This document shows, piece by piece, positions 1 to 64,000 of a DNA stretch of 64,000 nt. This DNA comes from an uncultured Actinomycetes bacterium (lineage in GTDB: Bacteria; Actinomycetota; UBA4738; HRBIN12): assembly GCA_963762075.1 (NCBI GenBank), contig CAVXJC010000006.1:503943-567942 (forward strand), in the 5' to 3' direction. Within the stretch, counting starts at the first letter, position 1, and the number at the start of each line of letters is the position of its first letter. The position numbers and the translations under genes were made by a program. The notes beneath the pieces were generated by a model. The model made no database searches. It worked only from the letters and a program-made list of their open reading frames with translations, and was not told the origin of the DNA.

Positions 1-738
1 GCCTTCCGACTCATGCACGACATCGGGTTCACCCCAGTACGGGGCGGGCGGCCCCTGGCCGAGATGCGGAAGATCGCCTCCGCCGGCATCGAGTACGGGT
101 GGCGCGTACCCGCGGTCAAGTGGCTGATGGTCGAATCCTTGTTCACTGGTGGGGTCGCCTTCTACGCGTTCTACGCGCTGCAGCCCTACTTGCTCGAGCT
201 CTACGGTGACCCTCAGGCCTACCAGATCGCGGGCCTGGTCGCGGCGATCGTGGCTGGCGCGCAGATCCTCGGCGGCATCGCTGCGCCGATGGTCAGGCGC
301 CTCTTCCATCGCCGTACCTCCGCGCTGATCGCAACGAGCGCCCTCGGGGTGCTGGCCCTCGCCTTGATCGGACTCCTCGAGAGCTTCTGGGCTGTGATCG
401 GTCTCGTCGCCGTCTGGGGATTGCTGTTCGCGGCTTCCACCCCGATCCGCCAGGCCTACATCAACGGGCTGATCCCGTCGCGGCAGCGGGCAACGATCCT
501 TTCGTTCGATGCGCTGATGGATTCGACCGGCGGGGTCTGGGTTCAGCCCGTGCTCGGCCGTGTCGCCGACGTATGGGGTTACGCGCCCTCGTACCTGATC
601 GGCGCAGCCATCTCGCTCGTGGGGGTGCCGTTCCTGTTCGCCTCCAGGAGTAAGGGGGCCCCTGCCGACACCATCGAGACCTCCGAGAGCGAGACCGAGA
701 CCGCCAACGCACATGAACCCGCGGGCGAACCCGTCTGA
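1..738 (+). CDS. MFS-type transporter, C-terminal portion; the 5' end lies outside the window
   Basis: Hydrophobic multi-TM sequence with MFS-like loops; the frame is open from base 1. Confidence 0.6.
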   Translation, partial: AFRLMHDIGFTPVRGGRPLAEMRKIASAGIEYGWRVPAVKWLMVESLFTGGVAFYAFYALQPYLLELYGDPQAYQIAGLVAAIVAGAQILGGIAAPMVRRLFHRRTSALIATSALGVLALALIGLLESFWAVIGLVAVWGLLFAASTPIRQAYINGLIPSRQRATILSFDALMDSTGGVWVQPVLGRVADVWGYAPSYLIGAAISLVGVPFLFASRSKGAPADTIETSESETETANAHEPAGEPV

Positions 739-887
739 GGAATCGATCCGGCGGTCTGTAGCGGCGACCGACCGACGACGCGGGTGTCGATCGACGCGTG
801 TCGACCTCCAGCGCCCGCCATCCTCGTGTGAAGCGCTCCCAGCATGACGCGATCACCGATCTCACAGTCGGCCCGCAAGCGCGAGGA

Positions 888-3800
888 TCATGCGCCGGGT
901 TCGGATACCTCGAGATCGGCGAAGTTCGCCGACGTCTTGCCGAACTCCCACCATCCGCGCACCCGAGGCTTGACGACCGCGAGGCTGCGCCCGTACACCA
1001 TCGGGATCACGACGACGCGATCGGCGACCGCCATCCGATCGGCATCGTGGAACAACGCCAGCCTTCCTCGGTCGCTCCGCTCCTGCCGTGCCCGCTCGAT
1101 CAACTCGTCGAACGGCGGATGGTCGAACCCTCCTTCGTTGGTCCGGCTCTGCGAATGGAACAACAGCCGCAGGAAGTACTCGGGATCGGCGTAGCCGGGC
1201 AGCCATCCGGTGAAGTAGACCGGCGCGTGCTCGCGCGGTGGTCGCATCGTCGCGGTCTCTTCCAGCGACCACGTGTGCCTCTCGATCGCAACGCCAAGGG
1301 CCGAGCGCCACGACTCGATCACCGGTTCCAGGATGGGGAGATCGTCGTCGAGGAACGCGACGGGGATCGGCCCCTCGACGCTCGATCGCGCGAGGCACGC
1401 GCGTGCCAACTCGGGATCGAAGCGCAGGGCGATGTCGGGTGTGTGCCCCTGCAACGCAGGGGGCACGATTCCGCCCGTGGCCACGACCATGTTCGCGGGC
1501 ATCGCAGCGGCGAGGACATCGCGATCGATCGCATGGGCGAGCGCCCGCCGAAGGTCGAGATCCGATCCGGTCTCGCTCGTGTGATCGAAGGCCAGGTATC
1601 CCGACCATGCCGCCGGGCCGATCGACGCATCGGGCACGTCGCGCGACATCAGATCGGCCAGGCGCGGGGTGTAGCGAGCTGCGATGACGTCGATCTCGTC
1701 TCGTTCGTAGCCCCCGAGCGCCTCTCCGATCCTGGCTCGTGTGTAGCCGACCGACGCGACGTTGCCCACACGACCCCCGTTGTCACCCGTCCGGCGCTCG
1801 AGGACGAGCCCGTCCGAGGACCGCCGAGCGACCCGGAACGCCCCCGAGACGACCTGCTTCCCCGGCTCGGTCCATCCATCGCCGAGAGCCTCGATCGCGT
1901 GCCGGGGCTGCGGTCCACCGTCCGGACGGTTCATCACGCTCATGAAGTACGGCGCCGGCGCTACGAGCCGGAACTCCACCGTCTGGTCGTCGAGGGCCCG
2001 CACACCGATCCGCCGGGGGTCGGCCTCCTCGCCCAGGTAATACTCCTGACCCCGTTCCAACACGAAATAGATCGCCACCGATGATCCCGGTGTCGTCGGA
2101 TCGAGCACGCGCTTCACGCCGAACTCGACATCGTGCGCCGTGAGCGGTGAGCCATCGGACCACGTGAGACCCTGGCGAAGCTTGAAGACGTAGCGCAAGC
2201 CGTCGTCGGAGATCTCCCATCGCTCGGCCAACGACGGCACGATCGTTCGCTCGGGCCACTGCTCGACCAGGCGATCGAACAACTGCATGCAGAGTTGGAT
2301 GTTCGGCCAGGCGATGGCCGAGCGCGGATCTGGGTCGTCCGGCAGGAAGCTCGTGGCGATGTTGAGCGAGGCCGACGGCGTTCGGGCCGGCGGCTCGGCC
2401 GGCGTCCAGCGCTCGAACGCTTGTTGATACGCCTCGTTCGCCTCGGCGAACCGCAGCGAGACATGGAGCGCGAGCGCCAACTTGAATTGGACGAGCGCGA
2501 TCTCTCGGTCTTCGCCTCGGCGATCGAGGAGCGGCAGGAGCTCCCGGTAGTACGCGATCGCCTCGTCGAGAGCGTATTCCTGTCGGGCGCGATCTCCTGC
2601 GATCGTCAGGTAGCGAACCGCCTTGTCACCGTCCTGCGCACCGAGCCAATGGTGTGCCAACAGTCCGGCGACCTCGTCTTCTCGGTCGGCGTGGTGCTGC
2701 TCCAGCCACTCCGCGGCCCTGCCGTGCAGTCGACGTCGATCCCCGGCGACCAGAGTCCGATACGCCGTTTCCTGGATCAGCGCGTGCGTGAAGCGGTACT
2801 CGGGTTCTGGCCATCGACGCCCCTCGCGCACCAGATCGACCCGCATGAGCTCTCCGAGCGCGGCGCGCACGTCACCGCTGGCCACCATCTCCTGCAGCAG
2901 CGACAGGCTGAACGTGCGACCCAATACCGATGCTGCGACGACGGCATCGTGAACCGATGGTTCGAGTCGGTCGAGACGCGCGAGGATCACCTTCTCGACC
3001 GTGGGTGGTACTTGCAGGTCGACCTCGTGATCGAATCGCCAACCCTCCTCGTCGTGAACGAGCGCACCGGCGTCCACCATCGAGCGAACCATCTCTTCCA
3101 GGAAGAAGGGATTGCCTTCGGCCGACTCCAAGATGCGCGGCTCCACGACCGGCGGAAGGGTTGCTCGGCCGACGAGCGCCGCAAGGAGCTCGCGTCCCGC
3201 GACGCCGGACAGAGCATCGAGGCTCACCTCCCGGAACCGATGCGGAAGCGTGCGAGCCACGTCTTCCTTCAACCGCCACGACGGATGATCGCGTTCGGGA
3301 CGAGCCGTGCAGAGCAGCAGCAACGCTTCGTCCTCAGTGTCGCCAACCAGGCGTTCGATCAGCTGCAGTGACGTGGCGTCCGCCCAATGGAGATCCTCGA
3401 GCAAGACGGCCAACGGGCCCTCGGCCGCCAATCCCTGCAGCGTCTGGCGCACCACCTCGAACGTTCGGTACTGCAGCGCCTCCGGCGAGAGCTCACCGAG
3501 CCGAGACGACTCGTCGGCTGTTGGCGCGAGTCCGAGCAGTGCCGAGAGGTACGGGACCATCTCTCCGGATCGAGCCGCGAACAAGCGGTCGATCTGCCGG
3601 CGAAGCGCCACGCGGACCAGCAGGTCGGGTTCGTCGCCTCGTGCCCCCAACCACGATCGCAGCAGGTCACGGAACGGCCAATATTGGAACGACCCTCCGT
3701 AGCTCACGCACCGACCCTCGAGCCAGAGCGACCTGCCGAACGCAGGCGTCGTCGCACCGAAGGCACGACGCAGCTCGTGCACCATGCGGGTCTTGCCGAT

Positions 3801-4598
3801 ACCAGGCTCGCCGGTAACGAACACGATGCCGCCTGTTCCTTCCGCGACCGCCTCGACGGCGTCCTTGGCCTTGGCGAGCTCTCGGTCTCTGCCGACCATG
3901 CGGGGGGATGATCTGGGGTCGGCCGAACCGTGCGGCCGAGCGCCGTCGCCCGTCACCGTGAACGCGGCCACCGGGTCGGCCTTGCCCTTGAGCTCGAACG
4001 TCTGCCCGTCGTCCCACGTGAACCGGTCCGCCACGATCCGTCTGGTCGCTTCGCCCACCAGCACGGAGCCCGGCTGAGCCTTGGACTGGAGCCTCGCGGC
4101 GACGTTCACGGCGTCCCCCATCGCGCTGAATTCGACCCGCTCACCGGCACCGATCGCTCCGGTCACCACCAGCCCGGTATTCACCCCGACGCGCACGTTC
4201 AGCGCGTCGACCGCCCAGGCCTCGGCCACCTCACGTGCGAAGCTCTCGATGTCGTCGACGATGCGCAGACCGGTGCGAACCGCACGCTCAGCGTCGTCTT
4301 CGTGAGCGATCGGCGCGCCGAAGAGCGCCAGCACCCCGTCGCCGGCCAGATCCTTCACGGTGCCGCCGAACGCATCGACGGCAGAGACCATGCGTGCGAC
4401 GGCATCGCCGACGACGAGCTTCAATTCCTCGGGATCGAGACGCTCACCCAGCGCGGTCGACCCCACCAGGTCGGCGAAGAGCGCCGTCACCACCCGTCGT
4501 TCGTCGCGCACCTCCACCGGGTCATCCTGCCCGTCGCAGCCACGAGCGGCAATGCGGACGCGAGGAGTGGCTCTCGATCCGCGCGATCCCGGCATCAC
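888..4598 (-). CDS. Multidomain signalling protein: class III adenylate/guanylate cyclase + AAA ATPase (P-loop GEPGIGKT) + helical/TPR-like region + C-terminal family-5 solute-binding-protein (DppA/OppA-like) domain
   Basis: Cyclase motifs VVTALFADLVGST and GDGVLALFGAP; Walker A GEPGIGKTRMV; the C-terminal ~500 aa resemble SBP_bac_5. Start taken at MPGSRG (4598) to avoid overlap with the downstream TetR; the full ORF runs to 4709. Confidence 0.8.
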   Translation of the reverse strand: MMPGSRGSRATPRVRIAARGCDGQDDPVEVRDERRVVTALFADLVGSTALGERLDPEELKLVVGDAVARMVSAVDAFGGTVKDLAGDGVLALFGAPIAHEDDAERAVRTGLRIVDDIESFAREVAEAWAVDALNVRVGVNTGLVVTGAIGAGERVEFSAMGDAVNVAARLQSKAQPGSVLVGEATRRIVADRFTWDDGQTFELKGKADPVAAFTVTGDGARPHGSADPRSSPRMVGRDRELAKAKDAVEAVAEGTGGIVFVTGEPGIGKTRMVHELRRAFGATTPAFGRSLWLEGRCVSYGGSFQYWPFRDLLRSWLGARGDEPDLLVRVALRRQIDRLFAARSGEMVPYLSALLGLAPTADESSRLGELSPEALQYRTFEVVRQTLQGLAAEGPLAVLLEDLHWADATSLQLIERLVGDTEDEALLLLCTARPERDHPSWRLKEDVARTLPHRFREVSLDALSGVAGRELLAALVGRATLPPVVEPRILESAEGNPFFLEEMVRSMVDAGALVHDEEGWRFDHEVDLQVPPTVEKVILARLDRLEPSVHDAVVAASVLGRTFSLSLLQEMVASGDVRAALGELMRVDLVREGRRWPEPEYRFTHALIQETAYRTLVAGDRRRLHGRAAEWLEQHHADREDEVAGLLAHHWLGAQDGDKAVRYLTIAGDRARQEYALDEAIAYYRELLPLLDRRGEDREIALVQFKLALALHVSLRFAEANEAYQQAFERWTPAEPPARTPSASLNIATSFLPDDPDPRSAIAWPNIQLCMQLFDRLVEQWPERTIVPSLAERWEISDDGLRYVFKLRQGLTWSDGSPLTAHDVEFGVKRVLDPTTPGSSVAIYFVLERGQEYYLGEEADPRRIGVRALDDQTVEFRLVAPAPYFMSVMNRPDGGPQPRHAIEALGDGWTEPGKQVVSGAFRVARRSSDGLVLERRTGDNGGRVGNVASVGYTRARIGEALGGYERDEIDVIAARYTPRLADLMSRDVPDASIGPAAWSGYLAFDHTSETGSDLDLRRALAHAIDRDVLAAAMPANMVVATGGIVPPALQGHTPDIALRFDPELARACLARSSVEGPIPVAFLDDDLPILEPVIESWRSALGVAIERHTWSLEETATMRPPREHAPVYFTGWLPGYADPEYFLRLLFHSQSRTNEGGFDHPPFDELIERARQERSDRGRLALFHDADRMAVADRVVVIPMVYGRSLAVVKPRVRGWWEFGKTSANFADLEVSEPGA

Positions 4599-4662
4599 GC
4601 GCGTGAAGCAGGCACAGCGCACTTGCAGCGAAACGGCCTCTTTCGATCGCCGCTCGCACCGC

Positions 4663-5271
4663 TCACTCGGCAGGACGCAGCGCCGCCCGAACGAACAGCA
4701 GCACCTCACGCTCGCGGCGACGGAGCGACGCCCGGCCGCTGTCCGCTCCGACCACGGCGCTCAACACGCTCGCTTCGGTGAGCGAGCCGACGACTGCCGT
4801 GTAGAGCGTGAACAGCAGCATGGCGGGGTCCTGCTTGCGGATCTCGCCGCTATCCATGCCGGCCTGCAAGAACTCGATCGCGCGGCGGCGGAGCGGATCG
4901 AGCACGCCGGCGAACCGGTCGAATGCGGCGGGCCCGAGTCGGGCGGCTTCGCGTACGAACATCGGGAACTCGGGCCATTCCGCCGCGAGCCCGAAGACCC
5001 CGTGGATCACGGCCTCGGCGCGATCCCAATAAGTCTCGGCGCCCTCGAGTGCGGCGGCGAGCTCCGAGCCGAGCCGTTCCCCTGCCGCCTGCAGGCACGC
5101 CTCGAGCAAGGCTTCCTTGTTCGGGAAGTAGTAGAGCAGCGTCTGCTTGCGCACTCCGACCGCGGTGGCGATGCTCTCGATGCTCGCGCCCTTGTATCCG
5201 TCGCGACCGAACTGGTGGATCGCCTCGGCGACGATCGTGGTGCGCCGTTGCTCGCCGCCCGTGCGAGGCAT
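4663..5271 (-). CDS. TetR family transcriptional regulator
   Basis: N-terminal HTH IVAEAIHQFGRDGYKGASIESIATAVGVRKQTLLYYFPNKEAL, typical of TetR. Confidence 0.85.
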   Translation of the reverse strand: MPRTGGEQRRTTIVAEAIHQFGRDGYKGASIESIATAVGVRKQTLLYYFPNKEALLEACLQAAGERLGSELAAALEGAETYWDRAEAVIHGVFGLAAEWPEFPMFVREAARLGPAAFDRFAGVLDPLRRRAIEFLQAGMDSGEIRKQDPAMLLFTLYTAVVGSLTEASVLSAVVGADSGRASLRRREREVLLFVRAALRPAE

Positions 5272-5274
5272 GCG

Positions 5275-6183
5275 CTAATCCCAGGTCTTCCTCGTACCAC
5301 GGCGCTCGATCGGACGCGAGCCTTCCCAGCGTTTGCGCCACTCGGGGCCGCTCGGCCCGTACGGGGGCGGGGTCTCACCACGCTCTGCGCGCTGCAACGA
5401 TTCCCACCATGTCGTGCGGTCCTCGTCGAGGAGCTCCGCCACCGCCTGGGTCATGCGAGCGGTGAACGCCTGATGAGTCTCGCCCTCGGCGGGGAACAGC
5501 GGCGCGCCGATCCGCACCCGCACCGGGGGACGGCCTGCCCGCGGCCACCAACTGCCCTTGGGCATCGCCTGGTACGCCCCGCGGATGCCCACCGGCACCG
5601 CGCCGACACCCGCCTCGATGCAGAGCCGCGCGGTGCCATGACGGAACCGCTTCGTGTGGCCGTCGGGCGATCGGGTGCCCTCCGGGAACACCACGAGGCT
5701 CCAACCATCGTCGAGGAGCTCGCGAGCCTTCGTGACCGCGTGCCGCCCACCGCGCGACCGGTCGATCGGGAACGCTCCGTAGGCGAGCGCAGTGAACGAT
5801 GCTCGCCACCACACGTCGAAGAAATAGTCCCGTGCGGCGCCCACAGCCGTCTTCTCCTGCCATCGTTCGGGCAGGGCCGTCAGGATGATCGTCGCGTCGA
5901 GGTGGCTCGAGTGGTTCGAGTAGAAGATCACACCGCCCTCGATCGCCGTGAGGTGCTCGAGGCCGTAGACGCGCAACGCGACCTGGCTGCGCAGCAGCGG
6001 GCCGAGGCCGGCGTTCAAGATGACGAGCCGCGCTGCTGTGCCCGCACCCGAACGGGCCCAGTCGGTCGGGAACACCGCGTCCTCGCGAGGCGGCGTGTGC
6101 GGCTCGGCGCTACGGGGCACCATGGGGCGGCGACCCCATCGGAACCCCTCCGACATCGTCTTCAGCTCGTCGCGCACGCCCAT
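5275..6183 (-). CDS. 1-acyl-sn-glycerol-3-phosphate (lysophospholipid) acyltransferase, PlsC family
   Basis: HX4D motif NHSSHLD and FPEGTRS motif; start may be the internal M at 6156. Confidence 0.8.
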   Translation of the reverse strand: MGVRDELKTMSEGFRWGRRPMVPRSAEPHTPPREDAVFPTDWARSGAGTAARLVILNAGLGPLLRSQVALRVYGLEHLTAIEGGVIFYSNHSSHLDATIILTALPERWQEKTAVGAARDYFFDVWWRASFTALAYGAFPIDRSRGGRHAVTKARELLDDGWSLVVFPEGTRSPDGHTKRFRHGTARLCIEAGVGAVPVGIRGAYQAMPKGSWWPRAGRPPVRVRIGAPLFPAEGETHQAFTARMTQAVAELLDEDRTTWWESLQRAERGETPPPYGPSGPEWRKRWEGSRPIERRGTRKTWD

Positions 6184-6196
6184 CGCTCAGGTCTCC

Positions 6197-7786
6197 TCAG
6201 TGCACGTCGGCGATCATCACGGGCGGCGCGTGGAAGTAGGTGATCTCGGGCGAAGAGCCGACCGTGTCCTTGGCCATCTCGAGCGCGTCTCGCATCGAGT
6301 CGGCGCGCCGGTAGCCGAGTCGCGCCACGCTCGACGGGTTCCCACCGACGAAGATCACATCGCCCGCGTGATCGCGTCCGTGTGCGCCCCAGTACCACAT
6401 GTAGAACGGATGCACGCCGTGGTACGCGTGGCTCGTGCGGTACAGGTGCACGTACCAGGGGTCGGTGGCGTAGCGTTCCTCGAACTCCTTCTCGATCGTC
6501 TTCGGATCGGTGCTCTCGGCCAGCACTTCCTCGAAGAAGTCGATGTAGCTCGGGTGATGGATCGAGTGGAACTCCCACGGCACCGGGTGATGCAGGATGA
6601 TCACGCCACTCTGCTTCACGAGCGGCTTGTTGCGATACATGTTGAACAGGTACCCGAGCCCGAGGCAGTGCACGAGGATCGGGTTCAGGATGGAGTTCAC
6701 GTTGTACGGCCCGAGGTAGGGCACGCCCATGATCAGCACATCGGCCTGCCCCTGCACCTCCACGAGCTGCTGGCGATGCAGGTTCGTCAGGGTGCGTTGG
6801 TGCACCGCCTCGACCTCACCCGCATTCACGCCGGTCAGCTTGTAGGGAGCCTCGATACGCCGGAAGAACTCACGTCGTACTCGGGGCGGTGCCATGTCGT
6901 TGGCCTTCTTCGCCGCGATCATCAGTGCCTGATCGCTCGCCCCCCACTCCCATTCCCGCTTGTTCAGGAAGCCGAGATTCGACGGGAACGTCTCCGAGTT
7001 GACGGTCGTCTCGATCTGGAAGATCTTGACGCCCGCATCACGCAGTACCCTGCCCATGCGATTCACCGAATCGTTGATCGCGCTGTGGCCTTCTCGCGGA
7101 TCCATATACGACTTCGAGTGCATCATCGTGTTCACGTTGTGGTGGTGCTTGAGGCTCCGGTATCCCGCGAGCCCGACCGCGACCGACTTGTGACCGCCGT
7201 CCATCGCGACCAGGTTGATGTTCACGTAGACGATCAGATCACTCTCGGCGGCGCGCTTGGAGATCTCGACCAGCTCGTCGTCGTCGGTCCTACCGATCTC
7301 GACCAGGCCCTGCGGATCTTCGGCGTCGAAGTTCTTCAGGTGTTCCGGGTAGAACGAGCGGTACACGCGCTCGCCGACCGCTCGCCGGATCTCCTCGGAG
7401 GTCATGCGCCGGTGGAGCGCGGTCGCGACGATCAGCTCGAGGTCGTCGACACCGGCGCGGGCGGCGAGTTCGATCACGTGCTCGAGGATCGGTTGGCGCA
7501 CGTCGGGCGTGCGCATCGGCGGCAGCGGGATCGAGATGTCGTCGATCGCGATCGTGAGCTTCATGCCACCGAACATCAGCTCAGGAAGCGGCTTGGAGTC
7601 GCCGACGGGGTTCAACAGCGCGTGACGGACCGCGGCCGGTACGTCGCGGATACCGGGGAGCGGGTCGGGCGGATACACGACGCGGGTGCCGAGGGGGAAC
7701 TTCTGCATGCGGTAGCCCTCGCCCTGATGCACGAGCAGCGGAGGCGTTCGCTCGTCAACCTGCAACACGAATCCCGGTCTGGGCAT
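6197..7786 (-). CDS. LarA-like (DUF2088 / lactate-racemase-domain) protein, extended (529 aa)
   Basis: N-terminal fold similar to LarA; a candidate Lys/His cluster SLKHHHNVNTMMHSKSY; no larB, larC or larE nearby. Confidence 0.55.
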   Translation of the reverse strand: MPRPGFVLQVDERTPPLLVHQGEGYRMQKFPLGTRVVYPPDPLPGIRDVPAAVRHALLNPVGDSKPLPELMFGGMKLTIAIDDISIPLPPMRTPDVRQPILEHVIELAARAGVDDLELIVATALHRRMTSEEIRRAVGERVYRSFYPEHLKNFDAEDPQGLVEIGRTDDDELVEISKRAAESDLIVYVNINLVAMDGGHKSVAVGLAGYRSLKHHHNVNTMMHSKSYMDPREGHSAINDSVNRMGRVLRDAGVKIFQIETTVNSETFPSNLGFLNKREWEWGASDQALMIAAKKANDMAPPRVRREFFRRIEAPYKLTGVNAGEVEAVHQRTLTNLHRQQLVEVQGQADVLIMGVPYLGPYNVNSILNPILVHCLGLGYLFNMYRNKPLVKQSGVIILHHPVPWEFHSIHHPSYIDFFEEVLAESTDPKTIEKEFEERYATDPWYVHLYRTSHAYHGVHPFYMWYWGAHGRDHAGDVIFVGGNPSSVARLGYRRADSMRDALEMAKDTVGSSPEITYFHAPPVMIADVH

Positions 7787-7799
7787 CTGTCGTCGTCTC

Positions 7800-9038
7800 C
7801 TAGGTCACGGGTTGGTGAGTCGTCGAGTGTTCCTGCGGGGCGAAGGCGACCTTGAACGTGCCGAGGCGCCCGGCAGACATGGCGTGGTCGATCGCGTCAC
7901 GCCAACGGGCGAGCGGATACGTCGCGCCGACCATCGGGGCCAGCATCGGCCCGATCTGGTGCGCCAGCTCGAGCGCGAGCGCGAACGAGTGGCGCCTGCC
8001 GTCATCGGTCTGCTCCATGGCGGTGGTGTAGGCGCCGACGAGCTCGAGCTCACGGAACCACAGCGGCGTGAGGTCGGCGCCGCCCGACGGGATGCCGCTC
8101 ACCACCACTCGGCCTCCCGCCTTCGTGGTTCGAAGAGCCATGTCGAGCGCGCGCTTCGTTCCTGTGCACTCGAACACCACGTCGGCACCGCCGAGCAAGA
8201 AGTCCTGACCGCGCTCGGGGGAAAGCTTGACGGCATGCCCCGCGCGGCGAACGGCCTTCAACGCGTGTTCAGGGCGCACGACCTCGTCGGCACCGGCCAT
8301 CTTCGCCGCCGCGCGCTGCGCCGAGTGCTTGGCCGCCACGATCACGCGGCCCGGCTGCGCGAATCGTCGGAGCGCAACCTGGGTCAGCAACCCGACCGTG
8401 CCCGAGCCGATCACGAGCACGTCGGCGCCTTCGGGCACACGTGCACGGAAGACCGAGTGGATGGCCGTCGCGAGGGGCTCGATCAGCACCGCGGCGTGAT
8501 CGTCGATGCCGTCGGGCACCGCCCAGAGCTGCGAACGATGCGCGAGCAACATGCGGCTCCATCCGCCTCCCGTGCTCGAGCAGAACCCTGTCTGCAAACC
8601 CGCCTTCAGCGAGCCGACCGACACCCGGTCGCAGCGTCCGTACTCACCCACGGCGCAGTGCTCGCAGAGCTCGGCCTGTTCCCGCGCCGCACAGCCCAGC
8701 ACCGATGAGAGCGTCACTCGCTGGCCTGCTTTGTGATCGCCGCAGTCGTCGAGCAACTCCCCGACGACCTCGTGGCCCGGCACGAACGGCATCGACACGA
8801 GCGGGGAGAAGTAGAAGGAGGACTCTCCCGCGATCGTCGAGAGGTCGCTGCCGCAGATGCCCGCGAGCGTGGGCTTCAGCCGGGCCCAGCCGACGCGCGA
8901 TGGCTCGGGGTCGGCCTGAGTAACCAGTCGCAGTGGCGTCAACGGCCCGCCCGCCACGAGGCCGGGCACCTTCCTGCCCGCGACCCGGGCGCCCACGTAC
9001 CGCGGCATCGAGCGGAAGTACTCGAGCGCGAGCGCCAT
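7800..9038 (-). CDS. Zinc-dependent medium-chain alcohol dehydrogenase (threonine/sorbitol-DH-like)
   Basis: GICGSDL and PGHEVVGEL zinc-site motifs, Rossmann VIGSGTVG; start uncertain (possibly MPRYVG at 9005). Confidence 0.8.
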   Translation of the reverse strand: MALALEYFRSMPRYVGARVAGRKVPGLVAGGPLTPLRLVTQADPEPSRVGWARLKPTLAGICGSDLSTIAGESSFYFSPLVSMPFVPGHEVVGELLDDCGDHKAGQRVTLSSVLGCAAREQAELCEHCAVGEYGRCDRVSVGSLKAGLQTGFCSSTGGGWSRMLLAHRSQLWAVPDGIDDHAAVLIEPLATAIHSVFRARVPEGADVLVIGSGTVGLLTQVALRRFAQPGRVIVAAKHSAQRAAAKMAGADEVVRPEHALKAVRRAGHAVKLSPERGQDFLLGGADVVFECTGTKRALDMALRTTKAGGRVVVSGIPSGGADLTPLWFRELELVGAYTTAMEQTDDGRRHSFALALELAHQIGPMLAPMVGATYPLARWRDAIDHAMSAGRLGTFKVAFAPQEHSTTHQPVT

Positions 9039-9054
9039 CAGCCCGCCAGTCCGT

Positions 9055-11355
9055 TCACGCGCGCACCGCCGGTTTGGGGAAGCGCACCCGGGGCATACCC
9101 TTGGTCATCTGCCATTCCTCGATCGGCCAGCGGCGGCGACGCGCGTACCGGTAGAGCGACGAGTCGGGTGAGACCGCGACCGGGTTGCCCACCGCTCGGA
9201 GCAGCGGAAGATCGGAGTATGAGTCCGCATATGCGTAGGAATGACGCAGGTCGACCCCTCCGAGCGTTGCGTACCGGCGGAGCCATGCCGCGCGCGCCTC
9301 GCCCACGAGCGGCGGCGCCGACATGAACCCGGTGAAGCGCCCGTCGCGCTTCTCGAGCTCGGCGCCGATCACCACATCGAACAGCGGCGAGAGCGGGCGC
9401 ACGAACGGCTCGGCGGCGGCGGTGATCAAGATCGTCAGATGGCCGGCGGCGCGATGCTCTCGGATACGGCGGATCGCCGCCGCGCTCGCTTTCTGCAGCA
9501 TGAACTCGGCCACGTGACTCGTCACGAGTCGGTCGATGCCCTCGACGCTCGCACCCTCGAACCGCCGGAAGAAGGTACGCAGGAAGTCGCCGCGGTCGCG
9601 CCGATCGATCTGCAGGTATCCAGGGATACGCCCGAAGACGCTCGCGAGCTCGCGCGGCCATTCCTCGGGTGTCAGGTCGGCCATGCGCGCCCACACGTAG
9701 CTCTCCACCACGTTCGACGTGATGATCGTGCCTTCCATGTCGAAGAGGGCGAGCACGGGCTCGTCACGTTCGCGGATCGTCACACTCGCGCCGCGGCCGT
9801 CCCGACGAGAGAGCTCACGCAGCGACTGGGTGACCGCGGGAGAGTGCACATCCTTCATGTAGTGCTTCCAGTCGATCGCCGCGGCATCGAAGGGGAACGT
9901 TTCCGCATCACCGGACGAGAGCGACTCGAACAGCGCAAGCGTTCGGTCGTCGGTGTAGACGACCTCCGCCTCGGTGTACATGCCGTACAGATCGCTATAG
10001 CGCTTCACGAAGTCGATGCGCGCCTTGTCACGATCGACGCGACGAACGGCGTCGCGCATCGACTTCGATTTCGGCATGTGGGTCACGACCTGCTCGGCGA
10101 TATCGGTGAGCCGCTCGGCCCGGCGCAGCATGCGCTCGACGGTGAGGTTGCCGGGGAAATCCCACTCGGGCACCTTGTGCTCCCCACGACCCCGTTCGGG
10201 AAGAGGGTGCTCCTCGAAGTATTCGCGGATCCACTCGTACAACTCGAAGAAGCGCAGCGGGTTCCGGGAGCCCGAGCTCACGTTGTAGTGCGCGGCCTCA
10301 CCCGGGGCAGGCGGGTGCGCGGCGATCGCGAGCAACGCGTTCACCACGAAGTCCACCGGGATGATGTCGATGATGCCTTCGGGGATCCCCGGGAACTCCG
10401 GGATCTGCCCCAGCCCGTAGGCGCGGATGATCGGGTCGGCCATCTTGAATCCGTCGATCCACCCGGGGAACGGATGCGAGTACGCCGACTCGATGATCGA
10501 CGGCCGCACGATCGAGAGCGGGAGATTCGCCTCGGCCGCGAGCTCCTCGACCGCCCGTTCGCCCATCGCCTTCGTGAAGGTGTAGACGTCGGGCCATCCG
10601 AGCGAGCGTGCCCTGGTGCGCCCGTACTCGACCAGCCGCTTGGAGACCCACTTCAGACGACGATCCTCCGCGTCGTCGGCGACGGTCGTCGGCCCCGCTC
10701 GCGAGTGCTCGTCGCGGGCGAGACCCATGAACGCCGAGAGCATCTCGGGCTTGCGGCTGGCGGCTTCCACGTCGCTGCGGGCAGACATGGCGAGCTCGAG
10801 CTCGAGCCGGTAGTCGACTCGGTGCTCCAGGGGCCCCTCGGGAATCACGCCCTTCTGCACTCCGGCGACGTAAGCGGTCGAGACGTGCACCAGCGCGGGG
10901 GTCGATCCACCGCCGATCACCCCTCGATAGAGGTTCATCGCGCCCTGAAGGTTCGTTATGAACGCTTCGTCGATGGGCGGGTCGAAGCTCACCGTCGCGG
11001 CCGAGTGCATCGCGACGTCGATGCCCGCGGGAACCTCTGGCTGCCCACGACCGAAATCGCCGTCGACCACATCGACCCGATCGTCGAGCATCCGTCTGAG
11101 CCCGTCCTCACCGACGCGCTCCCGCAACGTGTCGAACGCCGGCTTCCGGAACAGGTACTCGACTCGTTCGCGGCTCGTCGCTCCCGTCTGCGATCGCACG
11201 AGCAGCACGATGCGAGTCTCTTCGAAGTCCGCCAGCAGCCGTTCGAACACCACCTGCGCGAGGAAGCCGGTCACCCCGGTCAACAACATCGTCTTGCCCG
11301 AGAGCGCTTCGACGATCGAAGGCGTCGCGGAGGCGCGTGCCTTGCCCTCTACCAT
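9055..11355 (-). CDS. Fatty acyl-CoA reductase (male-sterility/NAD_binding_4 domain) fused to a C-terminal HAD-IB phosphatase domain
   Basis: N-term LLTGVTGFLAQ plus YTFTK (Yx3K); C-term DMEGTIITSNV...ADSYSDLPLL, HAD-IB-like. Confidence 0.75.
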   Translation of the reverse strand: MVEGKARASATPSIVEALSGKTMLLTGVTGFLAQVVFERLLADFEETRIVLLVRSQTGATSRERVEYLFRKPAFDTLRERVGEDGLRRMLDDRVDVVDGDFGRGQPEVPAGIDVAMHSAATVSFDPPIDEAFITNLQGAMNLYRGVIGGGSTPALVHVSTAYVAGVQKGVIPEGPLEHRVDYRLELELAMSARSDVEAASRKPEMLSAFMGLARDEHSRAGPTTVADDAEDRRLKWVSKRLVEYGRTRARSLGWPDVYTFTKAMGERAVEELAAEANLPLSIVRPSIIESAYSHPFPGWIDGFKMADPIIRAYGLGQIPEFPGIPEGIIDIIPVDFVVNALLAIAAHPPAPGEAAHYNVSSGSRNPLRFFELYEWIREYFEEHPLPERGRGEHKVPEWDFPGNLTVERMLRRAERLTDIAEQVVTHMPKSKSMRDAVRRVDRDKARIDFVKRYSDLYGMYTEAEVVYTDDRTLALFESLSSGDAETFPFDAAAIDWKHYMKDVHSPAVTQSLRELSRRDGRGASVTIRERDEPVLALFDMEGTIITSNVVESYVWARMADLTPEEWPRELASVFGRIPGYLQIDRRDRGDFLRTFFRRFEGASVEGIDRLVTSHVAEFMLQKASAAAIRRIREHRAAGHLTILITAAAEPFVRPLSPLFDVVIGAELEKRDGRFTGFMSAPPLVGEARAAWLRRYATLGGVDLRHSYAYADSYSDLPLLRAVGNPVAVSPDSSLYRYARRRRWPIEEWQMTKGMPRVRFPKPAVRA

Positions 11356-11443
11356 GCGGCAGATTATGCCTCTCTACCGGTCGGTAGACAACCGGGCGAG
11401 GAGGCGATCCCTCGCGAGGAACCGGCTGCGCCCGCCCTGCGCC

Positions 11444-14400
11444 CTAGCGGAGGCCGACGTTGACGAAGTGGGTCGTGCCGTCATCCAGCAAGACGCCGAT
11501 CCGCCAGAATCGATTCGCCTGCGTTTTCGCGGTCCCCCAGTTGTAGATGTACTGCTGGTCCACGGAATCCCAGCGATAGGTGCCCCCGCTTGTGGGTGAG
11601 CTCGTGTAGACCGACTCGTCGATCGGAGCGGTCAACGCGCCACCGGGCGCGGGCGCGAGCCAGACAGGAAGCATGTTGGTCTGCACCACCCTGCCGTCTG
11701 CGGTCCGCAGTCGGAACTTCACCGGTACGGTCGATCCCGCCTTGAAGATGCTGGCGCCGGTTCCAACCTGATGCGCCGTGTCGTTGATCGGCTGCAGGAA
11801 CCCGCCGAACGCGTACACGACCCGGTACGACCCCGTGACCGACGTCGCGTTCCCGGCGAGGTCGGTCGCGGTGGCGGTGAAGGAGTACGTCCCGACACCG
11901 TTGGCGAGCCCGCCCGAGATGCTCATCCGGCAGGAACCGTCGAGTCCCGAGCCGGCGTCCGCCGCCGAGCACGTTCCCGAGGGGACCGCACCGAGCGTGT
12001 AGATGCCTCCGTTCGCGACGCCTCCGATCGTGATCGATGGATGTGTCACGTCGATGTTCAGGCCCTCGACCGCTGCCCTACGCTCGTTGCCGGCCGCGTC
12101 GACGGCGACGCCGCTCACCGACTGCCCGGCGCCCTCGCCCGAGAGCACCGCATCGGCGGGGCAGGTCGCGATGCCCGAGAGCCCGTCGTGACAGCTGAAG
12201 CGCACGGTGACCGCCGAGGCGTACCACCCGTGGGCGTTCGGCGTCGTGGTCGGCGCCCCCGAGATCGACGGAGCGGTCTCGTCCAGCTTCACCTCGACCG
12301 AGTCGGTCCCTCGGTTGCCGGCCATGTCGGAGGCCTCACCGTGCACGGTCGTCCCCCCGGTTTCTTCGGTGATCGTGACGTCGGCGGTGACCGTGTCATC
12401 GTCCACACCCGAGCCGTCCTCGTCGTCGACCGCGTCGAACCGAACCGTGACGTCCGATCGGTTCCAGCCGGCGGCGTTCGGCGACGGCGTGAGAACGTGC
12501 GACACGGCCGGAGCGATCGTGTCGTAGTCGATCTGCACGGCGCCGGGCGTCTCCTCGTTGCCGGCGGCGTCGACGGCATAGAACCGCACCGTCGCGTCGC
12601 CCGACCCGCTCAGCGGCACCGCAACACGCGCCGATGCGCCGGGTTCGGTGTGCCACGCGCCCGCACCGATGCGGTAGCGGATCTCCTGGACGCCCGACAG
12701 CCCGACCTGGTCGTCAGCCGAGAGCTCGATCGTGGCGTCGTCACGGCAGTAGCCGTTCGCACCGGTGCACGACAGCGTCGCCGTCGTCGACGGTGCCCGG
12801 CTGTCGATGTCGATGCCGTGCAGGGTCGTGCTGGCCACATTGTCGGCGCGGTCGGTCGCCGCGCCCGTCACGAACTGGTCGGCGCCGTCCTCGGAGAGCA
12901 CGGTGTCGGCGGCGCACTCCTGCGTACCGGAGAGCAGGTCCTCACACGTGAAGTGCACGCGGACGGCGCCGTTGAACCACCCTGCGCCGTTCGGGGAGCG
13001 TGGCGCGAGGTCATCGTCCACCGTGGTGGCCGCGATCGTGGGGGCGGTTCGGTCGATCATGATGCCGGAGTAGGCGCCTGTACCCTCGTTGCCCGCCTTG
13101 TCGAACACCGAGACGGGTCCAGCGACCAGGCCGACTCCCTCGCCGGTGACGGTGATGTCGTCCGGAAGGGTGGAAGGGTCGACGCCGGAGAGGCCATCCT
13201 CAGCCGCCCATCCGACCGTGACGTCGCTCCGGTACCAGCCGAATGCGTTCGGCTGCGACGAAGGCGTGCCCGACAGGGTCGGGACTGTCAGGTCGATGTT
13301 GATGCCAGCGACCGAGACCGAGGTCGTGTTACCGGCGTTGTCGAGCGCCATACCGGTGACGCTCTGTTCCTCGCCCTCGTTCACCACCTGCGCGGGATCG
13401 CTGCAGGCGGCGACGCCAGACTCGGGATCCTCACACAGAAAGTCGACCACCACCGTGCCGTTGTTCCAACCGAAGCCGTTGGCGGCGGGCTGACGGTTGG
13501 CGGCGATCGTGGGCGGGTTGCCGTCGATCTTCACGGTGATCGTGTGACCGGGAGCAGTCTCGTCTTCCACGTTGCCGGCGAGGTCCTCGCTCCAGAACGT
13601 GATGGTGTGCTCCCCGGTCAAGGTGTGCTGGAACGGTCCGGTGTATTGCCGGGCGGAGCCTCCGTCGACGCGGTATGACGTGGTTGCGATCCCGGACAGG
13701 TCGGGTCCGGTGGCGAGGGTGACCTCCACGCCGCCCGCGTGCCACCCGCTCGCGAGCGGATCGGGCAGGATCGCCGTGGTGCTCGGAGCGGTCCGGTCGA
13801 TCTTGATACCCGACACCGAGCGGTCGCGTGAGTTCCCGGCCCGGTCGGTCACGTGCGCGGTCGCGGAGAGGTCGTCGCCCTCGCCGGTCACGACGCTGTC
13901 CTGCGGGCACGTGCCCTCGATGCCGGAGAGCGCGTCGAAGCACGACCATCCAACGATCACGTCGCCGCGGTACCAGCCGTGCTCGTTCGGATCCGTCGCG
14001 GTCTCGCCGGTGAGCGACGGCTTCGTCTCGTCGATATCGATGTCACCGACCACCGATCGGCTCTCGTTGCCGGCACCATCAGTGGCCAGGCCGGTCACCG
14101 ACTGGTCCTCGCCTTCGCCCAGCGTCTCGTCACCGGTGCAGTCCGCGACACCCGAGAGCAGGTCGGTGCACGTGAACGTCACCGTGACGGGAGCGTCGTA
14201 CCAGCCCGAGCCATTCGGGTCGCGGTCCCGGGCACCCGAGATCGTCGGGTCGGTCATGTCGATCGACACGCTCGCCTCGTCGGTCGCTTCGTTGCCGGCG
14301 GTGTCCACGGCCGAGCCGGTCACGAGCTGCCCCGCCCCCTCGCCTGACACGACCTGCGGGCCGGTGCAGCTCGCGATACCCGAGAGGGTGTCGGTGCAGA

Positions 14401-15844
14401 TGAATGTGACGGTGGCCTCGGCGTCGTGCCAGTCGTTGGCGTTTGCGTCGGGTGACACCGCGTGCGAGATCGAGGGGGCAGTGCGATCGATGCTGACCGC
14501 GACGGCCCTGTGCGCTTCCTCGTTGCCCGCCTCGTCCATGCTCCAGAACTCGAGGACGTGCTCTCCCTCTTCGTCGATCGACACCGAGGCGCCGGCCTGC
14601 GCCGGACCTGCGTCGACGGCGTAGTAGGTGGCGTCCACACCCGACAGCCCATCGCTCGCCGAGAGCTCGACCGTGACGCCGACGTTGCTCCAGCCCGACG
14701 GCGCAGACGCCGTCGTCATTGGCGCGGTCGTGTCGATCCTCACACCGGGCGACAGCGCCGCCGTGGTGTTGCCAGCGCGATCGGCCACCGACGCCGACGC
14801 GGTGAGTCCGGTGCCGTCGCCGGCGATCGTTCCGTCGGCCGGGCACCCTCCCTCGATGCCGGACAGCGTGTCGCTGCAAGACCAGTCGATCGTGACGGGG
14901 CCGTCGTACCAGCCGTTGTGGTTCGGCGCGGTCGTGGGCGACCCGGCCAGCTGAGGGGAGGTCGTGTCGATATTGATGCCACCCACCGTCGTGCTCGCGA
15001 GGTTCCCGGCGGTGTCGGTCGCGGTGCCTGTGGCGGAGAGACCGGACCCGTCGCCCGAGAGCACCGTGGAACCCGGGCAGCTCGCGATGCCCGACAGCGC
15101 GTCGGAGCAGGAGAAGCTCACCGTGACCGGACCGGCGTTCCACCCGTTGGCGTTGGCGCCGGGGCTTCGCGATCCGGAGATCAGGGGATCGATCTTGTCG
15201 AGCTTGACGGTGACCGACCCGGACGCCGAGTTGCCCAGGCGATCGGTCGCAGTCGAGGTGCGAGCGATCCCCGCGGTGTCCACGGTGACGGAGTCGCTCG
15301 AGGGGGTCGGGCCACTTGCGATTCCCGATCCGGCGTCGATGGCCGCCCAGGTGATGCCCACGTTCGTGCGGTTCCACCCATTGGCGTTCGGAAGCGGTGT
15401 CAGCGTGCCGCTCACCATCGGGCCGGAGTTATCGAGCACGTACGAAGCTTGTCTCGAGCCCGGCTGGCCGGTGCAGTTGTTCGCGTTGAAGTCCGGGCGC
15501 GCCGTCGCGGTGATCGTCCGTACTCCATCACCGGAGCCGGCCGAGAACGCGAACGTCCACGATGACTTCGCCGCGGCCGATCGCTGCTCCGCGGTGTGGG
15601 CACCCGTGATCTGCACGCACCTCGTGTCGCTCGAGGTCGTGAGGTTCAAGGTGAGCGACCCTCCGTTCCGGGCGTACAGCGTGTCGGCAACCACCACGGT
15701 GCCCGTTCCCCCGGCAAACGCCGCGGCCGAGACCGACGCGGCGAAGGCCGGAGGGGACTGCAGGATCGCTGCCGTGACGAGCGCTGCGGCGGTGAGCGCG
15801 CGAACGCTCCGAGCTCGGTGTCGTCCGACGTTCCGCGATCCCAT
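11444..15844 (-). CDS. Large secreted surface protein with about 13 tandem Ig-like/HYR-like ~93-aa repeats
   Basis: Signal peptide MGSRNVGRHRARSVRALTAAALVTAAILQSPPAFAAS; repeats NxNGWxxxxVTVxFxCxDxLSGIxxCxxxxVxxGEGxxQSVTGxAxDxAGN...IDxTxP. Start chosen at 15844; the ORF extends to 16030. Confidence 0.75.
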   Translation of the reverse strand: MGSRNVGRHRARSVRALTAAALVTAAILQSPPAFAASVSAAAFAGGTGTVVVADTLYARNGGSLTLNLTTSSDTRCVQITGAHTAEQRSAAAKSSWTFAFSAGSGDGVRTITATARPDFNANNCTGQPGSRQASYVLDNSGPMVSGTLTPLPNANGWNRTNVGITWAAIDAGSGIASGPTPSSDSVTVDTAGIARTSTATDRLGNSASGSVTVKLDKIDPLISGSRSPGANANGWNAGPVTVSFSCSDALSGIASCPGSTVLSGDGSGLSATGTATDTAGNLASTTVGGINIDTTSPQLAGSPTTAPNHNGWYDGPVTIDWSCSDTLSGIEGGCPADGTIAGDGTGLTASASVADRAGNTTAALSPGVRIDTTAPMTTASAPSGWSNVGVTVELSASDGLSGVDATYYAVDAGPAQAGASVSIDEEGEHVLEFWSMDEAGNEEAHRAVAVSIDRTAPSISHAVSPDANANDWHDAEATVTFICTDTLSGIASCTGPQVVSGEGAGQLVTGSAVDTAGNEATDEASVSIDMTDPTISGARDRDPNGSGWYDAPVTVTFTCTDLLSGVADCTGDETLGEGEDQSVTGLATDGAGNESRSVVGDIDIDETKPSLTGETATDPNEHGWYRGDVIVGWSCFDALSGIEGTCPQDSVVTGEGDDLSATAHVTDRAGNSRDRSVSGIKIDRTAPSTTAILPDPLASGWHAGGVEVTLATGPDLSGIATTSYRVDGGSARQYTGPFQHTLTGEHTITFWSEDLAGNVEDETAPGHTITVKIDGNPPTIAANRQPAANGFGWNNGTVVVDFLCEDPESGVAACSDPAQVVNEGEEQSVTGMALDNAGNTTSVSVAGINIDLTVPTLSGTPSSQPNAFGWYRSDVTVGWAAEDGLSGVDPSTLPDDITVTGEGVGLVAGPVSVFDKAGNEGTGAYSGIMIDRTAPTIAATTVDDDLAPRSPNGAGWFNGAVRVHFTCEDLLSGTQECAADTVLSEDGADQFVTGAATDRADNVASTTLHGIDIDSRAPSTTATLSCTGANGYCRDDATIELSADDQVGLSGVQEIRYRIGAGAWHTEPGASARVAVPLSGSGDATVRFYAVDAAGNEETPGAVQIDYDTIAPAVSHVLTPSPNAAGWNRSDVTVRFDAVDDEDGSGVDDDTVTADVTITEETGGTTVHGEASDMAGNRGTDSVEVKLDETAPSISGAPTTTPNAHGWYASAVTVRFSCHDGLSGIATCPADAVLSGEGAGQSVSGVAVDAAGNERRAAVEGLNIDVTHPSITIGGVANGGIYTLGAVPSGTCSAADAGSGLDGSCRMSISGGLANGVGTYSFTATATDLAGNATSVTGSYRVVYAFGGFLQPINDTAHQVGTGASIFKAGSTVPVKFRLRTADGRVVQTNMLPVWLAPAPGGALTAPIDESVYTSSPTSGGTYRWDSVDQQYIYNWGTAKTQANRFWRIGVLLDDGTTHFVNVGLR

Positions 15845-16073
15845 CAGCCTCAACAACTCCTCGTATGGCGAGCCCCCCAACCGCCGTTCGGCGTCACCCA
15901 TGCGGCCCGTCGCCGCGATGACCCAGGATGCACTCCACGCACCCGACCCGGGAACCGCTGAAGGTCGCAACGTTGCGCAGGGGGTGCGGGCCCGACAGCC
16001 TGGGCCGAAGGTCCGGGGATCGAAGGGCAAAGGGCGGAGGGAGCTCCATCACCGCCACTAGACTTCTCAGCCC

Positions 16074-16361
16074 ATGCGGATCGACGAGTTGCAAGCATCG
16101 ATGGACAGCATCTACGGCACGCGCGATGCCGATCGCGGTCGCGACGCCGTCTTCCGATGGCTCGTCGAGGAAGTCGGCGAGCTCGCCAAGGCGCTGCGAA
16201 CCGGCGACCGGGCGAACCTCGAGCACGAGTTCGGTGACGTGCTCGCCTGGCTCGCGTCGCTCGCCAACATCGAAGGTATCCACCTCGAGATGGCCGTGGC
16301 CCGGTATGCGGGCGGATGTCCGAAGTGCGGCCGTACGCCGTGCGGGTGCCCGTGGCCGTGA
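16074..16361 (+). CDS. MazG-like nucleotide pyrophosphohydrolase family small protein
   Basis: EEVGELAKAL...EFGDVLAWLASLAN, typical of MazG-like NTP-PPase. Confidence 0.7.
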   Translation: MRIDELQASMDSIYGTRDADRGRDAVFRWLVEEVGELAKALRTGDRANLEHEFGDVLAWLASLANIEGIHLEMAVARYAGGCPKCGRTPCGCPWP

Positions 16362-17554
16362 GCACCGCCGAGATCAGAGCACCCGCAGAAGAAGAGCGTG
16401 AGCGCATCGCGGACGTGCTCGCGACGTCTCTCAACTTCTCGCGCGAGCGCGCCCTCGCGCGGTCGCACCTGTACGAGCTCGACGACATGCGGGTCGCGGT
16501 CGTCGGCGACGACATCGTCGCGACGGCCGGGGAGCTCCGCTTCGACCAGTGGTTCGGGGGGCGTGCGCTCGCGTGCTCGGCGATCTGGGGCGTGGCCACA
16601 TTGCCCGAGCATCGCGGCTCTGGGATCGCCTCGGCAGTGACCGAGGCTGTCATGAGAGCGGGGCGTGGCCGGGGGGCGGTCGTCAGCGCGCTGTTCCCTG
16701 CCGTGTTGAGACCGTATCGGGCGCTCGGCTACGAGCTCGCCGGCACCTTCACCAGACATCGAGTGGCGATCGACGCGATCCCGTCGCAACATTTCGGGAC
16801 GCCCGCGCCCGAGCTCTTCGACGCCGAGCGCGATCTTGCCGGCGTTCGCGCGGCCTATCGCACATCCGCGTCCGCCCACACGGGACCCGTCGAGCCGACC
16901 GGCGACCGACACTGGGTCGACCGCATCATGATCCGCACCGACGACGAGACCAGGCGCGCCGTCGTGGTCCGTGAGGGCGGCGAGGTAACCGGCTTCCTGG
17001 TCACGGGCCGTGAACCCGATCCGGGGCCACTCGACGTCGCGTTCGGACTGTGGACCGAAGCGTTCGTCGCGAACACCGAAGCGTCGCTGTGGTCCCTGTT
17101 GACCTACGTGCGACGGTTCGGTGGGATCGGCAAGTGGTTCCAGTGGAGCGGACCGCCCAACGATCCGATCGTGCTGCTCATGCCCGAGCAATCGCTCTCG
17201 GTCGACATGCACTACCGATGGATGCTGCGACTGCTCGACGTACGCGCGGCGTTCGAGCGACGAGGTTGGCCTGCGGTCGATGCCGAGGTGATCTTCGCCG
17301 TCGACGATCCGATGTTCCCCGACAACAGCGGACCGTGGACACTGCGTGTCGAGCGCGGTGAGGCGACCGTCGCGCGACACGACGGTGAAAGTCCCACGCC
17401 GACCCCGATCGGCGTCTTGTCGGCGATGTTCAGCGGGTACCTGCGGCCCGGCGACGCGGTCCGCCTCGGGTTGATCGACGCCGCGCACCCCGCGGTCGAG
17501 GAGTTCTCCCGCCTGTTGAGTGGGCCCGACCCGTGGTGCCCGTTCTTCTTCTGA
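16316..17554 (+). CDS. Eis-like (enhanced intracellular survival type) GNAT acetyltransferase
   Basis: About 400 aa with N-terminal GNAT (HRGSGIASAV) and a C-terminal extension; start uncertain (overlaps the MazG-like ORF end). Confidence 0.55.
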   Translation: MSEVRPYAVRVPVAVSTAEIRAPAEEERERIADVLATSLNFSRERALARSHLYELDDMRVAVVGDDIVATAGELRFDQWFGGRALACSAIWGVATLPEHRGSGIASAVTEAVMRAGRGRGAVVSALFPAVLRPYRALGYELAGTFTRHRVAIDAIPSQHFGTPAPELFDAERDLAGVRAAYRTSASAHTGPVEPTGDRHWVDRIMIRTDDETRRAVVVREGGEVTGFLVTGREPDPGPLDVAFGLWTEAFVANTEASLWSLLTYVRRFGGIGKWFQWSGPPNDPIVLLMPEQSLSVDMHYRWMLRLLDVRAAFERRGWPAVDAEVIFAVDDPMFPDNSGPWTLRVERGEATVARHDGESPTPTPIGVLSAMFSGYLRPGDAVRLGLIDAAHPAVEEFSRLLSGPDPWCPFFF

Positions 17555-17567
17555 CTGCGGTGACACG

Positions 17568-18056
17568 ATGAGCGAGGTCACGGTTCGGATGGCAACGCCC
17601 GGCGACTGGGTCGCGATCGCCGGGCTGCTCGTCGAGCTCGGACGCGGCGTCGCCTCCGGTACGGCCGACGACCCGACGCATCGTCAGTCCTTCGCCGGCC
17701 ACCTACGTCAGCTGGGCAATGTGACACTCGTGGCCGACGTCGACGGAGAGGTCGCCGGCGTCATCGACATGGCGTACCACCAGCGGCTCGGCGACCATCG
17801 TCCACAGGCGCGTGTGAACGACGTGGTGGTGACCGAGCGCGCGCGCGGCGCCGGCGTGGGCACCGCTCTGCTGCGACGAGCGGAGGAGCTGGCGCGCAAG
17901 CGTGGGTGCTTCCGAATGGCGCTCGTCACGGCCACGTGGCGCGAGGCTTCGATCGGCTTCTACCGGCGGGAAGGCTGGCATGACTATGGGGCGTGGTTCG
18001 TGAAGCCGCTCGTCGACGGCGTGTCACCCGGTGGAGAGCCCACCGACGACAACTGA
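17568..18056 (+). CDS. GNAT family N-acetyltransferase
   Basis: Acetyl-CoA-binding motif RARGAGVGTALL; start at MSEVTV. Confidence 0.75.
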   Translation: MSEVTVRMATPGDWVAIAGLLVELGRGVASGTADDPTHRQSFAGHLRQLGNVTLVADVDGEVAGVIDMAYHQRLGDHRPQARVNDVVVTERARGAGVGTALLRRAEELARKRGCFRMALVTATWREASIGFYRREGWHDYGAWFVKPLVDGVSPGGEPTDDN

Positions 18057-18100
18057 TCCATCCAGACTCGGACCCGACATTCGCAGCGGGCGCTAGCGCT

Positions 18101-19130
18101 TCAGGACGTGAACAGATGCTCGGCGATCTGGACCGCGTCGAGCGCCGCTCCTTTTCGCAGGTTGTCGGCGCAACTGAACAGCATGAGCGCGTCGTCGCGT
18201 CCCGGCACCTGCCTGACACGCCCCACGAGCGCCTCGTCGCCACCGGCGGCATCGAGAGGCGACGGGAACACCCCGTTCACGGGATCGTCCATGAGCCGAA
18301 CGCCCGGCGCCGATGACAACGCCTCGCGGGCTTCTGCGACCGTGATCGGTCGGGAGAACTCGGCGAGCATCGAGACGGCGTGACCTGTGACGACGGGCAC
18401 CCGAACGGAGGTCGCGACCACGCGCATACCGGGTGCGCTCAGGATCTTGCGCGGCTCGGCCATCATCTTCGATTCCTCGCCGGTGAAGCCGTCGGCCTCG
18501 AACTCCCCGATCTTCGCGACCACGTTGAAGGCGATCGGCTTCGCGAAAACCTCGCCCTGTGGCAGAGCGTCGCGTCGGGATGGGCGAGCGACTCGATGTC
18601 GCCTCCGAGCTTGTCGACCTGCTCGGCGAGCTCACGCGTTCCCTTCATGCCCGCGCCGCTCACCGCCTGATAGCTCGAGAGCACGAGCGAGACACACCCC
18701 GCCGCGCGATGCAGCGGACCCAGCGCGAGCACGGCGGTGATCGCGGTGCAGTTCGGCACCGCGATGATGCCCGGGTGCGGCCAGCCCTCGAGCGCCTCCG
18801 GGTTCACCTCGGGCACCGAGAGCGGCACGTCGGGGTCCATGCGGAAGGCACTCGAGTTGTCGATGCAGACCGTCCGTTCGACGCGATGTCGGGCAGGAAC
18901 GCTTTCGATGTCGACGCGCCGGCCGAGACGAAAGCCACGTCGGCCCCGCGTGCAGCTTCGATGGAGAGCTCACGCACCTCGTGCTCTTCCCCCGCGAACT
19001 CGACGAGGCGACCTGCGCTACGGGTACTGGCCAGCAGCACGAGCTCGTCGACGGGGAAGCGTCGCTCCTCGAGGATGCGGAGCATCTCCCGGCCGACCGC
19101 CCCGGTGGCTCCGATGACCGCGATCTTCAT
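18101..19130 (-). pseudogene. asd: Aspartate-semialdehyde dehydrogenase, interrupted by two -1 frameshifts
   Basis: Three consecutive minus-strand ORFs (19130-18804, 18840-18463, 18523-18101) in frames 2, 0 and 1 together reconstruct Asd (MKIAVIGATGAVG...[15 protein letters not shown]...[14 protein letters not shown]...). Confidence 0.75.
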
Positions 19131-19167
19131 GGTCGTTCAACGCTACCAGCGAGCACGGACCGCCCGG

Positions 19168-19866
19168 TCAGATGAACCGCCAGCTCTCGAGCAGATCGTC
19201 GAGTCGGTTGAGGCTCGCCTCGAAACCGACTTGCTCGTCGGCGAGCGTCACGCGCCAGGCGATGCCCTCCCGCGCGAACAGCACCTCACGCGACCTCACA
19301 TCACCATCGGGACCACCGAGCGTCACGTCGAATGCGACCGCATCGACGCCGTCGACCTCCATGGACCTCGACCCGCTCGTCGTGGCGCCGGCGCTCTCGT
19401 CGTAGCCGCGCACGAACTGCTCGAAGCGAGCCAGGTCCTGACCCCTGGTGAGTGGCACAGCGGTGACCGTGATGACGGCAGCACCGTCCTGCAGCAGGAA
19501 GCGATCGAGCGGACTGTCCGCTTCTCGAGCCGCAGCCGAGACCCATCCGGCCGGGGTGCTCGCGCAGTATCCGAACCGAACGGATCTGAAGTCGGCGTCC
19601 TCGCACGCGGCGCCGCCGCGTGCCCATGACACCAACGCGAAACCGGCTGCGCCGACGAGCAGTATCAACGCGAGGGCGAACAGCACCGGGATGGTGGCCC
19701 GCGGCGACTCCTGCTCATCGGGAGGTGGCGACCCAGGGGCCTCGTCATGGCCGCCCTTCGAGGGAGGCGGCGGCATGCGGGGATCCAACGGTGGAAGCGG
19801 GAGCGACGACGCCAGGCCATCGGCGGCGCCTTCCGCGATCGCATCGCCGAGGTCGCCGAGGTCCAT
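19168..19866 (-). CDS. Hypothetical membrane-anchored protein (Pro-rich N-terminus, single TM)
   Basis: TM segment IPVLFALALILLVGAAGFALV; lies between ask and asd; start overlaps the ask stop. Confidence 0.55.
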   Translation of the reverse strand: MDLGDLGDAIAEGAADGLASSLPLPPLDPRMPPPPSKGGHDEAPGSPPPDEQESPRATIPVLFALALILLVGAAGFALVSWARGGAACEDADFRSVRFGYCASTPAGWVSAAAREADSPLDRFLLQDGAAVITVTAVPLTRGQDLARFEQFVRGYDESAGATTSGSRSMEVDGVDAVAFDVTLGGPDGDVRSREVLFAREGIAWRVTLADEQVGFEASLNRLDDLLESWRFI

Positions 19867-19871
19867 GTTCG

Positions 19872-21120
19872 TCAGCCCGTGGGGATCTCGGGTGTCGAGC
19901 CCGATTCGTCGAGCCCGAAGCGGTCGTGCACGACCCTTACCGCTCGCTCACCATCGGCCTCGCGGATCACGCACGATATACGGATCGGCGATGTGGAGAT
20001 CATCTCGATGTTGATGCCTTGGCCGGCGAGCGAATCGAACATGTCGGCGGCCACCCCCGGGTGCGTCTTCATGCCAGCGCCCACGAGTGAGAGCTTCGCG
20101 ATGTCGTCGTCGATCGTGTACGAGTCGGCGCCGATCTCCTTCACGAGGCGCTCCATCACGCTGGCGACCCGCGGCAGATCCGCACGAGGGGCTGTGAACG
20201 ACAGATCAGTGGCGCCCGCATGCGACACGTTCTGCACGATCATGTCGATCGAGATGGCATCGTCGGCGATCGCCTTGAATACCGTTGCCGCCATCCCCGG
20301 CCGGTCGGGCACGCGGTCGAGCGTCACCTTCGCTTCGTCGGTGTCGAGCGCCACACCCGAGATCAGCACGCCTTCCATCGGTTCATCGACCTCCTGGACC
20401 CATGTTCCCTGCTCGTCGTCGAACGACGACCGTACGTGCAGGCGCACGCCCGTGCGACGCGCGTACTCGACCGAGCGCGATTGCAACACGTTCGCACCCG
20501 CAGCCGCCAACTCGAGCATCTCGTCGTAGCTCACGACGTCGAGCTTGCGCGCCGCCGCGACGATGCGAGGGTCGGTCGTGTAGATGCCGGCCACGTCGCT
20601 GTAGATCTCACACACCTCCGCCCCGATCGCCGCGGCCATCGCGACCGCCGTGAGATCGGAGCCTCCTCGGCCGAGGGTCGTGATCTCGAACTGGCTGACA
20701 CTCAGTCCCTGGAAGCCCGCGAGCACCACGACGTTGCCCGCACCAAGGGCCTCGAGGATGCGCCCTGGACGGATCTCGACGATCTTGGCTTGCCCGTGCT
20801 GGTGGTCGGTCATGATGCCCGCTTGCGACCCGGTGTAGCTCGCCGCCCGGCACCCTCTGGCGTTGATCGCGATGCCGAGCAACGACATCGCGATGCGCTC
20901 CCCGGCGGTGAGCAGCATGTCGAGCTCACGAGGATCGGGCACGGTCGCGATCTCGGTCGCCATGGCGAGCAGCTCATCGGTCGTGTGGCCCATCGCCGAG
21001 ACCACGACCACGACGTCGTTGCCGCTCTCGCGAGCGTGCACGACCCGATCGGCAACAGCCTCGATACGCTCGACCGACTCGACCGAGGTGCCGCCGTACT
21101 TCTGGACGATGATGGGCACG
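19872..21120 (-). CDS. lysC: Aspartate kinase
   Basis: IIVQKYGGTSV start region, ACT domains; GAGGAG RBS 9 nt upstream of the GTG at 21120; the ORF extends in-frame upstream but this is the plausible start. Confidence 0.9.
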
Positions 21121-21160
21121 CCGCGTCGCTCCTCGCCGTCGTGCGATCCCGAGTCCGAGT

Positions 21161-23248
21161 CTAGCCGCGGGCACCGCCGGTACCGGGAACGGCGAGCGCG
21201 CGGTGGAGGAAGTCGACCTCGATCTGGAGCATCGCCTCTGCGGCCGCGGGCTCGACCGGGCGGTGCGTGATGCCGCTGAGCGGGATCATCGTGTGGGGGC
21301 AGCCGGCTTCCATGAGAGCCTTGGTCATGCGGAGCGAGTGCGCGACGAAAACGTTGTCGTCGGCGATGCCATGGATCAGCAGCAGGTCTCCTTGCAGCTT
21401 CGGAGCGTCGGGGATGAGGTCGGCGTTGGCGTAGGCCTCGACGTCGGCATCGGGCATGCCGAGGTAGCGCTCGGTGTAGTGCGTGTCGTACAGACGCATG
21501 TCGGTCACCGGCGCCCCCGAGATGCCGGCGCGGAACACGTCGGGCCGACGCAGCAGGGCGGCAAGGGTCAGGTACCCCCCGTAGGACCATCCCCTGATCG
21601 CGACCCGGGAGAGATCGAGGAACGTGAATCGCTCGGCTGCCGCGCGCAAACCCTCGACCTGGTCCTCGAGCGCCACATCGACGTAGCTCCGGTAGACCGA
21701 CTGGTCCCAGTCGACACCGCGAAACGGAGTGCCGCGCCCGTCGATCACGAGCACGGCGAAGCCTTGGTCGGCCAGCCATTGCGACTCGAGCAGCGGGCGC
21801 TGGGCGCGCACGACACGTCCCCAATGCGGCCCCCCGTATGGGTCGAGCAACACCGGCAGCGGCTCGGTGGGGTCGTGTCCGTCGGGCGTGAACATCGCAG
21901 TCCGCAGCTCTCTCGGTCCCGCCGAGAAGAACACCGGTTGGGCCACGATCACCGGCGACTCCGCGACCAGCTCGAACACGTGCAGGGTCTCGCTGCCGCG
22001 GACGAGCCGCGCCCTGGCATGCGGCTCATCGACGGTCTCGGTGACGAGAACGGCGAGTTTTCCTGACGCCAGGCAGGTGTGCTGCCCCACGACATCGCTG
22101 ATGCGCTCGAGCGAGCCGTCGGCGGCAAGCTTCCACACGTGCATCTCGGTAGGCTCGCGGGTGGCCGTGAACCACACGTCGTCGGCCGCCTCGATGACGG
22201 AGTCGACCTGCAGCCCGACCGGCGAGGCGGGATCGCCGTCGATCAGCAGCATCCGTGTGTCGTCGCGGTGACCAACGGTGAGCAGGCGCCCACCGGGAAG
22301 CCACGCCGGCACGCCCGGCGTGATGTGTGTCCACCGTTCGTCGGTATCAGACCACACGACCTCGGTCACACCGGTATCGGGATCGATCGCGAGCACCAGC
22401 ATGTCGCGCTGAACTCTCGATTGCACGAGCGCGAGGGGTGGGCCTTCGTCGGTCCACGACACCGAGACTACGTACTCGAACGCGTCGCGGTCCCACGCGA
22501 CGTCGGCGCGAGAACCGTCGATGCCGAGCACATGCAGGGTCACGTTCGAGTTCGCGGTGCCTGCCTGTGGGTAACGCACCTGGCGTGGCTCGGCGGCCGG
22601 ATCGATCGGTGACGCGATATGCCAGACGCCGACCGGGCGATCGTCGACACGGCACGCGAGCAAGCGTTGCCCGTCGGGCGCCCACCAGTGGCCGCGCAGG
22701 CGTTCCATCTCTTCGGCCGCGATGAACTCTGCCACGCCCCACCGGACATCGGCGTCGGGGTCCTCGGCCAGCACCGAGTCAACGCCCCGATCCAGGGCGA
22801 TCGTGCGAAGGGCGCCGTCGGCCTCGTAGGCGACGCGCTCGCCGGTCGGATCGAGGCGCGGGTCGAACGGGTTCCCCGAGGTTTCGATCGCTCGCGTCTC
22901 ACCGCTGACCAGGTCGGTGACGTGCAGCTGCCCGCCGGCAGCGAAGGTCGCACGCCGAAGACCGGGGTCGGTGTCGTACGACGTGACGCCCGACAGCGGC
23001 TCGCGTGCGCGTTCCCGGCGATCGAGCTCTTCCTGGGTGACGAGCTCCTCAGCCGCCGCGGGGTGGTACACCTCGCGTTCCTCGCCGGTCGCGACATCAA
23101 GCACCCAGAGACCCGCCACCGTGTCGTCGCCCGAGCGCGTTCGCAGGAAGCTGACGCGCGAACCGTCATCGGCGATGCGGAAGCCTCTCGGCAATCCGAG
23201 GTTGAACCCTCGCGTGCGCGCGAACTGCCGGGGGAACGACTCGGTCAC
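21161..23248 (-). CDS. S9 family serine peptidase (dipeptidyl-aminopeptidase / prolyl oligopeptidase-like; beta-propeller + alpha/beta hydrolase)
   Basis: GWSYGGY nucleophile motif and C-terminal D/H; GTG start overlapping the upstream stop as GTGA. Confidence 0.8.
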   Translation of the reverse strand: MTESFPRQFARTRGFNLGLPRGFRIADDGSRVSFLRTRSGDDTVAGLWVLDVATGEEREVYHPAAAEELVTQEELDRRERAREPLSGVTSYDTDPGLRRATFAAGGQLHVTDLVSGETRAIETSGNPFDPRLDPTGERVAYEADGALRTIALDRGVDSVLAEDPDADVRWGVAEFIAAEEMERLRGHWWAPDGQRLLACRVDDRPVGVWHIASPIDPAAEPRQVRYPQAGTANSNVTLHVLGIDGSRADVAWDRDAFEYVVSVSWTDEGPPLALVQSRVQRDMLVLAIDPDTGVTEVVWSDTDERWTHITPGVPAWLPGGRLLTVGHRDDTRMLLIDGDPASPVGLQVDSVIEAADDVWFTATREPTEMHVWKLAADGSLERISDVVGQHTCLASGKLAVLVTETVDEPHARARLVRGSETLHVFELVAESPVIVAQPVFFSAGPRELRTAMFTPDGHDPTEPLPVLLDPYGGPHWGRVVRAQRPLLESQWLADQGFAVLVIDGRGTPFRGVDWDQSVYRSYVDVALEDQVEGLRAAAERFTFLDLSRVAIRGWSYGGYLTLAALLRRPDVFRAGISGAPVTDMRLYDTHYTERYLGMPDADVEAYANADLIPDAPKLQGDLLLIHGIADDNVFVAHSLRMTKALMEAGCPHTMIPLSGITHRPVEPAAAEAMLQIEVDFLHRALAVPGTGGARG

Positions 23249-23793
23249 ACGCGATCCTCGGCTGCGCCGAGCTTGACGACAGCGTCGCCGACCCGAACCG
23301 TTCCGCCCTCGACGACGAGTGCGTTCATGCCACGAAGCCGCGCGGCCCTTCCTTCTCGGGAGCTCACGAATCGGAGGGCCTCGTCGCCGAATCGAGACGA
23401 AAACTTCGAGCATCCCGTATGCGGCTTGGAGCTCGCTTCCAGCAGCGCCTCGCCGATGCGGAGCCTGGTTCCGGGAGGCAGGTTCGCCAGGCTCAGGTCC
23501 AGGTCGACGAAGAGCTGGTCGCCTGCGAGCGGCCACCGATCGACATCGCCCGCCAGCAGCGCGATACACCGGACGTTCATCAGGGTGACCTCTGCGTCTG
23601 GGTTCGGACGCGGCCTCGAGCTCCATGAGTCGCCCACCACACCTCGGCCGGGCTCGATACGCGCCTCGGTCACGACCTCACGCTCGTCCTCGGCGGGTCG
23701 CCGCACGACCAACTCGAGCCTGCCCTCATCACGCGGCGACCCCAGGATGTGCCCGAGCCCTTCCCGCAGCTCCTCGAGCCCGAGAACAGTCAC
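23245..23793 (-). CDS. MOSC domain-containing protein
   Basis: MOSC-like C-terminal region; GTG start with GGGAGG RBS; stop overlaps the S9 peptidase start. Confidence 0.65.
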   Translation of the reverse strand: MTVLGLEELREGLGHILGSPRDEGRLELVVRRPAEDEREVVTEARIEPGRGVVGDSWSSRPRPNPDAEVTLMNVRCIALLAGDVDRWPLAGDQLFVDLDLSLANLPPGTRLRIGEALLEASSKPHTGCSKFSSRFGDEALRFVSSREGRAARLRGMNALVVEGGTVRVGDAVVKLGAAEDRV

Positions 23794-23848
23794 GTGAGAT
23801 CGCCTCCCCGTTCGGATCGGTGGACGCCATCGAACGTACCATCGCGTC

Positions 23849-24871
23849 ATGCGCGCTTGGCTCCTGCACGGGACCGACGGCCCCGAGTCGTATGCGCTCG
23901 GCGACATACCGACGCCCGAGCCCGGGGTCGGTGAGGTGCGGGTGGCGCTGCGTGCATCGGCCTTGAACCATCTCGATCTATGGGTGTCTCGGGGCCTGCC
24001 CGCTCCGCCCTCATCGCCCCACGTCGGCGGCGCCGACGGGGCCGGCGTCATCGATGCGATCGGTGGAGGCGTCGACGACGTCGCGGTCGGTGACGAGGTC
24101 GTGATCGATCCGTCCACGTCGTGCGGCACCTGCTCGTCGTGCCTGCGCGGCGACGTACCGTTCTGTCGCGATTTCCGCATCATCGGCGAGCACCGCTCGG
24201 GGACCCACGGCGAAGCGGTCGTCGTGCCGGCCGAGAACGTGCGATCGAAGCCATCGCCGCTCTCGTGGGAGCGGGCCGCCGCGTCGGGACTCGTGACTTC
24301 GTCGGCGTTGCGGATGCTCCGCCGCGCGCGGTTCGAACCTGGAGCCGACGTGCTCGTCGTCGGAGTAGGCGGCGGCACGTCGAGCGCCGCCCTGCTGCTG
24401 GCCCTCGCGCTCGGCGCCGGCACCGTCTGGGTGACCTCCCGCGACGAGCGCAAGCTGTCTTGGGCGGTCGATCACGGCGCGGCGGGAGGCTGGATCACCT
24501 CGGAGCCATACGACGAGGGCGTTCGCCAGGCGACCGAAGGCCGAGGCGTCGACGTCGTCGTCGACAACGTCGGCTCCATCACGTTCGCGCGATCGCTCCG
24601 CTCGCTCACTCGAGGCGGGCGCCTCGTGACGAACGGATCGACAACCGGCCGAACCGCCGAGCTGCACCTTCCGGCGTTGTTCTGGAGACAGCTCGAGGTG
24701 ATCGGTTCGACGATGAACGATCACAGGGAGTTCGCCGACGCCATGCAGCTCGTCGGCAGCGGAACGGTCGAGATCCCGATCGACGCGACCTATCCGTTCG
24801 AGGCATTTCCCACGGCACTGGCGAGGCTCGACTCGGGGGACCATCTCGGCAAGATCGTGCTCGGCCGCTGA
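23849..24871 (+). CDS. Zn-dependent alcohol dehydrogenase / quinone oxidoreductase (MDR family)
   Basis: Structural-zinc motif CGTCSSCLRGDVPFC, Rossmann VVGVGGG. Confidence 0.8.
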   Translation: MRAWLLHGTDGPESYALGDIPTPEPGVGEVRVALRASALNHLDLWVSRGLPAPPSSPHVGGADGAGVIDAIGGGVDDVAVGDEVVIDPSTSCGTCSSCLRGDVPFCRDFRIIGEHRSGTHGEAVVVPAENVRSKPSPLSWERAAASGLVTSSALRMLRRARFEPGADVLVVGVGGGTSSAALLLALALGAGTVWVTSRDERKLSWAVDHGAAGGWITSEPYDEGVRQATEGRGVDVVVDNVGSITFARSLRSLTRGGRLVTNGSTTGRTAELHLPALFWRQLEVIGSTMNDHREFADAMQLVGSGTVEIPIDATYPFEAFPTALARLDSGDHLGKIVLGR

Positions 24872-24996
24872 ATGGAACCACCACGGGCCGCGCACGCGTC
24901 ACAACCGTGTCACACGCCGGTACCCCCGCGGCATGTCCTGGTCGTACTGCTCCACGTATCGCCCGGCCCCGCGGGACGGACACGAGAGGTGAGGCC

Positions 24997-25584
24997 GTGC
25001 TCGAAGAGCGCACCGATTCCGAGCTGCTGATCGCATCGCGCACCGAACCAGAAGCATTCACCGAGCTCTACCGGCGTCACGCCGAGGATCTGCTGCGCTA
25101 CTTCGCACGGCGCACCCTCGATCCCGAGACGGCGGCCGAGCTGACCGCCGAGACGTTCGCCGAAGCGTTCGCTTCGCGCGCCAACTATCGAGACCAAGGG
25201 GTGAACGGCGTGGCATGGCTCTACGGCATCGCCCGACACCGGCTCGGACGGTTCTTCCGCAGCGGCCGCGTCGAGGCCGCAGCCCGCCGCAGGCTCGGCA
25301 TGCCCGAGCGCGACCTCGCTCCCCAGGACTACGAGCGCATCGAAGACCTGATCGACTTCGCACCGATCCGCGAGGCTCTGGTCGAAGCGCTCGACACGCT
25401 GAACGAAGAGCAGCGCGACGCCCTTCGCCTGCGGGTGATCGACGGCCTCGGATACGCCGAAGTCGCCGAACGCCTGAAGTGCACGGAACAGAACGCCCGA
25501 CAGCGGGTGAGCCGGGGCCTGAGGAAGATCGCACTGCTGCTGCAGGAACGTGGATTGCAGCTCACCACGGAGGTTGAGACATGA
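24997..25584 (+). CDS. ECF (sigma-70 family) RNA polymerase sigma factor
   Basis: Region 2 and region 4 motifs (AETFAEAF..., LGYAEVAERLKCTEQNARQRVSRGL); GTG start at 24997. Confidence 0.8.
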   Translation: MLEERTDSELLIASRTEPEAFTELYRRHAEDLLRYFARRTLDPETAAELTAETFAEAFASRANYRDQGVNGVAWLYGIARHRLGRFFRSGRVEAAARRRLGMPERDLAPQDYERIEDLIDFAPIREALVEALDTLNEEQRDALRLRVIDGLGYAEVAERLKCTEQNARQRVSRGLRKIALLLQERGLQLTTEVET

Positions 25585-25686
25585 ACACCGACATCAAGGC
25601 ACTGCAGTTGTTGGAACGAGACCTCGAGGCGGTCGCCGCGCGAGAGCGCGACCGGCTCGCCTCGCTCGAGCGGGCCCTCGACGGCG

Positions 25687-26772
25687 ATGGACCTGGTGCG
25701 CCGCGCGCACCTTCCCCGGCGCGGACGCGGCGGTTCACACGCATGGAGCGGTATCGCCGCGGCCCTGGTCGCGGTGCTCGTGCTCGCAGGCGGGATCGGC
25801 TTCCTGTCACAGGGCGGAGGCTCGGGCAACGACGCCGAACCGGCGAGCGGAGGTTCGGACTCGGTCTCCAAGGGCGCTCTGCAAGCAACTCCGGCCCCCG
25901 CCCGCGAGGAGAGTGCTGCAGATCAAGCTGTGGCTCCCGGCACAGGTGGGTTCATAGAATCGCCGAACGAGCGCCTGCAAGCGGAGAACGATGCCGCGAT
26001 GTCCTACCTCGGTCAAGCAGGTGGTGGAAACGCGGCCGACCCTGCCCCACGCGAAGGAGTCGGGGCGATTCCCGCGACGCAGGGTGATCTCACGAAGATC
26101 GTCCGCGACGGACGCATCGGAATCGTGATCGCCGACGGTTCCTTCTCCAAGGGCGTCTCGCGCGTCACGCAGATCGCGCGGTCGACCGGTGGCTTCGTGC
26201 TCGAATCCACCTCGCGCGACGAGCGTTCCGGCACGCTGACCCTGCGCATCCCGGCGAGGCGGTTCGACGACGCCATGCTCGCGCTCCGCGGGCTCGCCGA
26301 CGAGCTCGATGGCGAGGTCGAGTTCCAAGACATCAGCGGGCAGGACGTCACGGCCGAGTTCATCGACCTCGGCGCCCGCCTCGAGATCCTGCAGGACCGA
26401 CGGGATCTGCTCCGCGACATCCAGGCCGACGCGACCTCGTCGTCGGAGATCCTGCGGCTCGCCGCGCTGATCGACGACGTGACCCTGCAGATCGAGAACA
26501 TCCAGGGACGGCTGAACTTCCTGAAGGATCAGGTTGCCGAGGCCACGATCAAGGTCGAGGTACGCGAACGCGACGTCGAGCGCGAGGATCCGAGCCCTGA
26601 TCCTGAGAATCCGAGCCTCACCGACTCGTTCGAGCTCGCCCTCCAAGGATTCCTGCGCATCGTCGGTGCGATCGTGATCGGCCTCGGCTACCTGATCCCG
26701 CTCGCTGTGATCGCGCTGCTCGTCTGGGGTGTGCTCACGCTGGTGCGGCGTCGCGATCGCGGAGCCAGCTGA
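25687..26772 (+). CDS. DUF4349-type membrane protein, putative anti-sigma factor partner
   Basis: N-terminal TM WSGIAAALVAVLVLAGGIGFL, coiled-coil C-terminal region and C-terminal TM. An alternative start is the ATG at 25581 (overlapping the sigma stop as ATGA), but that needs a +1 frame change near 25725. Confidence 0.65.
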   Translation: MDLVRRAHLPRRGRGGSHAWSGIAAALVAVLVLAGGIGFLSQGGGSGNDAEPASGGSDSVSKGALQATPAPAREESAADQAVAPGTGGFIESPNERLQAENDAAMSYLGQAGGGNAADPAPREGVGAIPATQGDLTKIVRDGRIGIVIADGSFSKGVSRVTQIARSTGGFVLESTSRDERSGTLTLRIPARRFDDAMLALRGLADELDGEVEFQDISGQDVTAEFIDLGARLEILQDRRDLLRDIQADATSSSEILRLAALIDDVTLQIENIQGRLNFLKDQVAEATIKVEVRERDVEREDPSPDPENPSLTDSFELALQGFLRIVGAIVIGLGYLIPLAVIALLVWGVLTLVRRRDRGAS

Positions 26773-27325
26773 GCGCCCGGAACCGTTCGGCTGCTGCCGA
26801 GGCCACATGCGCGTCTTGTCCCGCGCGGCCCTCGGTGGCGCCGAACCAGGCGTCTGCTTCGAGCCATGCGGTCTCGATCTCGTTGTGGGGCCGCAGCCGG
26901 CCGTGTGAGCGGAACGCATCGACCGACCCGTAGCGCGTGATCGCCCCGTCGAGGTGCTGTTGTTCGAACTCGAGCCCGTACGGGGGCATGCGCTCCAGGT
27001 GATGGAGCGCCCAGAGCAGGGTGCCGAGCGCTTCCTTGCGCCACATCGCATCGGCCACAGCCTCGCGTGGCCACGACCCTGAGGGCGACTCGAGAAGCGA
27101 CCGTTCGGCGGCGGTGACCGCGGGCCAAACGGCCTCGCGTTCGAGCCAGTCGTCGGTCTCTCGGCGTGCCGCCTCGGCTTGTCTGACACGGCCCGGATCG
27201 CCCTCCGACTCGTTCACGACGAACTCGATTGAGCCCCGACGCACGAACGCGTACAGCACGAGTGCCCGGTCGCTCACCTCATCAACGGTCGGCCTCGTCA
27301 CGTCGGGGTCGCCTCGACGCCTCAC
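26735..27325 (-). CDS. Hypothetical protein (DUF-type, ~196 aa)
   Basis: ORF with protein-like composition, convergent with the DUF4349 gene; no motif recognised. Confidence 0.45.
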
Positions 27326-27915
27326 ATCTCGCGACGGCCGTCCAGTGCCTGGGAGAGGGTCACCTCGTCGGCGTACTCGAGATCGCCGCCGACCGGCAGG
27401 CCGCTCGCGAGCCGGGTCACCCGCACCCCGACCGGCTTCAGCAGCGCCGCCACGTACATCGCCGTCGCGTTGCCCTCGAGGTTGGGGTTCGTCGCCACGA
27501 TGACCTCGGTCACGTGGTCGCGTTCGACCCGGTCGAGCAGCTCCTGCACGCGAAGATCGTCGGGCCCGACACCGTCGAGCGGGCTGATCGCACCGCCCAA
27601 GATGTGGAAGCGACCCTTGATGAGCGAGGTCTTCTCGATCGTGGCGGCGTCCTTCGGGTCCTCGACCACACAGAGCAGCGTGCGGTCGCGCGACTCATCG
27701 CGGCAGATGCGGCAGAGATCGCCCTCGGCCACGTTGCCGCATTCCCGACAGAAAGCGATGCGATCCTTCGCCTGCACGATCGCGGCGGCGAGCCTCTTCG
27801 CGTCGGTGGGATCGGCCTTCACGAGCCAGAACGCGAGCCGCTGCGCCGATTTCGGTCCGACGCCGGGAAGTCGCGCGAGCTCGTCGATCAGCTCCTGGAT
27901 GGGACCTTCGTACAC
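27322..27915 (-). CDS. recR: Recombination protein RecR
   Basis: Hh[19 protein letters not shown], Cys4 zinc finger CRECGNV...CRIC, Toprim. Confidence 0.95.
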
Positions 27916-27918
27916 CGA

Positions 27919-29730
27919 CTACTCCGCCCGCTCCGGGTCGCCCGAGACCTGGGCGCCCAGCATCTCCTGCACCCGCTTGAGTGCTGCGGCCTCATCGACG
28001 ACCTCGTCTTCTTCGACGATCTCGATCGTGGTCGGTCCGCTCGCATCGCGCACCTCGCGGACGACACAGACGATATCGGGCCTGATGCCGAACATGTCAC
28101 CGAGCACCGCCTTCAGCTCGGACTTCTTGCCGTCGACCTTCTGGGGACCGACCTTGCGATCGGGCGGGAACGCAAGCTCGAGGGTCGTGCCGTCGTAACT
28201 CGCGACGGTGGCCGATTCGAGGATGGCCGCGAGGATCATCTCGCGATCGCTCGAAAGGTGATCGAGCAGGGACTGCCACGACCTGCGAAGCAAAGCGACA
28301 TCGACGGCGCCTGCGTCTGCAGCGTGCGGCACCGGCATCTGTTGCGCCGGTGCCTCGAGTGAGGTGACGGCGTCTGCGGCCGGCGAAACGCTCGCCGGCG
28401 CCTCAGAGATCTCAGGGGTCACCTCGGGCAATTCCACGATCTCGAGCTCCGGCGATGCCACCGCGTGCGGGGACTCAACCGCGCCCGCGGGCTCGACATC
28501 GTCGACGGGACTGGGCGGACCCTTCACCTGGGCGACGTCGGCAGGCGTGGGTACGACCGCGCCCGGGTCGAGGTTGGCGAGTCGCTCGAGCCGTTCGATG
28601 CGAGTGAGCAGGCCCGACGGATCTGCATCGGTCTCGGGCATCGTCGCCCGAACGAGCGCGAGCTCGAGCGAGAGCCTGGGCGAGGTCGTCCAGCGCATGT
28701 CGTTCTGGGCAGCGAGCAGCAGGGCGAGCACCCGAGCGAGCTCGCCCGGCGTGAACTTCTCGGCCTGGATGCGCAGCGTGTCGTACGCGTCGTCGGGGAC
28801 GTCGACGAGATCGGGCTGACCAGGAGCTGCCTTCACCAACAAGAGGTTGCGGAAATGCGCGAGCGACTCGGAGGTCACGTTCCGCAGGTCCTGACCATCC
28901 TGCACGAGGCGGCCGACGATCTCGAACACACCCTTGGCGTCGCCGATCGCGACCGCATCGGCGAGATCATGCTGCACCTCGCTACGAGGGGCACCGAGCA
29001 ACGTGCGAACCACGCCGTCGTCGATCGCAGCGCCCCCGAGCACGCGAGCCTGGTCGAGCAAAGAGAGCGCGTCGCGCGACGACCCCTCGGCCTGACGGGC
29101 GATCGCCTGCGCGGCCGAGTCGGTGAGCGTCGCGCCTTCGGCCGAGGCGATCGACTGGAGCTGTGCGGTCAGCGTGTCCAGGCCGAACCGACGGAAGTCG
29201 AATCGCTGGGAGCGACCGACGATCGTCGCCGGCATCTTGTGCGGCTCGGTCGTGGCGAGCACGAACCTCACTCCTGGAGGTGGTTCCTCGAAGACCTTGA
29301 GCAACGCGTCGAACGCTTCGCGCGACAGGCGCTGCGCCTCATCGATGATGTAGACCTTCTCGCGCCCCTGCACCGGCGCTGTCGGCGCCTTCTCTCGGAG
29401 CTCGCGCGCATCCTCGACTCCGCCGTGGCTCGCCGCATCGATCTCGACCACATCGAGATGGGTGCCTTCGCGCACCGCGACACACTGCGAGCACTCGCCG
29501 CACGGCTCGGCGGTAGGTCCCTGTTCGCAGTTGACCATCTTGGCCAGGATGCGAGCCGTCGATGTCTTGCCGGTGCCCCGGGGCCCGCAGAACAGGAACG
29601 CGTGATGGAGCCTTCCCTCGCGGATCGCACCCGTGAGCGCGCGCATGACGTGGTCCTGGCCGAGCACCTCGGTAGGCGTCTGCGGCCGATATCGGCGGTA
29701 GAGGGCCTGATGCTGCTTCTCGTCCGCCAC
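27919..29730 (-). CDS. dnaX: DNA polymerase III subunit gamma/tau
   Basis: RYRPQTPTEVLGQDHV, Walker A GPRGTGKTS, zinc module CGECSQC. Confidence 0.95.
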   Translation of the reverse strand: MADEKQHQALYRRYRPQTPTEVLGQDHVMRALTGAIREGRLHHAFLFCGPRGTGKTSTARILAKMVNCEQGPTAEPCGECSQCVAVREGTHLDVVEIDAASHGGVEDARELREKAPTAPVQGREKVYIIDEAQRLSREAFDALLKVFEEPPPGVRFVLATTEPHKMPATIVGRSQRFDFRRFGLDTLTAQLQSIASAEGATLTDSAAQAIARQAEGSSRDALSLLDQARVLGGAAIDDGVVRTLLGAPRSEVQHDLADAVAIGDAKGVFEIVGRLVQDGQDLRNVTSESLAHFRNLLLVKAAPGQPDLVDVPDDAYDTLRIQAEKFTPGELARVLALLLAAQNDMRWTTSPRLSLELALVRATMPETDADPSGLLTRIERLERLANLDPGAVVPTPADVAQVKGPPSPVDDVEPAGAVESPHAVASPELEIVELPEVTPEISEAPASVSPAADAVTSLEAPAQQMPVPHAADAGAVDVALLRRSWQSLLDHLSSDREMILAAILESATVASYDGTTLELAFPPDRKVGPQKVDGKKSELKAVLGDMFGIRPDIVCVVREVRDASGPTTIEIVEEDEVVDEAAALKRVQEMLGAQVSGDPERAE

Positions 29731-29842
29731 GTGCCGTCACCCGCTTCCGGTCATACCGTTCGTCGCGCTCCCGCAGGAGTGAAAAGGTGGCCGTGCACCC
29801 GCCGTCGACCACGGATGACTCGGTCGCTACCTGGAACGACAG

Positions 29843-29950
29843 CTCCAGTCAGGCGAACCTACGGCACCCACCAGCTTCCGCTTACGGCTGCTTCCTTCCG
29901 GACCTGACCGGGTTCGCGGGCCGATGTCGCGCAGGACCCGACCTTCAACG
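29843..29950 (-). ncRNA. ffs: Signal recognition particle RNA (small/4.5S type), approximate ends
   Basis: Minus-strand GGTCAGGTCCGGAAGGAAGCAGCC (reverse complement of 29888-29911) is the conserved SRP RNA domain IV motif; located immediately upstream of dnaX, as is common. Confidence 0.65.
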
Positions 29951-30101
29951 CTTCGTTCCGAGGGCTGCCCCGGACCTTCCGGGCCTCGGGCGGGGATTCA
30001 GCCCCGCTGAAGCGGATCGCGGGTACAGGGCACCGCTAGCTCCCCGCCTAGCACGGCCACGGGCAGTATACGTGGGGGGTCCGACGTGAGCGGGGGGCAA
30101 C

Positions 30102-30869
30102 GTGGAGATGCCGGTCTTGACCGCAGCAGGCTGGGGGTTGGTCGCAGCCTCGGCCCTGCCGATCGGAGCACTCGCGGCACGCTGGCGCATGTTCACTCTG
30201 CGTACCCTGGGCGCCGTGCTGGCGTTCGGTGCCGGCACGTTGATCTCCGCCGTGACGTTCGAGCTCGTCGACGAGGCGTTCCAGCGATCGGACATCTGGC
30301 CGGTCGTCGTCGGGCTGGGCCTCGGTGCGGTCACCTTCACCGTCGGCGACGCCACAATCGCCCGCTTCGGAGGAAGGCGCCATCGCGGCATGGGCATGAG
30401 CGATGAACCACCCGCTACCGCGGTTCCAGCACACAGCGACGACGGCGGGCTCGCCATCTTGCTCGGCGCGGTGCTCGACGGCATCCCCGAATCGCTCGTG
30501 TTGGGCATCGCACTGGCCACCGGCGACGCGGTGAGCATCACGTTCGTCGTGGCGGTCTTCGTCTCGAACGTGCCGGAATCGTTGGCCTCGACCCGAGGCA
30601 TGCTGACCATGGGCTACCCCTTCCGCCGCGTGCTCGGGCTCTGGCTCTCGGTGACGGCGGCCAGCGCAGGGTTCGCAGCGGTCGGAGCCACGCTCGACGG
30701 CCTCGACCAAGCGGTCGTGGCGGTCGTGGAGTCGTTCGCGGCGGGAGCGCTGCTCGCGTTGATCGCCGACTCGCTCCTTCCAGATGCATACCGCGACTCG
30801 GGGCTTCGTACCGGGCTCTTCGTGGTGCTCGGATTCGCGCTTGCATTCGCGCTCACGGCGCTCGATTGA
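30102..30869 (+). CDS. ZIP family metal (zinc) transporter
   Basis: Motifs LDGIPESLVLG and SNVPE; 8 predicted TM segments. Confidence 0.75.
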   Translation: MEMPVLTAAGWGLVAASALPIGALAARWRMFTLRTLGAVLAFGAGTLISAVTFELVDEAFQRSDIWPVVVGLGLGAVTFTVGDATIARFGGRRHRGMGMSDEPPATAVPAHSDDGGLAILLGAVLDGIPESLVLGIALATGDAVSITFVVAVFVSNVPESLASTRGMLTMGYPFRRVLGLWLSVTAASAGFAAVGATLDGLDQAVVAVVESFAAGALLALIADSLLPDAYRDSGLRTGLFVVLGFALAFALTALD

Positions 30870-30922
30870 GGCATCCCGTCCTCACGGGTGAGGCAAGATC
30901 GCCGCGGTACCCTGATGCGCCT

Positions 30923-32674
30923 ATGTCCCCCATGACCACCGGCACGCGCAGGCGATCGATGCTGATCACGGTCGTCGTGCTCGTGGCGATCGCCTCAGTC
31001 GCGATCGCGTGGCCGACCTCTGATGGCCCCGACCAAGAGCCACCGCCGCTGGCAGGAGGCACGTCGATCGCGCCACCCGAGTCACCCGGCTCCGACGCTC
31101 CCGAGCCCAACCGCCTTGCCCGCCGGGTGTGCAAAACCATTCCTCGTGACGTGCTCATGCGAACGGTCAACGGCACACACCTTGTGCGCAGCGGCGACCT
31201 GCAGATGATCACGGCGTTCCCCGACTATGTGGCCGCCGGCCTCACCCACGCCACGCCGTTCGACCACACGCAGGAGGTGCCTCTGCTCGTGTACGGCCGC
31301 GGGCTCGTACGTCCGGGTGTCTACGACGAACCGGCCACCCTCAACGATGTCTCCCAAACGGCAGCGTCGCTGCTGGAGTTCGACGGCTTCACCGCCCCCG
31401 ACGGACGCTCCCTCGACGAAGGACTGCTACCAGCCGGCGATCGCGAGCCACCGAAGCTGCTGGTCACGATGATCTGGGATTCAGCCGGCACCGATCTGCT
31501 GGAGCGATGGGACAGGTCGTGGCCGTTCCTGCATCAGCTCGCACGTGAGGGGGCATGGTTCACCAACGCGGAGTTGGACTCGGCGCCGGCCAACACGCCA
31601 CCGAGCCACGCCACGATCGGCACCGGCGCGTATCCGCGGCGTCATGGCATGGTCGACGAGTACATCTGGATCAACGGTTCGCTCCAGAAGCCGAACGCAG
31701 AGGGCCCGATCTTCCTGAAGCTTCCGACCCTCGCCGACGCATACGACCTCGCCATGGGAAACAAGCCGATCGTCGCAGGTGCCGCCAGCCTGTCGGCCCA
31801 CCTCATGATGATGGGGCATGGCAGGGCGTGGCAGGGCGGCGACTACGACATCGCGATCGCCCGCGAGCGCGAGAACGCTGAGACAGGCGGTGACGACACT
31901 GCGAACGCTTGGGGACTCACCGAGAGCATGCGGCCCTATTACCACTTCCCGGAGTGGGCGAACGACCAGTCCATCGACGCCTCGCTCGAGGCAGCCAAAG
32001 CCGAACTCGACCAACGCGACGGCAGTCTCGACGGTCTGTGGCGCGGCTACTCGATCGAACAGATGGCCGGTGGATTCAACACGCCCGCGCGGTCGCCGTA
32101 TCAAACGACCCTGTTCGAGGAGCTCGTGAAGCGCGAAGGGTTCGGCGACGATGACGTGCCCGACCTGCTCTACCTGAACTACAAGATCATCGACTCGCTG
32201 GGGCACCAGTTCTCGGCCGACGGCGAAGAGATGGCCGACGCGATCGAGATCCAGGACGACGAGCTGCGGCGGTTCGTGCGATTCCTCAACGACGAGGTCG
32301 GTCGCGGCGAGTGGGCGATGATCCTCACGGCCGACCATGGCATGCAACGCGACCCTGCCGTCACCGGCGCGTTCCTGATCGACATCGACCGTTTGAGCGC
32401 TGCCGTCGAGGCCGCGTTCGGCGGAACCGAGGGGCGCCCCGTGATCGTCAAGGCTCGGCCGACCCAGATGTGGCTCGACACGAAGCTGCTCGAGCGCGCC
32501 GGATACACGGTGGAACAGGTCGCCGAGTTCATCCAGGGCCTGACACAGACTGACGTGGCGGGCGCCTCCGGCACCCAGCCCGGCGAGGCCGGCGACCGAG
32601 TGTTCCAGGCGGTCTTTCCCACATCGACGATCGAGCAGCTGCCCTGCCTGCCCGAAGCGATGCGCACCGCCTGA
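30923..32674 (+). CDS. Secreted alkaline-phosphatase-superfamily phosphodiesterase / nucleotide pyrophosphatase-like protein
   Basis: Signal/TM MLITVVVLVAIASVAIA; DSLGH and ADHGM metal-site-like motifs. Confidence 0.6.
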   Translation: MSPMTTGTRRRSMLITVVVLVAIASVAIAWPTSDGPDQEPPPLAGGTSIAPPESPGSDAPEPNRLARRVCKTIPRDVLMRTVNGTHLVRSGDLQMITAFPDYVAAGLTHATPFDHTQEVPLLVYGRGLVRPGVYDEPATLNDVSQTAASLLEFDGFTAPDGRSLDEGLLPAGDREPPKLLVTMIWDSAGTDLLERWDRSWPFLHQLAREGAWFTNAELDSAPANTPPSHATIGTGAYPRRHGMVDEYIWINGSLQKPNAEGPIFLKLPTLADAYDLAMGNKPIVAGAASLSAHLMMMGHGRAWQGGDYDIAIARERENAETGGDDTANAWGLTESMRPYYHFPEWANDQSIDASLEAAKAELDQRDGSLDGLWRGYSIEQMAGGFNTPARSPYQTTLFEELVKREGFGDDDVPDLLYLNYKIIDSLGHQFSADGEEMADAIEIQDDELRRFVRFLNDEVGRGEWAMILTADHGMQRDPAVTGAFLIDIDRLSAAVEAAFGGTEGRPVIVKARPTQMWLDTKLLERAGYTVEQVAEFIQGLTQTDVAGASGTQPGEAGDRVFQAVFPTSTIEQLPCLPEAMRTA

Positions 32675-32761
32675 GCGGGAACCGATCTGCGGTGACGAGG
32701 CGTCGAAGACGGGTCTCTGCCGCCGGGCCCACGCGGCCCATGCGCTTGCACGGAGGTCACG

Positions 32762-33220
32762 ATGTCAACCGCCGCTCGCACACGCTCAACCTTGCTCGCC
32801 GTGATCGCCGTGCTCGTTGTGCTCGCCGTCGGCACCGCGATCGCGGTATCGAGCGGCCCCGACACCGCCGTCAGTTCCGGTCCGATCACGCGCGAGGAAC
32901 CCCCGATCGACGGCGGTCCCACGATCGTGCAGCCGAGACCCGGCATGGCAGACGTGTACGCGCGGCGGTTCGACTCGGCGAGGGCCAACGACGACGGCAC
33001 AGCTGTCACCGTCGACTTCGTGAGCGGCGTGGAACCCTGCAACGTGCTCGACCACGTCGACGTTCATCACGGCACCGATGCGGTGACGATCACGTTGTTC
33101 GAGGGCCACGACCCGAACGCTGGCGACGTTGCCTGCATCGAGATCGGGGTCTTCAAGCAGGTGGTCGTACAGCTCGACGAGCCGCTCGGCGATCGCGCGA
33201 TCATCGACGGCGCCGCCTGA
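32762..33220 (+). CDS. Hypothetical secreted/membrane-anchored protein
   Basis: N-terminal TM LLAVIAVLVVLAVGTAIAV; no recognisable domain. Confidence 0.5.
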   Translation: MSTAARTRSTLLAVIAVLVVLAVGTAIAVSSGPDTAVSSGPITREEPPIDGGPTIVQPRPGMADVYARRFDSARANDDGTAVTVDFVSGVEPCNVLDHVDVHHGTDAVTITLFEGHDPNAGDVACIEIGVFKQVVVQLDEPLGDRAIIDGAA

Positions 33221-33224
33221 GCCT

Positions 33225-33986
33225 CTAGGACTGGCGCGTCCAGACCTCCCAGTCGGATACTCGTTCGAAGCCCAGCCGTCCGTACATCGACGCGGCCTCG
33301 TCGCTCGGATGAAGCCACGCGAGATCGGCGCCGGGGAACGCCCTCGCGGCGTGCACCGTGAGGGCTGAGCCAAGACCCTGTCGGCGGGCTCGCGGCACGA
33401 CCCCGACTCCCATGACCCCGATCGCCGCGCCGTCGAGGTAGGCGGCGGAGATGCCGACCGCCTCGGCACCACGCCACGCAACGAACATGCGCGCGTGGGA
33501 CAGCCCGGCGGCCGCGCTCGCGCCGTAGAACGCTCTGCCGATCGCCGGATCGTCTCCGAAGGCGTGCACACCGACCTGCACGAGCGCCTCGGCATCGCCG
33601 GAACCGTCGACCTCTCGGATCTCGACGCCTTCGGGTCCGGATGCATCGGACAGCTCACGCGGGTCGATCGTCATGCCTGGACGCTCGATGATCCGCGTGA
33701 GCCCCATCGATCGCACGGCCTCGTCGACGTTCCGATGTCGGCCCATCTGCAGATCGATGCCGAACTGCAGATCACGACGGTCGAACTCCGCCTCGGCCAC
33801 GCGAAGGGCTACTGCGGCATCGCGGGGCTCCCGCTCGACCACGACCGAGCTCAGCGCCGGGTCGGCGAGGTTCGACAACGCGAGCACGAGCCCGTCGATC
33901 TCGAGCACTTCCGCGCCGACGACGTTGACACGCCTTGCCCGTTCCGCCGCGACGACTCCGAGCGCGAGTCGTTCGGCTGCGTCCAT
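33225..33986 (-). CDS. GNAT family acetyltransferase
   Basis: RRQGLGSALTV acetyl-CoA motif. Confidence 0.65.
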   Translation of the reverse strand: MDAAERLALGVVAAERARRVNVVGAEVLEIDGLVLALSNLADPALSSVVVEREPRDAAVALRVAEAEFDRRDLQFGIDLQMGRHRNVDEAVRSMGLTRIIERPGMTIDPRELSDASGPEGVEIREVDGSGDAEALVQVGVHAFGDDPAIGRAFYGASAAAGLSHARMFVAWRGAEAVGISAAYLDGAAIGVMGVGVVPRARRQGLGSALTVHAARAFPGADLAWLHPSDEAASMYGRLGFERVSDWEVWTRQS

Positions 33987-34039
33987 CGCCCGAGTCTGCC
34001 AGGCGCCACGGCCGGCATCCGCCCGGTTAGGCTCGAACC

Positions 34040-34738
34040 ATGAAGGTCACGTCGGTGCTCGTCGACTTCGACGGCACCGCCTGTCTCCACGATGTCGCTG
34101 AGCACCTTCTCGAACGGTTCGCGTCCGGCGACTGGGAACGCCTCGACGAGGCATGGGAACGAGGAGCGCTCGGATCCCAAGAAACGGTCGCCGCACAGAG
34201 CGCGATGCTCGATGCGGATCGAGCCACGCTCCTGGCGCATGCCACGACTCACTGCGTCATGGATCCGACGTTCGCGCCGTTCGTCACCTGGGCGCACGGT
34301 AAGGGCATCGAGGTCGCGCTCGCCTCGGACGGGTTCGGCTTCTACATCGAGCCGTTGCTCGTCGCAGCCGGCGTCCCGCCGATCCCGGTCGTCACCAACG
34401 CGCAAGGGTGGGACGAAGACGACCGACCGGGCGGACTCGCCTTCCCCAACGGCCACCCCGAATGTCTCGGATGCGGCACATGCAAGATGCAGGCCGTGCT
34501 CGATCGGCAGAAGCGGGGCGCGGTCGCGTTCGTCGGCGAGGGCTCGAGCGATCGTTATGGGGCGCTCTACGCCGACGTGACCTTCGCCAAGCTCGATCTC
34601 ATCGCGCATTGCGAGCGCGACGGCGTGCGATTCGTCGCATGGAACGACTTCGACGACATCCGGCGATGGATCGAGAGTCCGTCGCCACTGCCGGGTGCGA
34701 TCTCCCCCGCCAGATGCCCCGGATGGACCGTAGCCTGA
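34040..34738 (+). CDS. HAD-IB family phosphatase (MtnX / phosphoserine-phosphatase-like)
   Basis: Motif I VLVDFDGT; Cys cluster CLGCGTCK; EGSSDRY motif. Confidence 0.7.
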   Translation: MKVTSVLVDFDGTACLHDVAEHLLERFASGDWERLDEAWERGALGSQETVAAQSAMLDADRATLLAHATTHCVMDPTFAPFVTWAHGKGIEVALASDGFGFYIEPLLVAAGVPPIPVVTNAQGWDEDDRPGGLAFPNGHPECLGCGTCKMQAVLDRQKRGAVAFVGEGSSDRYGALYADVTFAKLDLIAHCERDGVRFVAWNDFDDIRRWIESPSPLPGAISPARCPGWTVA

Positions 34739-34745
34739 CAAAGAG

Positions 34746-35666
34746 ATGCGACCTATCGACCTGCCCGAGGCTTATGAGGCGCGCCCGGCGGCGCGAGACG
34801 ACCTCGAAGGCGTCTTCACGCTCGTGGCCGAGTGCGAGCGTCACGACGACGGTGCGGCCGAGATCGCCCTGAGCGACATCGCCGCAGACTGGAACCGGCC
34901 GGATTTCGACCTCGAGACCATGTCGATCACGGTCTGGCGTGGCGACGAGCTCGCGGCGGCAGGCGACGTCTTCATGGGACGCGCGGAGATCGACGTTGCC
35001 CCCGCGCATCGAGGCCGGGGGCTCGGTGCCGCACTGCTCCCCTGGACATGGGCCGTGGCGAGAGCCGACGGCCGCGACACCGTCGGGCAGACCGTGTCGG
35101 ACAACCGCGCCGACGCCGAAGCGCTGTTCCGATCGTACGGCTACGAGGCCTCGCACACTGCCTGGGTGCTCCGCATCGACCTCGACGCCGAGCCGCCCGC
35201 CGAGCCGCCGCTTCCCCCCGGGCTCGCGTTCCGGGACCTGCGACCGGGTGATGACGACCATGCCGTGTTCGACGTGATCGACACTGCCTTCGATGAATGG
35301 AAAGACCGCGAATCGCACGGCTTCGACAATTGGGCACCGGCTTTCCTGCACCGGGACGAGGTCGTGCCCGAGCTCGTGCCACTCGTGGTCGACGGAGACC
35401 GCATCGTGGGCGTCGCGCTCAACCTCCATTACGGCCTCGACGATGATGTGGAAGGTTGGATCCAGCAGCTCGCCGTCGACAAGGCGTACCGAGGTCGAGG
35501 TCTCGGTCGAGCGCTGTTGCAGGAAAGCTTCCGGCGCTTCCACAGGGTCGGATATCGACGGTGCGGTCTCTCGACCGACTCGCGTACAGGAGCACTCAGC
35601 CTCTACGAGCACGTCGGCATGCATGTACGGTCGAGCTTCACCAGGTATACGAGGCATCTCGCCTGA
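34746..35666 (+). CDS. Tandem-GNAT acetyltransferase, mycothiol synthase (MshD)-like
   Basis: Two GNAT halves (RGRGLGAALL and RGRGLGRALL), size about 306 aa as for MshD. Confidence 0.55.
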   Translation: MRPIDLPEAYEARPAARDDLEGVFTLVAECERHDDGAAEIALSDIAADWNRPDFDLETMSITVWRGDELAAAGDVFMGRAEIDVAPAHRGRGLGAALLPWTWAVARADGRDTVGQTVSDNRADAEALFRSYGYEASHTAWVLRIDLDAEPPAEPPLPPGLAFRDLRPGDDDHAVFDVIDTAFDEWKDRESHGFDNWAPAFLHRDEVVPELVPLVVDGDRIVGVALNLHYGLDDDVEGWIQQLAVDKAYRGRGLGRALLQESFRRFHRVGYRRCGLSTDSRTGALSLYEHVGMHVRSSFTRYTRHLA

Positions 35667-35680
35667 GTTCCACGATCGGC

Positions 35681-35767
35681 GGTGGCCGAGGGATTCGAAC
35701 CCTCGAGGGAGTTGCCCCCCTACACGCTTTCCAGGCGTGTCCCTTCGGCCGCTCGGGCAGGCCACCG
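35681..35767 (-). tRNA. tRNA-Ser (anticodon GGA)
   Basis: Hand-folded: GGTGGCC acceptor, long variable arm, anticodon loop CUGGAAA, T-loop GGTTCGAATCC. Confidence 0.85.
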
Positions 35768-35973
35768 GAGCGAGTCTAGCGAGCGGCCCCAGTGCCCACC
35801 GCGCCCGCCGTGCCTCGGCGCGGACCACGAGGACCTCATCGATCCGTTCCTTCGGGATCGCGAGCGCGAGCCAACCGTGCCGTCCGCATTCCGCTGCGTT
35901 CATCGGTGGCCGCCTCCCCTCACTCCCTCGTTACGCGCCTGCGCTTGTGTCTGGACAGACGCGCAACGAGGGC

Positions 35974-36063
35974 GAGAGCCTTGCGGAGGCGACAGGATTC
36001 GAACCTGTGAGGGGTGGATTAGACCCCTAACCGCTTTCGAGGCGGTCCCGTTCGTCCGCTCCG
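35974..36063 (-). tRNA. tRNA-Ser (anticodon CGA)
   Basis: Hand-folded: GGAGGCG acceptor, long variable arm, anticodon loop CUCGAAA, T-loop GGTTCGAATCC. Confidence 0.85.
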
Positions 36064-36176
36064 GCACGCCTCCGTCGGCGAGTCTAGCAACGCGCGGCTC
36101 ACCGTTCCGTGGCATCATCGGCCGATGCAAGGTCGCCGGGACCAGCTCCCGGCCAACCTCGACCAGGAGGTGCCAC

Positions 36177-36590
36177 GTGGACGCCAAGAAGCTCGGATCC
36201 GTACCCCTGTTCGCGGGACTTTCGAAGAAAGAGCGCCAACAGGTGGCCCAGCATGCCGACATCGTCGACCTCCCGGCGCGCTATCACCTCTGCGACCAGG
36301 GGGCGTTCGCGCACGAGTTCTTCGTGCTGCTCGATGGAAGCGTCGAGGTCACCCAGGACGGTCGTCACCTCACCGACCTCTCGGCCGGCGACTTCTTCGG
36401 GGAAGTCGCGCTCGTCGCGCACGACCGGCGCACCGCGAGCGTGGTGGCTACGACGCCGATCACCGCGATCGTGATGCATCAGCGTGACTTCGACACGATG
36501 CAGCGCGCGATCCCACACGTGGCCGAGAAGATCCATGAAGCGGTGCGCGCCAGGTCGCCGCACCAGGCCGGCGATCCGTCGGAGGACTAG
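36177..36590 (+). CDS. Standalone cyclic-nucleotide-binding (cNMP/CAP-effector-domain) protein, no HTH
   Basis: FGEVAL motif and beta-roll pattern; AGGAGG RBS 7 nt upstream of GTG. Confidence 0.7.
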   Translation: MDAKKLGSVPLFAGLSKKERQQVAQHADIVDLPARYHLCDQGAFAHEFFVLLDGSVEVTQDGRHLTDLSAGDFFGEVALVAHDRRTASVVATTPITAIVMHQRDFDTMQRAIPHVAEKIHEAVRARSPHQAGDPSED

Positions 36591-37066
36591 GGCCGAGCGG
36601 ATCCACGTCGGCCGCGGAAGAACTCCCGCACCACCTCGCCGCATTCCTTGGCAAGCACGCCGGAGGTCAGCTCGACGTGATGGTTCAGTCGGGCATCGCG
36701 CACGAGATCGCCGAGCGAGCCGGCGAACCCCGCTTTCGGGTCCGTTGCGCCGAACACGACCCGCTGCACCCGCGCCAGCACGATCGCTCCGGCGCACATG
36801 GCGCATGGTTCGAGCGTGACGACGAGCGTGCACCCGTCGAGTCGCCAGGAACCTGTGCGGCGCGCGGCTTCCCGCAGCACGAGCACCTCGGCGTGCGCGG
36901 TCGGATCCTGGAGCCTTTCCCGGCCGTTGCCGGCGGCTGCGAGCACATCCCCATCTCGCGCGATCACGGCGCCCACGGGCACATCGCCGGTCGCCACGCA
37001 GGACCGCGCTTCTTCGAGCGCGAGATACATGAGCGTCTCGTCGCTCTGCTGACTAGTCCGATCCAT
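36587..37066 (-). CDS. tadA: tRNA-specific adenosine deaminase
   Basis: HAEVLVLREA and PCAMCAGA zinc-binding motifs. Confidence 0.9.
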   Translation of the reverse strand: MDRTSQQSDETLMYLALEEARSCVATGDVPVGAVIARDGDVLAAAGNGRERLQDPTAHAEVLVLREAARRTGSWRLDGCTLVVTLEPCAMCAGAIVLARVQRVVFGATDPKAGFAGSLGDLVRDARLNHHVELTSGVLAKECGEVVREFFRGRRGSARP

Positions 37067-37067
37067 A

Positions 37068-37427
37068 CTAGTAACGATCGATCTCGTGGAGCCGCTCGTC
37101 ATCGATGCCGAAATGGTGCGCGATCTCGTGAACGACCGTCTCGGCGATCACGCGCTTCAGCGCAAGGTCGCCCGGGCCGGCTTCCCTGGCGATCGGCACG
37201 GCGAAGAGCGTGATGCGATCGGGCAACACGCCTGCGTAGTCGCTGCCGCGCTCGGTGAGCGGGATACCCTCGTACAACCCGAGGGTACCGGGGTCGACGT
37301 CGTCGGGCGGGAAGTCGTCGACCAGCACCTCCACGTTGTCGAGCGCCCCGTGGACCCACTCCGGCAGGGCATCGAGAGCTTCGGCGACGAGCGCCATGAG
37401 TCGCTCCTGCGCGCCCGTCGGCATGGT
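37068..37427 (-). CDS. Small zinc metallopeptidase-family protein (HExxH)
   Basis: C-terminal VVHEIAHHFGIDDERLHEIDRY; this is the only coding-like part of the long 909-aa antisense ORF. Confidence 0.65.
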   Translation of the reverse strand, partial: TMPTGAQERLMALVAEALDALPEWVHGALDNVEVLVDDFPPDDVDPGTLGLYEGIPLTERGSDYAGVLPDRITLFAVPIAREAGPGDLALKRVIAETVVHEIAHHFGIDDERLHEIDRY

Positions 37428-37442
37428 GGGTAGCCTACGCGT

Positions 37443-38792
37443 ATGCCGGGGGGCCTCCTCACCGATCTGTACGAGCTGAACATGGCGGCCAGCTACCTGC
37501 GTCGCGACATGAACCACGCCGCGACGTTCAGCCTCTACGTGCGAGGTCTGCCGAAAGCGCGGGGCTTCTTGGTCGCGGCCGGACTCGAAGCGTGCATCGA
37601 GTTCCTGGAGTCGTTCTCCTTCACCGATGCCGAGCTCGAGGTGCTCGGTTCGATGGGCTTCGACGACCGCGCGCTCGCCGACTTCTCGACGCTGCGCTTC
37701 GAGGGCGAAGTCTGGGCCGTTCCAGAGGGACGCATCGTGCATTCCGAGGAGCCGTTGCTCGAGCTCACGGCTCCGGTCGCCGTGGCGCAGGTGATCGAGA
37801 CCGTGCTGCTGAATCAGATCACGCTGCACACGACGCTCGCATCGAAGGCGGCACGATACGTGACCGCGGCTGAGGGGCGCCGACTCGTCGACTTCGCCTT
37901 CCGACGAACCCACGGTGTGGAAGCCGCGATGGCCGTCGCGAGGTCGAGCGCGCTCGTCGGGTTCGTGGCGACGTCGAACGTCGAGGCGGCCCGCCGGTAC
38001 GGCTTGGCGGTCGCCGGCACCATGGCGCACTCGTTCATCGAGGCGTTCCCGACCGAGGGCGACGCGTTCCGCGCGTTCGCGGAGGATCACCCGAGCCGGA
38101 CGACCTTCCTGGTCGACACGTACGACACGCTCGACGGCGTGCGTGCTGCGATCGGCACGATCGACGACCTGGGGCTCGACGGTGACCTCGGGGTGCGACT
38201 CGACAGCGGCGACCTCGACGCGCTGGCCAGGGGTGCCCGCGCCCTGCTCGACGACGCCGGGCTCCCGCATGCACGCATCTTCGCGAGCGGCGGACTCGAC
38301 GAGCTTGAGGTGCATGAGCTGGTGCAGGCGGGCGCGCCCGTCGATGCCTTCGGTATCGGCACGCAGATGGGTGTCTCGGCCGACGCCCCGTACATCGACT
38401 CCGTGTACAAGCTCGTGGAGTTCGACGGGCGCCCGGTGATGAAGCTCTCGTCGGCGAAGGTGAACCCACCGGGCCGTAAGCAGATCTGGCGCCGCCATGA
38501 TGGCGAGCACGCCGACGTGCTCGCGTTGCGGGATGAGCATCGGCCCTCCGGTGCGACGCCGCTCCTGGAGCCGGTGATGCGAGATGGCCGACGGCTCGCG
38601 CCGGCAACGCCACCGGATGCCACACTCGACGCGGCGCGCGCATACTTCGAGGCCGACCTCACCCGCGTGCCACAGAAGGCGCGGCGCCTCACCCACCCCG
38701 AGCATCTGATCGTGCCGCACAGCCCGGCGTTGCGCGCGCTGACCGAGCGCACCCGCGACGAGGCCGAGGCACGATCGGGCGTGGCGAGATGA
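37443..38792 (+). CDS. pncB: Nicotinate phosphoribosyltransferase
   Basis: LTDLYELNMAASY N-terminus and overall NAPRTase pattern. Confidence 0.85.
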   Translation: MPGGLLTDLYELNMAASYLRRDMNHAATFSLYVRGLPKARGFLVAAGLEACIEFLESFSFTDAELEVLGSMGFDDRALADFSTLRFEGEVWAVPEGRIVHSEEPLLELTAPVAVAQVIETVLLNQITLHTTLASKAARYVTAAEGRRLVDFAFRRTHGVEAAMAVARSSALVGFVATSNVEAARRYGLAVAGTMAHSFIEAFPTEGDAFRAFAEDHPSRTTFLVDTYDTLDGVRAAIGTIDDLGLDGDLGVRLDSGDLDALARGARALLDDAGLPHARIFASGGLDELEVHELVQAGAPVDAFGIGTQMGVSADAPYIDSVYKLVEFDGRPVMKLSSAKVNPPGRKQIWRRHDGEHADVLALRDEHRPSGATPLLEPVMRDGRRLAPATPPDATLDAARAYFEADLTRVPQKARRLTHPEHLIVPHSPALRALTERTRDEAEARSGVAR

Positions 38793-38920
38793 GCCGCGCG
38801 ATCGGCGAGCGTGCGCACGGCGTCGACTCGCTCCGCGCAGCCGTCGCGGTTGTGCATCGGCCGCCGCACCCGTAGGGTGCGACGAAGACCCGAACCGACC
38901 CCCCTGGGGAGGGCTCTCGA

Positions 38921-39983
38921 CATGAGGAATGCGTTCCGCCCGTCCATCGCTTGGTTCGGCGCTCGGTTGGCGCTCTCCTTCGTGATGCTGATCGGCGCGG
39001 CGTCGCCGGCGACATCGGCCTTCGTCAACCCCGACGTGGTGAAGGGCACCACGCTGTTCGAGGGCTACGGCTCGGCGACTCACATCGGGTCGCGCAGGCT
39101 TTTCGCATGGTCGAACGAGGTCGGCCGGATCGGCACCGATCTCGCGGCATACGTCGAAACGAACGGCGGCACCCTCACACGCATCAATGCCAGGCGCACG
39201 ACCGCGTACGTGGGCGGTTTCGACCAGGGCACCGATCGGGTGATCTTCCAGCAGACACACGGGGGCGAGTCCGACCTGTTCCTCTACGACATCAGCGACG
39301 ATCGGCGGGTCGCGCTGAAAAGGCTGAACGACGACCAGTGGCAATGGAACCCCTCGATCGACAGCCACCGCGCCACGACTTGGATCGTCTACGGGGTGAA
39401 CCGGTTCGACGGTCCCGCGGCGAAGTGGCGACTCTTCCTCTTCAACGGCGCCACGGGCGAGCGCACCCTGCTCGAAGAGACGACCAACCGATGCGGCTGT
39501 CTGTTCCCGGGCACGATCGCGTACCCGTGGGTCACGTGGGCGGTCGGCGACGACGCGACGGCCTGGCGCTACGACATCCGCACCGGCGAGCGCTCCCCCC
39601 TGCTGCCGACCGATCACGACGAGTACGGCGTGGCGATCACTCCCGAGGGCATCGCCTACGTCGCGCGATCGGGCGATCGGTGCGGTGAGGCCGCCTCGCT
39701 CTACCGCGTGAACCGAAAGGGCGTCCCTTACCTGCTGCACGAGCTCGCCGACGGCAACGAGGCGGCCAACCTGAGCGTGGACTTCATCGGACCCCACGAC
39801 CGGCTGTACTTCGACCGACGCACCTGCCGCAACAGCTCCGCAGACGTGTTGCGCCTGCGGCGCGCGGACCTCGTCGGCGACCCGGCTCGTCCCGCCGCCC
39901 TCACAGCCGGGAACGGACGATCGGGGCCGGGGGGATTCAGGCCGTCGGGAGCCAGCCCGGACGCGTCGCCTCGAACGCGCTGA
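38921..39983 (+). CDS. Secreted hypothetical protein (possible beta-propeller)
   Basis: Signal peptide MRNAFRPSIAWFGARLALSFVMLIGAASPATSA; the low-complexity C-terminus overlaps leuD convergently, so the end is uncertain. Confidence 0.55.
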
Positions 39984-40521
39984 TCTTCTCTTCGTTCCGA
40001 AGAGACAAGCCGATGTCGTCGAGGCCCTCGATCAGGCGCCAGTGGGTGAACTCGTCGATGTCGAACGACTCGTCGAGCCCTGGGGCCCGCACGGCGCGAC
40101 CGGGCAGATCGACCACGATACGGGTGGTGGGGTCATCGAGCACGGCGTCCATGAGGGCTCGAACCGACTCGGCTCGCAACTCGATCGGCAGCACCCCGAC
40201 CTTGAAGCAGTTGTTGCGGAAGATGTCGGCGAAGCTCGGTGCGATCACGGCGCGGAACCCGTAGTCCTCGAGCGCCCAGGGGGCGTGCTCTCGGCTGGAG
40301 CCGCTTCCGAAGTTCGCGCCCGTGATCAAGATGCTCGCCCCGTCGAACCGGGGATCGTTGAGCACGAACCCCGGATCCTTGCGCCACTCGTCGAACAGGA
40401 AGGGTCCGAATCCGCTTCGCTCGATGCGCTTCAGGTACTGGGCAGGGATGATCTGGTCCGTGTCGACGTCGGATCGATCCAGCGGCACGGCCGTGCCTTC
40501 GATGACGGCGATCGGTTCCAT
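39937..40521 (-). CDS. leuD: 3-isopropylmalate dehydratase small subunit
   Basis: ITGANFGSGSSREHAPWAL motif. Confidence 0.95.
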   Translation of the reverse strand: MEPIAVIEGTAVPLDRSDVDTDQIIPAQYLKRIERSGFGPFLFDEWRKDPGFVLNDPRFDGASILITGANFGSGSSREHAPWALEDYGFRAVIAPSFADIFRNNCFKVGVLPIELRAESVRALMDAVLDDPTTRIVVDLPGRAVRAPGLDESFDIDEFTHWRLIEGLDDIGLSLRNEEKISAFEATRPGWLPTA

Positions 40522-40525
40522 CGGT

Positions 40526-41947
40526 TCACACCACCTGCCTGACCGGAAGCTCGTCCGGAGTTCCGAACCGACCGAGCACCGCGGTGGCGGCGGCGACGGC
40601 GGGACTCACCAGATGGGTGCGCCCACCCTTTCCCTGGCGCCCCTCGAAGTTGCGGTTGCTCGTGCTCGCACTGCGCTCGCCAGGGGCAAGGGTATCGGGG
40701 TTCATGCCCAGGCACATCGAGCAGCCTGCTCCGCGCCAATCGAACCCGGCCTCGGTGAATACCACGTCGAGGCCCTCCCGTTCGGCTTGGATCTTCACGG
40801 CAACGCTGCCAGGAACCACCAGTGCTCGCAGGTTCGAGGCGACCTTCCGCCCACCCACGACCTCTGCCGCGAGCCGCAGATCCTCGATGCGCGAATTCGT
40901 GCACGAGCCGAGGAACACCGTGTCGGGTCGGATCTCGCGCATGGGCGTGCCGGGCGTGAGGTCCATGTACGCGAGCGCCCTCGAGGCCGCGTCGCGCTTG
41001 GCCGGCTCGGCGAAGCTGTCGGGCTCGGGGACGACCTGGTCGATCGTCACCGACTGGGCAGGATTCGTGCCCCAGCTCACGAACGGCTTGAGAGAGGTCG
41101 CGTCGAGCTCGACCTCGGCGTCGAAGGTCGCGTCCAGGTCGCTCGGCAACGAGCGCCAATCGTCGAGCGCGGCTTCCCAGTCGGAACCCGTGGGCGCGTG
41201 GGGGCGACCCTCGACGTAGGCGAACGTCGTGTCGTCCGGTGCGACCATACCGGCGCGCGCCCCACCTTCGATCGACATGTTGCAGATCGTCATGCGACCT
41301 TCCATCGACAGCGCCCTGATTGCGGTGCCCCGGTACTCGATCACGTGGCCGACGCCGCCACTCGTGCCGATGCGGTTGATGATGGCGAGGATGATGTCCT
41401 TCGCGCTCACACCCTCCGGAAGCTCTCCCTCGACGGTCACGGCCATGGTCTTGGCGGGGTGTTGGGGAAGCGTCTGCGTCGCGAGCACGTGCTCGACCTC
41501 GCTCGTGCCGATGCCGAACGCGAGCGCACCGAAGGCACCGTGGGTCGATGTATGGGAGTCGCCGCAAACGATCGTCATGCCGGGCTGGGTGTAGCCCATC
41601 TCTGGTCCGATCACGTGCACGATGCCCTGCCCGGCCCCTCCCCAGGGATAGAGCGTGACCCCGAACTCGTCAGCGTTGGTCTGCAGGGCATGCATCTGCC
41701 TCGCGCTTATCTCGTCGGTCACCGGTCCCTCGGTCGTGGGCACGTTGTGGTCCATCGTGGCGACGGTGAGGTCGGGGCGACGGACCGTGCGACCGTGCAT
41801 GCGCAAGCTCTCGAACGCCTGTGGGCTCGTCACCTCGTGCACGAGGTGCAGGTCGACGTAGAGCAAATCGGGCTCGCCCTCGGCACGATGAACGACATGG
41901 CGTTCCCATACCTTCTCCGCCAACGTCTGCGGTGAGCTCTCGGGCAT
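40526..41947 (-). CDS. leuC: 3-isopropylmalate dehydratase large subunit
   Basis: Aconitase-family motifs, [14 protein letters not shown] start. Confidence 0.95.
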
Positions 41948-42037
41948 GCGCTCGGTCCTCCGTGCTCTCGAGGAGCCTCTGGTGTGGTCCTCGGACGTTG
42001 TTCCACGATGTGGAACTGTGATACCGATATATGGAAC

Positions 42038-42820
42038 ATGAAGGTAACAGATGCCCATGGAAGCCGCGACATCGCCGAGACCGCCGTCGGCGTGGTCGAC
42101 CGCTGCGTCGCCGTTGTCGATGCGGTCCAGCACGGCGCTCGGTCGCACGCGGCAGTCGCGGCAGCCACGGGGCTGCCTCGCACGACGGCACACAGGCTCC
42201 TCAACTCCCTCGAGCAACACGGCCTGATCGAGCAGATCGGGGGATGGGGATACCGCCTCGGGCCGCGCCTGCTGCAGATCGCGGGCGCCGCGATGCAGGA
42301 ACCGAGTCTTCGTGCGGTCGCACATCCGGTGCTCGAGCGCTTGGCGGAGATCACCGGTGAAAGCGCCCAGCTCTACGTGCGATCGCTCGAGGGACGGATC
42401 TGCGTCGACGGCGTCCAATCGTCGAACGAGCTGAGGACCTTCGTGCAGATCGGTGCCGAGCTGCCCGTCTGGGCAGGCTCAGCGGGCAAGGTGTTCATGG
42501 CGTGGACGGCTGAACCAGCCCGCAGCGAGCTCGTGGCGCGAGCCCGAGCGATCACCCCGGAGACCCCCGTCGGGGGCAGGCTCCGCCAGCAGCTCGCCAC
42601 AGCCCGCCGCCGGGGCTGGGCGTCGAGCGCCGGCGAGCGAGAAAGAGGCGTGGGCTCGCTCAGCGTCCCGGTCCTCGGCCGACACGAGGAACTGATCGCC
42701 GTCGTCTCGATCTCGGGTCCGACCTCACGCGTCTCGCGGATCGGTGCGAAACGCTATGCCCCGGCCGTCATCGCCGCCGCCAACGAGATAGAGGCTGCCC
42801 TCGGCATAGCGCGGAGCTGA
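42038..42820 (+). CDS. IclR family transcriptional regulator (LtbR-like, divergent from leuCD)
   Basis: [22 protein letters not shown] and an IclR effector domain. Confidence 0.8.
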
Positions 42821-42845
42821 CCACCTCGCGTAAGCTCGGGCGCAC

Positions 42846-44417
42846 ATGTCTCGAGTACAGGCCCTGCAGCGCACGGTGGACGGATGGCTCACAGGCGGCC
42901 GCGCCGTCAGGGCATCGATCGCGACCTTCACTGCCGTGGCGCTCATCTCCGCCACGCCCAGCTCGCCGTTCCACCCCGTGTTACCCGAGAGCCAAGGCAA
43001 CGGGCCATTCGGCGTGATCGCTCACGTGCTGTTCCTCGACCGGCTGCCGCATGGCATGTTGATCGGGATCGGCTTCATCGCGATGATCGCGGCGGGGGTC
43101 GCCTTCTTGCTTCTGCTCTGGTCGGCTGAAAGAGGCGACGTGTCCACCAAGACGGTCGTCACCCTCGCGTTGATCTACCACTTCGTGGTGCTGCTGTTGC
43201 CGCTGCTCCTCTCGCGCGATGTCTTCAGCTATGCGATCTACGGGCGCATCTTGAGTCGGTACGGTCAGAACCCCTATGTCAGCACGCCGGCCGACTTCCC
43301 CGCCAACGACATCTCACGGTTCGTCTGGGACGGCTGGCGCGACACCCCTTCGGTCTACGGGCCGGTCTTCGTGTGGCTCGCCGCCGCGATCACCGCGGTG
43401 TTCCGCGGGTTGGTCGATGTCATCGAGGCGTTCCGGGCCGTGGCGGTGGCGGCGAGTCTCGGGTCGCTCTGGTTCGTCGTTCGGCTCGTGGGAAGGGTGC
43501 GGCCGAGCCGGCAGGCGTATGCGGCCGCGATGCTCGGGCTCAATCCGGTGGTGCTGTTCCACACCGTCGGGGGTGGGCATGTCGATGTGCTCGTGATGCT
43601 TGCCGTGGCGGCGGCGATCTACCTCGTCGCCACTCAGCGGGAACTGCCCGCAACGGTCGTGCTGAGCGTCGGAGCATTGGTGAAGATCTCGGCGGCCGTG
43701 CCACTCGCGCTCCTGATCGCGTACGTGGTCACCCGCGCCGAGCCGTCACGCCGCTGGAAGGTCGCCGGCGCCCATATCTGCACCGCTCTGGGCATCGCGT
43801 TCATCGCCGTCGTGCCGTTCATGCAGCGGTCGAACCCCACCCTGGGCATGATGGATCTGATGCAACACGACTCGTGGATCGCGCCACCCGCATTGGTCGA
43901 GCGCCTCTTCGAGGGAGTGGGAACAGTGGTCGCGGGAGATCTCGGCGGCACGGCAGGAGTGGTGGTCGCGCGGATCGGCATGTTCGCGGCACTCGCTGCC
44001 GGACTCTTCACGATCATGCGCCAGGTGGTGCGCCACGCGGGCGAGGGATCGGTCTCGTTCCTAGCGGCCGCGTGGGGGTGGTCCTTCCTGCTCATGATGC
44101 TGTTCTCGCCCACGCTGTTCCCTTGGTACTTCGCCTGGATGCTGCCGGTGGCCTGGGCGCTTCCACGAGTGCCTCGTCGCACGCTCGAACTCTCGTTCAT
44201 CGCGCTCGTCACGGCGCAGCTCACGACCGAGAACTTCCGGCTTCCTGATTGGATGCACGTCGACCTGGCGATCGGGCATCCCATCTTGGTGATCGTGCTC
44301 GTGTGGTTCCTGCGCGATCTCTACCTGCGCCTCACCCATGATGTGCCGCTCGACGCCGAGACCGAAGAGGTGCTGTTGGCGCGGGCCGAGGCGAGGCCAC
44401 CCGCCTACCAGGCGTAG
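42846..44417 (+). CDS. Polytopic membrane protein, DUF2029 / GT87-like putative glycosyl(mannosyl)transferase
   Basis: More than 10 TM segments; DxD-less GT-C-like organisation; FPWYFAW C-terminal motif. Confidence 0.5.
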   Translation: MSRVQALQRTVDGWLTGGRAVRASIATFTAVALISATPSSPFHPVLPESQGNGPFGVIAHVLFLDRLPHGMLIGIGFIAMIAAGVAFLLLLWSAERGDVSTKTVVTLALIYHFVVLLLPLLLSRDVFSYAIYGRILSRYGQNPYVSTPADFPANDISRFVWDGWRDTPSVYGPVFVWLAAAITAVFRGLVDVIEAFRAVAVAASLGSLWFVVRLVGRVRPSRQAYAAAMLGLNPVVLFHTVGGGHVDVLVMLAVAAAIYLVATQRELPATVVLSVGALVKISAAVPLALLIAYVVTRAEPSRRWKVAGAHICTALGIAFIAVVPFMQRSNPTLGMMDLMQHDSWIAPPALVERLFEGVGTVVAGDLGGTAGVVVARIGMFAALAAGLFTIMRQVVRHAGEGSVSFLAAAWGWSFLLMMLFSPTLFPWYFAWMLPVAWALPRVPRRTLELSFIALVTAQLTTENFRLPDWMHVDLAIGHPILVIVLVWFLRDLYLRLTHDVPLDAETEEVLLARAEARPPAYQA

Positions 44418-45376
44418 GCCTCAGGCGCGGGACCCCCGGGACCCGGGAAGATCTCGTCGAGCTTCGCCAGCACCTCGTGGTCGAGCTTGATGTCGAGGGC
44501 ATGCATCGCGTGCAACAGCTGCTCCTCGGTGCGCGGGCCGATGATCGGCGCGGTGACGGCCGGCTGGTGCAGCAACCACGCCAGCGCGACGTGCGCAGGA
44601 TCTTCTCCGAGCTCGGCGCAGAGCGCTTCCCATGGTTCGAGCTTCGAGCGGTTCGCTTCGATCTCGCCGCGCATGTACTCGGTGTCGCGACGGCCTTCGC
44701 CGACCTTCCTCAGTGCACCCGCGAGCAAGCCACCCGACAGAGGGCTCCACGGGATAAGCCCCATCCCGTATTCCTGCACCGCCGGGATCACCTCGAGCTC
44801 GAGCGTGCGGGCGCTCAGGTTGTACAGCGACTGCTCGGTCGCGAGGCCGAGCGAACCGCGGTCGCGTGCGATCTCGTTGCCGCGCGCGATGTGCCAACCG
44901 GCGAAATTCGATGAGCCAACATAGAGGATCTTGCCGGTGCGCTTCAGCTGCTCCATCGCTTCCCAGATCTCGTCCCACCACGCGTTGCGGTCGATGTGGT
45001 GCATCTGATACAGGTCGATTCGATCGGTGCCGAGGCGGCGAAGCGACTCCTCGCATTGGCGAACGATCGCGAGCTTCGACAGGCGCGCCTCGTTGGGCCA
45101 GTCCCCCATCGTGCCGTACACCTTCGTGGCCAGCACGACCTTGTCGCGGCGACCACCCCCCTTGGCCACCCAGCGTCCGATGATCTCCTCGGTCGCCCCC
45201 ACACCGAGGTGGCGCCCGTACACGTTGGCCGTGTCGAAGAAGTTGATGCCGTTGGCGATCGCCGCGTCCATGATCGTGAGCGAATCGGGTTCGGACGCGT
45301 GCGGCCCGAAGTTCATGGTGCCGAGGCAGAGACGTGAGACGACCAGCCCGAGTCGTCCGACGTGGGTGTATTCCAT
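44405..45376 (-). CDS. Aldo/keto reductase
   Basis: LGTMNFG and FDTANVYG motifs, catalytic tetrad context. Confidence 0.85.
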   Translation of the reverse strand: MEYTHVGRLGLVVSRLCLGTMNFGPHASEPDSLTIMDAAIANGINFFDTANVYGRHLGVGATEEIIGRWVAKGGGRRDKVVLATKVYGTMGDWPNEARLSKLAIVRQCEESLRRLGTDRIDLYQMHHIDRNAWWDEIWEAMEQLKRTGKILYVGSSNFAGWHIARGNEIARDRGSLGLATEQSLYNLSARTLELEVIPAVQEYGMGLIPWSPLSGGLLAGALRKVGEGRRDTEYMRGEIEANRSKLEPWEALCAELGEDPAHVALAWLLHQPAVTAPIIGPRTEEQLLHAMHALDIKLDHEVLAKLDEIFPGPGGPAPEAYAW

Positions 45377-45386
45377 GCGCGCCAGT

Positions 45387-46673
45387 TTACGTCGAGGCCG
45401 CTGTACGCCCTGGGACTGCCTCCGGCTCGGCGAGCCGTCCGTCGCGCTCCGGATCTCGCGCTCCGCGAACGAACATGAACGCGATCGTGATGACCGCGCC
45501 GAGCACACCCGCGCCGATCAGCGTGGCATCGACGCCGAAGGCCGAGGCCAACGGTCCGACGATCGCGAACGAGAGCGGCACCCCCGCGATCGAGATCATC
45601 CAGTCGAGGCTGATCACGCGTCCGAGCAGATGCCGGGGGACGAGGCGCTGCAGCATCGTGTACCAGAGCACGACCAGCAGCGCGATCGATCCTTCCGCGA
45701 TGAAGCCGAACACCATCGCCTGCCAGATCGCGGTCGCCACGCCGAAGCCTGCGGTCATCAGCATGCCAACGGCCCATGCCACGTACATGATGGTGAGCGG
45801 ACGGCGCGGCAGGGTTCCCCGCTGACCCATCGTGAGGCCGACGAGCACCGATCCGAGGCCGCCTGCGCCGAATACGAGTCCGAGCGCGATCTCGTCGCCG
45901 TGAAGATCGTTCGTCACCACGTAGGGCACCAGCACCTCCCACGGTCCCCAGACGCAGAGCAGGCTCACGGTGGCGGCGACCAAGGCTGCCCAGATCCACG
46001 TCTGACCGCGCACGTACCGGATGCCTTCGCCGATCTCGGCCCATAGACCCGCTGATTCGCCTTCGTTCGAGACGTGCCTGGTTCGGATCGAGAAGATCAT
46101 CGCTGCCGACCAAGCGAACGTGACGCCGTCGACGAGGAAGGCACCACCCACGCCGATGAGTCCGCTCAAGACACCACCGATGACAGGGCCGAGGAACAAC
46201 ATCGAAGCGGGGCGAACGATCTGCGCGAGGGAGTTCGCCTCGACGAGCAGGTCCTCCGGCACGATCGTCGGAAGGATCGACGAGAACGCCGGTTGGAAGA
46301 TCGCCTGTCCGGCGCCGAACAAGACCACGAGCCCGAGGAGCAGGGGCATCGTCAGCTCACCGGCGATCGACAGCAGGCCGATCGCGCTGATCGTTCCGAG
46401 TCGGATCAGGTCGCCGGCGATCATGAGCCGGCGCCGATCCAGCCGGTCGGAGAGGGCGCCACTCGCGAGCATCAGCACGACCTGTGGAGCGCTCCAGGCG
46501 AGTCCCACCATGGCCAGAGCGCTCGGGCCTTCCGATATCTCGAACACCTGCAACGCCATCGCCACGACGTAGATGCCGTCGCCGACCATCGAGACCGTCA
46601 TGCCGATCCACAGCAGACGGAAATCGCGGATCGCGAGCGGACGAACGACACCGAGTCGATGCAACTGGCTCAC
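45387..46673 (-). CDS. MFS transporter
   Basis: 12 TM segments with MFS loop motifs. Confidence 0.8.
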   Translation of the reverse strand: MSQLHRLGVVRPLAIRDFRLLWIGMTVSMVGDGIYVVAMALQVFEISEGPSALAMVGLAWSAPQVVLMLASGALSDRLDRRRLMIAGDLIRLGTISAIGLLSIAGELTMPLLLGLVVLFGAGQAIFQPAFSSILPTIVPEDLLVEANSLAQIVRPASMLFLGPVIGGVLSGLIGVGGAFLVDGVTFAWSAAMIFSIRTRHVSNEGESAGLWAEIGEGIRYVRGQTWIWAALVAATVSLLCVWGPWEVLVPYVVTNDLHGDEIALGLVFGAGGLGSVLVGLTMGQRGTLPRRPLTIMYVAWAVGMLMTAGFGVATAIWQAMVFGFIAEGSIALLVVLWYTMLQRLVPRHLLGRVISLDWMISIAGVPLSFAIVGPLASAFGVDATLIGAGVLGAVITIAFMFVRGARDPERDGRLAEPEAVPGRTAAST

Positions 46674-46711
46674 GGTTCCGAGGCCCTCACGCTGTCGACC
46701 TTCCCGATCCC

Positions 46712-47233
46712 TCAGTCCCAGAGGTCGATCTGCGGCAGCCCCGAGAGCCCGAGCGTCTCGTTCAGCTCAGCGACGTGGTAGACGTCGTGGCTGAAGACCC
46801 GCTGGATCACCGAGCCGCGGGTGTATGTGCGCTCCTCATCGCCCCATGCGCGACGGATCTCCTCGTCGAGCATGTCCAGGGTCCATCGGTCGAGGCAGCC
46901 CTCGACGATGCGGAAGGTTGACTCGAGCGCCTCGACGAGCTGCCGGGCGTCGAGCACGTGCTCGAGGTCGTCGTCTCCCGGACAGTCGTACGCGGCGTTC
47001 GTGAAGCGCGTTGCCTCTGCGCCTGGCTCGCCGGCGAAGTCACAGAGCCAGAACACTCGCTGACAGGCGGCGTGGCCTATGCTCGCCCAGATCGGCCAGC
47101 GTTCGGGCGAGAGGCTGATAGCGAGATGTTCCTCGGTCATCGCCCCGACGGAATCGCTGAGGAGCTTGTTGTACCAGGGCCACTTACTGAAGGCGGGGCG
47201 GATGATGGTGGACGTGCTCATGACGTGCACCAT
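46712..47233 (-). CDS. DinB/YfiT-like metal-dependent protein
   Basis: His pattern characteristic of the DinB_2 superfamily (ASIGHAA...HDVYH). Confidence 0.55.
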   Translation of the reverse strand: MVHVMSTSTIIRPAFSKWPWYNKLLSDSVGAMTEEHLAISLSPERWPIWASIGHAACQRVFWLCDFAGEPGAEATRFTNAAYDCPGDDDLEHVLDARQLVEALESTFRIVEGCLDRWTLDMLDEEIRRAWGDEERTYTRGSVIQRVFSHDVYHVAELNETLGLSGLPQIDLWD

Positions 47234-47285
47234 ACGCTCCCGGCTGCGTGGGATACCCCTCGCTGCGGAGCCGCGCTGATGAACG

Positions 47286-47360
<75 letters not shown>

Positions 47361-47575
47361 GTTGTGCCTGGCAGCGCAGCATACCGGTCGGAGGAGGTCT
47401 CGGCCATGGCTGAGCATCTGACAGCCCCTGGGCCCGGAGGGCCGGCGGCGACTTTGGCCGCTTGACACGACAGGCAGGCGAGGGGCATGTTGATTGGATG
47501 AGTTGGTCCCCCCGGCCGGCTACACCCAGTTGGCTGTTCTGGCAGGGAACCCATCACGAATGGAGGAGACATCGG

Positions 47576-48295
47576 ATGAGGTTTCGCTCGCTCGTCATCA
47601 CGGCCCTGGCCATTGCATTCCTGTCACCCAGTTCGGCGCTGGCGAACCACCGCAGCCGGCCGGCCGAGATCACCGCGCCGACCTGCAGGCTGCCCGAGTC
47701 TGATGCCGAGGCACTCGAGATACTGAGCAACTACTACCCCGGGTACTGGTGGGATCACACGGACCTGACGATCGCGGTCCAAGCCCACCCGAAAGCGACC
47801 AACAAGCAGGTGAGGGCGATCCATGGTGCCATCGAGACCTGGTCCGACGTCCTGCTTTCCTGCTTCGACGGACTCATCACCCTGACGGATGTCACGGGGT
47901 CCGGGAACAATCCCCAGCAGGCTGCCGACATCGTCGTTCACTACGTCCCACGTGCCGGCGGTGTTGTCTTCGGCGGGTACGCGATCTGCGGCGCCCATGG
48001 ATGCCCGAACATCCTCGTGCGTTCCGACCTTCCCCCAAGCCTCGAGCGCGATCCTTACGAACCCGAGTACCTCGGATGGGTGACACTCCACGAGATCGGA
48101 CATGCGCTTGGACTTGGGCACGCGACCAACCTGCTCGAGAGCATCGACCTGATGGGATATGGCTGGCCCGATCTGGGGGAACCGATCCTGTCCGACTGTG
48201 ACATCGACGCTCTCGCCTTCGTGTTCGCATGGGCACTCGAGGGTAGCGACCCTCATCCGCCAGCGGAGGGTCCCTACGATTGCTCACTCGACTGA
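47576..48295 (+). CDS. Secreted zinc metalloprotease (HExxHxxGxxH; M10/M7-like)
   Basis: Signal peptide MRFRSLVITALAIAFLSPSSALA; HEIGHALGLGH; GGAGGAG RBS. Confidence 0.75.
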   Translation: MRFRSLVITALAIAFLSPSSALANHRSRPAEITAPTCRLPESDAEALEILSNYYPGYWWDHTDLTIAVQAHPKATNKQVRAIHGAIETWSDVLLSCFDGLITLTDVTGSGNNPQQAADIVVHYVPRAGGVVFGGYAICGAHGCPNILVRSDLPPSLERDPYEPEYLGWVTLHEIGHALGLGHATNLLESIDLMGYGWPDLGEPILSDCDIDALAFVFAWALEGSDPHPPAEGPYDCSLD

Positions 48296-48727
48296 TCCCC
48301 TGTCGAGCAGGCGTCCTTGCCCCGAGGGGCCAACCAGTTCGTCCACCAAGAGCCTGACGCGGCCGTCGATCTCATCGCGGATCGGTCGTATCTCTGAGAC
48401 GGACTTTCCTGCTGGGTCGGGTAGCTCCCAGTCCAGGTAACGCTTGCCGGTGAAGATCGGGCAGGCGTCGCCGCATCCCATCGTGATGACGACATCAGCA
48501 GCCTGGACGACTTCGGTGGTGAGCGGTTTCGGGAACTCCTTCGAGAGATCAAGGCCGATCTCATCCATGACCGCGATGACGGCCGGGTTGATCTCATCGG
48601 CGGGAGTGCTTCCGGCCGATCGTACCTGCACTCGACCCTGCGCGTGATGGTCGAGCAATGCCGCTGCCATCTGGGAGCGTCCGGCGTTGTGTACGCACAC
48701 GAAGAGGACCTCAGGGACTTCCTTCAC
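48284..48727 (-). CDS. arsC: Arsenate reductase, LMW-PTP family
   Basis: P-loop CVHNAGRS (CX5R) and downstream Cys pair. Confidence 0.85.
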   Translation of the reverse strand: MKEVPEVLFVCVHNAGRSQMAAALLDHHAQGRVQVRSAGSTPADEINPAVIAVMDEIGLDLSKEFPKPLTTEVVQAADVVITMGCGDACPIFTGKRYLDWELPDPAGKSVSEIRPIRDEIDGRVRLLVDELVGPSGQGRLLDRGSVE

Positions 48728-48737
48728 GCCGATCCCC

Positions 48738-49490
48738 TCAGGCTGTGGCCTTCGTCGCTCGGATGTTCGCTCCGTAGATCTCCTCGGCGAGTTCGTGGGT
48801 CACGTCGATGCCGACATCTGTGAACCCCGCGCGCATCAGGCCCTCGGAGTACTCAGACATCGTCAGCGCCCCAGCGATGCACCCGACGTAGCTCCCGCGT
48901 GTGGCGCGTTCGGCTTCGCTCAGACCGTCTGCCGCAACGACGTCGCTGACGCCGACTCGTCCACCGGGACGCAACACTCTGAAGATCTCCTCGAGCACCC
49001 TCGTCTTGTCGGTCGACAGATTGATCACGCAGTTGGAGATGACGACGTCGACGGATGCATCCGGGAGAGGGATGTCTTCGATGTAGCCCTTCAGGAACTC
49101 GACGTTCGTCGCTTCGGCCTTCGCAGCGTTCGCCTTGGCCAGCGCGAGCATCTCGTCAGTCATGTCGAGGCCGTATGCCTTGCCGTCCGGGCCAACCCGC
49201 GTCGCCGAAAGGAGGACGTCGATCCCGCCTCCCGAGCCGAGGTCGAGGACGGTCTCGCCCTCATGCAGGTCAGCGACCATCGTCGGGTTGCCACATCCAA
49301 GGCTCGCGAGGACGGCGTCATCAGGCAATCCTGCCCTTTGGGTCCGGTCGTACAGCACGTGGCCCAAGCCCTTGCCGGGCTCGAAACATCCCGCTTCATC
49401 CTCATCCCAGTCGTTCGCTGCAAAGCCGTCCTCCACCGCCTTCGCGGCAACGGCGTAGCGATCCCGGACACGCTCCCGAAGCTCGCTCAT
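48738..49490 (-). CDS. arsM: Arsenite S-adenosylmethionine methyltransferase
   Basis: SAM motif [12 protein letters not shown] and conserved Cys residues; start overlaps the arsR stop. Confidence 0.8.
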
Positions 49491-49855
49491 CCTGCCTTCC
49501 TCCCTCTCGATGGCTCGATCGGCTCCGCGAGCGCCGATCGGAGGAGCTCGATCGGCTCGGGCTGGAGCCAGTAGAAGACCCACCGGCCGCGTTGCTCCCG
49601 ACCCAGGAGACCAGCCTCCGTCAGCACCTTCAGGTGATGGCTCACGGTCGGTTGTGACAACCCGATCGGGGCCGTGAGATCGCAGACACACGCCTCACCA
49701 TTCGGGTTCGCGCCTATCAAGCTCAACAAGCGCAGCCGCGCCGGGTCCGCGAGGACCCGCAGAGCCGCCGCGAGTCGGTCGGCCTCGTCCTCACCCAGGG
49801 GAGCGGCGAGGACTTGGGGGCAACATTCGGCATCGATGACGGCGATCTCTCTCAT
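49487..49855 (-). CDS. arsR: ArsR/SmtB family metalloregulator
   Basis: HTH LLSLIGANPNGEACVCDLTAPIGLSQPTVSHHLKVL with a CVC metal site. Confidence 0.9.
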   Translation of the reverse strand: MREIAVIDAECCPQVLAAPLGEDEADRLAAALRVLADPARLRLLSLIGANPNGEACVCDLTAPIGLSQPTVSHHLKVLTEAGLLGREQRGRWVFYWLQPEPIELLRSALAEPIEPSRGRKAG

Positions 49856-49863
49856 GGGAATAT

Positions 49864-49908
49864 ATTGACGGCAGTCGATTCATCTGTCAACGTATCGACG
49901 CCCATCGA
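49864..49908. promoter_or_regulatory. Putative ArsR operator / promoter region of the arsRMC operon
   Basis: Imperfect inverted repeat TTGACGG-N12-CTGTCAA (49864-49889) and palindrome ATCGA-N6-TCGAT (49893-49908), immediately upstream of the arsR start in a locally AT-richer stretch. Confidence 0.5.
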
Positions 49909-50132
49909 TTACTCGAAAGGAGGGGTGCTTGATGAACGAGCCGTGCTGCCCCGAGGATTGTTGCCCGTCGGGCTGCTGCTGACGCCGGCGAAGGGGAGGG
50001 GCCCGTCGAGCCCCTCCCCGTTCAGCCCTCCCGGCTCGCCTGGTTCTCCTCTCAACCTCATCCACCGCCTCCCACCAGACCGGGAGCGGATGGGAATGGC
50101 TGGCTCGACCACACCGTCACCAGGGGTTAACG

Positions 50133-50555
50133 TTGCCCATGACCTCTACGGTGAAGGGGAGCGGGACATCGGACGATCCCTGGGTTCTGCAGACGCCGAG
50201 CCTTCAGGGCGAGTTCCAGATGGTCCGGGATCCCGATGCTGATCCTCCGGCGCTCGTGTGCACCGTGGGCTCGACTGAGCTCCGGTACCACCTTCGAGCG
50301 ATCGAGGATCTGCGCACGATGCTCGTCGAGCGTGGCGACTGGGTGCCGCTCGGTAGTGCCGATGAGCAGAAGCCCGCGAAGGAAGGCACCGTCGAGGCGT
50401 GGGCACGCGACCCCGACAATCCGGTCGGCGGGTGGTACGGACTCAAGAAGGGCCTTCGCGGTCGATTCGGGAACTACGTGCCGCCGGTGCTCGAGGTGAT
50501 GGGGCTCGCCGAGGTGGAGCACAACGCTCGCAACAACCGCATGCGATCCCTCTGA
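50133..50555 (+). CDS. Hypothetical protein, divergent from arsR
   Basis: 140-aa ORF with protein-like composition; no known motif recognised. Confidence 0.45.
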   Translation: MPMTSTVKGSGTSDDPWVLQTPSLQGEFQMVRDPDADPPALVCTVGSTELRYHLRAIEDLRTMLVERGDWVPLGSADEQKPAKEGTVEAWARDPDNPVGGWYGLKKGLRGRFGNYVPPVLEVMGLAEVEHNARNNRMRSL

Positions 50556-50707
50556 TCCACACAGCCGGCTGGTGGGACGGCCACCTTGACCTGCCGAACA
50601 CGTACGCCCCTGCATCGTTGGGTGTGCGCTCACCTGCACCCCCGTGGGCTTAGGCCCCGGTCGGCGCCCGACTGACGGTTACGGCGTGTCGTGCCAGGCT
50701 GTCCGGC

Positions 50708-51172
50708 ATGACGAAACTCGAGGCAGGAGACGCCGCTCCCACGTTCGCACTGAGCGACCAGCACGGCGAGACCGTTCGGCTCGAGGACTTCAAGGGACGG
50801 AAGCTGCTCGTCTACTTCTACCCGGAAGCCGACACCCCCGGATGCACCACGCAATCGTGCGACGTTCGCGACCATCGTCAAGAGTTCGCGCAGCTGGGCG
50901 TCGATGTCGTGGGCATATCTCCTGACCGGCCCGAGAAACAGCTCGCGTTCGACGAGAAGTTCTCGCTCGGCTTCCCGCTCCTCGCCGACACGGACCACTC
51001 CGTCGCCGAGGAATGGGGAACCTGGGGCGAAAAGAAGCTCTACGGCAAGACGTACATCGGCCTCACCCGATCGTCGTTCCTGATCGACGAGCGGGGCCGG
51101 GTGCAGGAGGCCTGGTACAGGGTGAAGGCGGACCAGACCGTGCCGAAGGCGAAGGACGCCCTCGCGGGCTGA
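50708..51172 (+). CDS. bcp: Thiol peroxidase Bcp (peroxiredoxin)
   Basis: FYPEADTPGCTTQSCDVRD peroxidatic and resolving Cys. Confidence 0.9.
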   Translation: MTKLEAGDAAPTFALSDQHGETVRLEDFKGRKLLVYFYPEADTPGCTTQSCDVRDHRQEFAQLGVDVVGISPDRPEKQLAFDEKFSLGFPLLADTDHSVAEEWGTWGEKKLYGKTYIGLTRSSFLIDERGRVQEAWYRVKADQTVPKAKDALAG

Positions 51173-51214
51173 CCGAGGGAACCCTCGAAGGCTCGATCGC
51201 GTCACCTCTCACGA

Positions 51215-52549
51215 ATGGTGATGCCACATCGGGCCCTCGGTGGCCCCCGAGGGGTCGTGTCGGTCTTCGCCCTGGTGCTCCTCGCGTCGGGCTGCGACGG
51301 CGGACCCTCCCGGCCGTCGGTCTCCGCGACGATCACGCCTTCGTCACCGAGGGCGTCCGCTCCTGCATCGTCTCCCACAACCGAACCCGACAGCCGCTCC
51401 GGCACGGTGTGGCCGATCAAGCATGTCGTGTTCCTGGTCAAGGAGAACCGAACCTTCGACAACCTCTTCGGCACGTTCCCGGGTGCCGACGGCGTCTCGT
51501 TCGGCTTCGACGACGGCAAGCGACGACCACTCACCCGGGGAACCGACGGAAGCATCGGCTCCGAGGACATCGCCCACTGCTACGAGTGCTCCCTTGCGGC
51601 ATGGAATCACGGTGAGATGGACGGGTTCAACCAGGACGCCACCACAGATCGGTGGGCCTACACGCAGCTCAGGCGGTCGCAGCTTCCGAACTACTGGCAC
51701 TGGGCCGAGAAGTTCGTCCTCGCGGATCGGTTCTTCTCCTCCGCCCAGGGGCCGTCGTTCCCGAACCACCTGTACACCATCGCGGCGCAGTCGGGTGGCG
51801 CACACGACAACCCCCGAAGGCATGGTGCCTTCCGCTCCAGCAACACGTTCGGATGCGACGCGCCCAAGGGGCAGACCGTGACGGTCGTCGACAGCGAAGG
51901 CAAGGAACGACAAGTACGGCCGTGCTTCGAGTTCCGGACCGAAGGCGACCTCTTGAACGACGCCGGCATCGATTGGGCGTACTACGCCGCCGAACCTGAC
52001 CAGCTCGGCTACATCTGGTCGGCCTACGCCGCGATCGGTCACATCCGGGAAACGCGCCAGTGGAAGGAGCACATCCTTCCTGTCGACCGCTTGATCGCTG
52101 ATATCGACAGGGATCGACTGCCCCCGATCACCTGGATCTCACCTCGGTACGAGGTCTCGGAGCATCCGCAGTTCAGCTTCTGCGCCGGCGAGAACTGGTC
52201 CACGCAGGTGATCAACGCCATCATGCGGAGCCCGATGTGGAAGAACACTGCCATCTTCGTGACGTGGGACGACTACGGCGGCTTCTACGATCACGTGGCG
52301 CCGCCGCAGGTCGACGACTTCGGGTTCGGCATACGGGTCCCCTTGCTCGTGATCTCGCCCTATGCGCTGAAGGGTGTGATCGATCATCGCCTCGGAGAGT
52401 TCTCGAGCGTGCTGCGGTTCATCGAGGACAACTGGCGGCTCGGACGGCTCACCGGGCGTGATCGGTCGGCGAAGAACCTCTCGTACGACTTCGATTTCAC
52501 ACAAGAGCCTCGGCCGCCCGATCCGTTGCCGCTTCGCACCGATTGCTAG
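51215..52549 (+). CDS. Phosphoesterase family protein (phospholipase C / AcpA acid-phosphatase-like), lipoprotein
   Basis: [17 protein letters not shown] motif; lipobox LLASGC. Confidence 0.75.
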
Positions 52550-52572
52550 CCGGCAGATCGACATCGAGCCCG

Positions 52573-52661
52573 CGGAGACGGTGAGATTCGAACTCACGAG
52601 GGAGTGTTACCCCCCTAACCGCTTAGCAGGCGGCTCCTTTCGGCCTCTCAGGCACGTCTCC
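52573..52661 (-). tRNA. tRNA-Ser (anticodon GCT)
   Basis: Hand-folded: GGAGACG acceptor, long variable arm, anticodon loop CUGCUAA, T-loop AGTTCGAATCT. Confidence 0.8.
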
Positions 52662-52712
52662 GTCGATGATTCTAGCGGCGCTGCCTGTGGGCTCGCGGGT
52701 ACGCTTCGCGCG

Positions 52713-53894
52713 ATGCCCGACGTGGTGATCGTGGGAGGCGGCATCATCGGCGCCGCATGCTCGTACGAGCTGGCTTCGCGAGGCGCCTCGGTGACCCTGG
52801 TTGAACGTGACCACCTCGCGGCGCATGCGTCGGGCCGCAATCAAGGCCTGTGGGTGCTTCCCGACGACGACGTGAACATGCCGATGGCTCGCGCGAGTCT
52901 CGAGATGTACCAGCGCATCGCCACGGACTCGCCGCTCGACGTCCGGCTCGACGGAACGCCCGTGGGTACCGTGCTCGCCGCCATGGATGCCCGCGAGGTG
53001 CGGGTGGCAGAGGAAACCGTCGCCCGGGCTGAGAGGCACGGCTTCTCGGTCGACGACATCTCCGGGCCCGCCGACATCCGCGACGCCGAGCCAGGGCTCA
53101 CCCGCAACGTCGCCGGCGCCTGGCTCGTTCACAGCGGGTACCGGCTCGATCCCGGCGCGCTCACGGTCACGCTCGCGCTGGCAGCCGCCGAGCGCGGGGC
53201 GGACATACGCCACCACTCCAATGCTCGAGGCCTCACCCTCGCAGGCGACCGGGTCCGAGGTGTGGTGACCGACGACGGCATGATCGAGGCCGCCACCACG
53301 ATCGTGGCGGCCGGACCGTGGACGTCGCCGCTCCTGGAGCAGGCCGGCGTGCACCTCCCGATCATCGGCGCCCGCGGGTGGCTAGTCCGGGTCGCTCCCA
53401 TGAAGCAGCAACTGCTCACACATCTGGTCGAGGCGCCCGGGCCTCATGCTCGTCTGCGTGAGGGCGCGGCCCCCGCGTGGCCCTCATCGTCGGAGGTCAT
53501 CAGCGAGGGCGAGCCGCGCAGCGAGATCGGATCGCTGTTGCACCCGCATCGCGATGGACGGACCATCGTGATCGGGTCGACCCGCCAGATCTGGCTCTCT
53601 CCCGAGCCGCCCCAAGAGCAGATCGTGGGCCGGCTGCTCGCGGCGGCGACCGGGCTCGTGCCCGAGATCGCAGACGCCGCCGTGCAGTCGTCGTGGTGGG
53701 GCTTGCGGCCGCTCACGCCCGACGAGCGGCCCCTCGTCGGCGCCGTGCGCGAAGGTTTGCACGTGGCGACCGGTCACGGATCCGAAGGCGTGATCCTGGG
53801 TGCCGGCACTGCACAGCTCGTCGCCGCGCAGATCGCCGGCGAGCGGTCTCCCTTCGATCCTGTCCCCTTCGAACCTCTGCGCTTCGGCGAGTGA
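52713..53894 (+). CDS. FAD-dependent oxidoreductase (DAO / glycine-oxidase family)
   Basis: VVIVGGGIIGAACSYEL dinucleotide-binding motif. Confidence 0.75.
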   Translation: MPDVVIVGGGIIGAACSYELASRGASVTLVERDHLAAHASGRNQGLWVLPDDDVNMPMARASLEMYQRIATDSPLDVRLDGTPVGTVLAAMDAREVRVAEETVARAERHGFSVDDISGPADIRDAEPGLTRNVAGAWLVHSGYRLDPGALTVTLALAAAERGADIRHHSNARGLTLAGDRVRGVVTDDGMIEAATTIVAAGPWTSPLLEQAGVHLPIIGARGWLVRVAPMKQQLLTHLVEAPGPHARLREGAAPAWPSSSEVISEGEPRSEIGSLLHPHRDGRTIVIGSTRQIWLSPEPPQEQIVGRLLAAATGLVPEIADAAVQSSWWGLRPLTPDERPLVGAVREGLHVATGHGSEGVILGAGTAQLVAAQIAGERSPFDPVPFEPLRFGE

Positions 53895-53957
53895 CGGGCG
53901 GATCCGGCCGGGAGACACGCCGCAACATGCGGCGATACGATTCCGGACCTACCTGCC

Positions 53958-55241
53958 ATGGCCATCCTCACCCTCGGGGTTTCCTTCCGTCGAGCATCGA
54001 TCGAGCTGCTGGAGCGGCTCGCCTTCGCTGACGACGACTTGACCAAGGCCTATCGGGTCGCCGCCGACCTCGATGGCCTCGACGGGGCGGTCATCCTCTC
54101 GACCTGCAACCGGGTAGAGGTTTACGGAGACGTGGCGAGTTACCACTCGGGTTTCTTGGCGCTGAAGCGTCTGCTGACCGAGACGCGAGAGATCGCAGCC
54201 GAGGAGATCGCCGAGCCTCTCTACGCCCATTGGGAGCGAGATGCGGCCGATCACCTGTTCTCGGTCGGAGGGGGTCTCGACTCCATGGTGCTCGGCGAGA
54301 CGCAGATCCACGCGCAGGTGCGTGAGGCGTTACGGCGCGCCGGCGCAGAGGGCGCCGCGACCCCGGCGCTCACGGCGCTGTTCCACACCGCGGCGCGTGC
54401 CGGGCGCAGGGTTCGGCAGGAGACCTCGCTCGGAGCCGCGCCCGACACCTTCGTGTCACTCGGCGCCGACCTCGCAGACACGGCGGCGGGTGGCCTCGCC
54501 GAGCGCGACGTGGTCGTTGTCGGCGCCGGCGTCATGGCTGCGCTCGCGGTGAAGCATCTGCGCGGGCGCGGCATGCGCAGAGTGCGCATCCTGAACCGGT
54601 CGCTCGAGCACGCGCAAGCCCTCGCCAGCCGGACCGGCGCCGAGCACGGCGAGCTCGGCAGCCTGCCCGAGGCCTTGCGTCACGCCGATCTCGTGGTGAG
54701 TGCGACCGGCGCGGGGGGTCTGGTGATCCACCGTTCGGCCGTCGCCGATGCCTTGTCGGCTCGTCACGGACGTCCGCTGGTGCTGCTCGACCTCGCCGTG
54801 CCGCGCGATGTCGAGCCTGGGGCTGCCGATCTCCACGGCGCGAGCGTGATCGACATCGTCTCGATCCGCGAATGTCTGGCCGAGACCGATGCCACGACGG
54901 ATGCTGACATCGCCCGGGCCCACGAGATCGTGGCGGGCGAGACGCATCGATACATGATGCGCCGCCGTGGCGATGAGCTCGGCCCCCTGATCCGAGCGGT
55001 GCGTCGCCGTGGCGACGAGGTCGCGCGGTTAGAGATGCAGCGGCAGGCGTCGCGGCTCGCATCTCTCACCCCCGACGAGCGAGAGGCCGTCGAAGCCCTC
55101 GCGCGAGGCATCACCGCCAAGCTGTTGCACGACCCGATCGTCGAACTGAAGGAGCGCTCGGAGCCCGGAGTCGACGGGGGCCACGCTCGAGTGCTGGCGG
55201 AGTTGCTCGGCATCGACGAAGATACCGACCCTTCGTCGTGA
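53958..55241 (+). CDS. hemA: Glutamyl-tRNA reductase
   Basis: STCNRVEVY active-site Cys motif, NADPH-binding GAGVMA. Confidence 0.9.
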   Translation: MAILTLGVSFRRASIELLERLAFADDDLTKAYRVAADLDGLDGAVILSTCNRVEVYGDVASYHSGFLALKRLLTETREIAAEEIAEPLYAHWERDAADHLFSVGGGLDSMVLGETQIHAQVREALRRAGAEGAATPALTALFHTAARAGRRVRQETSLGAAPDTFVSLGADLADTAAGGLAERDVVVVGAGVMAALAVKHLRGRGMRRVRILNRSLEHAQALASRTGAEHGELGSLPEALRHADLVVSATGAGGLVIHRSAVADALSARHGRPLVLLDLAVPRDVEPGAADLHGASVIDIVSIRECLAETDATTDADIARAHEIVAGETHRYMMRRRGDELGPLIRAVRRRGDEVARLEMQRQASRLASLTPDEREAVEALARGITAKLLHDPIVELKERSEPGVDGGHARVLAELLGIDEDTDPSS

Positions 55242-56140
55242 GCGTGCTGCGCATCGGGACCCGTCGCTCGCCGCTCGCGCTCGCCCAAGCGGAGGAGATC
55301 CGCATCCGTTTGGAGGCGACCGGTGTGCTCGCCGACATCGTTCCCATGAGCACCTCGGGCGACGAGGGCGCTTCTGCGGTTGCTTCCCCACAGGGGCTCA
55401 AGGGGCTCTGGATCGACACGATCCTCGATGCGCTGGAGGCCGGCGACATCGACATCGCAGTGCATTCTGCCAAGGATCTTCCCGCTGAGGACGACGAGGG
55501 CTTCACGATCGCCGCTGTACCCGAACGCGAGGATCCGTCCGACGTGCTGGTGAGCCGCGATGCTGCCTCGCTGCCGCCGGGTGCGTTGATCGGCACGTCG
55601 AGCCTGCGGCGCCGAGCCCAACTCCTCGCCGGGTTCCCGGGGCTCGAAGTCGTCGACTTGCGTGGCAACGTACAGACGCGTCTTCGTAAGGTCGCCGAAG
55701 GTGAGGTCGATGCGGCGGTGCTGGCTGCCGCAGGCCTGCATCGTCTCGGACTCGAGCCCGAGCACGCCCGAGCGCTCCCCCTCGCGATGATGGTGCCCGC
55801 CCCCGGCCAGGGCTGCCTGGCCGTGCAGACTCGCGACGACGACGATGACGCCATGGCGGCCGTGGCGCCGCTCGATCATGCACCGAGCCACCGAGCTCTC
55901 GATGCCGAGAGGTCGCTGATGTGGCGGTTGGGCGGTGGGTGTGCGCTTCCTTTGGGGGCGCACGCGATCGTCGGTGTGGAATCGATCTCGCTCTCGGCCA
56001 TCGTTGCCACGCCCGACGGCACCACGGTGCTGCGGGCGGAGTCTGAAGGAGGAACCCCCGAAGACGCGGCCACTGCGGCGGCCAAGGAGCTGATCGACCA
56101 GGGAGCAGAGCGCATCCTCGACGAGGCCGAGGCCGGTTGA
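55238..56140 (+). CDS. hemC: Porphobilinogen deaminase (hydroxymethylbilane synthase)
   Basis: IGTRRSPLALAQA start and a C-terminal cofactor-binding Cys. Confidence 0.9.
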   Translation: MSVLRIGTRRSPLALAQAEEIRIRLEATGVLADIVPMSTSGDEGASAVASPQGLKGLWIDTILDALEAGDIDIAVHSAKDLPAEDDEGFTIAAVPEREDPSDVLVSRDAASLPPGALIGTSSLRRRAQLLAGFPGLEVVDLRGNVQTRLRKVAEGEVDAAVLAAAGLHRLGLEPEHARALPLAMMVPAPGQGCLAVQTRDDDDDAMAAVAPLDHAPSHRALDAERSLMWRLGGGCALPLGAHAIVGVESISLSAIVATPDGTTVLRAESEGGTPEDAATAAAKELIDQGAERILDEAEAG

Positions 56141-56886
56141 GCAGGCCGCTTCAGGGTCGGACGGTGCTCGTCACCAGGCCGGCCGACCAGTCGGCCTGGC
56201 TCGCGGCTGCGCTGCGACGCCGCGGTGCCCGCCCCATCGTCGCTCCCGCGATCGAGATCGTGCCGGCGCGATCGGCCGCGCTGACAGCGGCCCTTCACGA
56301 GCTCGAGACCGGCGCGTTCACGTGGCTCACACTGACCAGCCGGGCTACCGTCGCGATGCTTGCTGACCGCCTCGACGGGCCGCGGGCGGTGGGCACAACG
56401 AAGGTCGCCGCGATTGGTGGCGGCACGGCGAGGGAGTTCCGCCGGTGGGCCCGTCGGGACCCAGATCTCGTCCCGACCACGTTCACGACCGCGGGACTTG
56501 GCCGGGCCTTCCCCCGCGGTGTCGGGCGGGTGCTTTGCGCGCGCGCCGACATCGCACCCGACGGGCTCGAGGTCGCCCTTGAGAAGAAGGGATGGTCACC
56601 GACCCGCGTCGACGCCTACCGCACCCGCATGCCCCGGTCCCTGCCGGTCGAAGCCCGCGAGGCGCTGCGATCGGGCGTCGTCGACGCCGTCACGTTCACG
56701 AGCGCGTCGACCGTGCGCGGGTTCGTGGGCGCGCTCGGAACCGTGAAGGGGTCTCCGAAAGTCGTCTGCATCGGGCCTGTGACGGCGAAGGAAGCACGCG
56801 CCCACGGATTCATCGTGCACGCCGTGGCCACTCCGCACACGGTCGATGGACTGGTCGAGGCACTCGAGCGAGTGCTGACGCCCTGA
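56137..56886 (+). CDS. hemD: Uroporphyrinogen-III synthase (standalone)
   Basis: HemD-like fold and operon position between hemC and hemB. Confidence 0.7.
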   Translation: MSRPLQGRTVLVTRPADQSAWLAAALRRRGARPIVAPAIEIVPARSAALTAALHELETGAFTWLTLTSRATVAMLADRLDGPRAVGTTKVAAIGGGTAREFRRWARRDPDLVPTTFTTAGLGRAFPRGVGRVLCARADIAPDGLEVALEKKGWSPTRVDAYRTRMPRSLPVEAREALRSGVVDAVTFTSASTVRGFVGALGTVKGSPKVVCIGPVTAKEARAHGFIVHAVATPHTVDGLVEALERVLTP

Positions 56887-56929
56887 ACGTCGTTGGCGTG
56901 ACGGGCCCCGCCGCCGCTACGCTGCAACG

Positions 56930-57916
56930 ATGAGCTTCCCCGAGCAGCGGTTCCGGCGCCTGCGCCGTACCCCGGCGATGAGAGCGTTGGTCCGTGAGAC
57001 CAGGCTGCACGCCGACGACCTGATCATGCCGCTGTTCTGCAAGCAGGGGATGGACGGGCCGGTGGCCATCTCGTCGATGCCGGGACAGTTCCAGCATTCG
57101 CTGGAGTCGTTGCGGAAGGAAGCCGTCGAGACCGCCGAGACCGGAGTACGAGCGTTCATGCTCTTCGGGGTGCCGACCACCAAGGACCCCGAAGGGTCCG
57201 AGGCGTGGAATCCCAGTGGCATCGCGCAGCTCGCGATCTCCGCCCTGCGAGTGGAATTCGGTGACGACGCGGTCGTCATGAGCGACCTCTGCCTCGACGA
57301 GTACACCGACCACGGACACTGTGGCGTGCTGAACGACCGGGGTGAAGTCGACAACGACGCCACCCTCGAGCGGTATCAGCGCATCGCCATCGCACAGGCC
57401 GAGGCCGGCGCTCATATCGTCGGGCCCAGCGGCATGATGGACGGACAGGTCGCCGCGATCCGCCGGGCGCTCGACGACGGCGAGAGACACGATGTCGCGA
57501 TCTTGGCGTATGCGGCGAAGTTCGCGAGCGCCCTCTACGGTCCGTTCCGGGAGGCGGCCGAAGGCGCGCCACAGTTCGGCGACCGCACGGGCTACCAACA
57601 GGACCCCTCCAACGCCGCCGAGGCGATGCGCGAGATCCGAGCAGACATCGACGAGGGCGCCGACATCGTGATGGTGAAGCCGGCGCTGCCGTACCTCGAC
57701 ATCGTGCACAGGGCGAAGGCCGAGACAGGCTTTCCGATCGCTGCCTACCAGGTCAGCGGGGAGTACGCGATGTTGAAGGCGGCGGCGACCAACGGCTGGC
57801 TCGACGAACGGCGCAGTGTGCTCGAGACGCTCACGTCGATCCGCCGGGCGGGCGCGGACATGATCCTCACCTACCACGCGAAAGAGGCGGCCGGCTGGCT
57901 CGGGGAGAACCGCTGA
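56930..57916 (+). CDS. hemB: Porphobilinogen synthase (delta-aminolevulinate dehydratase)
   Basis: Active-site Lys regions (VMVKPALPYLDIV). Confidence 0.9.
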   Translation: MSFPEQRFRRLRRTPAMRALVRETRLHADDLIMPLFCKQGMDGPVAISSMPGQFQHSLESLRKEAVETAETGVRAFMLFGVPTTKDPEGSEAWNPSGIAQLAISALRVEFGDDAVVMSDLCLDEYTDHGHCGVLNDRGEVDNDATLERYQRIAIAQAEAGAHIVGPSGMMDGQVAAIRRALDDGERHDVAILAYAAKFASALYGPFREAAEGAPQFGDRTGYQQDPSNAAEAMREIRADIDEGADIVMVKPALPYLDIVHRAKAETGFPIAAYQVSGEYAMLKAAATNGWLDERRSVLETLTSIRRAGADMILTYHAKEAAGWLGENR

Positions 57917-58033
57917 CCGAGCGCTACGACGTCGTGGGTGTTCGCCTCCCCCGCGAGGTGCGAATTCGTTGCACGCACAGGAAGCGCCGATCAGACCTCA
58001 TACCGGCGCGGCTACCATTTGCGCGTGGATCCG

Positions 58034-59317
58034 GTGTCTCGTTCCGAGGAGCTGTTCGAACGCGCCCGCGCGGTCATCCCAGGCGGAGTGGACTCACCGG
58101 TTCGCGCCTTCGGAGCGGTCGGGGGCACACCGAGGTTCATCGATCGCGGTGAAGGTGCCTACCTGATCGACGCCGACGGCAACCGATACATCGACTTCGT
58201 GCAATCGTGGGGAGCCCTTCTGTTCGGTCATGCGCGCCGCGAGATCGTCGACGCAGCGAGAGCTGCGGCCGAGAGAGGAACGTCGTTCGGTGCGCCGACA
58301 CTCGGTGAGGTCGAGCTCGCTGAACGCATCGTCGACGCGGTGCCGGGTATCGATCGTGCGCGGCTGGTGAACAGCGGGACCGAGGCGGCGATGAGCGCAA
58401 TCCGGCTGGCGCGCGGCGCCACCGGTCGCGACCTGCTCGTGAAGTTCGACGGTTGCTACCACGGCCACTCCGACTCGCTGCTCGCCAAGGGGGGCGGCAG
58501 CGGGCTCGCGACCCTTGGGATCCCGTCATCACCGGGGGTGACCGAGGGTGCAGCGCGCGATACCCTCACCGCCCCGTTCAACGACCTCGACGCGGTCGCC
58601 GCACTGTTCGACGAGCGGGGCGGTGACATCGCGGTCGTGATGATCGAGCCCGTCGCAGCGAACATGGGCGTGGTGCCGCCTGAGACGGGGCTCCTCGAAG
58701 GGTTGCGTGCCCTTTGCGACCGTCATGGCGCATTGCTGGCGTTCGACGAGGTGATCACGGGCTTCCGAATCGCATACGGCGGAGCACAGTCGCGCTACGG
58801 CGTCACTCCGGACATCACGGTCCTCGGAAAGGTCATGGGTGGGGGCTTCCCGTGCGCGGCGTTCGGAGGTAAGGCCGAGATCATGTCGCACCTCGCCCCC
58901 GATGGGCCCGTGTACCAAGCCGGCACCCTGAGCGGGAACCCGGTGGCCGTCGCCGCCGGTATCGCAGCGCTCGACCTCGCCCGTGCGGCCGATCCCTACC
59001 CTGGACTCGAGACGACCGCCGACACGCTCATCGACGGCATCGAAGTCTCGCTCGGATCGGCCGGCCTGCCGGTCACCATCAATCGAGCGGGATCGATGTT
59101 CAGCCTGTTCTTCACAGAAGATGCCGGCGCCCCCGTCCGCGACTTCGCAGACGCGCGCGCCGCCGATCACGGTCGGTACGGGCGATTCTTCCATCACATG
59201 CTCGACCGTGGCGTGGCGCTGCCGCCGTCGGGGTACGAGATGTGGACCCTGGGCACGGCGCACGGCCCCGAGGAAACGGAGAGAACCCTCGAAGCCGTGG
59301 CGTCGTTCCGGGACTGA
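58034..59317 (+). CDS. hemL: Glutamate-1-semialdehyde 2,1-aminomutase
   Basis: SEELFERARAVIPGGVDSPVRAF, typical of HemL; GTG start chosen; the ORF extends to 57938. Confidence 0.9.
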   Translation: MSRSEELFERARAVIPGGVDSPVRAFGAVGGTPRFIDRGEGAYLIDADGNRYIDFVQSWGALLFGHARREIVDAARAAAERGTSFGAPTLGEVELAERIVDAVPGIDRARLVNSGTEAAMSAIRLARGATGRDLLVKFDGCYHGHSDSLLAKGGGSGLATLGIPSSPGVTEGAARDTLTAPFNDLDAVAALFDERGGDIAVVMIEPVAANMGVVPPETGLLEGLRALCDRHGALLAFDEVITGFRIAYGGAQSRYGVTPDITVLGKVMGGGFPCAAFGGKAEIMSHLAPDGPVYQAGTLSGNPVAVAAGIAALDLARAADPYPGLETTADTLIDGIEVSLGSAGLPVTINRAGSMFSLFFTEDAGAPVRDFADARAADHGRYGRFFHHMLDRGVALPPSGYEMWTLGTAHGPEETERTLEAVASFRD

Positions 59318-59396
59318 CGCGGCAGGTGGGCCGGTCCCGGAGCCGTCCCCGGCGCCGGACGGGCAGTCGGACGCCGGGGAGGTGTCGCGAGTCGAG

Positions 59397-59864
59397 CTAG
59401 GCGACCGCGACCTCGGCGAGTTGCAGCGCCTCGGTCAGATCGACTCGCTCGACCTTGGTCGCGAGGCAGAAGGTGCCGATCACACGGTCGAGCGCATCGT
59501 GCGTCGGCGCGACCCGGCATCGAACGGTGGCACGGGCTCCCTCGAGCGTGAACGCGGCGGTCTCGCCGTTGAGGGCCGCGATGTGCGCGTCGAGCAACGC
59601 GAGGTTCGGGCCTTCCATGCCGAAGACCGCGATCAGGTCACGGCCCTCGACCTTCGAGCGTGGCATGCCCACGACCTCAGACGCCGCGCCGGTCACCGTG
59701 CGCACTCGAAGCGCTGTGTCGGTGCTCCAGAAGAACACCGGCCGCCCTTCCGTTGCCGCTTCCATCGTCGCCGCATTCGAGAATCGCGAGTGCGGAGGCG
59801 GAGGCGGAGGTGCTTGGGGGATCGGAACCGTGTCGGTGATGCCGATCAATTCCCACTGTCGCAT
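59397..59864 (-). CDS. Hypothetical protein
   Basis: ORF with a Pro-rich linker; start uncertain. Confidence 0.35.
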   Translation of the reverse strand: MRQWELIGITDTVPIPQAPPPPPPHSRFSNAATMEAATEGRPVFFWSTDTALRVRTVTGAASEVVGMPRSKVEGRDLIAVFGMEGPNLALLDAHIAALNGETAAFTLEGARATVRCRVAPTHDALDRVIGTFCLATKVERVDLTEALQLAEVAVA

Positions 59865-60045
59865 CGATCTCACCCCTCCCGAGGTTTGGGGACGCTTCGT
59901 TACCTTGTTTCGGGTAGCGCAGGGGTGTTTCCGCATAGGACCTTCGACGGTTCTTCGCGCACCCGCCGAAAGACCTAGGTGACGCCCATACGATGCATCC
60001 GTCCAGCGCTAGGACACTCGCTGGTCTTGAGTGCGGGTCGTCGCG

Positions 60046-60133
60046 CTTCGCTACGTGAGCGCTGGTCGTCGTGCTATCGCTTCGCTACGTGAGCGCTGGT
60101 CGTCGTGCTATCGCTTCGCTACGTGAGCGCTTT
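60046..60133. repeat. 34-bp direct tandem repeat (about 2.6 copies) duplicating the 3' terminus and stop of the adjacent oxidoreductase gene
   Basis: GCTTCGCTACGTGAGCGCTGGTCGTCGTGCTATC x2, followed by a diverged partial copy that forms the real gene end. Confidence 0.8.
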
Positions 60134-61738
60134 GTCGCGCACGATCTCGCGGACGCAGTGGTGCCCGGGAAGGCCCGTGACGCCGCCACCCGCGTGGGTC
60201 GCGCTCGAGGCCTGGTACAGGCCCGCGATCGGCGTTCGGTAATCCCCGTAGCCAACCGCCGGCCTCATGTGGAAGAGCTGATCCACCGTCAGCTCCCCGT
60301 GGAAGATGTTGCCACCGATCAGGTCCCATCCCTGTTGCATCTGCTTGGGCCCGATCACCTGGCGCGCGAGCACTGAGTCCTTGAATCCTGGAGCAGCATC
60401 GTCCATACGATCGATCAACCGGTCGGCATACGCATCGAGGTCCGCCGAGTGATCGTCCTCGTCGTCGGCCCAATCGGCCGGCACCCATTGCGTGAACATC
60501 GACACGGTGTGGATGCCTTCGGGCGCGAGGGTCGTGTCGACCACGGTGGGGATCTCTGTGTCGCTGAACGGGATCGTGGCTGCCCGGCCTGCCCGCGCTT
60601 CCTGGAACGCTTGCTCGAGCTGCTCGTTGTCGTCGAGCAGCTCGATCGCCCCACCATGGATCTCGGGGTCGAAGTCGGGATTCGCGGTGAAGGTCGGCAG
60701 GCGATCGATCGCGAGGTTCACCTTCACGGTGCCGCTGCGCGTCTTCCAGTGCTCGATGTCGTGCACGAAGGAGTCGGGAAGCTCGCTCCGCTCGAGCTGC
60801 TGCAGGAAGGTGATCTTGGGATGGCATGCGGTCACCACCAGCGGTGCGTGGATCTCCTCGCCGCCGTCGAGCACCACGCCGGTCGCACGGCCGTTCGAGG
60901 TCGAGATCCTCGCCACGGGAGCGTTCACTCGCACCTCCGCGCCGAAGAACTTCGCGCTCTGCTCGCATGCGGTGGCGACGGCGCCCATGCCGCCCTCCAT
61001 GAAGCCCCACGACGCGACCTCGCCATCGCCGATGTCGCCCACGGAGTGATGCATCAGCACGTACGCGGTGCCGGGAGCATCGGGGCCTGCCCACGTGCCG
61101 ATGATGCCGTTGACCGCCATGAAGCCCTTCATCTGGGGCGATTCGAACCACCGTTCGAGCAGGTCGGTCGCGCTCATCGTGAACAGGCGCGTGATGTCGG
61201 CGACGGTCGCCTCGTCGACGTGCTTGCGCAGCTTCCAGCCGAGCGTGCCCAAGTTCCAGAGGTCTCGAACCTTCTTCGACCCCACGTGCGGCGGCGTCTC
61301 CATGAGCAGTGGTCCGAGGATGCCGGCGATGCGACCGATCCAGCCGTAGAACTCGAAGTAGGCGTCGGCGTCGTGCTTCGACACCTGGGCGATGGAATCG
61401 CGCGTGATCTGCTCGTCCGTGTGCTGAATGATCGAGCGGCCGTCACGCATCGGCATGTACCCCTGGCCGAGTGGAAGCAGCTTGAAGCCGAACCGTTCCA
61501 ACTGTAGGTCGCGCCGGACGCTCGGCGGCATGAGCGACATCGTGTACGAGAGGGTGTTGACCTTGACGCCTGGGTACTCGTCGGGCCACGGCTCCATCGT
61601 GTCGGCCGCACCTCCGGTCTTGTGCCGCTTCTCGAGCACCACCGTGCGGGCGCCTCGCTTCGCCAGGTAGGCGGCAGCGACCAGACCGTTGTGACCACCG
61701 CCGATCACGATCGCGTCGTAGTGGTTCGCGTTGCTCAT
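60119..61738 (-). CDS. Phytoene-desaturase-family NAD(P)/FAD-dependent oxidoreductase (CrtI-like)
   Basis: YDAIVIGGGHNGLVAAAYLA dinucleotide motif; about 540 aa. Confidence 0.75.
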   Translation of the reverse strand: MSNANHYDAIVIGGGHNGLVAAAYLAKRGARTVVLEKRHKTGGAADTMEPWPDEYPGVKVNTLSYTMSLMPPSVRRDLQLERFGFKLLPLGQGYMPMRDGRSIIQHTDEQITRDSIAQVSKHDADAYFEFYGWIGRIAGILGPLLMETPPHVGSKKVRDLWNLGTLGWKLRKHVDEATVADITRLFTMSATDLLERWFESPQMKGFMAVNGIIGTWAGPDAPGTAYVLMHHSVGDIGDGEVASWGFMEGGMGAVATACEQSAKFFGAEVRVNAPVARISTSNGRATGVVLDGGEEIHAPLVVTACHPKITFLQQLERSELPDSFVHDIEHWKTRSGTVKVNLAIDRLPTFTANPDFDPEIHGGAIELLDDNEQLEQAFQEARAGRAATIPFSDTEIPTVVDTTLAPEGIHTVSMFTQWVPADWADDEDDHSADLDAYADRLIDRMDDAAPGFKDSVLARQVIGPKQMQQGWDLIGGNIFHGELTVDQLFHMRPAVGYGDYRTPIAGLYQASSATHAGGGVTGLPGHHCVREIVRDKALT

Positions 61739-61910
61739 GAGTTTGAATCTCCATTCAATCTCTGGACCGGCGGAGCGTACACCCAGGACGGCCGGGCTGG
61801 GTAGCGGCCCGAACAGAACCGCCCCGCGTAACGGATGAGGGCCAACCTGAGACCATAGGTTCGAAGACCGTACGTGCCCGCTTCCTCTTCGATCAGGAGG
61901 TTCGATCGAC

Positions 61911-62426
61911 ATGCACGAGCTCGCAACGTTCGGCGCCGGGTGTTTCTGGGGTGTCGAGTGGGTGTTCCGTCAGGTGCCAGGTGTCATCGAAGCCGTCTCG
62001 GGCTACTCGGGTGGCACCGTCGAGGACCCCGGCTATCGGCTCGTCTGCACCGGGACCACCGGGCACGCAGAGGTCGTACAGGTCGAGTTCGACCCCGCGA
62101 TCGTCAGCTACGAGCAGCTTCTCGAGGTGTTCTGGGCGATGCATGACCCCACTCAGCGCGATCGCCAAGGCCCCGACGTGGGCTCGCAGTACCGGAGCGC
62201 GATATTCACGCACTCCCCCGAGCAGCGGGTCGCGGCCACAGCATCGCGTGATCGCGCGCAGGCGAGCTTCGATCGGCCGATCGCGACAGAGATCTCCGAT
62301 GCCGGCGCCTTCTACCCCGCCGAGGCCTACCACCAGCGCTACTACGAGCAGACGGGCCACCAGCCCTACTGTCACGTGCTGCCGACCGGTGTGCTCGAGC
62401 GTCTCGGCCTGGTGCGGAGCGCCTGA
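61911..62426 (+). CDS. msrA: Peptide methionine sulfoxide reductase A
   Basis: GAGCFWGVE active site. Confidence 0.95.
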
Positions 62427-62434
62427 GGACCTTC

Positions 62435-63133
62435 TCAGCCGTCGCGGAAGCCGATGTGCTTGTGGCTCCCGTCGCAGAGCGGCTTGGTGCGGGAATGACC
62501 GCATCGGCAGAGGGTGACCCGGTTGCGCACCTCGTAGGTCTCGCCGTCGGCGGCGGTGATCTCGATGCCTCCGCGGACCCACAGCGGTCCGTCGCGAACA
62601 ACCCCGATGCTGACCGGCAGCGCAGGCTCGAGTAGCTCTGCATCGGCGTCGGGCTTCATCTCGAGGGCGCCCGACGGGCAGAGCCTGACCATCTGCATCA
62701 ACCGCTCGCGCACGGCCGGGTCGTCAGCCTCGCGAGCCATGCGCCGCCAGTTCGTGAACCGATCGCCGCAGTAACCGGCATGCTCACAGGTGGCCAGATC
62801 GAAGCTCACCGTGCCTTCACCGGCGGGAAATTCCATGCGCCGTTCGGCGATCTCGCCGCGATCGGCCGTCTCGGTTCCGTCGAACCCATTCGTCTTGTGG
62901 CTGCCGTCGCAGAACGGCTTGTCGTTCGACCCTCCGCAGCGGCAGAGGGCGTAGCGCCCATCGGAGTGGTCGAGCGGCTCATCGGGCACCCAGCCCACCG
63001 GTTCGCCGAACTCGGTCTCGACCTGCGCGGTGCGGCCCAGCGGCAGATCGCCGCGAACGAGATACGGCCCATTCGGGCGCACGCGGATCCCCGGCAAGTC
63101 GTCGTCGGCATCGGCGGTGGGCATGCCGCCCAT
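62435..63133 (-). CDS. Protein with two CDGSH-type iron-sulfur domains
   Basis: CRCGGSNDKPFCDGSHK and CRCGHSRTKPLCDGSHK. Confidence 0.75.
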   Translation of the reverse strand: MGGMPTADADDDLPGIRVRPNGPYLVRGDLPLGRTAQVETEFGEPVGWVPDEPLDHSDGRYALCRCGGSNDKPFCDGSHKTNGFDGTETADRGEIAERRMEFPAGEGTVSFDLATCEHAGYCGDRFTNWRRMAREADDPAVRERLMQMVRLCPSGALEMKPDADAELLEPALPVSIGVVRDGPLWVRGGIEITAADGETYEVRNRVTLCRCGHSRTKPLCDGSHKHIGFRDG

Positions 63134-63212
63134 GCTCGCTGCATACGGCGCGCCTGTCACGTGTCCGACCAACACCACCGAGTGTGCCGAAGGGTGTAGC
63201 ATTCTCGAACGC

Positions 63213-64000
63213 ATGTTCGATGACGACCTGAACGAGGCCCAGCTCGAAGCGGTCAGGCACGGAGGAGGACCGCTGCTGATCGTGGCCGGCGCCGGCACGG
63301 GCAAGACGACGACGCTCGCATCGCGGGTGGCGTGGTTGCTGGGTGAGGGTGTGCGGCCCGAGCGCCTCTTGCTGCTCACCTTCAGCCGGCGCGCAGCTCG
63401 AGAGATGACCTCGAGGGCCGAACGCCTCGCCGGTGCTCTTGACGTGAGCATCGACGCTTCACGCATATGGAGTGGCACCTTCCACGCAGTCGCGAATCGG
63501 CTGCTGCGGTTGCACGGACGGGCCCTCGGCCTCACGCCCGACTTCACCGTGCTCGATCAGGCCGATGCTGCCGACGTGATGAACCTGCTTCGCGACGAGC
63601 TCGGGCTCAGTGGAAGGGAGCGACGCTTCCCTCGAAAGGAGACCCTCGCCAACATCTACTCCCGAACCGTGAACGCGGGCGAGAAGCTCGTCGACGTGCT
63701 GAAGCGGCACTTCCCGTGGTGCCTCGACGAGGCCGAGGGCATCAGGGAGATCTTCGGCGCGTATTCCGAACGGAAGCGGGCACAGCACGTGCTCGACTAC
63801 GACGACCTGCTGCTGTTCTGGAAGGCGCTCGCGACCTCGCCGGCGACGCGCGCACAGCTCGCCGAGATGTTCGAGCACGTGCTCGTCGACGAATACCAGG
63901 ACACGAACGCGCTGCAGGCAGACATCCTCGAGGGAATGCGACCCGAGGGCACGCCGCAGAACCTGACGGTCGTCGGCGACGATGCGCAGGCGATCTACGG
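63213..64000 (+). CDS. UvrD/PcrA/Rep-family ATP-dependent DNA helicase, N-terminal part (continues beyond the window)
   Basis: Walker A AGAGTGKTTTL, motif Ia, DEYQDTN motif II. Confidence 0.85.
   Translation, partial: MFDDDLNEAQLEAVRHGGGPLLIVAGAGTGKTTTLASRVAWLLGEGVRPERLLLLTFSRRAAREMTSRAERLAGALDVSIDASRIWSGTFHAVANRLLRLHGRALGLTPDFTVLDQADAADVMNLLRDELGLSGRERRFPRKETLANIYSRTVNAGEKLVDVLKRHFPWCLDEAEGIREIFGAYSERKRAQHVLDYDDLLLFWKALATSPATRAQLAEMFEHVLVDEYQDTNALQADILEGMRPEGTPQNLTVVGDDAQAIY

What the first reader, a model, noticed from the sequence alone, without database searches (positions are those of the whole stretch)
888..4598. Giant adenylate cyclase / AAA ATPase / helical / family-5 solute-binding-domain fusion protein
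One uninterrupted ~1237-aa minus-strand ORF joins four modules. The first is a class-III nucleotidyl cyclase catalytic domain; the metal/substrate motifs FADLVGST and GDGVLALFGAP are visible in the translation. The second is a P-loop NTPase of the AAA_16/STAND kind (GEPGIGKTRMV). The third is a long helical/TPR-like spacer. The fourth is a C-terminal ~500-aa region that reads like a DppA/OppA/NikA-type periplasmic binding protein (SBP_bac_5). The established actinobacterial pattern for cyclase-ATPase proteins (for example the M. tuberculosis Rv0386 type) ends in a LuxR HTH, not a ligand-binding SBP fold. There is no signal peptide or TM segment, so the SBP module would be cytoplasmic. That suggests a ligand-gated cAMP generator in which a peptide, metal or opine-like ligand is sensed by the SBP module through a STAND switch. 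It sits directly downstream of, and co-oriented with, a TetR gene and a lipid-enzyme operon.
Basis: partly seen in the sequence, partly recalled or inferred. Interest (0 to 1): 0.75.

Follow-up and report, generated by a model that had tools for sequence, protein, structure and literature searches.

The report
Cytoplasmic cyclase–STAND–OppA-like sensor fusion protein
This gene encodes one large cytoplasmic protein joining a cyclic-nucleotide-making enzyme, an ATP-driven molecular switch and a domain normally found outside the cell in nutrient uptake; the type is common in soil Actinomycetota but unstudied and mislabelled in databases as a transporter part.

Summary
One uninterrupted minus-strand gene, most likely 888..4517 (1209 aa, not ~1237), has four parts:
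- a class III nucleotidyl cyclase (aa 1-192);
- a MalT-like STAND/AAA_16 NTPase (204-590);
- three TPR-like helix pairs (591-705);
- a complete OppA/MppA-type SBP_bac_5 fold (712-1209).

It has no signal peptide and no TM segment. HMMs, PDB sequence hits and two confident AlphaFold models (pLDDT 88 and 92) support all four parts.

It is not a one-off. More than 7,900 database proteins match, and the best ~200 share the architecture at 62-100% identity, mostly in Actinomycetota/Gaiellaceae MAGs. The NOD-TPR-SBP_5 cassette also recurs in Chloroflexota and Actinomycetota behind other N-terminal effectors: SARP/BTAD, Ser/Thr kinase, CHAT protease and HTH. That is the hallmark of a sensor-switch unit.

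- cAMP is not assured. The purine-selecting Lys position holds an invariant Asp, as with the Glu of guanylate cyclases.
- This clade has lost the OppA residues that anchor peptides (D419→Gly, R413→Phe), so a canonical peptide ligand is unlikely.

TetR/lipid-operon synteny is confined to close relatives. I found no paper on this fusion. Verdict: a new variant of a known kind, moderately interesting.

The parts
888..4517 (-). Whole gene: 1209 codons plus the stop at 888-890. It encodes cyclase - STAND NTPase - TPR - SBP_5.
   Evidence: ORF list, translation, 100%-identical 1209-aa protein P0001, and the same architecture in ~200 homologues.
4515..4528 (-). Probable translation start: GTG at 4515-4517, with an AGGA ribosome-binding site at 4525-4528.
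   Evidence: Upstream sequence GCAGGATGACCCG-GTG. The start agrees with database homologues.
3942..4517 (-). Class III nucleotidyl cyclase catalytic domain (aa 1-192).
   Evidence: Pfam PF00211 at 77.6 bits. PDB sequence hits are Cya2 2w01 (E 7e-31), CyaC 1wc0 and CyaB 3r5g. The model shows a beta-alpha-beta cyclase fold.
4350..4355 (-). K55-D56. D56 occupies the purine-specifying position (Lys in adenylate cyclases, Glu in guanylate cyclases). It is invariant in the clade.
   Evidence: Gap-free alignment to Cya2 (idEfmGD), its E488K variant 6fht, and CyaC (vdKfvGD). K55 is present in 202 of 203 and D56 in 203 of 203 relatives. Other STAND cyclases carry K, R, Q or H here.
4092..4127 (-). S131 is the second specificity position. 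N138 and R142 are the transition-state residues (FSAMGDAVNVAARL).
   Evidence: Alignment to CyaC and Cya2. N138 and R142 are each present in 202 of 203; position 131 is G, A, S or T. Coordinates checked.
3909..3941 (-). Disordered, non-conserved linker between cyclase and NOD (aa 193-203).
   Evidence: pLDDT <50 at 193-203. Mean identity is 9% here against 63-71% in the domains.
2748..3908 (-). STAND nucleotide-binding oligomerisation domain (NBD, helical domain, winged helix; aa 204-590).
   Evidence: Pfam AAA_16 at 100.2 bits. The model has pLDDT 92.5. The top Foldseek hit is MalT 8bob_C, followed by Apaf-1, PH0952 (6mfv), CED-4, Avs3 and NLRC4.
3789..3812 (-). Walker A, GEPGIGKT (aa 236-243).
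   Evidence: Translation. G236, G239, G241 and K242 are invariant in 203 sequences.
3378..3404 (-). Walker B with the MalT-type extension, LLEDLHWAD (aa 372-380).
   Evidence: Translation. D375, W378 and D380 are invariant; position 374 is E or D.
2403..2747 (-). TPR-like helical arm: six helices in three pairs (aa 591-705).
   Evidence: Helices 591-608, 613-626, 630-646, 650-667, 670-686 and 690-703 in both models. Weak TPR_12 hit. This is the most conserved module, at 71% mean identity.
891..2384 (-). Complete cluster-C solute-binding-protein fold (SBP_bac_5, OppA/MppA/DppE-like; aa 712-1209). It has no signal peptide.
   Evidence: Pfam PF00496 at 179.7 bits over 1-366 of 368 positions. PDB sequence hits are OppAIV 4gl8 (8e-44) and OppA 1b05 (5e-40). 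Foldseek target-normalised TM-score is 0.78-0.83 to liganded OppA, MppA and DppE.
1176..1208 (-). GWLPGYADPEY motif (aa 1104-1114). G1108 replaces the OppA Asp419 that binds the peptide N-terminus.
   Evidence: Alignment to OppA 'GWCADYNEP' and OppAIV 'GWSGDYADP'. G1108 is present in 203 of 203 in the clade. Most other STAND-SBP_5 proteins keep GWxADYPDPD.

Best explanation
The gene encodes a soluble cytoplasmic signalling enzyme built on the STAND plan: effector, NOD switch, then sensor.

Shown:
- The N-terminal class III cyclase has every catalytic residue.
- The central module is a MalT-like P-loop NOD with intact Walker A and B motifs.
- The C-terminus is a complete OppA-type bilobed binding fold. 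It follows three TPR-like repeats directly and has no export signal.
- The NOD-TPR-SBP_5 block is an evolutionarily mobile cassette placed behind several different output domains.

Inferred, by analogy with MalT, PH0952 and Apaf-1:
- In the resting state the TPR/SBP_5 sensor holds the ADP-bound NOD closed.
- A cytoplasmic small molecule binds in the SBP_5 cleft. The resulting Venus-flytrap closure releases this autoinhibition.
- ATP then replaces ADP and the NODs multimerise.
- The flexibly tethered cyclase domains, which are active only as dimers, are brought together and produce a cyclic nucleotide.

The product is cAMP or cGMP. The Asp56/small-residue dyad leaves this open and leans towards guanine-type recognition. 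The ligand is probably not a free-N-terminus peptide.
For: Domain identity.

Catalytic and P-loop residues are invariant over 203 relatives: D16, D60, N138, R142, K177/K179, G236-K242 and D375.

Models: full length pLDDT 88.2 and pTM 0.78; NOD-TPR pLDDT 92.5 and pTM 0.87.

Fold matches:
- SBP module against OppA, MppA and DppE: target-normalised TM-score 0.78-0.83.
- NOD against MalT first, then Apaf-1, PH0952, CED-4 and Avs3.

Cassette evidence:
- Of 37 long cluster representatives found with the SBP part alone, 37 have SBP_bac_5 and 36 have AAA_16. The N-termini are BTAD (19), cyclase (11), Pkinase (9), CHAT (1) and HTH_3 (1).
- Local domain mapping shows NOD-mid-SBP in nearly all of the top 150.
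- Apparent 'SBP-only' hits are mostly gene fragments that begin inside the TPR region.

The SBP module is as conserved as the enzyme modules: 68% mean identity against 65% (cyclase) and 63% (NOD).

There is no TM segment or signal peptide, and no ABC permease or ATPase genes lie next to it.

A disordered, unconserved linker (aa 193-203) tethers the cyclase. This fits activation by proximity.

The literature accepts that SBP-family domains can serve as sensor domains of cytosolic signalling proteins (PMC9602780). The STAND autoinhibition and multimerisation model is described in PMC6468293 and PMC10427625.
Against: - Nothing here shows ligand binding, ATP-dependent oligomerisation or cyclase activity. 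All three are inferred.
- The three OppA residues that anchor peptide termini are missing in this clade. The pocket could be re-tooled or non-functional.
- The MSA behind the models is shallow, mostly 60-85% identity, so the inter-domain packing is less certain than pTM suggests.
- The nucleotide product is ambiguous.
Confidence: 0.6

Rival explanations
1. The SBP_5 module is not a small-molecule sensor. Its pocket has degenerated, and the fold serves as a protein-protein docking or autoinhibitory scaffold. The real input, a partner protein or a modification, would arrive through the TPR arm, much as MalT is controlled by MalY, MalK and Aes.
For: Loss of OppA D419, R413 and H371 equivalents, with Gly fixed in 203 of 203 relatives. 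TPR repeats are classical protein-binding modules and are the most conserved part of the protein. Some relatives carry 2-4 tandem SBP_5 copies, which is unusual for a simple ligand sensor.
Against: The whole bilobed fold is retained at full length and conserved as strongly as the catalytic domain. Most other members of the cassette family keep the peptide-anchoring Asp, which suggests genuine ligand binding is ancestral. Many SBP_5 proteins bind non-peptide ligands without that Asp, including nickel complexes, opines, sugars and glutathione (the PDB list includes such proteins).
Confidence: 0.2
2. It is an anti-phage or conflict system: an Avs-like STAND whose sensor recognises a phage product, and whose cyclase makes a signalling nucleotide in the manner of Pycsar.
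For: PADLOC PycC models hit the cyclase domain (best E 4e-19). Avs3 is among the structural neighbours of the NOD. One cassette relative carries a CHAT protease effector, and some relatives have repeated sensors. The base-specifying dyad is non-canonical.
Against: - The PycC hits are weaker than the generic Pfam cyclase hit and the Cya2/CyaC matches. They reflect shared class III ancestry.
- No Avs or other defence STAND model matched.
- The gene is single-copy in the window and vertically conserved at 62-100% identity.
- In its closest relatives (≥67% identity) it sits in a stable housekeeping neighbourhood (lipid operon, G6PD/PGI, ribosomal protein S4), not in a variable island.
- No downstream effector gene is paired with it.
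Confidence: 0.06
3. It is what the public annotation says: an ABC-transporter substrate-binding protein, or a chimera of two adjacent genes produced by an assembly or frameshift error.
For: NCBI names close relatives 'ABC transporter substrate-binding protein'. The SBP_bac_5 hit is the strongest single domain hit.
Against: There is no signal peptide, lipobox or TM segment. No permease or ATPase genes are nearby. 711 residues of cyclase, NOD and TPR precede the SBP fold in one frame. The same continuous ORF occurs on ~200 independent contigs from different projects.
Confidence: 0.01

Closest known systems
Mycobacterium tuberculosis Rv0386 (also Rv1358, Rv2488c): class IIIc cyclase - MalT-type ATPase - TPR - LuxR HTH
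   Same: An N-terminal class III cyclase starts at residue 1, followed by an AAA_16/MalT-like NOD and TPR-like helices. The purine-specifying dyad is non-canonical at the same positions: Rv0386 Gln57/Asn106 (own knowledge of Castro et al. 2005; PMC-held preprint 10.1101/2024.03.06.583649) against Asp56/Ser131 here. The role of the ATPase is unstudied in both.
   Different: Rv0386 ends in a LuxR DNA-binding domain. This protein ends in a 498-residue SBP_5 fold and has no HTH. The dyad residues also differ. Some SBP-less STAND cyclases in other phyla do carry the Rv0386-type Q/N pair.
MalT (E. coli) and PH0952 (Pyrococcus): bacterial and archaeal STAND regulators with helical-repeat sensors
   Same: MalT is the best structural match of the NOD (8bob_C), and PH0952 (6mfv) ranks third. 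They share Walker A, the hhhhDD Walker B and the NBD-HD-WHD-arm order. Their mechanism is ligand-relieved autoinhibition followed by ATP-dependent multimerisation (PMC6468293, PMC10427625).
   Different: In MalT the effector (LuxR) is C-terminal and the sensor is a helical SUPR/TPR domain that binds maltotriose. Here the effector is an N-terminal enzyme, and the TPR is followed by a bilobed SBP fold.
OppA / MppA / DppE periplasmic peptide-binding proteins (cluster C SBPs, Pfam SBP_bac_5)
   Same: The full fold is present from the first beta-strand to the C-terminus. Sequence E-values are 1e-44 to 1e-30, and target-normalised TM-scores are 0.78-0.83 to liganded forms. The WSDG and GW..Y.DP signature motifs are conserved.
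   Different: - It has no signal peptide or lipid anchor and is cytoplasmic.
- It is not next to ABC transporter genes.
- The peptide-terminus anchors D419, R413 and H371 are replaced by Gly, Phe and a gap.
- It is covalently fused to a STAND NTPase.
AfsR-type large SARPs and PknK-type kinases (SARP or kinase - STAND - TPR regulators of Actinobacteria)
   Same: They follow the same modular logic. Direct relatives of this cassette carry BTAD/SARP or Ser/Thr kinase domains in place of the cyclase. Some carry SARP and cyclase together (P0129, P0270).
   Different: Characterised AfsR and PknK end in TPR repeats without an SBP_5 domain (own knowledge). The output here is a cyclic nucleotide rather than DNA binding or phosphorylation.
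TOMM system kinase/cyclase fusion protein (NCBIfam TIGR03903)
   Same: The cyclase-AAA_16-TPR core aligns over model positions 261-928 (E 6e-84).
   Different: The score of 282.7 is far below the 705.75 cut-off. There is no kinase domain, and the C-terminus differs.
Synechocystis Cya2 guanylate cyclase (PDB 2w01)
   Same: It is the best PDB sequence match of the cyclase domain (E 7e-31). It has an acidic residue at the first specificity position (Glu488, against Asp56 here) and a small residue at the second (Gly, against Ser or Gly/Ala/Thr). In Cya2, E488K alone switches it to an adenylate cyclase (PMC5995499; PMC4215837).
   Different: The acidic residue is Asp rather than Glu. The Tyr of Cya2 that boosts GC activity is Ala141 here. 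Cya2 is a CHASE2 membrane receptor, not a STAND protein.

Membership tests
Class III nucleotidyl cyclase (Pfam PF00211) | Profile match above the gathering score | tested here: met
   77.6 bits against a cutoff of 21.9, covering profile positions 8-175 of 183.
Class III nucleotidyl cyclase (Pfam PF00211) | Two metal-binding Asp and the transition-state Asn/Arg pair | tested here: met
   D16, D60, N138 and R142 align with CyaC and Cya2. They are present in 202-203 of 203 relatives.
Adenylate cyclase (ATP-specific class III) | Lys at the first and Asp/Thr at the second purine-specifying position | tested here: not met
   The first position is Asp56 (203 of 203). The second is Ser131, and G, A, S or T across the family. 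The role of these positions is stated in PMC4215837 and PMC5995499.
Guanylate cyclase (GTP-specific class III) | Glu at the first specificity position with C, S, T, A, G or H at the second | tested here: inconclusive
   The first position is acidic but Asp, not Glu. The second position fits. Activity is not testable here.
STAND NTPase, MalT-like (Pfam AAA_16) | Profile match, Walker A GxxxxGK[ST], and a Walker B with acidic pair | tested here: met
   AAA_16 scores 100.2 bits against 32.6. GEPGIGKT and LLEDLHWAD are invariant at the key residues.
STAND NTPase, MalT-like (Pfam AAA_16) | NBD-helical-winged-helix fold followed by a repeat arm | tested here: met
   The model has pLDDT 92.5. Foldseek hits are MalT 8bob_C (TMq 0.52, TMt 0.62), then Apaf-1, PH0952, CED-4 and Avs3.
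STAND NTPase, MalT-like (Pfam AAA_16) | Inducer- and ATP-dependent multimerisation | not testable with these tools
   Needs SEC-MALS or cryo-EM with and without ATPγS and ligand.
Cluster C solute-binding protein (Pfam SBP_bac_5, OppA/DppA/MppA) | Profile match and the complete bilobed fold | tested here: met
   179.7 bits against 32.4 over 1-366 of 368 positions. Target-normalised TM-score is 0.78-0.83.
Cluster C solute-binding protein (Pfam SBP_bac_5, OppA/DppA/MppA) | Extracytoplasmic location (signal peptide or lipobox) | tested here: not met
   There is no hydrophobic segment (maximum KD 1.56), and 711 cytoplasmic-type residues precede the fold. The standard view that SBPs are extracytosolic is stated in PMC8050422.
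Cluster C solute-binding protein (Pfam SBP_bac_5, OppA/DppA/MppA) | Gene linked to ABC permease and ATPase genes | tested here: not met
   The neighbours are MFS and TetR in the window, and CBS, HAD or Cyclase-family genes in relatives.
Oligopeptide/dipeptide/murein-peptide binders (OppA, DppA, MppA) | Asp that salt-bridges the peptide alpha-amino group (OppA D419), plus carboxylate anchors (R413, H371) | tested here: not met
   D419 aligns to G1108 (203 of 203), R413 to F1102, and H371 falls in a gap. The role of these residues is from my own knowledge of the OppA structures (Tame et al. 1994-95).
Rv0386-type cyclase-ATPase-LuxR regulators | C-terminal LuxR-type HTH | tested here: not met
   No HTH family appears in the Pfam or NCBIfam scans. 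The C-terminus is SBP_5. The Rv0386 architecture is given.
TOMM kinase/cyclase fusion (TIGR03903) | Score above the curated cut-off; N-terminal kinase | tested here: not met
   282.7 against 705.75. Only model positions 261-928 match.
Pycsar cyclase PycC (defence) | Specific PycC profile match, an adjacent effector gene and a defence-island context | tested here: not met
   The PycC hits (best 67 bits) cover only the generic cyclase core. There is no effector neighbour, and the housekeeping synteny is conserved.

The most novel reading that the evidence does not exclude
The family is a cytoplasmic, metabolite-gated STAND cyclase whose product is not cAMP but cGMP, or another non-canonical cyclic nucleotide. 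The base would be selected by the invariant Asp56/small-residue dyad, and the trigger would be a non-peptide ligand held in a repurposed OppA fold. That would make NOD-TPR-SBP_5 a new, widespread class of STAND sensor. It would also reveal a major, unrecognised second-messenger input in soil Actinomycetota and Chloroflexota.
Probability: 0.2. Interest if true: 0.8.

Novelty: new variant of a known kind. Interest (0 to 1): 0.6.

Why it matters
STAND-linked cyclases such as Rv0386 have been known for 20 years, yet nobody knows what their ATPase and sensor parts respond to. This family attaches a fold whose ligands can be screened directly: a stable, crystallisable binding protein of about 55 kDa. 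That makes 'what switches a bacterial STAND cyclase on?' experimentally tractable.

The work also shows three further things:
- An OppA-type SBP, textbook extracytoplasmic, has been recruited as an intracellular sensor.
- The sensor-switch cassette is reused with SARP, kinase, protease and cyclase outputs in two large soil phyla.
- Thousands of database entries named 'ABC transporter substrate-binding protein' are really signalling enzymes.

The invariant Asp at the base-selecting position raises the possibility of widespread bacterial cGMP signalling.

Tried and rejected
1. Exact-sequence look-up of the window's own protein (P0001) found no contig on record. Context was taken from P0004, P0031 and P0060 instead.
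2. The promoter/terminator scan of 600-5400 found nothing on either strand. Whether the gene is co-transcribed with the TetR gene is unresolved. The 145-nt gap and the L002 interruption argue against an obligatory operon.
3. Five of the eight literature searches looked for this fusion or its domain combination (SBP_bac_5 with Guanylate_cyc, AAA_16, BTAD or STAND; cytoplasmic SBP sensors). None found a paper describing it. The library lacks most subscription journals, so this is absence in that library only.
4. The genome-contig scan chose its patterns from the Walker A and B motifs. It therefore returned mostly SBP-less cyclase-STAND-TPR proteins. Only L004-L007 matched at full length, and L017 and L047 matched the NOD-to-SBP part.
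5. The Foldseek afdb50 library was unavailable.
6. Model coordinates and PAE cannot be read by the scripting tool. I therefore could not do pocket mapping, check the orientation of K55 and D56, or examine the SBP-NOD interface.
7. The profile search meant to deepen the MSA returned mostly the same 62-68% identity clade. Proteins from the representative search could not be used for modelling, so the MSA stayed shallow.
8. The defence-system reading was checked with PADLOC and judged weak.
9. A paralogue search in the window found none.
10. The survey of actinobacterial cyclases (PMC2447327) is held only as abstract and references, so it gave nothing usable.

Full report
**1. The observation**

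The window holds an uninterrupted minus-strand ORF. The maximal ORF is 888..4709, 1273 aa.

The most likely start is the GTG at 4515-4517.
- It is preceded by AGGA with a 7-nt spacer.
- It is the start of a 100%-identical database protein of 1209 aa, P0001.

I therefore number the protein 1-1209, gene 888..4517. Codon-position GC (0.73, 0.49, 0.81) confirms the frame is coding.

**2. Domains**

Pfam gives three hits far above their gathering scores:
- SBP_bac_5: 179.7 bits, covering 1-366 of 368 profile positions.
- AAA_16: 100.2 bits.
- Guanylate_cyc: 77.6 bits.
- TPR_12 is only weak.

NCBIfam gives a sub-threshold partial match to the TOMM kinase/cyclase fusion family over the cyclase-NOD-TPR core. 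It also gives sub-threshold matches to OppA, MppA, DppA and NikA-type binding proteins.

Against PDB sequences:
- The C-terminal 475 residues match OppAIV (8e-44), OppA (5e-40), DppE and MppA.
- The N-terminal 200 residues match Cya2 (7e-31), CyaC and CyaB.

Two AlphaFold2 models were made:
- Residues 1-1200, from a 133-sequence alignment: mean pLDDT 88.2, pTM 0.78. The only disordered stretch is 193-203, between cyclase and NOD.
- Residues 200-715: pLDDT 92.5, pTM 0.87.

Foldseek against the PDB:
- The SBP module superposes on liganded OppA, MppA and DppE at target-normalised TM-score 0.78-0.83. It fits open forms less well, at 0.61-0.67.
- The NOD-TPR model hits MalT first (8bob_C), then Apaf-1, the STAND-TPR protein PH0952, CED-4, Avs3 and NLRC4.

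Six helices in three pairs (591-703) lead directly into the first beta-strand of the SBP fold at about residue 716.

By eye, residues 715-750 align with OppA T14-L48 (own recollection of the OppA N-terminus, consistent with the alignment start). The mature SBP fold is therefore complete, with the TPR arm standing where the signal peptide would be. No 19-residue window exceeds a Kyte-Doolittle mean of 1.56, so the protein has no TM segment or signal peptide.

**3. Catalytic competence and the specificity dyad**

In 203 aligned relatives, these residues are conserved in 197-203 sequences each:
- the metal-binding Asp pair, D16 and D60;
- the transition-state pair, N138 and R142;
- the phosphate-binding KGK, K177 and K179.

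Walker A (G236..K242) and Walker B (E374-D375, with H377, W378 and D380) are equally fixed.

The surprise is the purine-selecting position. In gap-free alignments, D56 aligns with three residues:
- Lys of CyaC (vdKfvGD);
- Glu488 of the guanylate cyclase Cya2 (idEfmGD);
- the engineered Lys of the E488K adenylate-cyclase variant (6fht).

PMC5995499 states that this single exchange switches Cya2 from GC to AC. PMC4215837 states that ACs conserve K and D, while GCs carry Glu plus C, S, T, H, A or G.

Here D56 is invariant (203 of 203) and K55 nearly so (202). The second position is Ser in the window and G, A, S or T across the family.

Other STAND-linked cyclases recovered from genomes show K, R, Q or H at position 56, usually preceded by D, E, A or N. 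They include Q/N pairs as in Rv0386. The 'KD' order is peculiar to this clade. The nucleotide product therefore cannot be called from sequence. An acidic first residue with a small second residue resembles GCs more than ACs, but Asp is not Glu.

**4. The SBP pocket**

OppA's 'aGWCADYNEPTSFL' aligns with 'tGWLPGYADPEYFL'.
- OppA D419 binds the peptide alpha-amino group. It corresponds to G1108.
- OppA R413 corresponds to F1102.
- OppA H371 falls in a gap.
- The roles of these residues are from my own knowledge of the OppA structures.

G1108 is fixed in 203 of 203 relatives. Across the wider set of STAND-fused SBP_5 domains, most keep 'GWxADYPDPD'. The Gly variant marks the Actinomycetota clade to which the window belongs. 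A canonical free-N-terminus peptide is thus plausible for the broad family but unlikely here.

The module is not decaying. Among 173 relatives below 70% identity, its mean identity to the query is 68%. The cyclase is 65%, the NOD 63%, the TPR 71% and the linker 9%.

**5. How common is it, and what is the unit of evolution?**

A single-sequence search returned 7,900 significant proteins, with the candidate cap reached. The best 120 all carry Guanylate_cyc, AAA_16 and SBP_bac_5 at 66-100% identity and 1200-1280 aa (one 1027-aa hit, P0044, lacks the cyclase hit).
- Most come from Actinomycetota MAGs.
- NCBI names them 'ABC transporter substrate-binding protein' or 'ATP-binding protein'.
- JGI names them 'ABC-type oligopeptide transport system substrate-binding subunit/class 3 adenylate cyclase'.

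A profile search gave the same picture, adding Gaiellaceae names.

Searching the SBP part alone against 1.84 billion cluster representatives gave 1,212 clusters at E ≤ 1e-30.
- Most full-length members of the top 150 are 1000-1600 aa, with the SBP at the C-terminus; the shorter entries are mostly fragments.
- Some are 2700-3500 aa with several SBP copies.

Pfam scans of 37 of the long proteins gave these counts:

| Domain | Members (of 37) |
|---|---|
| SBP_bac_5 | 37 |
| AAA_16 | 36 |
| BTAD | 19 |
| Guanylate_cyc | 11 |
| Pkinase | 9 |
| CHAT | 1 |
| HTH_3 | 1 |
| Zn-ribbon | 3 |

Local phmmer mapping with the window's own domains shows NOD-helical-SBP in nearly all of them. It also finds SARP+cyclase hybrids (P0129, P0270) and a SARP protein with four tandem SBP_5 domains, P0122. 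Apparent stand-alone hits are mostly gene fragments beginning inside the TPR region. Only three look truly secreted.

The conserved unit is therefore NOD-TPR-SBP_5, with exchangeable N-terminal effectors. That is the classic STAND layout, and it is the strongest computational argument that the SBP_5 domain is the sensor.

In species-representative genomes, full-length matches occur in Gaiellaceae, Thermoleophilia, other Actinomycetes and Anaerolineaceae. NOD-SBP matches occur in Caldilineales and Candidatus Aquidulcis.

**6. Context**

Upstream and co-oriented lie five genes:
- TetR (4663-5271);
- a PlsC-type acyltransferase;
- a Lar_N protein;
- a Zn-dependent alcohol dehydrogenase (Zn-ADH);
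- a fatty-acyl reductase-HAD fusion.

Downstream is a convergent MFS fragment.

The same upstream block precedes the homologue in L001 and L003. In L002 an opposite-strand ribosomal S4 gene and an ADP-ribosylglycohydrolase gene lie between TetR and the cyclase gene. None of these neighbours is found near the homologues in L004-L083.

This is lineage synteny, not evidence of a functional link. No promoter-like or terminator-like site was detected. No ABC transporter genes are adjacent, and there is no paralogue in the window.

**7. Mechanism**

Shown: the domain identities, intact catalytic and P-loop residues, complete SBP fold, cytoplasmic location, flexible cyclase tether and cassette modularity.

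Inferred, from the MalT/PH0952/Apaf-1 paradigm (PMC6468293, PMC10427625) and from the obligate dimeric nature of class III cyclases (established knowledge):
- The TPR/SBP_5 sensor keeps the ADP-bound NOD closed.
- Ligand capture and lobe closure release it.
- ATP binding drives multimerisation.
- Proximity lets the cyclase domains dimerise and make cNMP.

I put 0.6 on this. The main rival is a scaffold or protein-docking role for a pocket-degenerate SBP (0.2). A defence-system reading is weak. PADLOC hits are generic PycC homology, no Avs model matched, and the gene is vertically inherited in housekeeping surroundings. The transporter annotation and an assembly artefact are excluded.

**8. Comparison and novelty**

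The closest characterised relatives are the Rv0386-type cyclase-MalT-TPR-LuxR proteins, MalT/PH0952, AfsR- and PknK-type STAND regulators, and OppA/MppA. This protein is a member of three superfamilies: class III cyclases, STAND NTPases and SBP_bac_5.

It fails defining features of several narrower groups:
- ATP-specific ACs, because of the K/D dyad.
- Transport SBPs, on location and operon.
- Peptide binders, on the anchor residues.
- Rv0386-type regulators, for lack of an HTH.
- TIGR03903, on score.

Reviews state that SBPs are extracytosolic (PMC8050422). They concede in general terms that SBP-family domains can be sensor domains of cytosolic signalling proteins (PMC9602780).

I found no paper on an SBP_5-STAND or SBP_5-cyclase fusion. 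That search covers only the held library.

I rate it a new variant of a known kind. It is common in nature and visible in databases, but uncharacterised and misnamed. Interest is 0.6.

Noticed in passing
window 11444-16030 (-): A 1528-aa ORF made of many Ig-like repeats (weak Big_13 hit), with a hydrophobic N-terminal stretch. It is probably a secreted or cell-surface repeat protein.
   Followed up: no
window 5275-11355 (-); also L001, L002, L003: A conserved five-gene block: fatty-acyl reductase (NAD_binding_4 + Sterile) fused to a HAD hydrolase, a Zn alcohol dehydrogenase, a 529-aa Lar_N (lactate-racemase-like) protein, a PlsC-type acyltransferase, and TetR. The LarA-like member is an odd component for a lipid module.
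   Followed up: partly
window 29791-30056 (-); 35678-35766, 35983-36073, 47285-47360, 52572-52661 (-): Large bacterial SRP RNA (179.7 bits), plus three tRNA-Ser genes (GGA, CGA, GCT) and one tRNA-Arg (ACG). Rfam's gathering scan missed the two tRNA-Ser genes at 35.7-36.1 kb, which ARAGORN found.
   Followed up: no
P0122 (2843 aa), P0134, P0148 (2704 aa), P0259 (3461 aa): Relatives with 2-4 tandem SBP_5 domains. P0122 has them after a SARP-NOD-TPR core, and the fragment P0134 after a TPR region. In P0148 and P0259 they follow large N-terminal regions with no recognised domain.
   Followed up: partly
L005-L083 (cyclase-STAND-TPR genes in many phyla): The purine-specifying dyad of STAND-linked cyclases is extremely variable: K/T, K/G, Q/N as in Rv0386, Q/L, Q/T, R/S, R/A, H/T and others. 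A number also have His in place of the transition-state Asn. This suggests diverse or relaxed nucleotide specificities across the group.
   Followed up: partly
aa 1013-1027 of the protein = window 1437-1481 (-): The motif ATGGxVPPxxxGH(T/S)P at the predicted hinge region is invariant or nearly so, both in this clade and in the distant STAND-SBP_5 relatives (G1015, G1016, P1019, G1024, H1025). OppA has only a weak counterpart. The motif could mark the ligand site or the interface specific to the fused clade.
   Followed up: no
L001-L003, downstream of the homologous gene: A convergent PF04199 'Cyclase' (kynurenine-formamidase-like) gene follows the homologue, immediately in L002 and after one or two short genes (HAD hydrolase, CBS) in L003 and L001. 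In L001 and L003, G6PD/PGI/6PGD genes lie beyond it. In the window the downstream neighbour is an MFS fragment at the window edge instead.
   Followed up: no

What the first reader, a model, noticed from the sequence alone, without database searches (positions are those of the whole stretch)
4663..11355. Co-directional lipid-enzyme array: FAR-HAD, Zn-ADH, LarA-like, PlsC acyltransferase, TetR
Five minus-strand genes are packed with 3-17-nt gaps or overlaps (11355 to 4663), so they are probably one operon. They encode a fatty-acyl-CoA reductase fused to a HAD-IB phosphatase, a zinc alcohol dehydrogenase, a DUF2088/LarA-like protein, a lysophospholipid (PlsC-type, HX4D) acyltransferase, and a TetR regulator. 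The cyclase fusion follows 65 nt downstream. The FAR would make a fatty alcohol or aldehyde. The ADH could interconvert the alcohol and aldehyde or oxidise a glycerol-derived polyol. PlsC acylates a lysolipid and HAD-IB removes a phosphate. Together these would suffice for an alkyl/acyl-glycerol, wax-ester or ether-lipid-like product. The LarA-like component has no precedent in known wax or ether-lipid routes, which makes the combination a candidate undescribed pathway, possibly including stereo-inversion of a hydroxylated lipid head group or 2-hydroxy acid.
Basis: inference. Interest (0 to 1): 0.8.

Follow-up and report, generated by a model that had tools for sequence, protein, structure and literature searches.

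The report
Nickel-cofactor ether-lipid operon in Actinomycetota
These five genes are a repressor-controlled operon that most likely makes ether-linked (1-O-alkyl) glycerol lipids, and comparative genomics suggests that its lactate-racemase-like nickel enzyme takes the place of the flavoenzyme AGPS that forms the ether bond in animals.

Summary
Five intact minus-strand genes lie at the stated coordinates, separated by 16, 13, 13 and 3 nt.

The block FAR-HAD | Zn-ADH | LarA-like | PlsC keeps its order in every one of about 100 related loci long enough to show it. These span Actinomycetes, Acidimicrobiia and Rubrobacter.

The LarA-like protein does have a precedent in an ether-lipid route. It is 47% identical to ElbC (MXAN_1529) of the Myxococcus elbA-E ether-lipid operon. 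The FAR, HAD and acyltransferase parts match ElbD and ElbB.

- The same FAR-HAD fusion and PlsC paralogue occur in a second context. There an authentic alkyl-DHAP synthase (AGPS) and an SDR replace LarA-like and Zn-ADH. Counts are 120 loci with LarA-like, 11 with AGPS and none with both.
- larB, larC and larE (nickel-pincer cofactor synthesis) sit beside the LarA-type cluster in 16 loci and beside no AGPS-type locus.
- The window operon has a leaderless promoter overlapped by two TCTRCC-N4-GGTAGA operators, which co-occur with the TetR gene across loci.

The likely product is a 1-O-alkylglycerol(-phosphate) lipid. The specific role of the LarA-like enzyme is inferred, not shown.

The parts
11363..11391 (-). 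Promoter: -35 TTGTCT (11391-11386), 17-nt spacer, -10 CATAAT (11368-11363). The -10 ends 7 nt before the ATG at 11355, so the mRNA is predicted to be leaderless.
   Evidence: This is the only sigma-70-like site in 4300-11700. The sequence was read. The same TTGTCT...CATAATCTGCCGC[A/G]TGGTAGAG arrangement is conserved in L004-L017 and L026.
11373..11388 (.). Operator O1, a perfect palindrome TCTACCGACCGGTAGA between -35 and -10. It is the predicted TetR binding site.
   Evidence: The motif TCTRCC-N4-GGTAGA has 0 matches expected in the window and is found only here. CTACC-N4-GGTAG occurs in 21 of 87 loci, immediately upstream of FAR-HAD in 20 of them, and in 19 of the 21 a TetR gene was detected. 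The exceptions are L011, where the match lies between FAR-HAD and ADH and the contig ends before a TetR gene could be seen, and L016, where no TetR was detected.
11348..11363 (-). Operator O2, TCTGCCGCATGGTAGA, overlapping the end of the -10, the predicted transcription start and the start codon.
   Evidence: The same sequence is conserved in relatives.
9055..11355 (-). FAR-HAD fusion. The fatty acyl-CoA/ACP reductase spans residues ~13-514 (nt 9814-11319). The HAD-IB phosphatase domain spans residues ~535-749 (nt 9109-9753).
   Evidence: Pfam NAD_binding_4 1.6e-48, Sterile, and HAD 9e-32. PDB 7eoz fatty acyl-CoA reductase E 2e-51 over residues 13-514. 29% identity to the ElbD N-terminus (E 4e-46) and 32% to ElbB (E 1e-26). 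GxTGFxG, S159, Y258-x3-K262, D539-x-[D/E]-G-T, T645, R688, D711 and D715 are conserved in 71 orthologues.
7800..9038 (-). Zn-dependent medium-chain dehydrogenase of the polyol-dehydrogenase type. It is the predicted 2-keto (alkyl-DHAP) reductase.
   Evidence: Pfam ADH_N/ADH_zinc_N. The closest PDB entries are sorbitol, ketose, idonate, threonine and galactitol-1-P dehydrogenases. C62, H89, E187 and four structural-Zn Cys are present. It is replaced by an SDR in the AGPS-type sister cluster.
6197..7786 (-). LarA-like protein (LarAH group 14, the ElbC orthologue). It is the predicted nickel-pincer-nucleotide enzyme that takes the place of AGPS.
   Evidence: NF052592 scores 879 bits against a cutoff of 740. 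Identity is 47% to MXAN_1529/ElbC, 52% to the Rubrobacter radiotolerans orthologue and 60% to Frankia LarAH14. D83, H125, K200 and H216 are invariant. The AF2 model has pLDDT 91, and the best PDB matches are 9q3k/9q3j. larBCE are adjacent in 16 related loci. It is mutually exclusive with AGPS.
5275..6183 (-). PlsC-type (HX4D) glycerolipid acyltransferase. It is predicted to act as a DHAP/G3P or 1-alkyl-G3P acyltransferase.
   Evidence: Pfam Acyltransferase 6e-22. PDB 5kym PlsC. 36% identity to the ElbD C-terminal acyltransferase domain. 41-47% identity to the PlsC of the AGPS-type cluster.
4663..5271 (-). TetR-family repressor, last gene of the operon.
   Evidence: TetR_N 1.3e-12. It lies 3 nt after PlsC. 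It co-occurs with the operator motif across loci, downstream in near relatives and divergent upstream in Acidimicrobiia.

Best explanation
The five genes are a TetR-repressed, leaderless operon. It is the Actinomycetota version of the myxobacterial elb ether-lipid pathway, and it makes 1-O-alkyl-glycerol(-3-phosphate) lipids without the flavoenzyme AGPS.

Shown here:
- Gene order is conserved in more than 100 loci.
- Four enzyme modules are homologous to ElbB (HAD), ElbC (LarA-like) and the FAR and acyltransferase domains of ElbD.
- All catalytic motifs are intact.
- A sister cluster has the same FAR-HAD and PlsC, but AGPS + SDR stand in place of LarA-like + Zn-ADH, and the two never occur together.
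- The nickel-pincer cofactor genes larB, larC and larE lie beside the LarA-type cluster only.
- The promoter and operator architecture is defined.

Inferred step order, by analogy with the AGPS pathway:
1. The FAR domain reduces a long-chain acyl thioester to a fatty alcohol (or aldehyde).
2. The PlsC-like enzyme makes 1-acyl-DHAP (or 1-acyl-G3P).
3. The LarA-like enzyme, carrying the nickel-pincer nucleotide on Lys200/His216 and using a single catalytic His125, replaces the acyl group with the alkyl group to give 1-O-alkyl-DHAP. This is the AGPS-equivalent step. The electrophilic C4 of the pincer pyridinium, or a transient hydride transfer, would play the part of the flavin.
4. The polyol-type Zn-ADH reduces the 2-keto group to give 1-O-alkyl-G3P.
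5. PlsC or a housekeeping acyltransferase acylates sn-2.
6. The HAD-IB domain removes a phosphate from a lyso- or alkyl-glycerol phosphate.

The TetR binds two TCTRCC-N4-GGTAGA operators over the promoter and start codon, and is presumably released by a lipid ligand.
For: Synteny.

elb homology:
- M. xanthus locus L084 reads SDR | HAD | LarA-like (MXAN_1529) | NAD_binding_4-Sterile-AMP-binding-PP-binding-Acyltransferase (ElbD, MXAN_1528) | SDR.
- Locus tags are confirmed.

Ether lipids in a carrier:
- Rubrobacter radiotolerans has PlsY | FAR-HAD | Zn-ADH | LarA-like.
- Rubrobacterales have about 46% ether-linked core lipids (citing Sinninghe Damste 2023).

Displacement:
- Eleven loci carry AGPS (PDB 2uuu E 5e-117) + PlsC + SDR + FAR-HAD.
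- Counts are 120 loci with LarA-like and none with both.
- The same pairing holds in Myxococcus: the elb operon versus MXAN_1676-1674, which is AGPS + FAR-AT + SDR.

Cofactor: LarB, LarC and LarE score above NCBIfam cutoffs next to the cluster in 16 loci, and next to none of the AGPS-type loci.

LarA-like enzyme:
- NPN-tethering Lys, Ni-His, Asp and one catalytic His are invariant from Myxococcota to Actinomycetota.
- Its nearest structures are single-His LarA-like enzymes with a phosphosugar-like ligand.

Zn-ADH: polyol/secondary-alcohol type.

Regulation.
Against: - There are no lipid or expression data for this uncultured organism.
- ElbC/LarAH14 has never been assayed on lipids. In the literature I could read, elbC has not been mutated.
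- larBCE are absent from the 64-kb window and from most related loci.
- The Arg75 equivalent, which binds the cofactor phosphate in LarA, is Ile86.
- A released keto intermediate (implied by the separate ADH) and a hydride-shuttling cofactor are not both obviously needed, so the exact chemistry is open.
- The HAD phosphatase step fits neutral alkylglycerols better than the ether phospholipids that dominate in Rubrobacter.
- Some organisms with ElbD homologues make no detectable ether lipids (Pontiella).
- Cultured carriers such as Kribbella, Micromonospora and Frankia are not known for ether lipids.
Confidence: 0.72

Rival explanations
1. The operon makes ether lipids, but the LarA-like enzyme is not the ether-forming catalyst. 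It would do an accessory hidden-redox or isomerisation step on the glycerol-phosphate backbone. Examples are interconverting acyl/alkyl-G3P and the 2-keto form, or setting the C2 configuration (G3P versus G1P series). The ether would arise by reductive chemistry from a FAR-derived aldehyde (hemiacetal or vinyl-ether route) involving FAR, ADH or PlsC.
For: All known LarA homologues act at a C-H next to a hydroxyl by hydride transfer. The stereochemistry of the Rubrobacter ether lipids is undetermined. The field attributes ether formation to ElbD itself. No fatty alcohols were detected with ElbD in vitro.
Against: The clean swap of LarA-like + MDR for AGPS + SDR, around the same FAR-HAD and PlsC, is most simply read as a one-for-one functional replacement. 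AGPS is the ether-forming enzyme. A single catalytic His argues against stereo-inversion.
Confidence: 0.2
2. A fatty alcohol, wax ester or other neutral-lipid pathway with no ether bond. FAR makes alcohols, the acyltransferase esterifies them or a glycerol backbone, and the ADH balances alcohol and aldehyde.
For: FAR plus an acyltransferase is the minimal wax-ester logic. Actinomycetota store neutral lipids (own knowledge).
Against: The acyltransferase is PlsC/AGPAT-type, not WS/DGAT. The ADH is polyol-type, not aldehyde-reductase type. This reading leaves the LarA-like enzyme, the HAD, the adjacent larBCE and the AGPS swap unexplained.
Confidence: 0.04
3. One reading: the LarA-like enzyme racemises or epimerises a 2-hydroxy acid or a hydroxylated head group that is then built into a lipid.
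For: NCBIfam names the family 'NPN-dependent hydroxyacid isomerase'. All characterised LarA homologues act on 2-hydroxy acids.
Against: There is no second catalytic His. The Arg75 equivalent is Ile86 here, and the literature table for group 14 shows the Gln295 and Lys298 positions also not conserved. Frankia LarAH14 (60% identical) was inactive on lactate, malate, 2-hydroxyglutarate, phenyllactate, 2-hydroxyisovalerate, 2-hydroxyisocaproate and gluconate. No gene for making a 2-hydroxy acid recurs in the neighbourhood.
Confidence: 0.03

Closest known systems
Myxococcus xanthus elbA-E ether-lipid operon (MXAN_1531-1527; ElbD-dependent, AGPS-independent pathway)
   Same: It has a LarA-like protein (ElbC, 47% identical), a HAD-IB phosphatase (ElbB, 32%), a FAR domain (29%) and an AGPAT-type acyltransferase domain (36%), plus one extra NAD(P) oxidoreductase. 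The genes are contiguous and co-directional.
   Different: - Here FAR is fused to HAD instead of to ACS-ACP-AT.
- There is no acyl-CoA ligase or carrier-protein domain.
- The acyltransferase is a separate protein.
- The extra oxidoreductase is a Zn-MDR instead of the extended SDRs ElbA and ElbE.
- A TetR with defined operators is attached.
- The published reviews call ElbC 'unknown function'.
AGPS (alkyl-DHAP synthase) pathway: eukaryotic FAR1/GNPAT/AGPS/alkyl-DHAP reductase, M. xanthus MXAN_1676-1674, and the AGPS-type FAR-HAD loci found here (L138-L157)
   Same: It uses the same FAR-HAD fusion (44-50% identical) and the same PlsC paralogue (41-47%). The logic is the same: an alcohol supplier, an acyltransferase, an ether-forming enzyme and a ketoreductase.
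   Different: The window has no FAD-linked AGPS and no SDR. LarA-like + Zn-ADH occupy their place, and the cofactor would be the nickel-pincer nucleotide rather than FAD.
LarA superfamily of nickel-pincer (NPN) 2-hydroxy-acid racemases/epimerases, and the single-His LarA-like enzymes (PDB 9q3k, 9q3j)
   Same: The fold matches (TM 0.77-0.85 to 9q3k). The Lar_N domain is present. The Lys that tethers NPN, the His that binds Ni, the Asp and one catalytic His are all there. Asn aligns with the second catalytic His position, as in 9q3k/9q3j.
   Different: The protein is about 100 residues longer. Only about 20% of residues are identical. The Arg75 equivalent is Ile. The genomic context is lipid synthesis, not sugar or organic-acid metabolism. 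No racemase activity was found in the Frankia orthologue.
Rubrobacter putative 1-O-alkyl-glycerol-phosphate operon (Sinninghe Damste et al. 2023, Syst Appl Microbiol 46:126404; paper not held, its abstract recalled from my own knowledge)
   Same: FAR-HAD | Zn-ADH | LarA-like in the same order, with the LarA-like protein 52% identical. The organisms make abundant mixed ether/ester lipids.
   Different: Rubrobacter has PlsY upstream and no PlsC downstream, and no TetR. I could not check how that paper annotated the LarA-like gene.
Anaerobic PlsA/PlsR and Ger ester-to-ether reductases
   Same: The end product class is the same: bacterial sn-1 alkyl or alkenyl ethers.
   Different: The proteins are unrelated (benzoyl-CoA reductase/dehydratase-like), oxygen-sensitive, and act on finished diacyl lipids. 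None is encoded here.

Membership tests
LarA superfamily (DUF2088/Lar_N, NPN-dependent enzymes) | Lar_N domain and LarA two-domain fold | tested here: met
   Pfam Lar_N 1.3e-35. AF2 model pLDDT 91. Foldseek places LarA-family structures at ranks 1-19, best 9q3k with E 7e-30 and TM 0.77/0.85.
LarA superfamily (DUF2088/Lar_N, NPN-dependent enzymes) | Cofactor-binding residues: Lys184 (tether), His200 (Ni), Asp72, and catalytic His108 (L. plantarum numbering) | tested here: met
   K200, H216, D83 and H125 are invariant in 21 sequences spanning Actinomycetota, Rubrobacter and Myxococcota. The mapping comes from the alignments and the residue table.
LarA superfamily (DUF2088/Lar_N, NPN-dependent enzymes) | Second catalytic His (His174), needed for racemisation | tested here: not met
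   Asn191 aligns with Asn185 of the single-His enzyme. Group 14 is listed as lacking His174.
LarA superfamily (DUF2088/Lar_N, NPN-dependent enzymes) | Carboxylate/phosphate ligands Arg75, Gln295 and Lys298 | tested here: not met
   Arg75 corresponds to Ile86 in the DDISI motif. For Gln295 and Lys298 I rely on the published group-14 table (gap and Asn). They were not mapped independently here.
LarA superfamily (DUF2088/Lar_N, NPN-dependent enzymes) | Genome encodes LarB, LarC and LarE | tested here: inconclusive
   They are absent from the 64-kb window. They lie directly adjacent to the orthologous cluster in 16 related loci, with NCBIfam scores above cutoff. The rest of this genome is not available.
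NCBIfam NF052592 (LarAH14/15/16 family) | Whole-protein score above the curated cutoff | tested here: met
   878.9 bits against a cutoff of 740, full length 6-528. 60% identity to Frankia LarAH14.
elb-type (ElbB-ElbE) bacterial ether-lipid gene cluster | Contiguous genes for an ElbC-type LarA homologue, an ElbB-type HAD, a FAR domain and an AGPAT-type acyltransferase domain | tested here: met
elb-type (ElbB-ElbE) bacterial ether-lipid gene cluster | ElbD multidomain architecture including acyl-CoA ligase (AMP-binding) and carrier-protein domains | tested here: not met
   There is no AMP-binding or PP-binding domain in any of the five proteins. FAR is fused to HAD instead.
elb-type (ElbB-ElbE) bacterial ether-lipid gene cluster | ElbE/ElbA extended-SDR oxidoreductase | tested here: not met
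   It is replaced by a Zn-dependent MDR.
elb-type (ElbB-ElbE) bacterial ether-lipid gene cluster | Cluster-dependent production of 1-O-alkyl or alkenyl glycerolipids | not testable with these tools
   Only correlative evidence exists: Rubrobacter carries the cluster and is rich in ether lipids.
AGPS-type ether-lipid pathway | FAD-linked alkyl-DHAP synthase (FAD_binding_4 + FAD-oxidase_C) | tested here: not met
   No such protein was found among the window proteins scanned. There is no AGPS tblastn hit in the window or in any of the 120 LarA-type loci.
TetR-controlled operon | TetR_N helix-turn-helix protein plus a palindromic operator overlapping its target promoter | tested here: met
   TetR_N. 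Two operators lie over the only promoter-like site. Motif and regulator co-occur across loci. Binding and ligand were not tested.
Wax-ester (FAR + WS/DGAT) pathway | WS/DGAT-type acyltransferase | tested here: not met
   The only acyltransferase is PlsC-type.
HAD-IB phosphatases | Motifs I-IV (DxDxT, S/T, K/R, DD) | tested here: met
   D539-M-E-G-T (the +2 position is D or E across orthologues), T645, R688, D711 and D715 are conserved in 71 sequences.

The most novel reading that the evidence does not exclude
The LarAH14/15 (ElbC) family is a nickel-pincer-nucleotide-dependent alkyl-DHAP (or alkyl-G3P) synthase and a non-homologous replacement for the flavoenzyme AGPS. That would be the first LarA-family reaction that is not a 2-hydroxy-acid racemisation or epimerisation, and the first nickel enzyme in lipid biosynthesis. 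It would also identify the missing ether-bond-forming step of the aerobic, AGPS-independent 'ElbD' pathway, and would make soil Actinomycetota nickel-dependent ether-lipid producers.
Probability: 0.45. Interest if true: 0.9.

Novelty: new variant of a known kind. Interest (0 to 1): 0.78.

Why it matters
Two literatures appear not to have met in the papers I could search.

The ether-lipid field treats ElbC as a protein of unknown function. It uses the promiscuous multidomain ElbD as its genomic marker, and it has not identified how the AGPS-independent pathway forms the ether bond.

The nickel-pincer field lists LarAH groups 14 and 15 as orphans with no activity and unclear context.

Linking the two does several things:
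- It gives a concrete, testable substrate class for an orphan nickel enzyme family.
- It offers a specific candidate for the missing ether-forming enzyme.
- It suggests a better marker gene for predicting bacterial ether-lipid producers in soils and sediments, where non-isoprenoid alkylglycerols are used as biomarkers.
- It predicts that ether-lipid synthesis in many Actinomycetota depends on nickel.

At least 594 species-level genomes carry a relative of the LarA-like gene.

Tried and rejected
- Long-chain 1,2-diol or 2-hydroxy-acid lipid idea. I dropped it once the ElbC and AGPS links appeared, and because the enzyme lacks the racemase residues.
- My interim conclusion that no larBCE genes lie near the cluster was wrong. 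Annotating the recurrent flank families and NCBIfam showed LarB, LarC and LarE adjacent in 16 loci.
- A plasmid-borne copy of the LarA-like gene: none in PLSDB.
- Intrinsic terminators: only one weak internal match, fewer than in shuffles, so nothing to build on.
- Literature that links ElbC or ether lipids with LarA or the nickel pincer: none found in the library. The library lacks most subscription journals. The key Rubrobacter paper (PMID 36868099) and the Acidobacteria SD4 paper (PMC4136120) are not held, so prior recognition elsewhere cannot be excluded.
- The structure model could only be used for a fold comparison.
- The taxonomy of the AGPS-type loci could not be determined. They are high-GC metagenome contigs.
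- The cyclase-STAND-SBP gene was considered as an operon member and rejected. It occurs only in L001 and L004-L006.

Full report
**1. The observation**

The window is high-GC (about 68%). They are 9055-11355 (766 aa), 7800-9038 (412 aa), 6197-7786 (529 aa), 5275-6183 (302 aa) and 4663-5271 (202 aa), each with GC3 of 0.86-0.87. The gaps between them are 16, 13, 13 and 3 nt. Shine-Dalgarno-like sequences precede the third, fourth and fifth genes.

Pfam and NCBIfam confirm every domain call:
- NAD_binding_4 + Sterile + HAD-IB.
- Zn-MDR dehydrogenase.
- Lar_N.
- PlsC-type acyltransferase, with H91-x4-D96 and FPEGTRS.
- TetR.

Three JGI metagenome contigs carry the identical 529-aa LarA-like protein, and their gene calls for the neighbouring genes they cover have the same lengths. 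The source is an uncultured member of the Actinomycetota.

**2. Conservation**

The best 80 loci include Frankia, Micromonospora, Actinoplanes, Actinomadura, Kribbella, Nocardioides, Jiangellaceae and Acidimicrobiia.

In all 80, the order FAR-HAD > Zn-ADH > LarA-like > PlsC on one strand is kept wherever the contig reaches. LarA-like identity is 61-93%; the other proteins are 36-92% identical.

The TetR is variable. It lies downstream on the same strand in nearer relatives, divergent upstream in Acidimicrobiia, and is absent elsewhere. The cyclase-AAA_16-SBP_bac_5 gene is present only in the closest relatives and is not part of the module.

**3. What was already known**

NCBIfam places the LarA-like protein in 'LarAH14/15/16' at 879 bits against a cutoff of 740.

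Desguin et al. 2020 (PMC7583248) already tabulated the contexts of these groups:
- Group 14 is associated with COG0204 (PlsC), COG0560 (HAD) and COG1063 (Zn-ADH) in 88% of cases, and with COG3320 (thioester reductase) in 50%.
- Group 15 is associated with COG0451, COG0560 and COG1022.

They found Frankia LarAH14 inactive on seven 2-hydroxy acids. It is 60% identical to the window protein. [quoted passage not shown] The block association is therefore not new. Its function is listed as unknown.

**4. The link to ether lipids**

Group 15 contains MXAN_1529. elbD is MXAN_1528, and elbA-elbE are MXAN_1531-1527. So MXAN_1529 is ElbC, which the 2022 review describes as 'a protein of unknown function'.

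The M. xanthus locus reads as follows:
- SDR (ElbA).
- HAD PF12710 (ElbB).
- Lar_N (ElbC).
- NAD_binding_4-Sterile-AMP-binding-PP-binding-Acyltransferase (ElbD).
- SDR (ElbE).

Identities between window proteins and elb proteins:

| Window protein | elb counterpart | Identity | E-value |
|---|---|---|---|
| LarA-like (full length) | ElbC | 47% | 1e-175 |
| FAR domain | ElbD N-terminus | 29% | 4e-46 |
| HAD domain | ElbB | 32% | 1e-26 |
| PlsC | ElbD acyltransferase domain | 36% | 1e-25 |

The window lacks the ligase and carrier domains, and it has an MDR where elb has SDRs.

Rubrobacter radiotolerans carries PlsY | FAR-HAD | Zn-ADH | LarA-like, with the LarA-like protein 52% identical to the window's. 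Rubrobacterales are reported to have about 46% ether-linked core lipids. From my own recollection of that paper's abstract, its authors noted a putative operon for 1-O-alkyl glycerol phosphate that resembles elb. The paper is not held, so this is not a tool result.

**5. The reverse test and the AGPS swap**

I searched metagenomes with an alignment of FAR-HAD fusions and obtained 80 more loci. They fall into two exclusive classes.

Class 1 has FAR-HAD at 49% identity or more. It has Zn-ADH, LarA-like and PlsC downstream in every locus with room. L093 has a 2-kb insertion between FAR-HAD and ADH but still carries the cluster.

Class 2 has FAR-HAD at 44-50% identity and PlsC at 41-47%. It has no LarA-like gene and no Zn-ADH. 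Instead it carries a classical SDR, the PlsC paralogue and a FAD_binding_4 + FAD-oxidase_C protein. That protein matches solved alkyl-DHAP synthases at E 5e-117 (2uuu) and 8e-85 (4bby).

Over all held sequences, 120 loci have LarA-like, 11 have AGPS and none has both. Every class-2 locus with enough upstream sequence has AGPS.

Myxococcus shows the same pairing:
- elb: LarA-like, HAD, FAR-...-AT, SDR.
- MXAN_1676-1674: AGPS, FAR-AT, SDR.

The only eukaryote-type ether-lipid enzyme with no counterpart in the window cluster is AGPS. The only window enzyme with no counterpart in the AGPS cluster is the LarA-like protein. This is the pattern expected of non-orthologous displacement. It is the main basis for proposing that the LarA-like enzyme does the ether-forming step and that the Zn-ADH acts as the alkyl-DHAP reductase.

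The ADH's nearest solved relatives are polyol and secondary-alcohol dehydrogenases: sorbitol, ketose, idonate, threonine and galactitol-1-phosphate. It has the Cys-His-Glu catalytic zinc site plus a four-Cys structural site. Both facts fit a 2-keto reduction on a glycerol-phosphate backbone better than fatty-aldehyde reduction.

**6. The cofactor**

The Lys that tethers the nickel-pincer nucleotide (K200), the Ni-binding His (H216), the Asp (D83) and one catalytic His (H125) are invariant from Myxococcota to Actinomycetota. Asn191 aligns with the Asn that replaces the second catalytic His in the single-His LarA-like enzymes. The Arg75 equivalent is Ile86.

The AF2 model is confident (pLDDT 91, pTM 0.91). 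Its best structural matches are those single-His enzymes, 9q3k and 9q3j, at TM 0.77-0.85. Their bound ligand was modelled as a phosphorylated sugar.

I first thought larBCE were never nearby. Annotating the recurrent flank families then showed a PurE-like protein and a PP-loop protein. NCBIfam identified LarB (247 bits against a cutoff of 175), LarC1 + LarC2 (195 against 90 and 120 against 50) and LarE (271-278 against 150) directly beside the cluster.

They occur in 16 loci: 11 genome loci, including Actinomadura, Micromonospora, Actinoallomurus and Actinoplanes, and 5 class-1 metagenome loci. They occur beside none of the AGPS-type loci. The 64-kb window itself has none. Its neighbours are housekeeping genes.

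**7. Regulation**

The only sigma-70-like site in 4300-11700 is TTGTCT-17-CATAAT, ending 7 nt before the ATG at 11355. This predicts a leaderless transcript.

Two operators carry the motif TCTRCC-N4-GGTAGA, for which zero matches are expected in the window:
- O1 is a perfect palindrome between the -35 and -10.
- O2 lies over the transcription start and the start codon.

The core CTACC-N4-GGTAG occurs in 21 of the 87 loci held at that point. In 20 of them it sits immediately upstream of FAR-HAD; in L011 the match lies between FAR-HAD and ADH. A TetR gene was detected in 19 of the 21; the exceptions are L011, whose contig ends before a TetR gene could be seen, and L016. One Acidimicrobiia locus has three tandem copies. 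The TetR is therefore very likely the local repressor. Its ligand is unknown.

**8. Mechanism: what is shown and what is inferred**

Shown are homology, synteny, intact catalytic motifs (for FAR and HAD), the AGPS swap, the larBCE adjacency and the promoter-operator layout.

Inferred is the step order:
1. FAR supplies the fatty alcohol (or aldehyde).
2. PlsC makes acyl-DHAP or acyl-G3P, or acylates sn-2 later.
3. The LarA-like enzyme exchanges acyl for alkyl.
4. The Zn-ADH reduces the 2-keto group.
5. The HAD dephosphorylates.

Two chemistries seem possible for the LarA-like step. In the first, the enolised acyl-DHAP adds to the electrophilic C4 of the pincer pyridinium, as it adds to flavin N5 in AGPS. 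In the second, a hydride is shuttled from glycerol C2 to a hemiacetal- or oxocarbenium-type intermediate made from a fatty aldehyde. Either needs only one general base. Neither has been tested.

The HAD step is the least clear. It is common to both cluster classes, and it fits neutral alkylglycerols better than ether phospholipids.

**9. Verdict**

It is wrong about the lack of precedent for the LarA-like protein and about stereo-inversion.

Relative to the literature, the cluster is a variant architecture of the elb-type ether-lipid system, and its gene association was already tabulated. In the library I could search, three things are not reported:
- The explicit identification of ElbC as a LarA homologue.
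- The LarA-like versus AGPS displacement.
- The larBCE adjacency.

Together these turn an orphan nickel enzyme family and an unsolved step of bacterial ether-lipid synthesis into one directly testable hypothesis.

Noticed in passing
window 18101-19140 (-): The aspartate-semialdehyde dehydrogenase gene (asd) is split over three reading frames, with two frameshifts near 18560 and 18870. Aspartokinase next to it is intact. As asd is normally essential, these are more likely assembly indel errors than a pseudogene. They are a warning that the window may contain indels elsewhere.
   Followed up: partly
window 888-4598 (-): A single 1200-1270 aa protein fuses a class III nucleotide cyclase, an AAA_16 STAND ATPase and a family-5 solute-binding-protein domain, with partial similarity to the TOMM kinase/cyclase fusion. 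It lies just downstream of the TetR gene but only in the closest relatives. Its start codon is ambiguous (GTG 4598 or GTG 4517).
   Followed up: partly
window 11444-16030 (-): A 1528-aa predicted surface protein with three OmpL47-type beta-barrel domains, Big_13 Ig-like repeats and a C-terminal PxKF domain ends 88 nt upstream of the operon start codon.
   Followed up: no
L148:6099-6998 (+); L153:9286-10044 (+); also L138, L139, L154: In the AGPS-type sister clusters, a conserved protein of about 250-300 aa precedes FAR-HAD, often with a paralogue after it. The first has no Pfam hit. The paralogue shows faint similarity to soluble di-iron fatty-acid desaturases and rubrerythrin (E 5e-4, below cutoff). 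It could be a ferritin-like oxygenase or desaturase acting on the ether lipid.
   Followed up: partly
L086:5841-6452 (+): In Rubrobacter radiotolerans the cluster has PlsY (acyl-phosphate:G3P acyltransferase) directly upstream of FAR-HAD, overlapping by a few bases, and no PlsC downstream. This ties the pathway to glycerol-3-phosphate and shows that the acyltransferase partner is interchangeable.
   Followed up: partly
L093:8394-10417; L011:2140-2153; L067:6393-6448: Three variants of the cluster were seen. L093 has a 2-kb insertion between FAR-HAD and ADH. L011 has an operator-like CTACC-N4-GGTAG between FAR-HAD and ADH. An Acidimicrobiales locus (L067) has three tandem operators in front of FAR-HAD.
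   Followed up: no
L030:3623-6357; L035:3430-6298; L070:10888-13758: Where larB, larC and larE accompany the cluster, larC-larB are usually divergent from larE-FAR-HAD. LarE would then be the first gene of the lipid operon in Actinomadura, Micromonospora and Actinoplanes.
   Followed up: partly
window 24121-26772 (+): An ECF-type sigma factor domain (regions 2 and 4) sits at the C-terminal end of a 487-aa ORF, so the true start is probably later. A DUF4349 protein follows and may be its anti-sigma partner.
   Followed up: no
window 27322-29730 (-), 19872-21824 (-), 53958-59317 (+), 37443-38792 (+): The wider context is ordinary chromosomal housekeeping: recR-dnaX, aspartokinase, a hemA-hemC-hemD-hemB-hemL run, and nicotinate phosphoribosyltransferase. 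This argues that the operon is chromosomal and not on a mobile island.
   Followed up: no
literature (PMC7583248 Dataset S2), Frankia alni FRAAL3757 and Francci3_2278: LarAH 'group 16' paralogues keep the PlsC + HAD context but have lost the cofactor-tethering Lys. They look like degenerate copies of this same cluster type. NCBIfam nevertheless lumps them with groups 14 and 15 under one 'hydroxyacid isomerase' name.
   Followed up: no

What the first reader, a model, noticed from the sequence alone, without database searches (positions are those of the whole stretch)
6197..7786. Orphan LarA-like (DUF2088) protein without larBCE, embedded in the lipid operon
The 529-aa protein has the lactate-racemase N-terminal domain organisation and a conserved-looking SLKHHHNVNTMMHSK cluster. 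This could be the Lys/His site that tethers the nickel-pincer nucleotide (NPN) cofactor in LarA-family 2-hydroxyacid racemases and epimerases. It is about 100 aa longer than canonical LarA. No larB, larC or larE cofactor-biosynthesis genes are in the window. Either the NPN genes lie elsewhere, or this is an NPN-independent member of the family. Its placement between an ADH and an acyltransferase argues for a lipid-linked alpha-hydroxy substrate.
Basis: partly seen in the sequence, partly recalled or inferred. Interest (0 to 1): 0.6.

Follow-up and report, generated by a model that had tools for sequence, protein, structure and literature searches.

The report
Nickel-cofactor enzyme in ether-lipid-type operon
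The gene is a genuine relative of nickel-dependent lactate racemase from an already catalogued but uncharacterised branch, and it proves to be the counterpart of ElbC, the unexplained gene of the myxobacterial ether-lipid operon, which makes its role in lipid synthesis testable.

Summary
The 529-aa ORF (window 6197-7786, minus strand) is real. It is a full-length member of NCBIfam NF052592 (LarAH14/15/16) and an ortholog of Frankia LarAH14. Desguin et al. 2020 found that protein inactive on seven 2-hydroxyacid reactions.

It keeps the nickel-pincer (NPN) site: D83, H125, K200 and H216 correspond to LarA D72, H108, K184 and H200. It lacks the second catalytic His (N191) and the carboxylate-binding residues (I86, N368). 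The closest solved structures are the single-histidine LarA homologs 9q3k and 9q3j.

No larB, larC or larE lies in the 64-kb window. In 15 of 80 related actinobacterial genomes, however, a complete larB-larC-larE set abuts the same four-gene cassette. The NPN-independent reading is therefore unlikely.

The cassette (fatty acyl-CoA reductase fused to a HAD phosphatase, Zn-ADH, LarA homolog, PlsC-type acyltransferase) is collinear in 70 of 70 complete loci. It matches the Myxococcus xanthus elb ether-lipid operon domain by domain. The protein is 47% identical to MXAN_1529, which is ElbC and is listed as of unknown function.

Best reading: an NPN-dependent, non-racemase hidden-redox enzyme of an elb-type lipid pathway, possibly the ether-bond-forming step. 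The gene family is known. The ElbC link was not found in the searchable literature.

The parts
11363..11391 (-). Sigma-70-like promoter TTGTCT-17 nt-CATAAT. Only 7 nt separate it from the ATG of the first cassette gene, so the transcript may be leaderless.
   Evidence: It is the only promoter-like site in 4300-11800. Sequence read.
11373..11388 (.). Perfect palindrome TCTACCG-nn-CGGTAGA in the promoter spacer. It is a candidate operator of the cassette's TetR regulator. A degenerate second copy lies at 11348-11363.
   Evidence: An exact copy sits upstream of the FAR-HAD gene in 7 related loci, and all 7 carry the TetR gene. Chance expectation in the window is 0.13.
9055..11355 (-). Fatty acyl-CoA reductase (NAD_binding_4 + Sterile) fused to a HAD-IB phosphatase, 766 aa.
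   Evidence: Pfam. PDB 7eoz fatty acyl-CoA reductase at E 2e-51, and SerB-type phosphatases. Residues 13-510 are 29% identical to ElbD 8-541 (E 1e-47). The HAD part is 32% identical to ElbB (E 2e-27).
7800..9038 (-). Zn-dependent medium-chain dehydrogenase of the polyol-dehydrogenase type, 412 aa.
   Evidence: Pfam ADH_N and ADH_zinc_N. Nearest solved structures are sorbitol, idonate, threonine, butanediol and galactitol-1-P dehydrogenases. It has no homolog in the elb operon.
6197..7786 (-). LarA homolog of group 14 (ElbC-type), 529 aa. Key codons: D83 7538-7540, H125 7412-7414, N191 7214-7216, K200 7187-7189, H216 7139-7141.
5275..6183 (-). PlsC/AGPAT-type acyltransferase, 302 aa.
   Evidence: Pfam PF01553. 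PDB 5kym PlsC. 36% identical to ElbD residues 1266-1421 (E 2e-25).
4663..5271 (-). TetR-family regulator, 202 aa, 3 nt after the acyltransferase gene. It is present at this position only in the nearer relatives.
   Evidence: PF00440 in precomputed annotation. tblastn hits in 19 of 80 loci.

Best explanation
The gene encodes a group-14 LarA homolog, the actinobacterial counterpart of Myxococcus ElbC.

Shown here:
- It has the complete LarA two-domain fold.
- It keeps the residues that tether and coordinate the nickel-pincer nucleotide: K200, H216 and D83.
- It keeps one catalytic His (H125).
- It lacks the second catalytic His and the carboxylate-binding residues.
- It is the best-conserved gene of a four-gene cassette (FAR-HAD, Zn-ADH, LarA homolog, PlsC-type acyltransferase). 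That cassette is invariant across Actinomycetota, corresponds domain by domain to the elb ether-lipid operon, and is flanked by larBCE in about a fifth of relatives.

Inferred:
- The enzyme uses NPN made by lar genes located elsewhere in this genome.
- It catalyses a hidden-redox (hydride-borrowing) step on a non-carboxylate hydroxyl of a glycerol-phosphate or fatty-chain intermediate. It does not racemise a 2-hydroxy acid.

My preferred concrete mechanism, which is speculative:
1. FAR delivers a fatty aldehyde or alcohol.
2. The LarA homolog abstracts a hydride onto NPN, with H125 as the single base. The hydride comes from the C2-OH of glycerol-3-phosphate or from the fatty alcohol.
3. A hemiacetal forms between the aldehyde and the sn-1 OH and loses water.
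4. The stored hydride is returned to give the alkyl ether.
5. The polyol-type ADH (ElbE in Myxococcus) reduces 1-alkyl-DHAP.
6. The acyltransferase acylates sn-2.
7. The HAD domain removes the phosphate.

On this reading the protein fills the slot that AGPS occupies in the eukaryotic pathway.

Graded confidence: family identity about 0.95; NPN dependence about 0.8; part of an elb-type lipid pathway about 0.65; the ether-bond-forming step itself about 0.25-0.3.
For: Family identity:
- NF052592 matches at 878.9 bits against a cut-off of 740.
- The N-terminus matches Frankia LarAH14 A8L878.
- Foldseek top hits are 9q3k and 9q3j at E 1e-33, TM 0.76/0.84, and all 19 significant hits are LarA family.

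NPN site:
- The HMMER alignment to LarA and to LarASp maps D83, H125, N191, K200 and H216.
- These are invariant in 247 sequences, except N191 at 241 of 247.
- H125, K200 and H216 are invariant in 80 of 80 species-level loci.

NPN genes:
- 15 of 80 loci have larB, larC and larE abutting the cassette, in at least 3 arrangements. In L072 the larC stop overlaps the FAR-HAD start.
- NCBIfam confirms them: LarB 246.9 bits, LarC 183.5 bits, LarE 277.6 bits, all above cut-offs.
- Adjacency to larBCE is the criterion the field uses to nominate NPN enzymes (PMC13524815).

Cassette:
- It is collinear in 70 of 70 loci that contain all domains.
- Median identity is 64% for the LarA homolog against 48-52% for the neighbours.
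- No other gene family recurs next to it except TetR and larBCE.

elb link:
- P0271, which is MXAN_1529, is 47% identical over the full length, E 1e-175.
- The M. xanthus locus reads SDR, HAD, Lar_N, FAR-AMP-PP-AT, SDR. This is the published elbA-E order, with elbC of 'unknown function' (PMC9131029) and elbD = MXAN_1528.
- The window's FAR, HAD and AT domains hit ElbD, ElbB and ElbD respectively.
- The same HAD-LarA homolog-ElbD-SDR core is found in other group-15 loci.

Substrate type:
- R75 is replaced by I/L/V and K298 by N.
- The nearest solved relatives are thought to bind a phosphorylated linear polyol or aldose and sit next to triose-phosphate genes.

Pathway gap:
- The steps from fatty acid to alkyl ether in M. 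xanthus are unknown.
- An i15:0 aldehyde depends on elbD, and fatty alcohols were not detected (PMC9131029).
Against: - No larBCE lies in this window, nor within 10 kb in 65 of 80 relatives. Of those 65, 34 have full flanks.
- None lies within 10 kb of the three group-15 loci inspected, including M. xanthus.
- NPN binding has never been shown for a group-14 or group-15 protein.
- Frankia LarAH14 supplied with NPN was inactive, although only 2-hydroxyacid reactions were tried.
- elbC has not been tested on its own. The elbB insertion phenotype was attributed to polarity and was partly rescued by elbD alone.
- 'Group 16' relatives that have lost the Lys and His still sit next to the same acyltransferase and HAD genes. 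Catalysis by this protein may therefore be dispensable in some lineages.
- The actinobacterial cassette lacks the acyl-AMP ligase and ACP domains of ElbD, and its dehydrogenase is unrelated to ElbE.
- I found no report of ether lipids in the genera carrying the cassette.
- elbD homologs do not always predict ether lipids, as in Pontiella.
- The specific chemistry is inferred by elimination only.
Confidence: 0.55

Rival explanations
1. It is what its NCBIfam name says: an NPN-dependent 2-hydroxyacid isomerase. It would racemise or epimerise a free or lipid-linked alpha-hydroxy acid, for example a 2-hydroxy fatty acyl group.
For: It is a member of the LarA superfamily with an NPN site and one catalytic His. 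All characterised LarA homologs act on 2-hydroxy acids (PMC7583248, PMC11770544). The lipid-gene context could supply a 2-hydroxyacyl substrate.
Against: The second catalytic His, needed for two-base inversion, is Asn, Thr or Ser in 80 of 80 loci. The carboxylate binders R75 and K298 are replaced by hydrophobic residues and Asn. LarAH14 was inactive on seven hydroxyacid reactions. No fatty-acid 2-hydroxylase recurs near the cassette.
Confidence: 0.13
2. It is NPN-independent: a scaffold or pseudoenzyme, or an enzyme using another cofactor or a metal site in the His-rich C-terminal domain. The LarA-like residues would be an evolutionary relic.
For: No lar genes lie in the window. Roughly 60% of the 50%-identity cluster representatives sampled (about 30 of 48) have lost H, K and H, yet most keep the C-terminal positions H400, H411, H456, H459 and W464. 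Group-16 proteins with a decayed site stay in the same context. No activity was found for LarAH14.
Against: H125, K200 and H216 co-vary strictly: they are all present or all lost. They are invariant in 247 sequences and in 80 of 80 loci. larBCE abuts the cassette in 15 of 80 loci, in one case with overlapping stop and start codons. The closest solved relative was isolated with covalently bound NPN.
Confidence: 0.1
3. It is NPN-dependent and lipid-related, but not the ether-forming step. It might invert or transiently oxidise the sn-2 carbon of a glycerol-phosphate lipid backbone, or shuttle hydride between a lysolipid and a fatty aldehyde. Alternatively the cassette makes a different product altogether, such as wax-like esters, alkyl phosphates or diol lipids.
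For: The context and residue evidence is the same as for the best explanation. Intermolecular hydride shuttling by NPN is now documented in another fold. The polyol-type ADH and the FAR could serve other neutral-lipid pathways.
Against: The cassette corresponds point by point to the eukaryotic FAR, GNPAT, alkyl-DHAP reductase and phosphatase set. That leaves only the AGPS slot unfilled. The elb operon is genetically tied to ether lipids. None of this is direct evidence.
Confidence: 0.2

Closest known systems
LarAH14 of Frankia sp. EAN1pec (Franean1_4168, A8L878), LarAH group 14 of Desguin et al. 2020; NCBIfam NF052592
   Same: Ortholog with a near-identical N-terminus and the same motifs. Both have the same neighbours, published as COG0204, COG0560, COG1063 and COG3320.
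   Different: Nothing essential differs. The published table did not list larBCE association or the elb correspondence. This window's clade adds a TetR regulator with a conserved operator.
ElbC (MXAN_1529) of the Myxococcus xanthus elbA-E ether-lipid operon; LarAH group 15
   Same: 47% identical over the full length, with the same D, H, N, K and H-H residues. It lies next to a HAD phosphatase, a FAR domain and an AGPAT domain.
   Different: In Myxococcus the FAR and AT are domains of one 1470-aa protein that also carries acyl-AMP ligase and ACP domains. The HAD is a separate protein, and the partner reductases are SDRs rather than a Zn-ADH.
Single-histidine LarA homologs LarASp and LarABw (PDB 9q2u/9q3k, 9q3j; group 17)
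   Same: These are the best sequence and fold matches. Asn stands at the LarA His174 position. The Lys tether, Ni-binding His, Asp, Tyr307 and His401 equivalents are all shared. All are about 500 aa long.
   Different: Sequence identity is only about 20%. Lys76 is replaced by Ile86 and His306 by Pro360. There is an insertion of about 40 aa at residues 283-319. The gene context is lipid genes rather than glycolytic genes.
Lactate racemase LarA of Lactiplantibacillus plantarum (PDB 5HUQ)
   Same: Same fold. D72, H108, K184 and H200 equivalents are present. Presumably the same NPN cofactor.
   Different: H174 is replaced by Asn, R75 by Ile and K298 by Asn. The protein is about 100 aa longer. No lar genes are nearby, and no lactate or hydroxyacid context.
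Alkylglycerone-phosphate synthase (AGPS), as a functional analogy only
   Same: It occupies the only step of the FAR, GNPAT, AGPS, alkyl-DHAP reductase scheme that has no candidate in the cassette.
   Different: There is no homology. AGPS is a flavoenzyme. The analogy is an inference, not a test.

Membership tests
LarA superfamily (DUF2088, NPN-dependent racemases/epimerases) | Lar_N domain and two-domain LarA fold | tested here: met
   Pfam E 1.3e-35. AF2 pLDDT 94.4. Foldseek hits to LarA structures only, TM up to 0.84.
LarA superfamily | Lys that tethers NPN (LarA K184) and His that ligates Ni (H200), plus Asp72 | tested here: met
   K200, H216 and D83 by HMMER alignment. K200 and H216 are invariant, and D83 is conserved in 79 of 80 loci and in all 247 sequences.
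LarA superfamily | Two catalytic histidines (H108 and H174) | tested here: not met
   H125 is present. The H174 position is N191, and is N, T or S in 80 of 80 loci.
LarA superfamily | Carboxylate-binding residues R75, Q295 and K298 | tested here: not met
   R75 is replaced by I86. K298 is replaced by N368 and Q295 by a gap, according to the published group-14 column and motif conservation. The C-terminal mapping rests on alignment, not on a superposition I could inspect.
LarA superfamily | larB, larC and larE present in the genome | not testable with these tools
   Absent from the 64-kb window. The rest of the genome is not available. They are adjacent to the cassette in 15 of 80 relatives.
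LarA superfamily | Racemase or epimerase activity with bound NPN | not testable with these tools
   Literature only: the ortholog LarAH14 was inactive on 7 reactions.
NCBIfam NF052592 LarAH14/15/16 | Full-length score above the curated cut-off | tested here: met
   878.9 bits against 740, residues 6-528 on profile positions 1-519 of 520.
Single-His LarA subfamily (LarASp/LarABw) | Asn replacing His174, with the subfamily's own active-site set (Lys76, His306, Tyr307, His401) | tested here: inconclusive
   The Asn, Tyr and His401 equivalents are present. Lys76 is replaced by Ile and His306 by Pro. Identity is about 20% and the context differs, so this is a sister branch rather than a member.
elb-type ether-lipid gene cluster | ElbC homolog adjacent to homologs of ElbB (HAD) and of the FAR and AGPAT domains of ElbD | tested here: met
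   47%, 32%, 29% and 36% identity, with E values from 1e-175 to 2e-25.
elb-type ether-lipid gene cluster | ElbD acyl-AMP ligase and ACP domains; ElbE-type SDR | tested here: not met
   The cassette has no AMP-binding or PP-binding domain. The Zn-ADH has no elb homolog.
elb-type ether-lipid gene cluster | Production of alkyl or vinyl ether lipids | not testable with these tools
   No lipid data exist for the source organism. I found no report for the genera carrying the cassette.

The most novel reading that the evidence does not exclude
LarAH14/ElbC is the missing AGPS-independent ether-bond-forming enzyme of aerobic bacteria. It would be a nickel-pincer enzyme that builds the alkyl-glycerol ether by hydrogen borrowing. 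It abstracts a hydride from glycerol-3-phosphate C2 or from a fatty alcohol. A hemiacetal or oxocarbenium forms with the fatty aldehyde. The hydride is then returned. This would be the first NPN enzyme in lipid biosynthesis and the first with C-O bond-forming chemistry.
Probability: 0.25. Interest if true: 0.9.

Novelty: new member of a known kind. Interest (0 to 1): 0.58.

Why it matters
Two open questions meet at this gene.

The nickel-pincer field has a large, strongly conserved LarA branch (groups 14 and 15, thousands of sequences). It has no known substrate and only one catalytic histidine.

The bacterial lipid field has an ether-lipid operon (elb) whose ether-forming chemistry is unknown. 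One of its genes, elbC, is labelled 'unknown function'.

Showing that these are the same protein family, and that nickel-cofactor biosynthesis genes sit beside the actinobacterial version, gives a concrete and cheap set of experiments.

If the enzyme forms or processes the ether linkage, three things follow. NPN chemistry would extend beyond hydroxy-acid racemisation. An AGPS-independent route to ether lipids would be explained. Genomic markers used to attribute environmental ether lipids (alkyl glycerol ethers, possibly brGDGT precursors) to their producers would be refined.

The current database name, 'NPN-dependent hydroxyacid isomerase', probably over-states what is known.

Tried and rejected
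1. The search for related loci with the 49- and 18-sequence alignments failed because no stretch was conserved enough. An 8-sequence alignment worked.

2. I looked for informative gene fusions of the LarA homolog among long representatives. There were none. One protein is Lar_N plus a chlorophyll a/b-binding domain, probably a eukaryotic gene-model artefact.

3. I looked for further conserved neighbours by clustering all ORFs of the 80 loci. Only TetR and larBCE recur.

4. I looked for larBCE next to three myxobacterial-type elbC loci. There were none within 10 kb.

5. A literature search found no paper holding both 'lactate racemase' and 'ether lipid'. Searches for DUF2088 with acyltransferase or FAR gave nothing relevant.

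6. I considered that the SBP_bac_5 domain of the neighbouring cyclase protein might be a nickel-binding NikA. Its scores are far below every curated cut-off and similar to those for OppA and DppA, so I rejected this.

7. I considered the nicotinate phosphoribosyltransferase and the AKR elsewhere in the window as NPN-related. There is no evidence beyond their presence.

8. Numbering slip. Alignments A1-A3 and the AF2 model were built from window:6197-7783:-, which on the minus strand drops Met1. Residue numbers are therefore true numbering minus 1. All numbers in this report are true numbering, checked.
Full report
**Observation.**
The ORF at 6197-7786 lies on the minus strand and encodes 529 aa. 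It is clearly coding. GC3 is 0.87 in a window of 67.7% GC. The identical protein is called on 8 metagenome contigs, and more than 6,000 homologs exist. Pfam finds only Lar_N (residues 37-226, E 1.3e-35). NCBIfam places the whole protein (residues 6-528) in NF052592, 'LarAH14/15/16 family', at 878.9 bits against a cut-off of 740. An AlphaFold2 model (pLDDT 94.4, pTM 0.92) matches only LarA-family structures. The best matches are 9q3k and 9q3j, the 'single catalytic histidine' LarA homologs (E 1e-33, TM 0.76/0.84).

The gene sits in a tight minus-strand operon:
- FAR-HAD fusion, 9055-11355
- Zn-ADH, 7800-9038
- LarA homolog, 6197-7786
- PlsC-type acyltransferase, 5275-6183
- TetR, 4663-5271

The gaps between these genes are 16, 13, 13 and 3 nt.

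No larB, larC or larE is in the window. tblastn with a proteobacterial lar operon (L086) and with actinobacterial seeds gave nothing better than E 0.08. A Pfam sweep of 46 ORFs of the window found no such domains.

**Already-published background.**
The N-terminus matches Frankia sp. EAN1pec A8L878 (Franean1_4168). This is 'LarAH14' of Desguin et al. 2020 (PMC7583248). That paper reports three relevant things:
- It placed the protein in group 14 ('unknown function').
- It listed its neighbours as COG0204, COG0560, COG1063 and COG3320.
- It purified the protein, supplied NPN, and found none of seven 2-hydroxyacid activities.

A 2025 paper notes that groups 14 and 15 lack the His174 equivalent (PMC12611868). 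So the family and its lipid-like context are not new.

**Residues (true numbering, Met1; checked).**

| LarA residue | This protein |
|---|---|
| D72 | D83 |
| R75 | I86 |
| H108 | H125 |
| H174 | N191 |
| K184 | K200 |
| H200 | H216 |

These equivalences come from the HMMER alignment to L. plantarum LarA. Alignment to LarASp (9q2u) puts N191 on Asn185, K200 on Lys195, Y361 on Tyr307, H459 on His401, P360 on His306 and I86 on Lys76.

The tether Lys is K200, in GGHKS.

I aligned 247 intact-site sequences: 121 close relatives, 113 ElbC-type and 13 diverse. The following are invariant: D83, R97, H125, R126, K200, H216, H329, Y361, H411, Y449, H459 and W466. N191 is Asn in 241. In the 80 species-level genome loci, H125, K200 and H216 are 80 of 80. 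Position 191 is N in 67, T in 12 and S in 1, and never His.

Among 48 representatives at 50% clustering, about 18 keep the site. In those, D, H, K and H are kept together. The rest have lost these residues together. Most of them keep the C-terminal residues H400, H411, H456, H459 and W464. These decayed forms correspond to published 'group 16'.

**NPN dependence.**
I fetched 80 related loci from species-representative genomes. All are Actinomycetota: Micromonospora, Actinomadura, Actinoplanes, Kribbella, Nocardioides, Frankia, Acidimicrobiales and many MAGs.

In 15 of them, complete larB, larC and larE genes directly abut the cassette, in at least three arrangements:
- upstream, divergently transcribed;
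- upstream on the same strand, with the larC stop overlapping the FAR-HAD start in L072;
- downstream, convergently transcribed.

NCBIfam confirms them above curated cut-offs: LarB 246.9 bits, LarC 183.5 bits and LarE 277.6 bits. Such adjacency is the criterion used to discover new NPN enzymes (PMC13524815). The closest solved relative was purified with covalently bound NPN.

I conclude that the 'orphan' state is local. The NPN genes are probably elsewhere in this genome. This cannot be verified from a 64-kb window.

**The cassette.**
tblastn of the window's proteins against the 80 loci finds FAR, HAD, ADH, LarA homolog and AT in the same order and on the same strand, within 7.5 kb, in 70 of the 70 loci that contain all five. 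The other ten are cut by contig ends. The LarA homolog is the most conserved member. Its median identity is 64%, against 48-52% for the others. Clustering all ORFs of the loci shows no other recurrent neighbour except TetR and larBCE.

**Link to the elb ether-lipid operon.**
Desguin's group 15 contains MXAN_1529. elbD is MXAN_1528. The M. xanthus locus reads:
- SDR
- HAD
- Lar_N (MXAN_1529)
- a 1470-aa FAR / AMP-binding / PP-binding / acyltransferase protein
- SDR

The window protein is 47% identical to MXAN_1529 over its full length (E 1e-175). The window's other domains also match the operon:
- the FAR domain hits ElbD 8-541 (29% identity, E 1e-47);
- the HAD domain hits ElbB (32%, E 2e-27);
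- the acyltransferase hits ElbD 1266-1421 (36%, E 2e-25);
- the Zn-ADH has no elb counterpart.

Two further group-15 loci show the same HAD-LarA homolog-ElbD-SDR core. No paper in the searchable library contains both 'lactate racemase' and 'ether lipid'. The two literatures appear unconnected. This is absence of evidence within one library, not proof of novelty.

**Mechanistic inference.**
The nearest solved relatives of the neighbours are:
- an alcohol-forming-type fatty acyl-CoA reductase (7eoz);
- polyol (secondary-alcohol) dehydrogenases;
- PlsC;
- SerB-type phosphatases.

Set against the eukaryotic ether-lipid pathway (FAR1, GNPAT, AGPS, alkyl-DHAP reductase, then acylation and dephosphorylation), every step has a candidate in the cassette except AGPS. 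The LarA homolog is the only component without a role.

In M. xanthus the steps from fatty acid to alkyl ether are unknown. An elbD-dependent i15:0 aldehyde is seen, and fatty alcohols are not.

A single-base NPN enzyme suits a reaction in which hydride leaves and returns without inversion. The loss of the carboxylate-binding residues, and the phosphorylated-polyol ligand suspected in the sister subfamily, fit a glycerol-phosphate-type substrate.

I therefore propose hydride-borrowing etherification. The fatty aldehyde and the sn-1 OH of glycerol phosphate form a hemiacetal. It loses water, and NPN delivers the hydride it took from C2-OH or from a fatty alcohol. Reduction of alkyl-DHAP by the ADH follows, then sn-2 acylation and dephosphorylation.

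This last level is inference by elimination, and I put it at about 0.25-0.3.

**Counter-evidence.**
- NPN binding has never been shown for this branch.
- elbC has never been tested alone.
- Decayed-site relatives persist in the same context.
- ElbD's ligase and ACP domains are absent here.
- I found no report of ether lipids in these actinobacterial genera.
- elbD homologs do not always predict ether lipids.

**Regulation.**
The only sigma-70-like promoter in 4300-11800 lies at 11391-11363, 7 nt from the FAR-HAD ATG. Its spacer holds a perfect palindrome, TCTACCGnnCGGTAGA (11373-11388). The same palindrome is found, exactly, upstream of the cassette in seven related loci, all of which carry the TetR gene. 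It is a likely TetR operator.

**Verdict.**
The protein is a further member of a catalogued but functionally unknown LarA branch.
- The 'NPN-independent orphan' idea is not supported.
- The 'classical racemase' idea is not supported.
- The lipid context is supported, and sharpened to an elb-type cassette.

Interest lies in the ElbC equivalence and the larBCE linkage, which make two open questions experimentally tractable.

Noticed in passing
window 11348-11391: A promoter-like site lies 7 nt from the ATG, suggesting a leaderless transcript. Its spacer holds the perfect palindrome TCTACCGnnCGGTAGA, with a degenerate second copy. The palindrome is exactly conserved upstream of the cassette in 7 loci that all carry TetR, so it is a likely TetR operator.
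   Followed up: yes
window 888-4709 (-): A protein of about 1210-1273 aa fuses an adenylate/guanylate cyclase domain, an AAA_16 STAND-type ATPase and a family-5 periplasmic solute-binding domain (OppA/NikA-like). It lies directly downstream of the TetR gene. It is conserved there only in the nearest relatives (L006-L008, 77-80% identity). The domain combination is unusual.
   Followed up: partly
proteins P0126, P0131, P0133 and others; published 'group 16': Many relatives have lost H125, K200 and H216 together, yet most keep the C-terminal positions H400, H411, H456, H459 and W464. According to Desguin Table S1 they still sit next to the acyltransferase and HAD genes. It is unexplained whether they are pseudoenzymes or use the C-terminal site.
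   Followed up: partly
loci L026-L082: The position of LarA His174 is Thr rather than Asn in 8 of the 15 loci that carry larBCE next to the cassette, against 4 of 65 loci without it. This may simply reflect phylogeny.
   Followed up: no
window 11444-16030 (-): A 1528-aa predicted surface protein with three OmpL47-type beta-barrel domains, Big_13 Ig-like repeats and a C-terminal PxKF domain lies immediately upstream of the cassette. It is not conserved there in relatives.
   Followed up: no
window 37443-38792 (+) and 44405-45508 (-): A nicotinate phosphoribosyltransferase, on the route to NaAD, which is the LarB substrate. Also an aldo-keto reductase; some AKRs were recently shown to use the nickel-pincer cofactor. 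Both families are common, and nothing ties them to the cassette.
   Followed up: no
protein P0169: A 947-aa representative that is 37% identical to the query combines Lar_N with a chlorophyll a/b-binding domain. This hints at algal homologs of this branch, or at a fused gene model.
   Followed up: no
window 53958-59317 (+); 27322-29730 (-): A heme-biosynthesis run (GlutR, porphobilinogen deaminase, HemD, ALAD, class-III aminotransferase) together with recR and dnaX. This shows the window is ordinary chromosome of an uncultured soil actinomycete.
   Followed up: no
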